33,701 nucleotides of DNA, taken from assembly GCA_002707335.2 (NCBI GenBank), contig PAMN02000015.1, forward strand, positions 1 to 33,701. Direction: 5' to 3'. Below are positions 1 to 33,701 of the stretch, in pieces. This stretch comes from Methanobacteriota archaeon (GTDB taxonomy: Archaea; Thermoplasmatota; Poseidoniia; Poseidoniales; Poseidoniaceae). The notes beneath the pieces were generated by a model. It ran no database searches, was not told the DNA's origin, and worked only from the letters and a program-made list of their open reading frames with translations. The position numbers and the translations under genes are program-made. How positions within the stretch are numbered: the stretch's first letter is position 1; each line of letters begins with the position of its first letter.

Positions 1-287
1 CATAATTCTGCTGATTTTGGATGGCATATTATTTTCCATTCTGCTTTTTGGTTACTTAAGTAACCAGATGCTTGCATAACATCTGCATCAATGTTTTCAT
101 CCATTGCAAATTCGCTTGTATCTTTAGTAAGGTTGAGTTTATTTACAGCGCTGACTGCCAAAGTAGTGTAATCACTGTCTGGACCAAATACATGAATGTC
201 TCCATCAATGAAGCGACTTTTTGCAATTATCCCTTTGTCATTGTGTAGGATAAAATATCCTTCGAAAATGGTGGAATTATTAGTCAT
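1..287 (-). CDS. CDS truncated by the left window edge (N-terminal ~95 aa visible); thiolase-fold / HMG-CoA synthase-like candidate
   Basis: Own minus-strand translation from ATG at 287-285 reads MTNNSTIFEGYFILHNDKGIIAKSRFIDGDIHVFGPDSDYTTLAVSAVNKLNLTKD... and stays open to position 1. The ATG overlaps the thiolase stop (ATGACTAA, 8-nt overlap), which suggests translational coupling. 'GPDSDYTTLAVSAVNKL' resembles the N-terminal 'P..DED..T.A..AA..AL' helix of HMG-CoA synthase/KAS-III enzymes. Archaeal thiolase genes normally cluster with HMGCS and a DUF35 protein. The rest of the visible sequence matches HMGCS poorly. Confidence 0.35.
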   Translation of the reverse strand, partial: MTNNSTIFEGYFILHNDKGIIAKSRFIDGDIHVFGPDSDYTTLAVSAVNKLNLTKDTSEFAMDENIDADVMQASGYLSNQKAEWKIICHPKSAEL

Positions 288-1455
288 TAGGAGACCTCCC
301 AAATATGTGTACTGCACAAGTTGCCCCTGAACCTCCAACATTGTGAGTTAATCCTACTTCAGCATCATCCACTTGTCTGCCTTGTTCAACATCCCCTCGT
401 AATTGCTTGAATATCTCTACGACTTGTCCAGTTCCTGTTGCCCCTAATGGATGCCCTTTAGATTTCAAACCTCCACTAGAATTTATTGTAACATCTCCGT
501 TATTCCTCATTCCTCTTTCTTGGGAGGCAAAATTTCCTCCATCTCCCTTATCTGCGAATCCAAGGTCTTCCGTTGCAAGTAATTCGGCAATTGTGAAACA
601 ATCATGAACTTCTGCTAAATCAATATTTTTAGCAGTTAAAGACGAGGATTTGTATGCTACTTCTGCGGCTTTCTTGGTGGCTATTAATTCAGTAATAGAC
701 GGTCTGTCATGAAGGGCAAGATAGTCACTTGCGGCACCCGAACCCTTAACCCACACAGGTGTGTCTGTGAATTTTTTAGCAATATGGTCTGCTGCTAGAA
801 TTACTGTTGATGCACCGTCAGATGTAGGGCAGCAATCATACAGTGTTAATGGGTCTGCAACCATAAAACCGGATTTTGCCTTATCAAAATCAACCTGTTT
901 TCTAAGATGTGCATATTCATTTAGGAATCCGTGTGTATGATTTTTCACCGAGATGTTTACCAAATCATCATGTTTGGATCCATACTCGTGAAAGTGCCTG
1001 CGTGCCATCAATGCATAAGTACCTGGGAACGTAAGGCCTGCCAGCCTTTCCCATTCAGTATCTCCACTCACGCCTAACCAGAACCTTTTCCTCTCAGGAG
1101 ATAGATCATTCATCTTCTCAATACCTCCTGCTACTACAATATCGGCTTGTCCGCTTTTGATAGCCAGCCAAGCATCCCTCATCGCAAAACCAGATGATGC
1201 ACATGCGTTTTCAACACGTCGCACAGGAATATTGTCCATTCCTGAATGTTCTGTCATTAAAGCGGCCGTATTACCTAATTGCCCACCTCCGAAAGCGGTA
1301 GAGCCAATGAAAGCCTCATCGATTATTCGAGGGTCAAAATTTTGGTCGACTGATTCAAATGCATTCAAGGCAGATTCAGCCCACATTCCCTTCAGTCCTT
1401 GCTCATGGTTGCCGTATTTTGTCTGACCAGCACCAATGATTGCAACTTCGACCAT
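280..1455 (-). CDS. Acetyl-CoA C-acetyltransferase (archaeal-type thiolase, first step of the mevalonate pathway)
   Basis: 391-aa ORF with thiolase hallmarks: active-site Cys in 'VENACASSG', 'HDCFTIAELL', 'GHPLGATG', and C-terminal 'NVGGSGATCAVHIF'. Confidence 0.9.
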   Translation of the reverse strand: MVEVAIIGAGQTKYGNHEQGLKGMWAESALNAFESVDQNFDPRIIDEAFIGSTAFGGGQLGNTAALMTEHSGMDNIPVRRVENACASSGFAMRDAWLAIKSGQADIVVAGGIEKMNDLSPERKRFWLGVSGDTEWERLAGLTFPGTYALMARRHFHEYGSKHDDLVNISVKNHTHGFLNEYAHLRKQVDFDKAKSGFMVADPLTLYDCCPTSDGASTVILAADHIAKKFTDTPVWVKGSGAASDYLALHDRPSITELIATKKAAEVAYKSSSLTAKNIDLAEVHDCFTIAELLATEDLGFADKGDGGNFASQERGMRNNGDVTINSSGGLKSKGHPLGATGTGQVVEIFKQLRGDVEQGRQVDDAEVGLTHNVGGSGATCAVHIFGRSPND

Positions 1456-1536
1456 GTTAAGGCCAGTAGTTCACAGTTCAACTAACTCTCGGTGCATAAG
1501 GTTCAACAACATGTCTTATGTCGCAGAGTCGTTACC

Positions 1537-2217
1537 ATGTTGAGACAATGCAGAACACACGGACATTTTAGAGGCTCAAATTGCCCTGAATGCAATGCAG
1601 AAGGGAAATTCATTATGTCTGATAAGGAATCCAACAGTATCGGAAAAATCTTGGCTTTAGTTTTACGACACGCTCCAGAAAAATTCGGTGTTGAAATGGA
1701 TTTGAATGGATGGGTTAACACCCGAGAACTATCAGATGCAATACAAAAGCAGAGACATTACTACCATTGGATAAGAAGTTGGCATTTCCAAGCTATTGCA
1801 GACTCCGATGAGAAAGGACGCTACCAGGTTGAAGGTGAAATGATAAGGGCTACTTATGGCCATTCAATTGAACTAGAACTAGACTTACCTACTGACGATA
1901 TTCCAGATGCTCTTTACTGGCCATGTGAACCAGATATGTCAAGCACACATCTTGAACTAGGTTTATCCGCAGGAGATAGAAATCACGTTCATCTCTCGAA
2001 AACAATCGGGAAAGCAATGGAAGCAGGTCATGTAAGAATCAACAGGCCAGCAATTATTGAGATTGATACAACTAGAGCAGTTGCTGATGGACACACAATT
2101 TGGAGAGCAGGTAAGACAGTCTTCTTGTGCGAAGAAATGCCTCCAGAATACTTGTACCTCGTTGAAGAGGATGACCCTGCTATTCAAGATATAATTGCAC
2201 AGTGGGAAGAAGAATAA
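1537..2217 (+). CDS. kptA: RNA 2'-phosphotransferase (Tpt1/KptA family) with an N-terminal zinc-knuckle extension
   Basis: The track ORF starts at GTG 1492; the first ATG is at 1537 (MLRQCRTHGHF...). Tpt1 motifs are 'LALVLRHAPEKFG', 'IRATYGHS' and 'HVHLS'. The N-terminus carries C-x2-H...C-x2-C ('CRTHGHFRGSNCPEC'). Confidence 0.85.
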   Translation: MLRQCRTHGHFRGSNCPECNAEGKFIMSDKESNSIGKILALVLRHAPEKFGVEMDLNGWVNTRELSDAIQKQRHYYHWIRSWHFQAIADSDEKGRYQVEGEMIRATYGHSIELELDLPTDDIPDALYWPCEPDMSSTHLELGLSAGDRNHVHLSKTIGKAMEAGHVRINRPAIIEIDTTRAVADGHTIWRAGKTVFLCEEMPPEYLYLVEEDDPAIQDIIAQWEEE

Positions 2218-2553
2218 TCAATTTTGATAATCCCCGCAATTTGGACAGAAATCCAAATCAGCTTCCATAGGCATATTGCACCTCGGACAGAAACCATTTG
2301 TAGCAATCTCATTTTGCTTTAATTCTGTTGAGTTAATATCATTCATTGCAAGCGCTTTTACAATTTTTAGTGGATCTTCACCCAATTTTGATAAATCAAC
2401 AAACCTTCTTTTGAAATCAATTGCATGCATCAGAGCAGATTCGATTTGCCATTGTCTCTTTTCTCTTTCATTTTTGTCAACTATTGTTTCGCATGAATCT
2501 AATTCTGCCTGCATGTGACGGATAAACTGGTCGACTGATGGAGAGTCTGACAT
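2218..2553 (-). CDS. Hypothetical small protein with a C-terminal zinc ribbon
   Basis: 111-aa ORF with a helical N-terminal part and C-terminal 'CPRCNMPMEADLDFCPNCG' (CxxC-x12-CxxC). Its stop codon directly abuts the kptA stop. No family recognised. Confidence 0.5.
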   Translation of the reverse strand: MSDSPSVDQFIRHMQAELDSCETIVDKNEREKRQWQIESALMHAIDFKRRFVDLSKLGEDPLKIVKALAMNDINSTELKQNEIATNGFCPRCNMPMEADLDFCPNCGDYQN

Positions 2554-2620
2554 GGTTTGGGGTCTAATTCATAGGTTGTAAATCCAATGCAAAGATTAGT
2601 TAGTAGTACTTCGGAATACC

Positions 2621-3394
2621 ATGGGCGGGAAAGTCGTTATCAAATTTGGTGGCGGTTTAATTACTGATAAGGAAAATATGTGTACCCCTAATATGCATAT
2701 CATAGATTCTTTAGTTGATATCTTATCGAAAGTTGAAAAACAAATAATTCTAGTGCATGGCGCAGGGTCATTTGGTCACATGAAAGCCAAAAAAGCAAGA
2801 TTGGCTGAAGGAAGATTGCCTGGATTAAATCAGGATATTTCAGTACATGAAGTACGAGAAGACATGCTTTTGTTAAACAAACATGTTACAGATTCAATAC
2901 AAAGATACGAGTTAGATTATTCAACATATCCTCCAAGAGATTGGGCTGCTGGAGACGGACCAAATTTCAAGGGAAATCTACCACTTTCAGACGGAATTAC
3001 AGTTGTCTTTGGTGATGTTGTCGACGATTATGAAAAAGAATTTGCAATATTATCTGGTGACGATTTGATGTATCGATATGCAACGGAAATCCCTGATGTA
3101 GATTGTGTCATATTTGCAATGGGTGGAGTTGATGGTTTACTAAAAGTTCCGCCATCCGAAGCAACAGTGAATGATTTATTCAAAACTTGGAGTCCAGATA
3201 TGAATTTTAAAGGAGAGCACGCCACAGAGTTTGATGTAACCGGTGGTATCGGTCTAAAAGTAACAAGAGCCTCAATGATTGCTGAAAAGGGCATAGATGT
3301 CTGGCTGGTCAATGGCATGCATCCTGAAAGGATATTGGAACTTGTTGAAGGAAAAACGACAATTGGAACTAAGATAGTATCGGGGAACTGTTGA
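2621..3394 (+). CDS. ipk: Isopentenyl phosphate kinase (amino-acid-kinase fold)
   Basis: 'VVIKFGGGLITDK' and 'ILVHGAGSFGH' are the N-terminal glycine-rich/His motifs typical of IPK. Length is 257 aa, and an IDI-GGPPS gene lies immediately downstream. Confidence 0.85.
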   Translation: MGGKVVIKFGGGLITDKENMCTPNMHIIDSLVDILSKVEKQIILVHGAGSFGHMKAKKARLAEGRLPGLNQDISVHEVREDMLLLNKHVTDSIQRYELDYSTYPPRDWAAGDGPNFKGNLPLSDGITVVFGDVVDDYEKEFAILSGDDLMYRYATEIPDVDCVIFAMGGVDGLLKVPPSEATVNDLFKTWSPDMNFKGEHATEFDVTGGIGLKVTRASMIAEKGIDVWLVNGMHPERILELVEGKTTIGTKIVSGNC

Positions 3395-3430
3395 TTTAGT
3401 TGACGCGAGACCGTATCAACAGTGAGGAAC

Positions 3431-5161
3431 ATGAAAGGATACACAATTCACGATGTTCCGACAATTCATGTTGATGAGGATTCAAAAAGTAGTTTGGAAG
3501 GAACTGATTCAACTCAGGAATTATTGATGTCAGAAGCAGTAATTGAGGTAACTGAATCAGATGGGATAATTGGTCCAATTTCTAAATTCGAAAGCCACAA
3601 CGGTGTTGGTAAATATCACAGAGCATTTAGTGTATTATTATTTGACTCAAGCGGCAGGTTATTACTTCAGAAAAGAGCTAGTCACAAAATAACGTTTCCA
3701 AATGTATGGGCCAATAGCTGCTGTTCTCATCCACTTTTCAGCGATTCAGAAAAAGATGAAACTAATAATATTGGAGTAAAAAATGCTGCTGTTAGAAAAT
3801 TAGAACAAGAACTAGGAATCAGTCCAGAAGAAGTTTCTATCGACAAATTCGAATTTGTAACTAAAATGAAGTATCAGGCTAGGCAAGACCAAGATTGGAT
3901 TGAAAGAGAAATCGACCATTGTCTTGTCATTCACACTGATGTAAATTTGAACCCAAACCCCAACGAAGTTAGCGATGTAAAATGGGTCAGCCAGGCCGAA
4001 TTAGAAGAAATGCTAATCGCTAACGATCCTGAAAATGTGATTGCCCCCTGGTTTAGGTGTATCGCTGCTCGTTTGATGACAGATGATTGGTGGATGCCAG
4101 GGTGTGTTACTCCAGATGATTTGATTCACGACATGGGTGACGTTTCTCACATGCTTCCGAATGCTATAGGAGCAGATTTAACAACAAGTATAGCAGAAGT
4201 CAAAGATTTGGTTGAAAATAGAATCGAAAGAGCATTGACTCATACTAACTTAGAACGCCTGTCTGGAGCAATGATGCACTTAGTAGAAGGCGGTGGAAAG
4301 CGACTTCGAGCAACTTTACCTTGGTTAGTTGCCAAAGCCGTTGGTGACACGCATTCTGGATTACTTGATGTAGGAGCGGCGATTGAAATAATTCACAACT
4401 TCACTCTGGTTCATGACGACATTATGGATGATGATGATATTCGTAGAGGGAGAGCATCCGTCCACGTCGAGTATGATTTGCCTACAGCAATAAATGCTGG
4501 AGATGCGATGCTTGCAATCGCATTTGAAGCAATGGCTGTTGCTGAAGGAATAGAGCCAGAATTGCTACCTTTCTTGGTAAAAAGGATAGGTCGCATGGTT
4601 AGAAAATGTAGTGAAGGTCAGCAATTAGATATCGAATTTGAATCCAGAGAATCAGTTTCCGAAGAAGAATACATTGAGATGATTCATGGTAAAACTGCAG
4701 CTATGTTCCTGACTTGTGCAGAAGTAGGCGCTCATCTCGCTGGTGCAGATGAAGATACAATTCACTGTATGCATGATTGGGGTCTTGCGCTAGGGCTATG
4801 TTTCCAATTGATGGATGATCTGATAGATGTTCTTTCCGACTCAGATACTCTTGGTAAGCCCAGTGGAAGTGATGTCGCTCAAGGCAAAAGAACACTAATG
4901 GTAATCCACGCATTACAGCAACCACCATCACAATACAAGGACGATTTGTTATCTGTTCTTGGAAAAGGCGATTCGGTGACTTCTGACCAAGTAGCACTTG
5001 CTCACAGGGCACTGGACAATTTAGGTTCAATAGAATATGCAAGGAACAAAGCTGAAATGTATCATAGAAAGGCTCACGATTGTTTAGATAGATTGCCAAA
5101 ATCACCGGCAATAAAAGCATTAAAAGAACTTACAGATTATCAACTGCAGAGGATATTTTGA
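3431..5161 (+). CDS. Fusion protein: type-1 isopentenyl-diphosphate delta-isomerase (Nudix fold, N-terminal) + geranylgeranyl diphosphate synthase (trans-prenyltransferase, C-terminal)
   Basis: The track ORF begins at GTG 3422; ATG 3431 is preceded by GTGAGGA. The IDI1 core is 'HRAFSVLLFDSSGRLLLQKRASHKITFPNVWANSCCSHP' plus 'EREIDHCLV'. The prenyl synthase FARM is 'FTLVHDDIMDDDDIRRGR' (DDIMD at nt 4415-4429) and the SARM is 'FQLMDDLIDV'. Phe at position -5 from the FARM suggests a short-chain (C20) product. It is one uninterrupted frame. Confidence 0.85.
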   Translation: MKGYTIHDVPTIHVDEDSKSSLEGTDSTQELLMSEAVIEVTESDGIIGPISKFESHNGVGKYHRAFSVLLFDSSGRLLLQKRASHKITFPNVWANSCCSHPLFSDSEKDETNNIGVKNAAVRKLEQELGISPEEVSIDKFEFVTKMKYQARQDQDWIEREIDHCLVIHTDVNLNPNPNEVSDVKWVSQAELEEMLIANDPENVIAPWFRCIAARLMTDDWWMPGCVTPDDLIHDMGDVSHMLPNAIGADLTTSIAEVKDLVENRIERALTHTNLERLSGAMMHLVEGGGKRLRATLPWLVAKAVGDTHSGLLDVGAAIEIIHNFTLVHDDIMDDDDIRRGRASVHVEYDLPTAINAGDAMLAIAFEAMAVAEGIEPELLPFLVKRIGRMVRKCSEGQQLDIEFESRESVSEEEYIEMIHGKTAAMFLTCAEVGAHLAGADEDTIHCMHDWGLALGLCFQLMDDLIDVLSDSDTLGKPSGSDVAQGKRTLMVIHALQQPPSQYKDDLLSVLGKGDSVTSDQVALAHRALDNLGSIEYARNKAEMYHRKAHDCLDRLPKSPAIKALKELTDYQLQRIF

Positions 5162-5585
5162 TATCTCCCCCGTTCAAAACCCTGCAGTACCATCTGGTAT
5201 CTCCCGGATTCAACTTATCTGAAAAACGATTAAAATTTCCATCAATAAATGAGTCAGCAATTTTGTAACATGGTGATGCAGCAGAAACTATTTCCAATTC
5301 AACATCGCCTACTGATATCTTTTCTCCAATAGACAAGTTGCATCCAGAGATTAGTAAATTCTCACCTGTTGAACCCGGCGAGATAGGATGTCCTTCTTCT
5401 TGCAATTTTAACAAAATATCTAGATCCAATATGCAAATTGCTCTTTCAGGTCCTCCGTGATATTTCGGATTTTGTTGTTTATCTGCAACAATTCCAAGAT
5501 TATCGATACTACACTCTGTGATTGGTAGTTTTGGAACCCCGCCTTGGGAAACAAAAATCCCGTGCAGGTGGCCCAATAAATTCAC
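5130..5585 (-). CDS. MOSC domain protein (YiiM-like)
   Basis: Contains 'GGPERAICILD', 'PGSTGENLLISG' and the conserved Cys in 'ASPCYKI'. A GTG start lies 3 nt after the EF-2 stop. The 3' end overlaps the convergent IDI-GGPPS gene by 32 nt. Confidence 0.8.
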   Translation of the reverse strand: MNLLGHLHGIFVSQGGVPKLPITECSIDNLGIVADKQQNPKYHGGPERAICILDLDILLKLQEEGHPISPGSTGENLLISGCNLSIGEKISVGDVELEIVSAASPCYKIADSFIDGNFNRFSDKLNPGDTRWYCRVLNGGDIKISSAVDNL

Positions 5586-5588
5586 CCA

Positions 5589-7796
5589 TCAGTCAGAGTA
5601 GTATGATTCAGGATTTGGATCTGGCTTCAGACCTTTTCTTGTTCTGATTTCACCAACAACCTTGTCAAACAATTGAGGTGGCAGCATTTCGAATCCGGTG
5701 TTTTCTGAATTCCATACTGCTCTACCTTGGGATGCAGCTCTGATGTCATTAGAGAAACCAAATGTTTCAGCAACCGGTAATGTTCCAATTACAGTGGTTA
5801 CTTCACCTTCTGAAGGCATGTCTTCTATGATTCCTCTTCTGTTGGTAATTTCTCTTGTTACTTGCCCTAGCCAATCATTAGGAACTGAAACATGAGATCT
5901 TTGCATTGGCTCCATCAAAACGGTTCTTGCTCTCATCATTGCTCCCTTGATGCCATTTCTTACTGCAGGAATTGTTTGTGCAGGACCTCTGTGAATTGCA
6001 TCTTCGTGCAATTTTGCATCGACTAATCTCACCATCATTCCCATAACTGGTTCATCAGCGATTGGACCTTTCTTACAAACTTCATTGAACGCTTCGATGA
6101 TTAATTCTCTGGTTTCGTGAAGGTTTTGAATACCCTTTGTGTCGTTAACCAGAACATTTGTTCCGTTGATTGCGTAGATCTTTCTCATTTGATCTTTGTC
6201 CATTCCGAATTCTCCGAATTTGTTTCCAATTTCTTTCGCATCTCCAGACCTTACAGGCCCATCTCCGAAATGTCCTTCTCTCAATGCTGCGACTACTTCA
6301 TCAGAAAGTGGCTCACATTCAATCATGAATCTGTTGTGGCGATTTGGTGATTTACCCTCGAATGACCTTCCATGATTGTTTCCTTCCACAGATTCTCTGT
6401 ATACAACAATTGGTGGGCTAACTTTAACCTTGATGTTTTGCTCCTCTTCCAGTCTGTATACTGTGATTTCTAAATGCAATTCTCCCATTCCAGCTAGTAG
6501 AGCTTCACCAGTTTCTTGGTTTGTCATTACTTGCAGTGAAGCATCAGATTTTGCCAATGCTCTGAGTGCATCAATGAACTTTGGTAAGTCTTTCATGCTT
6601 TTAGGCTCGACAGCAACTGTAACTACCGGGTCTGAATAATGTCTAATTGCTTCGAAAGGAGTGAAATCTTTGTCTCTTGATAGTGTAACACCAGCCGCTG
6701 CAGAACGAATTCCAGTGATTGCAGCAATGTTTCCTGCTACGACCTTTGGCACAGTTATTCTATCTCCTCCAACCATCATACTTACTTGTTGTACTCTTTC
6801 TGGTTTCGCTGCACCGATAGCGAATACGGATTCACCTTGGTTTATTGCACCTGAGTACAATCTTCCTACTGCAACTTCTCCTGCGTGAGGATCCATCCAA
6901 ATTTTTGTAATCATCATTGCTAATTCTGCATCTGGGTCACAGCTTACCATAGCCTTACCGATTGTTGTATCTAGGTCACCATTCCAAATGTTAGGAATTC
7001 TGTAAGGTTGAGCCTCAACTGGGCCTGGTAGTTTTGTAACCGCCATGTCCAGTAATACTTCGTGAACTGGTGCTTTTCGAGATAATTCTTTTTGTTGCTC
7101 ATTGTTACAGTATTCAAAAATATCCTTGAAATTGATTCCTGTTTTCTGCATGAAAGGAACAGTAATCCCCCAGTTGTGATATGCAGAGCCGAAAGCAACG
7201 GTTCCAGTACCGACGTCAACTTGCCAAGATTTCTTGAATTCTTCAGGTGCGAATTGCCTAATCAATTTGTTAACTTTTGTTATTGTTTCTTGGAATCTAG
7301 CCATCATGTCTTCTGGAGTAACCTGAAGTTCGTTGATCAATCTGTCAACTTTGTTGATGAAAAGAACAGGCTTAACTTTCTCCTTCAATGCTTGCCTGAC
7401 AACAGTCTCAGTCTGAGGCATTGGGCCCTCAACTGCACAAGCTAGAATGAAACATCCGTCAACTGCACGCATAGCACGTGTAACGTCTCCACCAAAGTCA
7501 ACGTGACCTGGTGTGTCTATTAGATTGATTAGATAGTCAGTTCCTTCAACGGAGTGAACCATAGACGCAGATGCAGCGTTAATTGTGATTCCACGAGCGC
7601 TTTCTTGTTCATCGAAGTCTAAAACACGGCTCTTTCCAGCTAGATCTTCGCTCATCATTCCTGCCCCGGCAATCAAGTTGTCGGACAGTGTAGTCTTTCC
7701 GTGATCGATGTGCGCAGCAATACACAAATTTCTGATTTGAGGTAAGATGTGCATAACTTCTGTTGCTTTTTTGATATTGTCTTCCTTACGGCCCAT
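5589..7796 (-). CDS. fusA: Translation elongation factor 2 (aEF-2)
   Basis: GTPase motifs 'AHIDHGKTTLSD', 'DTPGHVDF' and 'NKVDR', plus the diphthamide loop 'HEDAIHRGPAQ'. The likely start is ATG 7796 (MGRKEDNIKK...) rather than the upstream track start at 7844. Confidence 0.97.
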   Translation of the reverse strand: MGRKEDNIKKATEVMHILPQIRNLCIAAHIDHGKTTLSDNLIAGAGMMSEDLAGKSRVLDFDEQESARGITINAASASMVHSVEGTDYLINLIDTPGHVDFGGDVTRAMRAVDGCFILACAVEGPMPQTETVVRQALKEKVKPVLFINKVDRLINELQVTPEDMMARFQETITKVNKLIRQFAPEEFKKSWQVDVGTGTVAFGSAYHNWGITVPFMQKTGINFKDIFEYCNNEQQKELSRKAPVHEVLLDMAVTKLPGPVEAQPYRIPNIWNGDLDTTIGKAMVSCDPDAELAMMITKIWMDPHAGEVAVGRLYSGAINQGESVFAIGAAKPERVQQVSMMVGGDRITVPKVVAGNIAAITGIRSAAAGVTLSRDKDFTPFEAIRHYSDPVVTVAVEPKSMKDLPKFIDALRALAKSDASLQVMTNQETGEALLAGMGELHLEITVYRLEEEQNIKVKVSPPIVVYRESVEGNNHGRSFEGKSPNRHNRFMIECEPLSDEVVAALREGHFGDGPVRSGDAKEIGNKFGEFGMDKDQMRKIYAINGTNVLVNDTKGIQNLHETRELIIEAFNEVCKKGPIADEPVMGMMVRLVDAKLHEDAIHRGPAQTIPAVRNGIKGAMMRARTVLMEPMQRSHVSVPNDWLGQVTREITNRRGIIEDMPSEGEVTTVIGTLPVAETFGFSNDIRAASQGRAVWNSENTGFEMLPPQLFDKVVGEIRTRKGLKPDPNPESYYSD

Positions 7797-7890
7797 AGTA
7801 TCACGACTCAGGTATGACTTGGCCACAGACAAGGGGTTTATCAAATCGACTACAATTTAGTAAATCAAATCGAATACAGTGTGCTGATTA

Positions 7891-9039
7891 TCAAGCCGTA
7901 ATTCCTGAACTAAATCGACTTTCCATTTCTTTGAAAATGGCTTTAATTTCTATTTTTAACTGGGCGTAGGATTGCTTTATCTCATTTATGCGAGCCTTTA
8001 TTTGAATTTTGGATTGTTCTATAGAGTTCTTGAGTTCTTTTTTTGCCTTGTGTAGTTCATACAAACAGGTTCTCAAAGAGTCCCTTTTGTTTTTGAAATC
8101 ATCTTCAAGCTCATTCAAATCAATTTCATTCTTTATTAATTTATTTTTTGACTTTTTGAATTTTACATTTATTTTAGCAATTTCAATTGAGTGCTTTGGT
8201 GTAGACTTCAAATTTGATTTTAATCCAACTAAATTAAAGCATTTAATCCACCATTTACTAGGATCGACATGATACCATTTGTGACCGTTCCTGTAATCAG
8301 CTTGGAATGTGTGATGGAAATTATGGTATCCCTCTCCGAATGTTAGAAATGCCAACCAAAATGAGTCTCTACTCGTATTCTCTTGCGAATATGGTTGTCT
8401 CCCCCATATGTGAGCGGCACTGTTGATCAGAAAAGTCCCGTGGTGTACGAACACAATTCTAACTATGCCTCCCCATACTAAGCATCCGATTGCAGTTCCT
8501 ATTCCACCTATCACGTATCCAATCGCTAGTGGAAAAATTATACCTGAAATAGCCCCAATTAGGAAGATATTTCTATGCTGCCACATTATGATTTTACTTT
8601 GTTTCAAATCATTGACATTTGAGAAGTCATTCTGAAAATTTTCTTCTTCAACCATTATCCATCCCATGTGAGAATACCAAAAACCTCGAGAGGCAGAATA
8701 AGGGTCATCTTCTCCATCAGTGTACTTGTGATGTTTCCTATGATCGGAGCACCATTCAATTATAGAATTCTGAAATGCACCAGCGCCGAATATCGCATAA
8801 AATAAAACCAAAGGCCAAGAAGCTTCATGCGACCTATGTGAAAATAATCTATGATATCCAACAGTAATCGACAAACCACAAGCAAAGTATAGAAAGAGGA
8901 ATACAAATAATTCGGTAAATCCGGGACTGCCGAAATAACTGTAATGGAATATTACACCAATTATTGCCAAAATAGGAGTAGCAATAAGAAATGTTGAATT
9001 CAACCAATTGATTTTAGACATAGCCGAGTATTCAGACAT
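7891..9039 (-). CDS. Acyl-CoA/acyl-lipid Delta-9 fatty-acid desaturase (membrane di-iron, stearoyl-CoA desaturase family) with a Lys/Glu-rich coiled-coil C-terminal tail
   Basis: Histidine boxes 'GYHRLFSHRS', 'DHRKHHKYTD...DPYSASRGFWYSHMGW', 'NSAAHIWG' and 'GEGYHNFHHTF', with hydrophobic TM pairs before box 1 and between boxes 2 and 3. The track ORF (to 9261) overlaps S7, so I trimmed it to ATG 9039 (MSEYSAMSK...; ATG 9021 is an alternative). Confidence 0.85.
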   Translation of the reverse strand: MSEYSAMSKINWLNSTFLIATPILAIIGVIFHYSYFGSPGFTELFVFLFLYFACGLSITVGYHRLFSHRSHEASWPLVLFYAIFGAGAFQNSIIEWCSDHRKHHKYTDGEDDPYSASRGFWYSHMGWIMVEEENFQNDFSNVNDLKQSKIIMWQHRNIFLIGAISGIIFPLAIGYVIGGIGTAIGCLVWGGIVRIVFVHHGTFLINSAAHIWGRQPYSQENTSRDSFWLAFLTFGEGYHNFHHTFQADYRNGHKWYHVDPSKWWIKCFNLVGLKSNLKSTPKHSIEIAKINVKFKKSKNKLIKNEIDLNELEDDFKNKRDSLRTCLYELHKAKKELKNSIEQSKIQIKARINEIKQSYAQLKIEIKAIFKEMESRFSSGITA

Positions 9040-9115
9040 AAAGTGCGGCGGCCAACGAACGCCTTTGACTATTTGGGTTAAATGCAGTGCAATTGTTCTA
9101 GATTGATTGTTGTGA

Positions 9116-9748
9116 TCATCTTGCGCTTGCAGCGATTCTTTGAACTTCTTCTTTCTTTGCAACTGCAAAGGAAGTAACATCACCTGAACTTGCTTTTGTA
9201 ATTTCATTAATGATACATTGTGTAAGAGTTCTCTTAGATTTAGAAGTTCCCTGTTGAGCACCTTTTGCTAGGTTTGCTAGGGCAACATCTAATCTTCTTG
9301 ATGGAGAACTGTCAACCGCTTTTGGTTGGGACACTGCTCCGAATTTGATTCTTGTTATTTCTTCCATAGGTGCGGCGTGGCATATAGCATCGACAAAGGT
9401 TTGAAGAGGATTGTCTCCACTTCGATTAGCGATACTGTCTAACGCAGCCTCGAATGCCTTCAAAGCGCCTTGCTTTTTCCCAGTGTACTTTCCTGTTCTC
9501 ATCAACTTGTTTGTGAATCTCTCAACTACAGAAAGTCTGGATTTTCCAAACCAAGCATTAGCATGCCTTCCACCAGTGTGTGGAATTCCTACAGTTGTTA
9601 GATTGATGTATGGTGCAAGACCAGGATCTCTACAAACAACTTCAGCAGCATCATATTTACCAAATACTAGGGTGCCAATGCCTGCGATGGGAGTTGCTTC
9701 AACGACTTCGTTTTCTTCAATAACTTCATCATCACTCATATCAAACAC
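9116..9748 (-). CDS. rps7: 30S ribosomal protein S7 (uS7)
   Basis: 210-aa ORF starting 6 nt downstream of uS12. It has the archaeal uS7 layout with an acidic N-terminal extension and 'SVVERFTNKLMRTGK'. Confidence 0.93.
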   Translation of the reverse strand: MFDMSDDEVIEENEVVEATPIAGIGTLVFGKYDAAEVVCRDPGLAPYINLTTVGIPHTGGRHANAWFGKSRLSVVERFTNKLMRTGKYTGKKQGALKAFEAALDSIANRSGDNPLQTFVDAICHAAPMEEITRIKFGAVSQPKAVDSSPSRRLDVALANLAKGAQQGTSKSKRTLTQCIINEITKASSGDVTSFAVAKKEEVQRIAASAR

Positions 9749-9754
9749 CTCTGA

Positions 9755-10183
9755 TTATCGTACAGGCTTCTCCTTTCGACCTCTTACCATTTCATCTAAT
9801 GAAACGCCATTTACTTGAATCACTTTGTATCTAACTCCTGGGATATCTCCGTATGAACGCCCCATGCGCCCGCCGATACCTTCTACCATTACCTCATCGT
9901 GTTCGTCAATAAAGTTGATAGCACCATCACCTGGAGCGAAAGCGGTTAGTTTGTTACCGTTTTTGATTAATGAAATCTTTACAGCTTTTCTGATACCTGA
10001 GTTAGGTTGTTTTGCTTCAATGCCAACCTTTTCGATTACTATACCCTTTGCTTGAGTAGAACCAGCAAGCGGGTCATGCTTTGCTTTTGATTTTAGCATG
10101 CGCTTTTTGTATCTACGATCCGACCATCTAAACTTTTGACGATCCTTGGCCATTTTTGCACCTGCAAATAATCCTCGACCCAT
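9755..10183 (-). CDS. rps12: 30S ribosomal protein S12 (uS12)
   Basis: Contains '[13 protein letters not shown]', '[18 protein letters not shown]' and 'IPGVRYKVI'. Length is 142 aa. Confidence 0.97.
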
Positions 10184-10310
10184 GATTATATCTCCATTGA
10201 AGCATTTTGCCGACCTACCGCCCCTATTTCATGATGCCGATTAATTCGGCCTACTCTTGATTGAACAATCGAGGGAGAATTAGTGCCAATATTCATGTCT
10301 TTAATCTAAC

Positions 10311-10317
10311 AGGAGGT
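10311..10317 (+). promoter_or_regulatory. Shine-Dalgarno-like AGGAGGT, 4 nt upstream of the UbiD-family ATG
   Basis: 'aggaggtacacATG' read directly in the sequence. Confidence 0.5.
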
Positions 10318-10321
10318 ACAC

Positions 10322-11587
10322 ATGGCATTCCGTGATTTACTGGGCAATGCTCGACTTATTAAAGATGCAACTAGTGTCCAGCACGGCATTTTTGACAAAT
10401 CAGCATCCCTAGGACATGACCTAATTATGTTCGATAATATAGTCGAGGCACCAGGGCACCGAGTAGCTACGAATTTGCTAACTCGGCCTCGTTTGTGTGA
10501 GGCGCTTCAAATTGAACCGGAGGACTTTATTGACTTACTAGGGTGGGCAATGAATAATCCAACAGAGCCTAAAATTGCATCATACGGGCCAGTGATGGAT
10601 AACCAACAAGAAGTTGTAGAATTGTCAAAAATCCCAATACCTCATCATTGGAGGGAAGATGGTGGTCGATATATGTCATCGAGTGTAATCATTGCAGAAT
10701 ACAACGGAATTAGAAATATGTCTTTTCACCGACAGTTATTGAAAGACGATAACCATCTAGTCGCTAGAATAGTACCTCGACATCTTCATGGTTTTATCAA
10801 GGAAGCAAGGAGCAATGGAGAAGAAGTAAATGTGGCAATAATAAATGCGCCCGATCCAGTTGTTTTACTTGCAGCAGCAATGTCGTTTGATTCTAACATT
10901 GACGAATTAACGATTGCAGCATCACTTCATGAAAAAGTTCACCATCGCCCACTAGAACTAGTCGCCTTACCAAATGGTATTGAAGTTCCATCTGAGGCTG
11001 AATATGCAATGTGGGGTAGAATTTTAACAACCGATGCTGATGAAGGACCATACGTTGACATAACAGGAACAGTAGATGATATTAGGCAACAACCGATAAT
11101 CGAAATTGATGGTTTAATGCACAGAAATAATCCTATATTCCACGCTTTAATTCCAGCTGAGTCTGAACATAAAACACTGATGGGTCTTCCGAGAGCACCT
11201 ACAATAAAATCAGCTGTAAGCGAGGTCTGTGAGTGTTTAGATGTTCACATGACGGAAGGAGGCGGCGGATGGCTTGCTGCTGTTGTAAAAATCAAAGTTA
11301 ACAAAGAAGGGGACGGAAAAAGAGCAATTAAGGCAGCACTTGATGGTCACAAATCAATGAAAATGGTAACTATAGTCGATGAAGATATCGATATAACAAA
11401 TCCTGTACGTGTAGAATGGGCAATGATGACTAGATGGCAGCCTGATACAGACTCAATTATTCTTTCAAATCAAAAGGGCTCTAGTCTTGACCCATCAAGG
11501 TTAGATGATGGTAACACTTCTAAAATTGGAATTGATGCTACTATACCATGGGGTTATGAAAGGTCAGGTTTCAAATCTGTTCAGTGA
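10322..11587 (+). CDS. UbiD-family (prenylated-FMN dependent) decarboxylase, short archaeal form; candidate anhydromevalonate phosphate decarboxylase
   Basis: 421 aa, with 'NMSFHRQLL' (compare UbiD 'N.G.YR.Q'), 'EGPYVDITG' (compare 'EGPFG..TG') and 'GGGGWLAAVVKI'. The family call is fairly firm. The specific substrate is inferred from its length and the isoprenoid genes in the window. Confidence 0.8.
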   Translation: MAFRDLLGNARLIKDATSVQHGIFDKSASLGHDLIMFDNIVEAPGHRVATNLLTRPRLCEALQIEPEDFIDLLGWAMNNPTEPKIASYGPVMDNQQEVVELSKIPIPHHWREDGGRYMSSSVIIAEYNGIRNMSFHRQLLKDDNHLVARIVPRHLHGFIKEARSNGEEVNVAIINAPDPVVLLAAAMSFDSNIDELTIAASLHEKVHHRPLELVALPNGIEVPSEAEYAMWGRILTTDADEGPYVDITGTVDDIRQQPIIEIDGLMHRNNPIFHALIPAESEHKTLMGLPRAPTIKSAVSEVCECLDVHMTEGGGGWLAAVVKIKVNKEGDGKRAIKAALDGHKSMKMVTIVDEDIDITNPVRVEWAMMTRWQPDTDSIILSNQKGSSLDPSRLDDGNTSKIGIDATIPWGYERSGFKSVQ

Positions 11588-11596
11588 GGCTCTTCG

Positions 11597-12583
11597 ATGC
11601 AGAATAGTGCGGGTACTTTGCAACACCCACGACGCAATCTGGGAAACCGACATAGATCTCAAGCTAGCAAATTCATCAAACTTGCAAAAAAAGACCCTGA
11701 AAACGCTGAACAGAATTTGGCTTGGGCGGAACAAAATGCCCAGCAATCAATTCTACATGACTTCACAGATGAACGAAATTGGAGATGCCTGGCCGAAATA
11801 AAGGAATTAAGAAAAGATGGCTACGGATTAGAAATGGTTCTGGAAGATTTGTTTGTAGTATTGGGACGTGACCCAAACCAGTTAAACCAGTTGAAAGGTG
11901 TCGATCATCTCCAAGTCGGCTTAGAATTATTAGAAGCAGCATTTATTACAGATTCATTAGATCCAGAAAATTGGTTTGAATCAATGGATGAAAGTCGCCT
12001 ACAAGAATTCTCTGAAAGATGTAAAAGGTTAGATTTTACAGACCAAAGAACCAATATAATCTACGGTAGGAGATTAGAGAAAATTAGAGGTGCTGGAAAT
12101 GAAAGCCTATTCATAGATTTAGTCCAGTATTTACTAGCTCACAGACCCTCAAATCACGAACTTTGGCTTGAGTTGGGAAGGTTACATGAAAGAAGAAATG
12201 AAATTGATCAGGCATGGCTGTGCTATGACCATGTTCAACAGATTAAACCCACAATAAACGTCAGGGATTTGTTCCTGGAAAGGCTGAAAGGAGCAATGGA
12301 TGGAGATGAACAAATACCTTGGAGCGGACCTTCCCTAGACACTAGATCAGACTTCTTAGAACGAATGCAAAAACTAACTCAATCAATTAATTCTATACCC
12401 ATTGAATCAAACAACATACAATCTGCTGAAGTGGAAGAAGAAGACCAACAAATGGTAAAATTGCGTTCACTCTTGGAGGCAGGAGATTCGGCTGAAGCAT
12501 TTTTCATGGCAAGGTCTCTAGTTACTTCTGGTGAGGATTGGGCTAGAGAATGGATGACAAAGGCGCAAGAAATGATGGACTAA
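11597..12583 (+). CDS. Hypothetical alpha-helical (TPR-like) protein
   Basis: 328-aa ORF whose ATG lies 9 nt after the UbiD stop and is preceded by GTGAGG. It has a TPR-like stretch 'ELWLELGRLHERRNEIDQAWLCYDHVQQIKP' and an acidic low-complexity segment near the C-terminus. No family recognised. Confidence 0.5.
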   Translation: MQNSAGTLQHPRRNLGNRHRSQASKFIKLAKKDPENAEQNLAWAEQNAQQSILHDFTDERNWRCLAEIKELRKDGYGLEMVLEDLFVVLGRDPNQLNQLKGVDHLQVGLELLEAAFITDSLDPENWFESMDESRLQEFSERCKRLDFTDQRTNIIYGRRLEKIRGAGNESLFIDLVQYLLAHRPSNHELWLELGRLHERRNEIDQAWLCYDHVQQIKPTINVRDLFLERLKGAMDGDEQIPWSGPSLDTRSDFLERMQKLTQSINSIPIESNNIQSAEVEEEDQQMVKLRSLLEAGDSAEAFFMARSLVTSGEDWAREWMTKAQEMMD

Positions 12584-13611
12584 TTATCAGTTAACGTCAT
12601 TATTTCTGTAACTCGATTAGTCCAAGTTTCTTTGCTGGTTCCTTCTGATACTGATGCACACATAGCTGCCAGTAATGCATCTTCAACACGATTTGGGTTT
12701 GAGAGTAGGTTAGTGAAAAAATCTACTTTTTCCAACTTCTTTGCTAGTAATATTAGCGTTCTTAAATCAGGCCTTTCTTCTCCTGAAAAATCCTGACCCA
12801 CATTTTGCACACACCATTCTAACACTCCATGGACATCGTTTGAATTTACACGAAGCAATGTAGGTTCTTCACCCGCTGAAAGAGGTTTTGCTGAAATAAT
12901 TTGGTCAGAGAATTTGTCTGCGGAGTCATCGATATAAGAAGATGAAATTTCCACAAATATAGCCCCTGCCTCTACAGCAAGTTGAATTTGCTCGGAAATA
13001 ATTGCATGTGCATGAGAATTAAAAGCACATCTAGCGGCATCGAATAATTGTCCAAATGCCATATGTATTCTAGCAGCCTGTATCCTAGATATTGCAATTG
13101 TTTCATGGGCGTGACCTGCTTTACGTGAAATGTCACCGTGCACATGAAGTGCCATCATTGGCTCATCTATAGAAAGGTGAAATGCGGCTTTGTTTAGTAA
13201 TGAAATATCATGGTCTCTGCTCGCCTTTGAAACTGATTTCAATCTAGTCTCAGCCCATGTTAAATCATCTCTTGCTTTCTCAATTTCTCCATTTTCAAAA
13301 TAGACCAATCCTCTTTCCATCCGTAATCTGCCCTCTAAAGATAGATCACGAGTCTCTGGATTCCTTGCAACTGTCAATGCATTTTCGATTGCATCGATTG
13401 AAATATCTCCTTTGATTCTCAGTTTAACTAACTCAATTACTTTCTTTTCAGCATCTGATAATTTTGGCTCTAGAAATTCAACAATTTCACTACCCATTAC
13501 TAACCCAAGTTCAGCAACTCCAAGCCAACTAGTCCATCCCATTTTTTCTAGCAATGGTTCAAGTTCTCTCTCACCATCGTCAAAAGCGGAAATAATCTGT
13601 TCTGGATTCAA
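12580..13611 (-). CDS. Hypothetical alpha-helical protein (TPR-like segment, His-rich patch), last gene of the exosome superoperon
   Basis: 343-aa ORF whose start overlaps the DHH gene stop by 4 nt. Contains 'RLRMERGLVYFENGEIEKARDDLTWAE' (TPR-like) and the His-rich 'LHVHGD...GHAHE...NSHAHA'. No family recognised. Confidence 0.5.
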   Translation of the reverse strand: MNPEQIISAFDDGERELEPLLEKMGWTSWLGVAELGLVMGSEIVEFLEPKLSDAEKKVIELVKLRIKGDISIDAIENALTVARNPETRDLSLEGRLRMERGLVYFENGEIEKARDDLTWAETRLKSVSKASRDHDISLLNKAAFHLSIDEPMMALHVHGDISRKAGHAHETIAISRIQAARIHMAFGQLFDAARCAFNSHAHAIISEQIQLAVEAGAIFVEISSSYIDDSADKFSDQIISAKPLSAGEEPTLLRVNSNDVHGVLEWCVQNVGQDFSGEERPDLRTLILLAKKLEKVDFFTNLLSNPNRVEDALLAAMCASVSEGTSKETWTNRVTEIMTLTDN

Positions 13612-14579
13612 TCGCTTTCCCTCCTAGTATTAGCCAAGATATTGATAAAAGCAGATTCTACTGCAATTGCATCTGTATTACCAGACCAACCTGCTGCGCC
13701 ATCATGGCCGCCACCTTCACCACCTAAATTATCACTAAGTTCCTTCATCATATTACCCAGATGTATTCCTTGAATTGTACTTGACCTCTTCGCACGAGCA
13801 GTTAGTCTAGTTTCACCGTTTCTATGTCGAGACACTACAGATAAATCTCCTCCAGTTTGTAACAACATTGATGCAACCTTTCCTTCAAGTATTCCGGCAC
13901 TGGTTTGGATTAATGTCCAATCTCCAACATCCATTGACTTGCATCGATTCAGAGCTTTTATTATTGCACCTCTATCACTAGGTGAGATTTCTTCATTCTG
14001 AACGAATTCAACAAATTCTTGATACTCAAAATTACCACCTCGCACAAGTTTTGATGCGCATAATAATGCATCATCATCAGCATGAGTAAATCTGCCCGTG
14101 TCAGTTATTAGTCCTGCTAGTAAGAGTTTCCTTACTTCATCGGAAAGTGTATTCGGATAGAACTCCTCCAAATATTCAAAAATGATTTGTGTTGTCGATC
14201 TCGCTTTAATTCTGTATTCAAAATCCTCAGGGCCAAATTTCCAATCTGATGTATCATGGTGGTCAATTACACAAAATGGAATTCCATCCGGAATTTCAAT
14301 ACCGATTTGTCCAATAGATGCTGCATCAACAAAAATAATTCCACTAAGTTTTGAAGGCCATCTTGGATTTGAGGAAATTAGTTTGAAAGGAGCTCCCAGT
14401 TCATTACACATTTTTTTTGCCAATTTTCCCATATGCAGACCACAAGCCATTAGCTCAGGTCGCGAAGAAGCAAGTGCAATCGCAGATCCTATTGTGTCCA
14501 TGTCGCCGTTTTTACCAGTTATTACGGCTACTGCTCCATTAGCAGCAACATCATCAATCCAGGTGTGGAGATTCTTCAA
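13608..14579 (-). CDS. DHH-DHHA1 phosphoesterase (NrnA-like nanoRNase / pAp or cyclic-dinucleotide phosphodiesterase class)
   Basis: All DHH motifs are intact: 'GDMDTIGS' (DxD), 'FVDAAS', 'VIDHHDT', 'LITDTGRF', and the DHHA1 'GGEGGGHDGAAG'. At 323 aa it is the size of a stand-alone DHH-DHHA1 protein. Confidence 0.85.
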   Translation of the reverse strand: MKNLHTWIDDVAANGAVAVITGKNGDMDTIGSAIALASSRPELMACGLHMGKLAKKMCNELGAPFKLISSNPRWPSKLSGIIFVDAASIGQIGIEIPDGIPFCVIDHHDTSDWKFGPEDFEYRIKARSTTQIIFEYLEEFYPNTLSDEVRKLLLAGLITDTGRFTHADDDALLCASKLVRGGNFEYQEFVEFVQNEEISPSDRGAIIKALNRCKSMDVGDWTLIQTSAGILEGKVASMLLQTGGDLSVVSRHRNGETRLTARAKRSSTIQGIHLGNMMKELSDNLGGEGGGHDGAAGWSGNTDAIAVESAFINILANTRRESD

Positions 14580-14581
14580 CT

Positions 14582-14902
14582 CTATCCCTCTATTGATTTT
14601 TTCAACTCTTCATATGTAGATACCAAATCTTGTTCTTTCTTTTTGATTGAGACTAAAGCAGAATTAAGTTGTTCAAGAGCAGATTCCAACTCGTTAATTA
14701 GACTAACACGATCTTTGACTTCTACAAGGATCGAACCCATTTGCCTGTGGAGAGCCATGTCATCTGGTTGGGTTTTCACAGCAGCAATAGTTCCTTCAAT
14801 TTCTCTCAATTGAGTGTTAAGTGAAGCAACTTGCTGTCTCGCCGTCTGAACTTCAGCAACCACTAATTGCAATTGTTGTGCTAGTTCCATATTACTATCC
14901 AC
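14582..14902 (-). CDS. pfdB: Prefoldin beta subunit
   Basis: 106-aa coiled-coil protein ('QQLQLVVAEVQTARQQV...LNTQLREIE', '...LEQLNSALVSIKKKEQDL') in the conserved position after Pcc1 in the exosome superoperon. Confidence 0.85.
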   Translation of the reverse strand: MDSNMELAQQLQLVVAEVQTARQQVASLNTQLREIEGTIAAVKTQPDDMALHRQMGSILVEVKDRVSLINELESALEQLNSALVSIKKKEQDLVSTYEELKKSIEG

Positions 14903-14913
14903 TCACAACTACT

Positions 14914-15120
14914 TCAAGAATCCATCACTTTTAGGACTCGGTGAGAAACGATAACGCTTCTCATTCTAGTATTCCACATTGCTCTAGCATCTTTAGCCCT
15001 CGATTCACGCAAATTGAAGGAGAAACTGTTGTTTTGAATTTCCACGTCTTGCTCACTCGCTAGACTAGAAGCAAGAGCAGTAGCATTCGGTGAATCCACC
15101 AAAAGGCGGACTTGCCACAT
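14914..15120 (-). CDS. pcc1: KEOPS subunit Pcc1-like small protein
   Basis: ~68 aa, starting at ATG 15120 (alternatively GTG 15129, which overlaps the eL43 stop). 'RESRAKDARAMWNTRMRSVIV' resembles the Pcc1 C-terminal helix. It occupies the conserved position between eL43 and prefoldin beta. Confidence 0.6.
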   Translation of the reverse strand: MWQVRLLVDSPNATALASSLASEQDVEIQNNSFSFNLRESRAKDARAMWNTRMRSVIVSHRVLKVMDS

Positions 15121-15125
15121 AAAAA

Positions 15126-15485
15126 TCACTCCTCTTCATCAAGTTCGCCAGCGTTCATAGCTCTCTCGTATTCGATTGCTGCTTGCTGTGCAATGTATGC
15201 CATGTCTGCAGTTGTTGCTCCATCGGCATTTCTTCTGATAATTCTGTTATTAGCATCTGATGCTCGTGTATAAGGTTCCCAAGCTCCTCCTGCAAATGTA
15301 TGTCCACATTTTGAGCAGGACCATATACCGACAGATTTTCTTGTCACCTTTTTGTATTGACATACTGGGCATGTATATTTTGCAGATTTTTTCTTGAGAG
15401 CCATACCAGCGTTTCTTCTAACGCTTACACCATAGCGAGCGCCGAACCTTCCTGTCAGTCCCGCTTTCTGTGTTCTTTTTGCCAT
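15126..15485 (-). CDS. rpl37ae: 50S ribosomal protein L37Ae (eL43) with a ~30-aa acidic C-terminal extension
   Basis: Contains 'GRFGARYG' and the zinc ribbon 'CPVCQYKKVTRKSVGIWSCSKCGHTFAGGAW'. Its 119 aa is longer than I recall for archaeal eL43. Confidence 0.93.
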   Translation of the reverse strand: MAKRTQKAGLTGRFGARYGVSVRRNAGMALKKKSAKYTCPVCQYKKVTRKSVGIWSCSKCGHTFAGGAWEPYTRASDANNRIIRRNADGATTADMAYIAQQAAIEYERAMNAGELDEEE

Positions 15486-15487
15486 GT

Positions 15488-16270
15488 TTAGGCCTCCTTA
15501 GATTTGACGAGTTCGGCTAGTTCAGCACATCGGTTTTGAGCCACTTCTAGTATCTCGGCGAATTCTGCCGGCGTCAAAGTTCCCTTTAAGCCCTTTTGTA
15601 AGGAATGTAGGTGCCCTTCTTCAGCAAGTGTGATATGTACTCTTTCTTCTCCGCCAGTTTCTTCTTCAACATTTGCGTCAATAACGTACCTTCCTCCAAC
15701 TCTTGTGAATGTGCACATGGTTGGTGTTTTTTGAACTTGAAGGGGATAATCTTCGCCGATATCAAATCTTTCTGCAGGTACAATTGCTGTTTTCAAAGCA
15801 GCGATAGCAGCCAAAGCGGATGCATCGAAAACATTACCTTGGTCTGAGAGGACGTGAATGTCAATCATGACACCCAGAACCTTCTCTCCAGGTATAATAC
15901 ACAATGAGTCCATATCAATGCAACCAGATTCTCTTATACCTCTATCCACAACTCTACCTAATTCAATCGATTCAGGAGAAGGGGGTCCAGCCTCGTACTT
16001 CAGTGCCGCAACTGGTCTTAATTCAGCCCCACACATCAAAGATCCTTGAGTAGGCCTGTCTGGCCAAGGTGCTCTGACTTCGAATTTCACTCCTGCATAC
16101 ACAATTGTGTCACCCCATGTTACTTTGGCACTACCTTCTGCATTGTACAAGCAGTCAGTTTCCAGTAGAATATCTCTCGATTCCCATCTACCTCTTCCGT
16201 CAATACGTTTGTCAGCGGCTGCTAAATTTGCAAGTTCTTGTCTAAGTAGGTTAGAAACTATTTCAACCAT
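15488..16270 (-). CDS. rrp42: Exosome complex subunit Rrp42 (RNase PH-like, non-catalytic)
   Basis: RNase PH-like fold signature 'RIDGRGRWESRDI'. Length is 260 aa, and it lies immediately downstream of Rrp41 with a 0-nt gap. Confidence 0.9.
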   Translation of the reverse strand: MVEIVSNLLRQELANLAAADKRIDGRGRWESRDILLETDCLYNAEGSAKVTWGDTIVYAGVKFEVRAPWPDRPTQGSLMCGAELRPVAALKYEAGPPSPESIELGRVVDRGIRESGCIDMDSLCIIPGEKVLGVMIDIHVLSDQGNVFDASALAAIAALKTAIVPAERFDIGEDYPLQVQKTPTMCTFTRVGGRYVIDANVEEETGGEERVHITLAEEGHLHSLQKGLKGTLTPAEFAEILEVAQNRCAELAELVKSKEA

Positions 16271-17008
16271 TCAAGCACCTCCATTCTTAGATTCATATCT
16301 TCTTCGAAGAGCATCCATTTGGATTTCGTGAATTTCTTTTGCAGCCTTCATGTTATATTCCATGCAAAGATTGAATTCTTCTACAGATAAATCTCCATCC
16401 ATTTGTAGGAAAGCAATTTCTTCAGTTGTTGGTAGAATGCCCATGGGTAAATCAGCCTGACCATAGTTATCTTCTGCCTTGTCTAAATCTAAAACGACAG
16501 TGTCTTCGACTTTTCCACTAGCTACTCCTACAATCATGTCACGCATTGGTATACCTGCATCAGCCAGTGCAACAGATGCAGCAGTAATACCTACACATCT
16601 TGTTCCTGCTTCGGCAGACAGAATCTCAATTTCCACTCTAATTTTAGAGCGTGGGTACCTTTCAACTAATACCACGCTTTCTAAAGCTTCAGCAGTAACT
16701 TTGCTTATTTCTCTAGATCTTCGGTTGAAACCTGGCCTAATTCTGTCACTAGTTGAAAAAGGCGCCATGTTATATCTTAAATCGATGACTGCTCTATCTT
16801 GTCTCTGAATTTTTCTTGGATGAGCTTCCATTGGGCCGTAGACTGCACAAACAGCCACATTCAATCCATGTTTAACCCATGCAGAACCATCAGCAGCAGG
16901 CAAAACTCCTGCTTCAATTTGAACTTCTCTCATCTCGTCTAATTTACGACCATCAAGTCGCAATCCATCATCTCTCAGTAATTGGACGTCTCCATATCCT
17001 CCCATCAA
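16271..17008 (-). CDS. rrp41: Exosome complex exonuclease Rrp41 (RNase PH domain)
   Basis: Contains 'LRLDGRKLDEMREV', 'FNRRSREISK' and 'AGTRCVGITAASVALADAGIPMRD'. It overlaps the Rrp4 stop by 4 nt. Confidence 0.93.
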   Translation of the reverse strand: MMGGYGDVQLLRDDGLRLDGRKLDEMREVQIEAGVLPAADGSAWVKHGLNVAVCAVYGPMEAHPRKIQRQDRAVIDLRYNMAPFSTSDRIRPGFNRRSREISKVTAEALESVVLVERYPRSKIRVEIEILSAEAGTRCVGITAASVALADAGIPMRDMIVGVASGKVEDTVVLDLDKAEDNYGQADLPMGILPTTEEIAFLQMDGDLSVEEFNLCMEYNMKAAKEIHEIQMDALRRRYESKNGGA

Positions 17009-17727
17009 TTATTCCTCCTTTCATTTGCATAATTTTGAATTGAACTCAATACATTAGATTCGTGACCCATTGATTTTATCAAATCAATCCCATCCCTAAC
17101 TGTAGTGATGTTTGCTGGATCTCCGTCTACCCATATTCGACCATTGTCCCCAACAATTATTCTGCAATCTGAAATTTCTTTCAAAATGTTCAGAATTTCT
17201 TCATTATTTTCTCTAATGGTTTTGATTAGATTAACTGGTAGTTCAAGAACTGAACCTTCTTTCAGTTTTCTCAGTCCTACTCCTTTCATAGTTAGAACAA
17301 TGTTGTGCGCTTCGTCAACTTCTTGAACACGTGCAAGCATTACATCCCCGATGTCCATGTGTTCTCTAGCTGCTCCAAATTCAACCTTCCATGGTGCTAA
17401 TGACATTGGTAAAAGACCGTTAAATGGGCCATTGACTTCAGCGAACCAAAGATTGTTTCGAACGCTTTCAATTACTCCTACAACAAGGTCTCCTGACCTT
17501 GGTAAATATGCTGAATAAATTGGCTCAACAAACAATACCCCATTGTTTTCTTTGGCGTATCCTAATTTAGTTGATATGATATTGTCTCCCTGTTTTAGGG
17601 TTCCAGTTCCCGCTCGTGCGCCAGAAGAAGCCCCGATGGCCTCTCCAGGAGTCACGAGGCGCTGCACGGCGCCTTCTTTCGCTCCTGTCATTTCTTTGTC
17701 TCCGTGTCGACCCACTGGCGACCCCAT
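17005..17727 (-). CDS. rrp4: Exosome RNA-binding subunit Rrp4 (S1 + KH)
   Basis: Contains 'RLVTPGEAI', the S1 segment 'YLPRSGDLVVGVIESVRNNLWFAEV' and a KH-like C-terminus 'CRIIVGDNGRIWV'. It has conserved synteny with Rrp41/42. Confidence 0.88.
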   Translation of the reverse strand: MGSPVGRHGDKEMTGAKEGAVQRLVTPGEAIGASSGARAGTGTLKQGDNIISTKLGYAKENNGVLFVEPIYSAYLPRSGDLVVGVIESVRNNLWFAEVNGPFNGLLPMSLAPWKVEFGAAREHMDIGDVMLARVQEVDEAHNIVLTMKGVGLRKLKEGSVLELPVNLIKTIRENNEEILNILKEISDCRIIVGDNGRIWVDGDPANITTVRDGIDLIKSMGHESNVLSSIQNYANERRNN

Positions 17728-17748
17728 GATAAAGCAGACGATTGAAAA

Positions 17749-18438
17749 TTAATCCAATTCTTTGACTTCTGCATTACTTGCTATACCCTTTACTTTCCCG
17801 ATTAAATTTCCTGCCATTCCGGGGGGGCATTCGATAATACAAGCCCAATCACCATTTGAAAGCCAGTCTTCTTTGTCTAAATATGGACGTAAAAATTTGC
17901 TAGACGCACCATATCCAGAACTTGGTATTCTAAACGCGATTCGTATTGGTTCGAAAGACAATGGAATCATGTGTTTCAAGACGTTTATCGCATCCTTTAC
18001 TTGGATGTCAATTCGTTTGAAAGGGTCTACAGAAAATTTGCTCTCTTCAAGAGCTAACTCTATCCTCGTTCTTGGATGTGGAGATTTTGCTTTAGGGTCG
18101 ATGGCAGTCTGATGAATTTCCTGGATGATTAATTGACGCTTTTGTTCAACCATTTGTTTTCTTTGCGTGGTTGTAAGTTGAATAGAACCTTTCTCTAATA
18201 TCTTTTGAGCAATAACGGCAATATCTTGTGTCGCAAATGTAGAATCAATTGCTTCTTCTGTTGGTCTGTCTCCGCCTCGAGCATCATGCCAAACTTCGTC
18301 AGTTGCCAAGAAATCATCTATGTCTACTGAACTTGGATCATTGCGAAAGTTGTCTACTAAATCTGGATCAACCAGAATTTCATATCTTTTTCCACCATAC
18401 TCCCATCTAGCCAAGACTGCATTGTCTAGGCTTACCAT
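17749..18438 (-). CDS. SBDS-family ribosome maturation protein
   Basis: The N-terminal FYSH-like 'ARWEYGGKRYEILVDPD', a length of 229 aa, and the conserved position between proteasome alpha and Rrp4. Confidence 0.9.
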   Translation of the reverse strand: MVSLDNAVLARWEYGGKRYEILVDPDLVDNFRNDPSSVDIDDFLATDEVWHDARGGDRPTEEAIDSTFATQDIAVIAQKILEKGSIQLTTTQRKQMVEQKRQLIIQEIHQTAIDPKAKSPHPRTRIELALEESKFSVDPFKRIDIQVKDAINVLKHMIPLSFEPIRIAFRIPSSGYGASSKFLRPYLDKEDWLSNGDWACIIECPPGMAGNLIGKVKGIASNAEVKELD

Positions 18439-18440
18439 GT

Positions 18441-19163
18441 TTAATCCTCAAGTGGTTTTAATCTGTCAATTTGTTTATTGACCTCTTTCCTATCAAGTAC
18501 CGAGTAACCGTTTGAATCTATCACCGCAACTTCGACTGCTTCTCTGTTTAATTCTTGGTCGTTAGCGTTTCGAAGTGCTTCAAGTCCTAGTTTTAGAGCA
18601 GCATTTAGAGTCATATTCTGTTTCCAATTCTTTTCAAAGAATTCTACAACTGTGTTTCTACCGCTACCAATTGCACCTGCGTGGTATGACTGATATGCGC
18701 CAGATGGGTCTGTTTCGTAAAGGTGGATTCCGTTATCGTCAACTCCTCCAATAAGCAGAGCAGTTCCAAATGGCCTAGATCCGCCGTATTGAGTAAATGA
18801 CTGTTTGAAATCACAAATTTTCTTTGTCATAATATCCAGTGGTATAGTATCGGAATATGTGATTCTGTTGACTTGAGCTTCTACTCTTGCTCTTGCAACA
18901 AGTTGTCTCGCATCAGCAACCAAACCGCTTGTTGCAATTCCAATATGTCCATCTATTTTGAACAGTTTTTCAATTGATTCAGGAATAATCAATCTGCTTG
19001 CGATTCTCTTATCGCAGACCAATACTATTCCCTCTTTGAATTTCAATCCTGCCGTTGTAGTTCCTCTTTTGACACTCTCTCTGGCGTATTCAACCTGAAA
19101 CAATCTTCCGTCTGGGCTGAATGTAGTAATCCCGTGGTCGTAACCTCTTCCGCTTGGCTGCAT
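18441..19163 (-). CDS. psmA: Proteasome alpha subunit
   Basis: Contains 'YDHGITTFSPDGRLFQVEYA'. It is 240 aa and is the first gene of the superoperon. A GAGGGAG Shine-Dalgarno-like element lies 4 nt upstream of the ATG. Confidence 0.96.
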   Translation of the reverse strand: MQPSGRGYDHGITTFSPDGRLFQVEYARESVKRGTTTAGLKFKEGIVLVCDKRIASRLIIPESIEKLFKIDGHIGIATSGLVADARQLVARARVEAQVNRITYSDTIPLDIMTKKICDFKQSFTQYGGSRPFGTALLIGGVDDNGIHLYETDPSGAYQSYHAGAIGSGRNTVVEFFEKNWKQNMTLNAALKLGLEALRNANDQELNREAVEVAVIDSNGYSVLDRKEVNKQIDRLKPLED

Positions 19164-19225
19164 ATTGCTCCCTCTGACCCGCTCTCTGGGTGGGGTCTTA
19201 TCAACCTTGGCGGTATCCGCTGGAT

Positions 19226-19873
19226 ATGAAAGTAGCAGTTTTATCCAGTGGCGGAAAAGATAGTAGCGCTGCTATTTGGTGGGCTCAGTGCAAAGGATGG
19301 GAGGTTAGCCATATCGTAACTGTGATAATTACGGGTGGAGATTCAATGATGTTCCAAGTTCCTGGCACACATCTAGTTGAAAAGCAGGCTGTTTCTTGTG
19401 GAACTGTGTGGGTTTCAGTGGAAACTTTAGGTGAGGAAGATTCTGAAATTTCAGATTTGGAAACTGCACTCTCAAATTTGGTCATAGATGGAATTGTTTC
19501 TGGGGCACTGAGGTCTGATTACCAAAAAACAAAATTGGAACGAATGTGTGAACGATTGGCAATCAAATCGTTCACTCCTCTTTGGCATCAATCCCCATTC
19601 ACCCACATGTCGGGTTTAATTGAAAACGGTTTCAAGATTATGATAACAAGTGTTTCGGCTGAGGGAATAGATGAGAAGTGGTTAGGTCATGTGTTAACTC
19701 AGGAATCGTATTTGGAGTTGGAAAAATTATCCCAAAAATTCAGATTCAATATCGATGGTGAGGGCGGTGAATATGAAACTCTTGTTATCGATGGACCTCA
19801 CATGTCATCTGACTTGGATATTCAATACACTAAGCACTGGGATGGCATTAGAGGCCATTTAGAATTCTTGTAA
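19226..19873 (+). CDS. dph6: Diphthine-ammonia ligase (Dph6, MJ0570-type ATP pyrophosphatase)
   Basis: PP-loop 'VLSSGGKDSS', 'GALRSDYQKTKLERMC' and 'GEGGEYETLVIDGP'. ATG 19226 (MKVAVL...) is preferred over the track GTG at 19190. Confidence 0.85.
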   Translation: MKVAVLSSGGKDSSAAIWWAQCKGWEVSHIVTVIITGGDSMMFQVPGTHLVEKQAVSCGTVWVSVETLGEEDSEISDLETALSNLVIDGIVSGALRSDYQKTKLERMCERLAIKSFTPLWHQSPFTHMSGLIENGFKIMITSVSAEGIDEKWLGHVLTQESYLELEKLSQKFRFNIDGEGGEYETLVIDGPHMSSDLDIQYTKHWDGIRGHLEFL

Positions 19874-19929
19874 ATCTAGCATATGGTTCACACACAAGGT
19901 TCATGTTCTATTCGCGAGAGCGTATCTTC

Positions 19930-21279
19930 ATGGCATTTTGTCCATTGGATTACAGATACGGTTGTCAAGACTTCAAACACATATGGTCTGAACTAGGAAG
20001 GCACGAGAGACAGTTGGAAGTTGAACGTGCTTTAATTTGGGCTCATATGAAGATGGGCAAGGTTTCAGAGAGTGATTATAAAATTGTAGAATCTATATCG
20101 AATTCAGAAACTGTAACTAAAGAACGTGTTAGTGAAATTGAAGCTGAAACAAGACATGACATCATGGCTCTTACGAAGGCGATGGCTGAAGCGGCAGGTG
20201 AAGCCGGTTGGTGTATTCACTTGGGTGCGACATCCAATGATATTGTTGATACAGCGGTCGCTTTGCAACTACGTGATTCAATTGTATTGCTCAGAGAACA
20301 ATTGATCAATTTGATATCTGTAACTGCAAACCTTGCTGAAAGAGAAAGGGACACTGTTATGTTAGGAAGAACTCACGGACAAGCGGCAGTTCCAATCACT
20401 TTTGGACTCAAGGTCGCAGTTTGGTTAGATGAACTTAGAAGGCAACTTGTCAGATTAGACGAAGCAGCACCAAGAATTGCTGTAGGCAAATTTTTGGGAG
20501 CAGTTGGTACCGGTGCCGCTCAAGGTGAAGGTGCTAGAGAATTACAAAGACTCATATTGACTCACCTGGGATTAGGAACTCCTCTCGCTACTACCCAAGT
20601 AGTCGGAAGAGATCGATACATTGAGTATGTCTCATGGCTTGCTAATGTTGCTTGCACCTGTGAAAAAATACTTCAGGAAATCAGAAATTTACAGCGCTCA
20701 GAAATATCCGAGGCGGGAGAAGGATTCGATGTTAAGAAACAAGTTGGTTCTTCAACAATGGCCCATAAAAAGAATCCAATAAAATCAGAAAATGCATCTG
20801 GTTTAGCGAGAATTGTCAGATCGTTCATCATTCCTACATATGAAAATGCATTGCTTTGGCATGAACGTGATCTAGCTAACTCAAGCAGTGAAAGATTTAC
20901 TCTTTCTCATGGATCTGCCCTTTGTGAGGATGTATTGAGTAAAACTGCAAATGTCCTTCAAAACTTATGGGTTGACAAGGATAAGATGCTTGAAAATATT
21001 GCTAATCAAAAAGGATTGGTTATGGCAGAAAAAGTAATGATTGAACTGGTAAATCATGGAATTGGGAGAGATGAAGCCCATGAAGTTCTTCGTTCTGCGT
21101 CTTTTGAGGCAATAAATAACGGTGAAGAATTGATTGATGTTTGTTCCAGAACTCCTGCAATATCTGCTGCATTTACCGCTGAAGAATTAGAAGCAATGTT
21201 TGAACCAGCAAATCACATTGGAGTTTCTGGTGAAATAGTTGATGAAGCTGTTGAACTTGCAAGGAAAGCGATTGTTTAG
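19930..21279 (+). CDS. purB: Adenylosuccinate lyase
   Basis: N-terminal 'PLDYRYG' and the fumarate-lyase signature 'GSSTMAHKKNP'. ATG 19930 (MAFCPLDYRYG) is preferred over the track start at 19903. Confidence 0.95.
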   Translation: MAFCPLDYRYGCQDFKHIWSELGRHERQLEVERALIWAHMKMGKVSESDYKIVESISNSETVTKERVSEIEAETRHDIMALTKAMAEAAGEAGWCIHLGATSNDIVDTAVALQLRDSIVLLREQLINLISVTANLAERERDTVMLGRTHGQAAVPITFGLKVAVWLDELRRQLVRLDEAAPRIAVGKFLGAVGTGAAQGEGARELQRLILTHLGLGTPLATTQVVGRDRYIEYVSWLANVACTCEKILQEIRNLQRSEISEAGEGFDVKKQVGSSTMAHKKNPIKSENASGLARIVRSFIIPTYENALLWHERDLANSSSERFTLSHGSALCEDVLSKTANVLQNLWVDKDKMLENIANQKGLVMAEKVMIELVNHGIGRDEAHEVLRSASFEAINNGEELIDVCSRTPAISAAFTAEELEAMFEPANHIGVSGEIVDEAVELARKAIV

Positions 21280-21710
21280 TCTTCCTGCATCATCGCATAT
21301 CTAACTAATATCATAGACAATAATGCGGCTATTGTAAATGCTATACCAACCATTTTAGACATGTCATACCAAAGGAAAATAATTCCAACAATCGAGATAT
21401 AAGCCATAAATTGACATAATGCACTGGCTTTATTCAGTTTATTCTTCATAACTTCATTAAGAGTAAACTGATTTTCTAGTAAAAACGTGTAAATTAGAAA
21501 ATATATTCCTTGGAACGGAATTGTAGCCGCAATCACTGTTAATGCAATTTCTCTAGTTGAATTAGGATCTCTGTTCTGTTCAATACCTTGGAATAGAAGC
21601 AATGCAGTGTTTGTGCCAAGTAATGCTGCCATTATAGTCCAGCGTTTATCCTGAGAAGATGTCCTGGATTCTACGTTAACAGAATCAGAGGACATAGAAA
21701 TTCCTTTCAC
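21276..21710 (-). CDS. Hypothetical integral membrane protein (about 4 TM segments)
   Basis: 144-aa ORF with four hydrophobic stretches (for example 'WTIMAALLGTNTALLLF', 'IALTVIAATIPFQGIYFLIYTFLL'). No family recognised. Its stop overlaps the purB stop. Confidence 0.5.
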   Translation of the reverse strand: MKGISMSSDSVNVESRTSSQDKRWTIMAALLGTNTALLLFQGIEQNRDPNSTREIALTVIAATIPFQGIYFLIYTFLLENQFTLNEVMKNKLNKASALCQFMAYISIVGIIFLWYDMSKMVGIAFTIAALLSMILVRYAMMQED

Positions 21711-21766
21711 ATTAGGAACTTTTAGGTTACTGTCAAAAACATGTCTTGACTAGTGTTTTGGGACAC

Positions 21767-22030
21767 TCACAGAAATTTCAGTGCAAGTATGATTGAACCA
21801 GTGATTGATGCTACTATCATTAGAAGAATAATCATAGCATGAGGCCCATATTCATTTTTGTCATCTAGAGCGCTTCCAAAGAGACCATCTCTCGAAAGAG
21901 CGGTTGACAAGTTTCCTGCTTCATTAAATTCAGGTAGAGGCTTCCGAGGTATTCTTTCCCCTTTCTTAATTTCGCCGCTCATGTTACGTCCAAAGATTTC
22001 TTGCTCATATGGATTATCATTGTAAATCAT
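21767..22030 (-). CDS. Hypothetical small C-terminally membrane-anchored protein
   Basis: 87-aa ORF with a single C-terminal TM ('AMIILLMIVASITGSIILALKFL'). No family recognised, and it could be spurious. Confidence 0.4.
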   Translation of the reverse strand: MIYNDNPYEQEIFGRNMSGEIKKGERIPRKPLPEFNEAGNLSTALSRDGLFGSALDDKNEYGPHAMIILLMIVASITGSIILALKFL

Positions 22031-22060
22031 AAAAAAGCATATTTCAGATTACTTTTAGGC

Positions 22061-22618
22061 ATGGCTATGAAAGAACCAACTGTATCTGACATGTCCATTG
22101 CTGACGAGCATATCGTAGTAGATGCTAAATCTAAAGTTGGTGATGTTTGTGGAAAACTCTCAATAAATCCTAGGAACGCTGTCCTTGTAATGAAAAAAGG
22201 GGAGATAACGGGCGTAATAACTGCAAAAGACATTTTTGCACACCTTTTTCAAGGGAAGCATGTTGCAAAATTAAAGGTTGAAAAAATTATGAAGAGCAAT
22301 ATTCTAACCTTTAACGAAGACGAAAAGTTATCTGTAGCATTGGATGTTATGAGCAAAGAAAGACCTGATGCGATGGTTATAGTTGATTCTGATAATTCGT
22401 TCATTGGTTATTTTTCTGCTGAAGACTATAGAGATGCTACAAGAAGATTAGAAGCTCACCAACTAATGGCTGCCAGACTTTCTAGGTCTAAAAAAGCAAT
22501 AAATAAGCAAGCATCAAAAGAAAGCAAGCCAACTGAATTACTTGATCTTTTACTTGGTGGAAATGATTTCGAAGATGAAGAAGATGAGACCCCTCCATCT
22601 ACATTTACTCTTGGATGA
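22061..22618 (+). CDS. CBS-domain pair protein with an acidic disordered C-terminal tail
   Basis: It has two CBS-like repeats ('AVLVMKKGEITGVITAKDIF', 'AMVIVDSDNSFIGYFSAEDY'). ATG 22061 (MAMKEPTV) is preferred over the track start at 22001, which would overlap the divergent ORF. Confidence 0.8.
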   Translation: MAMKEPTVSDMSIADEHIVVDAKSKVGDVCGKLSINPRNAVLVMKKGEITGVITAKDIFAHLFQGKHVAKLKVEKIMKSNILTFNEDEKLSVALDVMSKERPDAMVIVDSDNSFIGYFSAEDYRDATRRLEAHQLMAARLSRSKKAINKQASKESKPTELLDLLLGGNDFEDEEDETPPSTFTLG

Positions 22619-22621
22619 GGG

Positions 22622-23203
22622 ATGTATTTGTCTCTTTACAAATTCAAACTTGAAGACAAAGCGATTCATCTAGCTGTCGAAGGTTCTTGTGGAGGAACTA
22701 GTCTGGGAATTCAATTAGCTCGCCAATCTATAGAAAATGGTGGCAGAGTTTTGTGGGCATCACCAGAATTACCTGATGGAACAAGATTTTCACAAATTTT
22801 CAAAGGATTAGACCCAGTTTCATCATCCCGCTTCCATGCCATGAACTTAGTTGGCAATTTTGACCAGGCGTTGGAATCATTAATCTCTGCAGCGAATATG
22901 CTACCTAATGTCGACGTAGTTATCTTGGATGATTATTGTCCAGATTCTGGTCGAATTCCCAAAGATATTGTAAACGGAGTGAACAAGTTAATCGGCGTCA
23001 GCAAATGGACAACACTTTTGATTTCAAAGGGTGGAGAGTCAATGGATGCAAAAGACACTATCAATGCTAGAGGTCGTAAGGAAATAAACTCAGATCAGGT
23101 TTGGTTACTTACTCGTCCTGAATCAAATTCAAGAAGGGTGTTATTTGTAAATGAGAAACCGATTAAACTGAAACTAACCGAAGATGGTTTTGAAGAGTAT
23201 TAA
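22622..23203 (+). CDS. RecA-superfamily (KaiC/RadA-like) protein with a degenerate Walker A
   Basis: 'HLAVEGSCGGTSLGIQLARQSIENGGRVLWAS' aligns with the KaiC-like 'G.pG.GKT.l..qf......g..vlyvs', but Thr replaces the P-loop Lys. Walker-B-like 'VDVVILDDY'. It starts 3 nt after the CBS gene stop. Confidence 0.55.
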   Translation: MYLSLYKFKLEDKAIHLAVEGSCGGTSLGIQLARQSIENGGRVLWASPELPDGTRFSQIFKGLDPVSSSRFHAMNLVGNFDQALESLISAANMLPNVDVVILDDYCPDSGRIPKDIVNGVNKLIGVSKWTTLLISKGGESMDAKDTINARGRKEINSDQVWLLTRPESNSRRVLFVNEKPIKLKLTEDGFEEY

Positions 23204-23433
23204 TCATCTTCACCCAATAGTTCTGCCATTTCTTCAAGAGCATCGTCATCAGGTTCATCGAATTGTTCAGGATTTTTAGCTGCTCCATCAATTAAATCAT
23301 CTCCTGCAACGGCTGGCGCAGCATCATCTCTTGCCTTAGCAAGATTTTCTCTTCCTTTATTTGTCATATACCATATCATTGCAATGAAGGTGATTCCTAA
23401 TACGATATATGTCACTTCTGTGGAGTTGACCAT
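23200..23433 (-). CDS. Hypothetical small protein (N-terminal TM helix, acidic tail)
   Basis: 77-aa ORF with TM 'VTYIVLGITFIAMIWYM' followed by an Asp/Glu-rich tail. It lies 24 nt downstream of tiaS. Confidence 0.45.
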   Translation of the reverse strand: MVNSTEVTYIVLGITFIAMIWYMTNKGRENLAKARDDAAPAVAGDDLIDGAAKNPEQFDEPDDDALEEMAELLGEDD

Positions 23434-23457
23434 AACTACCCCAATACGGATTGGCTA

Positions 23458-24585
23458 TCAAGATTTATGGTAACTTGATAGGTCTTCAGCCAAATGTCTT
23501 CTTTTGTCGTATGGTGGCTGAACCCAGTTTTTGAAAGGTGGGATTCTTTCTGATAATTCCCAATTATTCGGTGATTTTGTTTTGCATTTTGGACAGCGCG
23601 AACCTTGATTTTTCCCCATTGATTTCATTCGAGTGCCACACTGGCACATAGGTCGTAATTTACTTACAGAATTTAGAACTCGAATCCCCTCAAGATGTAG
23701 TTTTCCTTCGTATTCCAAACCAATGCAAGATATTTCATCACCTGATTCAAGCCATTGACATAAAATATTCATATCCCCGGAGTCAGAGAAACATATTATG
23801 CTTTTATTGATAATTACGTGACCACCTTTTTTGATTTCGATGTTTTCTACTGTGTGAGTGTATTCTCTTTCAATATGATCCCCTGTGGATTGATTTGTCT
23901 TGAATACTCTATGTCCAATTACATCGCTACAATCTTCTAACAAAATATTAGTTGCAGTCGTTGCAATATCTGGATTGATAGCCCTGACACCAAACAATAT
24001 CGGTGAGTTACCTCTTGGTGAAATCAATCCTCTGCTTGTTCTCGGATCTCTGCATAAGAATGTTCCATGGAGTTCCGTCACTTTAGTGAGTAGTTCTTCA
24101 CTAACATATCTTTCTTCATTGGTCCAAGCGATTCCTTCCCATGTTGCATTATGTGCTCTCCAAGAACATGAAGCAGCGGCTCCAATTCTTCCGTGACCAC
24201 CCCATTGAGTTCCTCCTTGTATGAAGGATATCTCCCCACGTACTGCATTCCAATAATGAATTTCGTCGGGCTGTTTATTAAATAGAACCATTCCAGGATC
24301 TGCAGGAAATTGTTTCCTATCTGAATGTTCTGATTCACCAATTTTACCAGATAATGGCTCAATATTAGATTTCCAATAATCATCTAGCCATGGTATGATT
24401 TCTTCTCCACAAAAAATTTCCACAGATAATGCTGCATTTCCTCGCGTTCTTCTGTTTGCAAATGGCCAAAGCCTAGTCAACCTGGGTTCGCCGTACTCGC
24501 ATGGTAGGTCTTTGAGCAATTGATGAAATACCAAAGTAGTACAACCACCAAGCAGCGAATCTGTGTCATCTAAACCTAGCCACAT
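23458..24585 (-). CDS. tiaS: tRNA(Ile2) 2-agmatinylcytidine synthetase TiaS
   Basis: N-terminal 'LGLDDTDSLLGGCTT' (compare TiaS 'GIDDTDS..GMCTT', including the autophosphorylated Thr position), 'PRLTRLWPFANRRTRGNAALS', and the C-terminal zinc ribbon 'CQCGTRMKSMGKNQGSRCPKCKTK' followed by 'PPYDKRRHL'. Confidence 0.9.
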   Translation of the reverse strand: MWLGLDDTDSLLGGCTTLVFHQLLKDLPCEYGEPRLTRLWPFANRRTRGNAALSVEIFCGEEIIPWLDDYWKSNIEPLSGKIGESEHSDRKQFPADPGMVLFNKQPDEIHYWNAVRGEISFIQGGTQWGGHGRIGAAASCSWRAHNATWEGIAWTNEERYVSEELLTKVTELHGTFLCRDPRTSRGLISPRGNSPILFGVRAINPDIATTATNILLEDCSDVIGHRVFKTNQSTGDHIEREYTHTVENIEIKKGGHVIINKSIICFSDSGDMNILCQWLESGDEISCIGLEYEGKLHLEGIRVLNSVSKLRPMCQCGTRMKSMGKNQGSRCPKCKTKSPNNWELSERIPPFKNWVQPPYDKRRHLAEDLSSYHKS

Positions 24586-24588
24586 TTG

Positions 24589-25200
24589 TCACACAGGTGA
24601 AAAATCATCACCTTCATCTCCTTCAATAATTCTGTTAATTACGCTTGGCAAACCAAGATGCTCATTGACCTGAAATAGTCTTGCACCTACTGCCCATCCT
24701 GCACCCATGTCGGAGTTTCTGTCTCCCACCATTAAATCTAACTCATTTATTGGCACAGGTTTATCTGCAAACCAATTTACATCTTCATGTGATGCTCCTC
24801 TTAACAAATTAGACCCAGCAAACAACATTCCTGGTTTAGGTTTTCTACAATTACATCCGTCCCTATTTCTGTGAGGGCAAGTGATGATTGCTTCTATATG
24901 TCCAATCTCTTCTATGAGTTTTTGGTGGATGAGTTTCAATTGTTTTTCGTCCCAAAGTCCACGCATTATTGCAGATTGGTTAGTCACTATTACAATCTTG
25001 TAACCTAGTTTTCGTAAGCTAAGAATCGATTCCTTAACTCCGTCGATAATGTTCAGTTCTTCTGGAGAATTGATGTAGTTTGGGCTACCGTAATTCAAAA
25101 CCCCATCCCGGTCTAAGTAGGCAATAGCCCCGTTCCAATTATCAAAATTTTGATCGTAATTTTCGATAACTGGCCCTCTCATAATGCAACGCAAAAACAT
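24589..25200 (-). CDS. HAD-IIIA phosphatase (D,D-heptose-1,7-bisphosphate phosphatase GmhB / histidinol-phosphatase-like)
   Basis: Contains 'AYLDRDGVLN' (DxDGT/V nucleophile motif), 'VIVTNQS', the Zn-loop 'CPHRNRDGCNCRKPKPGM' and 'VGDRNSDMGAG'. The start is ATG 25200 or ATG 25182. Its stop lies 3 nt before the tiaS start. Confidence 0.8.
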   Translation of the reverse strand: MFLRCIMRGPVIENYDQNFDNWNGAIAYLDRDGVLNYGSPNYINSPEELNIIDGVKESILSLRKLGYKIVIVTNQSAIMRGLWDEKQLKLIHQKLIEEIGHIEAIITCPHRNRDGCNCRKPKPGMLFAGSNLLRGASHEDVNWFADKPVPINELDLMVGDRNSDMGAGWAVGARLFQVNEHLGLPSVINRIIEGDEGDDFSPV

Positions 25201-25257
25201 CGAGGATATTTGACTTAAGGCAAACCGCTTTGACTGTTAGCGACATAGCAGGTGTTA

Positions 25258-26184
25258 ATGGCGGCCGATTTATTGCTCGATAGAGCTATCGCGACACCTC
25301 TTGGTGTAGTTGGAATGGTGATATTGTTCGCAACATGGAAGTCAAAGTCTGGAAAATTCGAATACCTAGCTCCACTAGGTTGGGTGTTAACTGGATTGTA
25401 TTTTTTTAATGACGCATGGTTTTATGCATCAAAAGAAGATATAATTTTGACAGTGATGTCCGGGCTTACATTACCCGGAGCAATAGCTATCTCTGTTTGG
25501 GAAAGAAGAGTAACTGAAGAATCAGATGCTAAGGCTCTAAGATGGTTCCGTGGCGCTGTATCAGTGGCAGGCCTGCCCTACATTTTGATAGCCCATGTAC
25601 CTATTTTGAATGTGTTAGCAATTTGGTTTGTCGCATGGCAATCTGCAGCATTTCTGTCATTTGCGGGTGGTTCTAAAGTAACCCTAGGCGATACATATGC
25701 TAGACCGGCAAATGGTGAAGAGGTTTTGTGGGAATCTTGGGAAGGAAATAAGTGGTTTTTGACCGAAGAAATGTCTGAATATTCATTCCATACTGAACTA
25801 TTAGTGAACGGTGAACCAATATTCATCAATTTCGTATTGGCTTGTACTGCAATTCAATCCATCATAATATTCGTTGGTGCTATATCGGTATTGGAAGTTG
25901 ACTGGAGAAAAAGAGTTAGAGCATTATTTATCGCATTGTCGTTGATTCATATTCTAAATTTATTTAGAAATGCTGGATTAATTTGGCTTCAAATGGGATA
26001 TCCGAATTGGAATTGGATGAATATGTCAATTTTCGAGTTTGGGCATTCCTACGCTTCTCGTTTTGTATCCTTATTTGCAATGTTCTTACTTGCTTTGGTG
26101 TTATTTGAAATGCTGCCGCAAATGCATAAGCATGTTCTCCGATTGTTAAGACCTCTTGGATTTGCACCAAAATTACGAAAGTAA
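25258..26184 (+). CDS. Archaeosortase/exosortase-family polytopic membrane protein (ArtA-like)
   Basis: Multi-TM protein with Cys in 'FVLACTAIQS' and Arg in 'ILNLFRNAGL' 41 residues later; from memory, that is the Cys-Arg spacing of the catalytic pair in Haloferax ArtA. 'FGHSYASRF' follows. ATG 25258 is preferred over GTG 25252. Confidence 0.6.
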   Translation: MAADLLLDRAIATPLGVVGMVILFATWKSKSGKFEYLAPLGWVLTGLYFFNDAWFYASKEDIILTVMSGLTLPGAIAISVWERRVTEESDAKALRWFRGAVSVAGLPYILIAHVPILNVLAIWFVAWQSAAFLSFAGGSKVTLGDTYARPANGEEVLWESWEGNKWFLTEEMSEYSFHTELLVNGEPIFINFVLACTAIQSIIIFVGAISVLEVDWRKRVRALFIALSLIHILNLFRNAGLIWLQMGYPNWNWMNMSIFEFGHSYASRFVSLFAMFLLALVLFEMLPQMHKHVLRLLRPLGFAPKLRK

Positions 26185-26185
26185 T

Positions 26186-29100
26186 TCAAGAACTCCGTCG
26201 CTTCTTTCCACCTATTCTGAGTTCAGTTTTCAGCGGCATTTGATGTTCCCAGGCAAATTCCTTCACGATTCTCCAACCCTTTTCAGAACCTTCATAATCA
26301 GTAACATCGATTGTTTTGTCTCGTGTATTAGCTTTGAATGCTGCAACAGGTTCTGCATTGTGAAATACTAGGTAAGCGCTTCCAAATCCAAATCTTTGTT
26401 TTAGGACATCAGCGAAATAGGGAGCTATTGGATCGGATGGTGGTAACACAAAATCCCTGATGGGAGGGACATTTTTTGCATCCTCTAGCAAATCTTTCTT
26501 ACCCCAACAAACTTCCATCAAATCTTTTATCAGGAATCCTTTAATCAATGTGTCATCGTCTTCAAATTCCGTTAATATTGCCTTCAATTCTTCCGGCTTG
26601 AAAGGTGTTCCTGCGAGTTTTATGAATTGTTTCAATGTTATGACTGGATAATCTGACACCAACCTCCTAAGGTATTCTTTTCTAAGTAACACTGGATCTA
26701 GACCTCGTCTTGGCGCTACAGAACGGAATCCTCCTCTGTAGTCTTGAACCATATGACCACTACGTAATAGTGGCTGTATTAGTTTCCTAAACTCTGCTCG
26801 TTTCATAGCATGTCTTTCCATGAATAAGTTAGGGTCGCTATTTGTTTCGAAGAATTCCAAAACGTCCAAAAGGTCTTCATCAGGTTCCATTCCCCTGATT
26901 GCCAAAAGTGTAGAGAAATGGTCATAAGATGCCCAAACTTGATGTCCACGAAGGTTTATTCCCTGATGTAATTGGTGGGCACTAGCCATATTTTTTAGAC
27001 TCACTCTATACAATTCAGATCTCCCTCGCAAACCAAAATCATCCCTTACTTCCTGTAGGCTGGTTAATGCTTCGATTTCATTTTCAAGTCTGGAATTTTG
27101 GTGTAAATGATGCCGATGGAATAATGCTCTTTCTGCAATTTCTTTTGGTTGGGGGTCAACTATGCCACCACGTATCATTCGCTCGCCTGCTAACTTAAAT
27201 CCAATAGACTCTAAGGCATTTTTCGAATCTCTTTCCAACTCTGTTACTGGAACGCCATTGAATTGAGATAGGACTGCAACATCTACTAACTGATCAGAGT
27301 GATTCTCAAGTAATTTTTCAAATGCAATACAGAACTCATCAAGATATGCATACGGTATGTGCATATCTTTAATTTCAAGATAATCGTTTACCTTGAACAT
27401 CAGTACTTTGCCAACAGGGTCAACACCCTTGAAAACTGGTAAATACCATCCTCTATCCAATATTGATCTTACTTCCCAGATAAATCTAGATACATAAGGA
27501 TCGGACTGGGTTAGAATTCTTAGTGACCTCTCTTCCTTTGATGGATGTGATAGCATTTTGACTTCTTCGGGTATTACATAAAATGCTTCAGGCTCAGGAA
27601 CCAATGCCATTACTTTCGAAATCTCTCCACGGTTTTCCAAATTCCTTAATGCAAGAGCAAGCTCTTCCACACTTCGAGATACATAATAACGCAATGTGAA
27701 TGCTTTTACTGGACCAATGCGTTTGATAATTTCTACCAATGAGTCTTCAAAAGACATTGGGTCATAGACATCAATTACTCTATGGAACAGTGAAAGTCTT
27801 CTTCTCCTTCCAACAACATCTTCAAATTGTTTTACTATGCATAATTGTCTTTCTAGATTGCTAATTGCATTTTTCAAATCTCTCTGCAATGATTTATGTT
27901 CTTCACCTTTAGGGAAATCTGCAAGTATTTCCTGTCGAGTAAGATTTTCTCCCTTGGGAATTTTTTCTAATATCAGCTTCTCCATTTCACCGAGCCAAGG
28001 TTCTGGTTTTAATCCCAATAACATTGGAAGATTTTCGCTAGTCGTATAACCAATTCTATTGTGTAGCAATCTTCCCATTATTACATCAGTGTCTAACTGC
28101 AGATCTTTCCAATCTGCATATCTGAAATCTTTGACCCTATACATCATTTCTTGTTGCTTTTGGAATAAAATATGATTATTAAATGCGCTAAATCCATCAT
28201 CATGCTGCTTGAAAGATTTCTGCATAACTAAATTTTGAATCCACCTGTATTCTAATACTTCTTCATCTCCTCCAGTGATTCGATGCTCATCTACTTTCAA
28301 GATATATTCTGCATCATCAGTTTGCTTGTAGAAGCCGACAGACAGAACGTTCCGCATTTCGAGTTCATGAAGGATAGAATCAATTTGACCTTGTGGGAAT
28401 GGTAATCTGTCGTTAATGTATTCTCCAGTTCTTGGTCCTTCACTACCTAACATCTCTATGATTTTGACACGAAGAGCTTCATGTGGGTCAGATATTCCTA
28501 TCTTTACCCATTTAGTGGGATTCAATCCATCATATTCAACTGATATTTCAAAATTCAAATCTTTGGTATACAAGTCTCTTATATCGGTTAAGTCCTTGCC
28601 CCCAGCACCTGCTATACAACCAAGTGTTCCATGTATTTCTGCCATGTAATCAGCAAACCATTTGTCATCGAGTTCTTTCGAACCAGTGGATTTAATTTTT
28701 CTGATTTTATCTTCTGCAGCCAATTCTTTAACCCATTTTTCTATTGTAGAATGTTCGATTCCTTTCAATTTTTCTTGATACAAAGGATTTTCCCAATTCC
28801 TATCAAGACCTCCGCCCTTCTTCATCAAATCCAACAATTCATTGGCTGAAGTAGGCTTAGGTACTTTGTCTGAATAATATTCCTGCAATTGGTCGTCTGT
28901 CAATTCAGTAGCAAGGCTTCGATTTCCTAGTAGCCTTCTCAATATTTCAGGATCAATGTCTTTGACTAGGAATGCTCGAGTTTTCATTGAAAGTAAATCT
29001 TCGAATGAACTCATGTATAGGCTCATACCTAGTTTTGAGGGTACTACTACCTTAGAATGGACGATGCGGGTCTCAGAATTCATACTTGATTCCAAGAATG

Positions 29101-31477
29101 AAGATAATGATTTAATATCGATGTCACCAAACAAAATTTCATTCTTTGCTTCCTTTATCAATAACGAATCTTCTATAGAACGATGCCTTTGGAGAAGAGA
29201 ATCCGCTCTTTGTTGAAATTGCTGTGGACTGACTTCCTCTGCTCCAATTCGTTTGGGTATAATCAAAGACCTTCCAGCAACTTCTCTGAATCTTTTTGCA
29301 AATATCTGAGTGTTTACTATGTATCTTTCAATAACCTCTATGTGATTGTTAGAACGGAACGAATCTAGCATCTCAGCGGGGTCAATAGATTGACTTGTCT
29401 TGAAAAGTAATCCATTTTCATCAAATGATAACTCCAAAACTGCGATACCAGATTGTTCTGCCAATCCTGCCATGAAGTAACCAAATGCTGTATTGAATCC
29501 CCTGCCTCTACAAGATGTAATCATGTAAGTTGGCATGCCGCCACTAACTACTTCTTCTATAATGATACGATTTGGATCGGGAACTTGGAATGAATCAAGA
29601 GTATGTTCTTGTAAATGACGAGCGATTGTATTTGCAACTCCTTCACTTAAACCATATACGTCTTTCAGAATGAGTAGAGGATCGAATTGTTTCCTAAGTG
29701 CGTTAACAGTATGACCTATCAAATCCAACAGGGCTTTCGATAGTTCTCTAGAACGACCCCTTGCTTCTCCGCTCCATGAGGGTACAGTTGGCCTATATCC
29801 TGTAACAGTGGTAACATTTACTCTTGTTCCTTGAATATTCGTAACTCTGTATGTGGAGCCACCCAATAGTATGACGTCGCCATTTCTTAAATTTGCAACG
29901 AATGATGAAGATAGTTGCCCTAGTATACTACCTTCAGCGTTGAATACTAGATACGAATTGTCTGGTGCAATTGTACCTATATTTGTGTAGTAAATCATTC
30001 TAGAGTATCCTCTCTTGCCGTATAGATTCTCTTCCCAATCAATCCATACTCTTCTTTCATCATCCAACATATCCAATACTTCGATAAATTCATCATAATC
30101 CAGATTTCTATATGACCATGTACTCTTCACAATTTCAAATGCTTCATCGATGTCCCTGTCGTTGATAATAACCAATCCAATAAGATATTGTGCTAAAACA
30201 TCGAGACAATTTTCTGGGAAATCCAATCTATCCATGTCACCAGTTTGAATAGCAGCCTGTAAAGCAGCTAGTTCCATTAAATCATCAACATTTGATGGCA
30301 AAAATCTCGCTCTGGGTATTCCACCAACATGGTGCCCTGCTCTTCCGATTCTTTGCAACGCTGTTGCTATATCCCCTGGCGAACCAACTTGAACGACCAT
30401 ATCAACGGAACCAATGTCTATTCCCATTTCTAATGAAGAAGATGTCACTACTGCACGAAGATGTCCTAATTTCAACTTCCTTTCAACATCTAGCCTAATT
30501 CTTTTGTCCATGGATCCATGATGCCCAGCGATTAAATCTCCTAAATATGGTCTTAACTTTTGAACGAGGGTTTCAGTCATCTTTCTTGTGTTAGCAAAAA
30601 CTAGGGTAGTTGTATGCGCACTGATTAAATCAGCAATCATCTCAACATTCATTTCCAAGACTTTCATAACAGATAATTCACTAAATTTAGGGGAACATAA
30701 CAAAATGTCAAGATCTAATTCTCTCGCTCCGCTTATTTTTGCTATTTTTACTGGTTGTCCAGAATTTCTAGTTTCTCTATCATCACTAGCCACTAGATAT
30801 TCAGCTACCGTCTCTAAGGGCTCCATTGTAGCAGAGATTCCAATTCGTTGAACTGGGTTTTGTAAGATTGTATCTAATAGCGAAATAGTTAGGGCGAGAT
30901 GGACTCCTCTCTTTGTAGGAACAAGTGAATGCATTTCATCTATAATTATCCATTTAACTTCAGATACAATAGGCTGGAATTTCGGTGATGAGATTGCGAT
31001 TGCCATACTTTCTGGAGTTGTGATGAGAATGTGGGGTGGCTTTCGCAGCATTTTTTGGCGTTCAGATTGTGGAGTATCTCCAGTTCTGAGACCGACTCTT
31101 ATTTTTCCTTGTGCTCTGTCAGGTAGATACTTCTCTTCCAGTTCAGTTAATGGCCCAATCAAATTCTTTTGGATATCATTTGCAAGTGCTTTGATTGGTG
31201 ATATGTACAAACAATATACTTTGTTATCCAGTTTACCATCCATTGCTTTTCTGACCAAATCATCGATTATCGTCAAGAAAGCAGTCAATGTTTTACCTGA
31301 ACCAGTTGGTGAACACAGTAATAGATGGTCTCCATCCATTATGGATGGAATAGCTAATTTTTGTGGTGCGGTAAAATCTGGAAACTTATCTTTAAACCAG
31401 TTACGAACAGGTTGGCATAATTTCTCAAATAATTCATCGGATTCTAATGGTGAATCCAAATACGAGATTTTTGCCAT
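26186..31477 (-). CDS. lhr: Lhr-family superfamily-2 helicase (Lhr-Core) with a ~900-aa C-terminal extension containing tandem winged-helix/AlkZ-like modules
   Basis: Motif I 'CSPTGSGKT', motif II 'IIDEMH', motif III 'ISATM' and motif VI 'LQRIGRAGH'. The Lhr-specific DEAD-associated region is 'GDVILLGGSTYRVTNIQGTRVNVTTVTGYRPTVPSWSGE'. The C-terminal half has two similar modules ending in 'LRILTQSDPYVSRF' (around nt 27523) and 'DFVLPPSDPIAPYF' (around nt 26455). Confidence 0.9.
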   Translation of the reverse strand: MAKISYLDSPLESDELFEKLCQPVRNWFKDKFPDFTAPQKLAIPSIMDGDHLLLCSPTGSGKTLTAFLTIIDDLVRKAMDGKLDNKVYCLYISPIKALANDIQKNLIGPLTELEEKYLPDRAQGKIRVGLRTGDTPQSERQKMLRKPPHILITTPESMAIAISSPKFQPIVSEVKWIIIDEMHSLVPTKRGVHLALTISLLDTILQNPVQRIGISATMEPLETVAEYLVASDDRETRNSGQPVKIAKISGARELDLDILLCSPKFSELSVMKVLEMNVEMIADLISAHTTTLVFANTRKMTETLVQKLRPYLGDLIAGHHGSMDKRIRLDVERKLKLGHLRAVVTSSSLEMGIDIGSVDMVVQVGSPGDIATALQRIGRAGHHVGGIPRARFLPSNVDDLMELAALQAAIQTGDMDRLDFPENCLDVLAQYLIGLVIINDRDIDEAFEIVKSTWSYRNLDYDEFIEVLDMLDDERRVWIDWEENLYGKRGYSRMIYYTNIGTIAPDNSYLVFNAEGSILGQLSSSFVANLRNGDVILLGGSTYRVTNIQGTRVNVTTVTGYRPTVPSWSGEARGRSRELSKALLDLIGHTVNALRKQFDPLLILKDVYGLSEGVANTIARHLQEHTLDSFQVPDPNRIIIEEVVSGGMPTYMITSCRGRGFNTAFGYFMAGLAEQSGIAVLELSFDENGLLFKTSQSIDPAEMLDSFRSNNHIEVIERYIVNTQIFAKRFREVAGRSLIIPKRIGAEEVSPQQFQQRADSLLQRHRSIEDSLLIKEAKNEILFGDIDIKSLSSFLESSMNSETRIVHSKVVVPSKLGMSLYMSSFEDLLSMKTRAFLVKDIDPEILRRLLGNRSLATELTDDQLQEYYSDKVPKPTSANELLDLMKKGGGLDRNWENPLYQEKLKGIEHSTIEKWVKELAAEDKIRKIKSTGSKELDDKWFADYMAEIHGTLGCIAGAGGKDLTDIRDLYTKDLNFEISVEYDGLNPTKWVKIGISDPHEALRVKIIEMLGSEGPRTGEYINDRLPFPQGQIDSILHELEMRNVLSVGFYKQTDDAEYILKVDEHRITGGDEEVLEYRWIQNLVMQKSFKQHDDGFSAFNNHILFQKQQEMMYRVKDFRYADWKDLQLDTDVIMGRLLHNRIGYTTSENLPMLLGLKPEPWLGEMEKLILEKIPKGENLTRQEILADFPKGEEHKSLQRDLKNAISNLERQLCIVKQFEDVVGRRRRLSLFHRVIDVYDPMSFEDSLVEIIKRIGPVKAFTLRYYVSRSVEELALALRNLENRGEISKVMALVPEPEAFYVIPEEVKMLSHPSKEERSLRILTQSDPYVSRFIWEVRSILDRGWYLPVFKGVDPVGKVLMFKVNDYLEIKDMHIPYAYLDEFCIAFEKLLENHSDQLVDVAVLSQFNGVPVTELERDSKNALESIGFKLAGERMIRGGIVDPQPKEIAERALFHRHHLHQNSRLENEIEALTSLQEVRDDFGLRGRSELYRVSLKNMASAHQLHQGINLRGHQVWASYDHFSTLLAIRGMEPDEDLLDVLEFFETNSDPNLFMERHAMKRAEFRKLIQPLLRSGHMVQDYRGGFRSVAPRRGLDPVLLRKEYLRRLVSDYPVITLKQFIKLAGTPFKPEELKAILTEFEDDDTLIKGFLIKDLMEVCWGKKDLLEDAKNVPPIRDFVLPPSDPIAPYFADVLKQRFGFGSAYLVFHNAEPVAAFKANTRDKTIDVTDYEGSEKGWRIVKEFAWEHQMPLKTELRIGGKKRRSS

Positions 31478-31535
31478 AATAATTCTCTCACTCTGATAGG
31501 CTTGCAGCGTATGTGATGAGTAATTGAATGTTTTG

Positions 31536-31546
31536 TTTTTATAATA
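31536..31546. promoter_or_regulatory. TATA-box-like element (TTTTTATAATA) in the lhr/glyS divergent intergenic region
   Basis: Read directly in the sequence. It matches the archaeal TTTAWATA consensus. It lies ~60 nt upstream of the lhr ATG and ~90 nt upstream of the glyS ATG, so the gene assignment is uncertain. Confidence 0.3.
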
Positions 31547-31633
31547 GTGAGTTTTTATCTTCTATGTCACATTTTATGCTTTTTCGAGTATTTTTTCAGA
31601 TTAACTCATTTAGTTCATAGGTTTGGAAAGTTC

Positions 31634-33307
31634 ATGATGGAGTTTTCTTCTGAACGGTTGTCGAGATTAAGCGGCATGCTGAAAAGAAGAGGTATAATCC
31701 TACCTGCATTCGAAATTCATGGCGGTGTTGCCGGATTATATGATTTTGGACCTGTTGGTGGTCGTTTGAGAAATAAAGTCCTCCAATCGTGGATTAATCA
31801 TTGGCAGTCTCTAGGAAATATCGTTGAAATCTCATGCCCGACCGTAACACCTTTTCCTGTTTTAGAAGCAAGTGGCCACGTGGGTGAGTTCAGTGATTTT
31901 CTAACCGAATGTTTTGATTGCAACGAAGCAAGTAGAGCAGACCACTTAGTTGAAGAATTTTATCCTAATGCTGATTCTTTAACAAAGGGTGAACTCGCAG
32001 AATTAATTGAGAAAAACCAGCCTAAATGTCCTAGTTGTGGCGGTAACAATTGGGGAGAACTGAAATCTCAAAATTTGATGTTTGATACAAAAATTGGAGT
32101 TGGTTCTTCTGCGAGGGAAGGATTTTTGCGACCTGAGACTGCTCAAGGTATGTTTACTTCTTTTCTTCCTTTATATCGTCATTTTCGTGAAAGGTTACCG
32201 TTCGGTGCAATACAAACCGGAAAAGGTTACAGGAATGAAATAAGTCCAAGACAAGGAATGATCAGATTAAGAGAATTCAACATGGCTGAACTTGAATACT
32301 TCATCGATCCTGAAGCAGAAATTAACCATGATTTTTCATCAATAGATTTTCAATTAAGACTTGTTCCAGGTGACGGTAAACAGATAGATTCGAATATTAC
32401 AACGGCTATAGAAAATGGTACAGTGAGGCATGCTACTGTAGGGTATTTCATGGCTCTGACCTACAAATTTTTAACAGACATTGGAATTAATTCTGAGCAC
32501 ATTAGATTTAGACAACATTTAGACACTGAAATGGCACATTATGCACAAGATTGCTGGGACGCTGAAATTTTTGGGTCATATGGCTGGATTGAATGTGTTG
32601 GAATTGCTCATCGAGGTTGCTATGACCTTGAAGCACATGAGAAAGCCACCGGTCAAAGAATGAGAGCATGGCGGCTTTTCGAAGAACCCAAGATAATCGA
32701 AAAAGATGGATGGACAATTGATGGTGCTAAAGCAGGTCCTGCGTTTAGACAGTTAGCAGGTAAGGTAAAACAATTTGTAGAAGATTTAGATGCTGATTGT
32801 AATTTCCCGATGACAGTAGAAATCGATGGTTCAGATGTTGAAATCTCCGATGAACATGTAAAACGCGTCAATACAAAAGAAACAGTATCTGGTGAATGGT
32901 TTATACCTCACGTTGTTGAGCCGGCTTTCGGTATTGATAGAATTATTTGGCATCTAATTGACCATTCTTTCAATGAGTTAGAGAAGGAAGAAGAGAGATA
33001 CAACCGATTAGAATTTGCTAATCTGATTGCTCCAATTGATGTTGCAGTCCTTCCATTATTTGAAAAAGATGGTATGGGGAAAATGGCTCTTGAAATTCAT
33101 AAAAAACTTTGCGCTATGCCAAATGTGTTCTCAATATATGACGGAAGTGGCTCTATCGGCAGAAGATATGCGAGAGCTGATGAAATTGGAGTTCCGTATT
33201 GTATAACCGTAGACCATGATTCACTTTCAGATAATTCGGTAACTATTAGGTACCGTGACTCAACCAAACAAGAAAGGCTCCAAATTGAAAATTTACCGTT
33301 TTTCTAA
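31634..33307 (+). CDS. glyS: Glycine-tRNA ligase (archaeal/eukaryotic alpha2 type)
   Basis: Contains 'FEIHGGVAGLYDFGPVGG', 'FLRPETAQG', 'GKGYRNEISPR', 'EPAFGIDR' and the anticodon-binding 'GSIGRRYARADEIGVPYCITVD'. ATG 31634 is preferred; the track's GTG extension (31547) encodes an implausible Phe/Cys-rich leader. Confidence 0.95.
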   Translation: MMEFSSERLSRLSGMLKRRGIILPAFEIHGGVAGLYDFGPVGGRLRNKVLQSWINHWQSLGNIVEISCPTVTPFPVLEASGHVGEFSDFLTECFDCNEASRADHLVEEFYPNADSLTKGELAELIEKNQPKCPSCGGNNWGELKSQNLMFDTKIGVGSSAREGFLRPETAQGMFTSFLPLYRHFRERLPFGAIQTGKGYRNEISPRQGMIRLREFNMAELEYFIDPEAEINHDFSSIDFQLRLVPGDGKQIDSNITTAIENGTVRHATVGYFMALTYKFLTDIGINSEHIRFRQHLDTEMAHYAQDCWDAEIFGSYGWIECVGIAHRGCYDLEAHEKATGQRMRAWRLFEEPKIIEKDGWTIDGAKAGPAFRQLAGKVKQFVEDLDADCNFPMTVEIDGSDVEISDEHVKRVNTKETVSGEWFIPHVVEPAFGIDRIIWHLIDHSFNELEKEEERYNRLEFANLIAPIDVAVLPLFEKDGMGKMALEIHKKLCAMPNVFSIYDGSGSIGRRYARADEIGVPYCITVDHDSLSDNSVTIRYRDSTKQERLQIENLPFF

Positions 33308-33345
33308 AACCAACATTCAAGTGATACCTGTTCTAACAGTTGACT

Positions 33346-33701
33346 ATGACGGTTAGTGACTGGACTGAACGCTACCGTCCAGATAGTGAACGGCAACTAG
33401 AAGGTAATGAAAGACAGAGGAAATTAATTCGTAATTGGCTTCAAAATTGGGCAGAAGGGGTTCCAAAAAAACCAGGAATTCTACTTATTGGGCCACCTGG
33501 TGTTGGTAAAACTACCGTTGCTCGTGCAATTGCTAATGATATGAATTGGCAAGTCATTGAATTAAATGCAAGTGATGCTCGTAATGCAGGTGCTATTCGC
33601 AAGGCAGCAACTCATGCTTCTACTCACAGTTCGTTGTTTAATTTCAATAAATCATCTCCCAATCGTACATTGATTTTACTTGACGAAGTAGATCACTTGA
33701 G
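33346..33701 (+). CDS. rfcL: Replication factor C large subunit, truncated by the right window edge
   Basis: Own translation: MTVSDWTERYRPDSERQLEGNERQRKLIRNWL...GILLIGPPGVGKTTVARAIANDMNWQVIELNASDARN...LILLDEVDHL. It shows the 'W.E.YRP' N-terminus, Walker A and the DEVD Walker B. Confidence 0.85.
   Translation, partial: MTVSDWTERYRPDSERQLEGNERQRKLIRNWLQNWAEGVPKKPGILLIGPPGVGKTTVARAIANDMNWQVIELNASDARNAGAIRKAATHASTHSSLFNFNKSSPNRTLILLDEVDHL

Follow-up and report, generated by a model that had tools for sequence, protein, structure and literature searches.

The genes for ribosomal proteins S12 and S7 and elongation factor EF-2 form one of the most conserved of all gene strings, and the locus described here raises the question of why a gene for an acyl desaturase should lie within this string in an archaeon, how long it has been there, and what its product is likely to do. 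The window analysed, by which the whole stretch of 33,701 nucleotides is meant, is a core chromosomal segment of a Marine Group II archaeon (Ca. Poseidoniales, Poseidoniaceae); members of this group are uncultured and are more abundant in the surface ocean than any other archaea. A first-pass annotation of the window had proposed either that the desaturase gene is a horizontally acquired insertion, now co-transcribed with the translation genes, or that it is evidence for fatty-acyl or mixed lipids in this lineage. The analysis places it instead as an old and widespread Poseidoniales gene in a variable slot, which adds to the known question of mixed membranes and is not a fresh insertion. The explanation that best accounts for the locus, and that is likely to be correct as a whole, is that an SCD-type desaturase forms an autonomous unit in a polymorphic slot and would supply monounsaturated acyl chains.

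Organization of the locus

The features of the locus are collected in Table 1. The desaturase gene interrupts the string between S12-S7 and EF-2, as had been reported, with S7, the desaturase and EF-2 all on one strand and short spacers on either side. The contiguity of the archaeal str-type cluster therefore fails while its order remains intact, a gene of 1.15 kb being interposed. A UbiD-family gene lies divergently upstream of S12 and a MOSC gene lies downstream of EF-2. Genes for IPK and for a NUDIX-polyprenyl-synthase fusion are present in the window, in agreement with the earlier annotation, which had also noted the absence of an electron-donor gene beside the desaturase. The latter observation holds for the window ORFs scanned against Pfam, none of which contains a cytochrome b5 or ferredoxin domain (several have no Pfam match), and no electron donor of any of the kinds sought (cytochrome b5, ferredoxin, flavodoxin, reductase) adjoins the desaturase in any of the genomic contexts examined.

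Table 1. Features of the S12-S7-desaturase-EF-2 locus and of the lipid-precursor genes in the window.
Feature	Positions	Strand	Evidence or remark
IPK gene	2621..3391		
NUDIX-polyprenyl-synthase fusion gene	3422..5158		
EF-2 gene	5589..7796	-	ATG at 7796; domains GTP_EFTU, EFG_III, EFG_IV, EFG_C
Desaturase-EF-2 spacer, 94 nt	7797..7890	-	read from sequence
EF-2 upstream box CGATTTGATAAACCCC	7833..7848	-	starts 52 nt before EF-2 ATG
Desaturase CDS, 382 aa + stop	7891..9039	-	PF00487; SCD1 match
C-terminal Lys/Glu-rich helical tail, residues 282-382	7894..8196	-	AlphaFold2 model, composition
S7-desaturase spacer, 76 nt	9040..9115	-	read from sequence; palindrome TGCAnTGCA, then promoter-like region
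Desaturase-specific promoter-like box TTAACCCAAATAGTCAAAGG	9062..9082	-	3' end 22 nt before ATG
Ribosomal protein S7 gene	9116..9748	-	PF00177, E=4.9e-33; stop TGA 9118-9116
Ribosomal protein S12 gene	9755..10183	-	PF00164, E=8.8e-44

Identity of the desaturase

The desaturase ORF extends from an ATG at 9039 to a TGA stop codon at 7893-7891. The previously reported size of 383 is correct as a number of codons that includes the stop, the protein itself having 382 residues. The longest ORF that can be drawn, which begins with a GTG at 9261 and would encode 456 aa, runs into S7, and the start at 9039 is backed by 39 homologues aligned with the window protein. An over-extended start is found in some database entries, for example in P0001, which is given as 425 aa.

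All of the histidine boxes that had been listed for the protein are found (HRLFSH at residues 63-68, HRKHH at 100-104, NSAAH at 206-210 and HNFHH at 239-243), and the stretch DPYSASRGFWYSHMGW, which follows HRKHH, occupies residues 112-127. In 40 Poseidoniales sequences there is no substitution at any of H63, H68, H100, H103, H104, H210, H239, H242, H243 and N206. Residues 46-259 are matched by the Pfam model FA_desaturase (PF00487) with E=9.5e-19 and 68.6 bits, compared to a cut-off of 29.7, and residues 40-288 are matched by mouse SCD1 with E=5.4e-48 in a phmmer search (human SCD1, E=3.5e-46); BLASTP aligns mouse SCD1 at 34% identity over 241 aa (E=2e-52). The substrate tunnel of human SCD1 is kinked at C9-C10 by a triad of residues, Gln147/Trp153/Thr261 (PMC8533217), and this triad aligns in the window protein with the Q and W of AFQNSIIEW and the T of GTFLINSAAH. 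W96 and T202 are invariant in the 40 Poseidoniales sequences, while the Gln position is occupied by Glu in some of them. The earlier assignment to the SCD/OLE1-type Delta-9 desaturase-like di-iron membrane proteins was thus right, and the gene product is predicted from these sequence features to be a functional acyl desaturase of the SCD/OLE1/DesC-like kind, bound to the membrane, with a di-iron centre and dependent on O2.

The AlphaFold2 model of the protein (pLDDT 80.9, pTM 0.73) consists of a core, residues 1-281, which contains four predicted membrane-spanning helices and the di-iron ligands, and of a tail made up of a short helix (282-302) and a single long helix (309-381), modelled with a pLDDT of ~80-90. 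The only significant matches of this model in a Foldseek search of the PDB are SCD1 chains (E ~1e-13, target-normalised TM 0.73-0.75). The Lys/Glu-rich character that had been attributed to the tail is evident from its composition, the last 101 residues containing 20 K, 4 R, 11 E and 4 D, with a net charge of ~+9, and the 3' part of the gene is indeed AT-rich, with a GC content of 0.29 in the tail and 0.38 in the core. Each of the 120 close homologues has a tail of comparable length, as do 85 of the 150 representatives of the family, the two named bacterial proteins among them.

The window protein shares with mouse SCD1 the HRLxSH, HRxHH, NSAAH and HNxHH boxes, the Gln/Trp/Thr triad and the fold. 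It differs from SCD1 in its ~100-residue Lys-rich helical C-terminal tail, which is missing from the crystallised SCD1 chains, in its short N-terminus, in its archaeal host, and in the lack of an evident cytochrome b5 partner in its vicinity. By homology with the known enzymes, the four membrane-spanning helices would hold a cytosolic cap in which nine His and one Asn would bind two irons, and the kinked tunnel shaped by Gln, Trp and Thr would place C9-C10 of a C16-C18 acyl chain so that O2, together with two electrons from a donor encoded elsewhere, could strip two hydrogens to give a cis-Delta-9 double bond. Either CoA or a glycerolipid may be the acyl carrier, both being compatible with the sequence. 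The tail appears to be a family-wide appendage which probably either rests along the surface of the membrane or serves in oligomerisation.

Two substrate classes of aerobic membrane Delta-9 desaturases, acting on lipid-bound acyl chains and on acyl-CoA, are exemplified by Pseudomonas aeruginosa DesA, a phospholipid Delta-9 desaturase, and DesB, an acyl-CoA desaturase (PMC10634369). The NCBIfam DesA-family model aligns with residues 46-357 of the window protein, tail included. Membership in the Pseudomonas-type DesA family itself (NF049918, an equivalog model) was rejected, the score of 83.4 bits falling far short of the 400-bit cut-off; scores of 64-90 bits were likewise obtained for four other Poseidoniales desaturases and for the two bacterial neighbours. 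The window desaturase differs further from the P. aeruginosa system in having neither a DesC-like oxidoreductase nor a DesT-like regulator nearby.

Gene content of the S7/EF-2 junction

The junction between S7 and EF-2 was compared across 80 species-level loci that were collected using S7 as the anchor. The neighbouring genes are strongly conserved, with S12 92-100% identical over the 80 loci and EF-2 86-97% identical over related loci, and the content of the junction varies: it holds the desaturase in 26 loci, a gene for a 129-aa protein in 17 and a tandem GGACT gene in 10, while 26 are empty and the content of one is undetermined. The possibility that the 530-nt and 985-nt gaps found between S7 and EF-2 in some relatives contain desaturase remnants was rejected, since these gaps hold intact unrelated ORFs, one for a tandem GGACT/AIG2 protein and one for a 129-aa protein; the latter has no match in Pfam, NCBIfam or PDB.

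The 94-nt spacer between the desaturase and EF-2 is homologous to the spacer left in relatives that lack the desaturase, and the boundaries of what is left are informative. Locus L028 retains ~27 nt of the 3' coding end of the desaturase along with the entire downstream spacer (a match to L007 at 142 of 152 nt), and because this coding remnant and the spacer remain, the desaturase must have been deleted in L028. The spacer of L004 and L016 is kept only from the desaturase stop codon onward, a state which fits either a deletion or the condition before insertion, so that L028 alone provides an unambiguous deletion scar. Empty loci are nested among desaturase-bearing loci in an EF-2 tree which, like the desaturase tree, was built by neighbour joining from BLOSUM distances and was midpoint-rooted, without support values. 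The order S12-S7-desaturase-EF-2 is also present in deep lineages in which the desaturase is 54-57% and EF-2 82-83% identical.

These patterns suggest that the Poseidoniaceae S7/EF-2 junction is a permissive, polymorphic slot, that the desaturase has probably occupied it since before the split of the deepest sampled lineages, and that the gene, later deleted in at least one lineage, is absent from others or has given way there to other genes. The reading of the gene as an insertion into the string is accordingly downgraded by synteny in so far as the arrangement is old and clade-wide, but the arrangement is not universal. The locus is a clean case of a polymorphic slot within a highly conserved gene string, in which a deletion has left its scar and a promoter-like box travels along with the gene, and it serves as a caution that adjacency to translation genes is a poor guide to function.

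Conserved boxes upstream of the desaturase and EF-2

The spacers that correspond to the S7-desaturase spacer in 26 related loci contain a palindrome followed by an ACCC...GTCAA box. The consensus of this box, AGTCAATAA, is found 19-23 nt before the desaturase start in 20 of 33 upstream regions, at exactly 22 nt in 15 of them, and it also precedes the desaturases of L085 and L086, which are located in a beta-oxidation-like cluster. Only 9 occurrences of AGTCAATAA with at most one mismatch are present on the two strands of the window. The window's own box, AGTCAAAGG, departs from the consensus at three positions and was assigned to the same register by visual inspection; no Shine-Dalgarno sequence lies between it and the desaturase ATG. 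The box may be the TATA-like element of a leaderless transcript.

The box upstream of EF-2 was assessed in the 73 loci with a readable upstream region, whatever the content of the slot. It is exact in 27 of these, and in nearly all of the other 46 the variant CTTAAGAACCCC occupies the same position; it is AT-rich and lies ~52-56 nt upstream, and a ribosome-binding motif of the GGTGA/GGTGG type is present in most of the 73. A partial tandem copy of the box is found 24 nt further upstream in the window, at 7864-7878 (repeat D2). This EF-2 box is a candidate promoter. The desaturase seems to form an autonomous unit, probably leaderless and with a promoter-like box of its own 22 nt upstream of the ATG, which would sit between an S12-S7 unit and an EF-2 gene with a conserved upstream box of its own.

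Alternative explanations

The co-transcription proposed in the first-pass annotation could take the form of a single S12-S7-desaturase-EF-2 transcript that ties expression of the desaturase to translation or growth rate. The shared strand and short spacers would permit read-through from S12-S7 into EF-2, the gene order has been kept in deep lineages and has been at least tolerated over long periods, and visual inspection shows no obvious oligo-T terminator downstream of either S7 or the desaturase. Such coupling is nevertheless doubtful and on balance unlikely, because the box specific to the desaturase follows the gene into other contexts and keeps its 22-nt distance in the beta-oxidation-like cluster, EF-2 has its own separately conserved box, mostly with a ribosome-binding motif, independently of slot content, the slot is empty or otherwise filled in 53 of the 80 loci, and deletion of the desaturase left the neighbouring genes undisturbed. 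It is far less probable still that the gene was recently acquired from a bacterium or eukaryote, or that the junction arose as a chimera during assembly or binning. The GC content of positions 8001-9000 is 0.35-0.36, compared to 0.41-0.43 in the flanks, but this low GC is due to amino-acid composition, and the GC3 (0.332) and codon-usage distance (0.071) of the desaturase are both typical for genes of the window, in which equally AT-rich stretches occur elsewhere. Misassembly, against which the earlier annotation had cautioned, is excluded by this native codon usage and by the presence of the same order in 26 independent species-level genomes; the order also occurs in contigs named as single-cell assemblies (AH-273-F07, AG-461-G23) and in a contig of 1.5 Mb. 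Insertion by a mobile element was rejected as well, the gene having no target-site duplication or terminal inverted repeats; no direct or inverted repeats flank it, and no tRNA or Rfam element was found in the window.

Outside Marine Group II, the closest homologues that carry an organism name come from bacteria, as would also be expected of a recent transfer; such names were available for two of 20 representatives. These proteins, P0146 and P0281 from Bacteriovoracia/Deltaproteobacteria, are SCD-like, ~380-400 aa in length, annotated as acyl-CoA/fatty acid desaturases, and 42-45% identical to the window protein; they belong to the same length class and have in common with it the ~140 residues downstream of HNFHH, charged tail included. 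In the tree, where most of the non-archaeal representatives bear no taxon label, no other named sequences stand nearer to the archaeal clade. The Poseidoniales sequences remain apart from them: all Poseidoniales desaturases, sampled from six genomic contexts, group in a single clade that spans ~39% to 98% identity, and the slot-resident copies form one subclade within it. Homologues number in the thousands, and among the best 120, which are 66-98% identical, all that carry organism names are from Poseidoniales, Poseidoniaceae or Euryarchaeota. The recent horizontal insertion that had been suggested is contradicted by this Poseidoniales-wide clade, by synteny in deep lineages and by the native GC3 and codon usage. 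The suggestion of a eukaryote-type gene fails in turn, since the architecture of ~380 aa with a long C-terminal tail is common to the Bacteriovoracia and Deltaproteobacteria homologues, and mouse SCD1 branches far from the window protein, among longer proteins. An ancient bacterial origin of the entire archaeal desaturase clade is a separate claim, and a plausible one. We know of no characterised protein among the close bacterial relatives of this clade.

Another reading accepts the di-iron enzyme and disputes its chemistry, holding that it acts on another lipid such as an isoprenoid or ether-lipid chain, with another regiospecificity, or as a hydroxylase, and is not a fatty-acyl Delta-9 desaturase. 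It can draw on the isoprenoid-lipid precursor genes encoded in the same window, on the failure of the sole specific NCBIfam match to reach its curated cut-off, and on one paralogous context in which the desaturase follows glycosyltransferase, epimerase and FA_hydroxylase genes; to our knowledge, no archaeal member of the SCD-type family has been characterised. This reading is quite improbable in view of the level of identity to SCD1, the conservation of all of the metal ligands and (allowing for Glu in place of Gln) of the triad, and the fact that SCD1 alone is matched by the predicted fold. Further copies of the gene in other Poseidoniaceae are flanked by genes for enoyl-CoA hydratase and 3-hydroxyacyl-CoA dehydrogenase, which also argues for an acyl substrate. 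The sole archaeal lipid-chain desaturase in the literature searched is a radical-SAM enzyme (bioRxiv 10.1101/2025.10.20.683597), which likewise counts against a di-iron enzyme acting on such chains.

Membrane lipids of Marine Group II

The view that a fatty-acyl desaturase has no obvious substrate in an archaeon is overstated for Poseidoniales, whose published genomes lack a G1P dehydrogenase, contain a G3P dehydrogenase and bacterial-like ester-lipid genes, and carry beta-oxidation genes in all genera (PMC6461757, PMC7852524). A mixed-membrane hypothesis for Marine Group II was put forward by Villanueva et al. 2017, as relayed by Rinke et al. 2018 (PMC6461757; PMC7852524), and a conserved acyl desaturase in the same order fits it; the fatty-acyl or mixed-lipid alternative of the first-pass annotation, as far as sequence can indicate, agrees with these published ideas. 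The literature search returned no paper in which a fatty-acid desaturase is tied to Poseidoniales or Marine Group II, its only hits being on phytoene/carotenoid desaturases, and an archaeal fatty-acid-synthase preprint does not mention desaturases.

Fatty-acid catabolism by beta-oxidation needs no Delta-9 desaturase, and the retention of one therefore suggests that acyl chains are used and not merely burned. The enzyme of the preferred explanation, an SCD-type desaturase, would act on saturated fatty acids, imported or recycled, to give monounsaturated acyl chains, and its products might serve in ester-type or mixed membrane lipids or in the control of membrane fluidity in cold, oxic surface seawater. 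It can be proposed tentatively, as a possibility with the odds somewhat against it, that Marine Group II membranes are built in part from ester or mixed lipids with a G3P backbone and monounsaturated fatty-acyl chains, and that the order-wide SCD-type clade tunes these chains. The reported grounds for suspecting hybrid membranes are the missing G1P dehydrogenase and the bacterial-like lipid genes, and the case is strengthened by a conserved acyl desaturase that depends on O2 and seems to have been inherited vertically. If such membranes exist, the desaturase would be both a genetic marker of, and an expressible handle on, a natural breach of the lipid divide between archaea and bacteria, and it offers one small gene, suited to heterologous expression, with which the hybrid-membrane idea can be tested.

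Gene model and protein family

The desaturase reading frame lies between the genes for S7 and EF-2, as the first-pass annotation had claimed, and its coordinates, its spacers and all of the quoted motifs (HRLFSH at 63-68, HRKHH at 100-104, DPYSASRGFWYSHMGW, NSAAH at 206-210 and HNFHH at 239-243) were verified in the sequence. The maximal frame opens at a GTG, spans 456 aa and shares 146 nt with the 3' end of S7; the start at MSE... is consistent among the homologues. The lengths recorded in databases for the family are inconsistent because some public gene calls use extended starts (425 aa in P0001 and 415 aa in P0004, two homologue entries).

In the HMM search that had been proposed, the protein scores 68.6 bits against Pfam FA_desaturase (cut-off 29.7), and it matches mouse SCD1 (E=5e-48) and human SCD1 (E=3.5e-46), with 34% identity over 241 aa. 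In an AlphaFold2 model built from 40 Poseidoniales sequences (pLDDT 80.9, pTM 0.73), the predicted fold matches only SCD1 structures, at a target-normalised TM of 0.73-0.75, the next matches being noise. The equivalents of the SCD1 metal site (nine His and one Asn) are invariant in all 40 sequences, and the Gln/Trp/Thr triad, which is proposed to give the SCD1 tunnel its kink at C9-C10 (PMC8533217), aligns with conserved residues. The sole specific NCBIfam model matched, the DesA family, has a cut-off of 400 bits; the window protein reaches 83, and the six relatives tested miss it as well. The likeness to SCD1 and the failed DesA cut-off place the protein, as judged from its sequence, in the SCD-like Delta-9 group and outside the Pseudomonas DesA family. 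Its substrate may be either acyl-CoA or acyl-lipid; both types are exemplified in one bacterium (PMC10634369).

The Lys/Glu-rich tail is predicted to form a short helix (282-302) followed by a single long one (309-381). A C-terminal tail is present in all close homologues and in 85 of 150 family representatives, the Bacteriovoracia and Deltaproteobacteria proteins among them, and is thus not peculiar to the window gene.

Origin and age of the arrangement

The tail had been described as more AT-rich than its surroundings and the gene as a possible foreign acquisition. The first part stands (GC is 0.29 in the tail and 0.355 in the whole gene). GC3 (0.332) and codon-usage distance (0.071), however, are mid-range among the window genes, and the AT-richness is due to Lys, Asn, Ile and Phe content. 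No flanking repeats, tRNA or Rfam element were found around the gene, and with its native codon usage a recent horizontal transfer is not supported. Nor is an assembly artefact, because the order S12-S7-desaturase-EF-2 recurs at 26 of the 80 loci that S7 as query retrieved from species-level genomes, including contigs named as single-cell assemblies and one 1.5-Mb contig. The same recurrence, together with the codon usage, contradicts a recent insertion.

The synteny comparison that had been suggested extends the arrangement to loci whose desaturases (P0271, P0298, P0340) are only 54-57% identical to that of the window, with S7 at 72-75% and EF-2 at 82-83% identity, in the order UbiD-S12-S7-desaturase-EF-2(-IDI/GGPPS). 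In neighbour-joining trees, which carry no support values and whose topology is indicative only, these three loci branch outside all others for EF-2; clade A, which contains the window, is mostly desaturase-bearing, and the Poseidonia-like clade B is without the gene. In the desaturase tree all Poseidoniales sequences, whose genes come from six genomic contexts, make up a clade of their own, separate from every other 50%-identity representative; within it those at the S7-EF-2 junction are a single subclade, and the closest outsiders with a name are bacterial proteins.

A polymorphic slot between S7 and EF-2

Across the 80 loci the junction is a polymorphic slot, which holds the desaturase in 26, a 129-aa gene in 17, a tandem GGACT/AIG2 gene in 10 and nothing in 26 (gaps of 91-304 nt), with 1 undetermined. 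The 129-aa protein, with the conserved pattern FVKFVSDP...GLACAA..DGH.V.VFFAA.G...SGPPGVIAL, gave no match in Pfam, NCBIfam or PDB searches. The GGACT/AIG2 gene (about 280 aa, same strand) encodes two gamma-glutamyl-cyclotransferase domains (PF06094, E=5.6e-31).

In the EF-2 tree the six empty loci of clade A (L004, L016, L017, L025, L026, L028) are nested among loci that carry the desaturase. L028 retains ATAAGCAAGCAAAGACTGCTGCATAA directly after the S7 stop, which matches the last desaturase codons of L019, L009 and L007 (...YKQAKT[TA]A*), and then bears the full desaturase-EF-2 spacer (142/152 nt identical to L007); this remnant is a deletion scar.

Promoter-like boxes

Each of the 73 loci with a readable EF-2 upstream region has an AT-rich box, with ACCC(C) after it, that begins 52-56 nt ahead of the EF-2 ATG. 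Its sequence is CGATTT[CG]ATAAACCCC within clade A and, with few exceptions, CTTAAGAACCCC elsewhere, and most of the loci have a GGTGA/GGTGG-type ribosome-binding motif just before the start. Both are kept regardless of slot content, and the box could be a promoter or 5'-leader element. In the window the box, GTAGTCGATTTGATAAACCCC, is part-duplicated in tandem 24 nt further upstream, as GTATTCGATTTGATTTAC.

Before the desaturase, a second box, AGTCAATAA, has its 3' end 19-23 nt before the start in 20 of 33 upstream regions (22 nt in 15 loci); with at most one mismatch it occurs only 9 times on both strands of the window. The window's own version, AGTCAAAGG, differs from the consensus at 3 positions; it was assigned to this register by eye, and no Shine-Dalgarno sequence comes after it. 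A box near -27, counted from the start codon, would fit a leaderless archaeal transcript. Because AGTCAATAA recurs at the same 22-nt distance before the desaturases of L085 and L086, which are ~50% identical and lie in a different neighbourhood, the desaturase seems to be accompanied by a promoter of its own in each location. Separate conserved boxes before the desaturase and EF-2 speak against the co-transcription with translation genes that had been inferred, and read-through from S12-S7 is possible. Directly ahead of the desaturase box, most S7-desaturase spacers also contain a short perfect palindrome (e.g. GGTGTTGCTAGCAACACC), which could be an S12-S7 terminator or an operator for a desaturase regulator.

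Positions of features in the window and in related genome loci (L numbers)
Feature	Position	Strand	Remark
Thiolase	280-1455	-	isoprenoid-precursor gene
IPK	2621-3394	+	isoprenoid-precursor gene
NUDIX-GGPPS fusion	3422-5161	+	isoprenoid-precursor gene
EF-2	ATG 7796	-	94 nt downstream of desaturase
EF-2 box	7833-7848	-	
Tandem part-duplicate	7864-7878	-	
Desaturase	ATG 9039 to TGA 7893-7891	-	382 aa
Maximal desaturase frame	7891-9261	-	GTG 9261
Desaturase box	9070-9062		
S7	9116-9748	-	76-nt spacer before desaturase
S12	9755-10183	-	upstream of S7
UbiD-family decarboxylase	10322-11587	+	isoprenoid-precursor gene, divergent from S12
Lhr-type helicase	26186-31477	-	1763 aa
~129-aa slot gene	L037 743-1198; L047 7611-8060; L040, L041, L049, L054-56, L059, L060, L062, L066, L068-70, L073, L077		17 species
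GGACT/AIG2 slot gene	L031 6968-7810; L035 7653-8510; L038, L044, L046, L048, L050, L052, L079, L080		ten Poseidoniaceae species
Spacer palindrome	L012 about 7620-7650; L013, L024, L002; window		window: TGCACTGCA
Beta-oxidation-like cluster	L085 1228-6949; L086 1205-6961		
Glycosyltransferase/FA_hydroxylase group	L092 432-5170		

Other contexts and possible function

In L085 and L086, from other Poseidoniaceae, the desaturase lies inside a beta-oxidation-like cluster (enoyl-CoA hydratase, PaaA/PaaC-like di-iron protein, small ORF, 3-hydroxyacyl-CoA dehydrogenase, desaturase, enoyl-CoA hydratase). In L092 it directly follows glycosyltransferase, NAD-dependent epimerase and FA_hydroxylase-family (PF04116) genes on the same strand, a cluster that may serve to modify lipids or glycolipids. 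These contexts tie the desaturase to acyl-CoA or lipid metabolism; it also occurs beside MscS and PheRS, beside PPIase, and after S8e and SRP19, with no electron donor beside it in any of the alternative contexts. Beta-oxidation does not need a desaturase, and the order-wide retention of this one therefore suggests that acyl chains are used structurally or for regulation in Poseidoniales.

The mixed-membrane hypothesis for Marine Group II is already published and rests on genomics, in which a G3P dehydrogenase, beta-oxidation genes and bacterial-like ester-lipid genes are reported for the order and a G1P dehydrogenase is reported to be missing (PMC6461757, PMC7852524), and the desaturase gene is already annotated in public MAGs; no link between Marine Group II and a fatty-acid desaturase was found in the openly accessible literature searched. 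We regard the window gene as a new archaeal example of an enzyme type already known. The first-pass observation is confirmed and its interpretation partly supported; two modest additions are made here, the slot with the scar left by a deletion and a promoter-like box moving with the desaturase, and the enzyme offers a useful way to test ideas about the membranes of this group.

Host and neighbouring genes

The best 120 homologues of the desaturase (66-98% identity, about 380-383 aa) are, where named, fatty acid or acyl-CoA desaturases from Ca. Poseidoniales, Poseidoniaceae or Euryarchaeota MAGs, and 79 of the 80 S7-fetched loci belong to records of Poseidoniales type (Marine Group II), the exception, L060, being filed under a Verrucomicrobiales bin. 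Together with the archaeal housekeeping genes of the window (exosome subunits, proteasome alpha, SBDS, L37ae, diphthamide synthase, TiaS, Lhr helicase, class II aminoacyl-tRNA synthetase), these relatives identify it as part of the core chromosome in a Marine Group II archaeon. IPK and IDI-GGPPS are both present, as had been noticed, and the UbiD homologue may provide the decarboxylase of the archaeal-type mevalonate pathway. The block UbiD|S12-S7...EF-2-MOSC|IDI-GGPPS is kept across related loci. The Lhr-type helicase has DEAD, Helicase_C, WH_Lhr and DEAD_assoc domains, and an AlkZ-like DNA-glycosylase domain lies in its C-terminal half.
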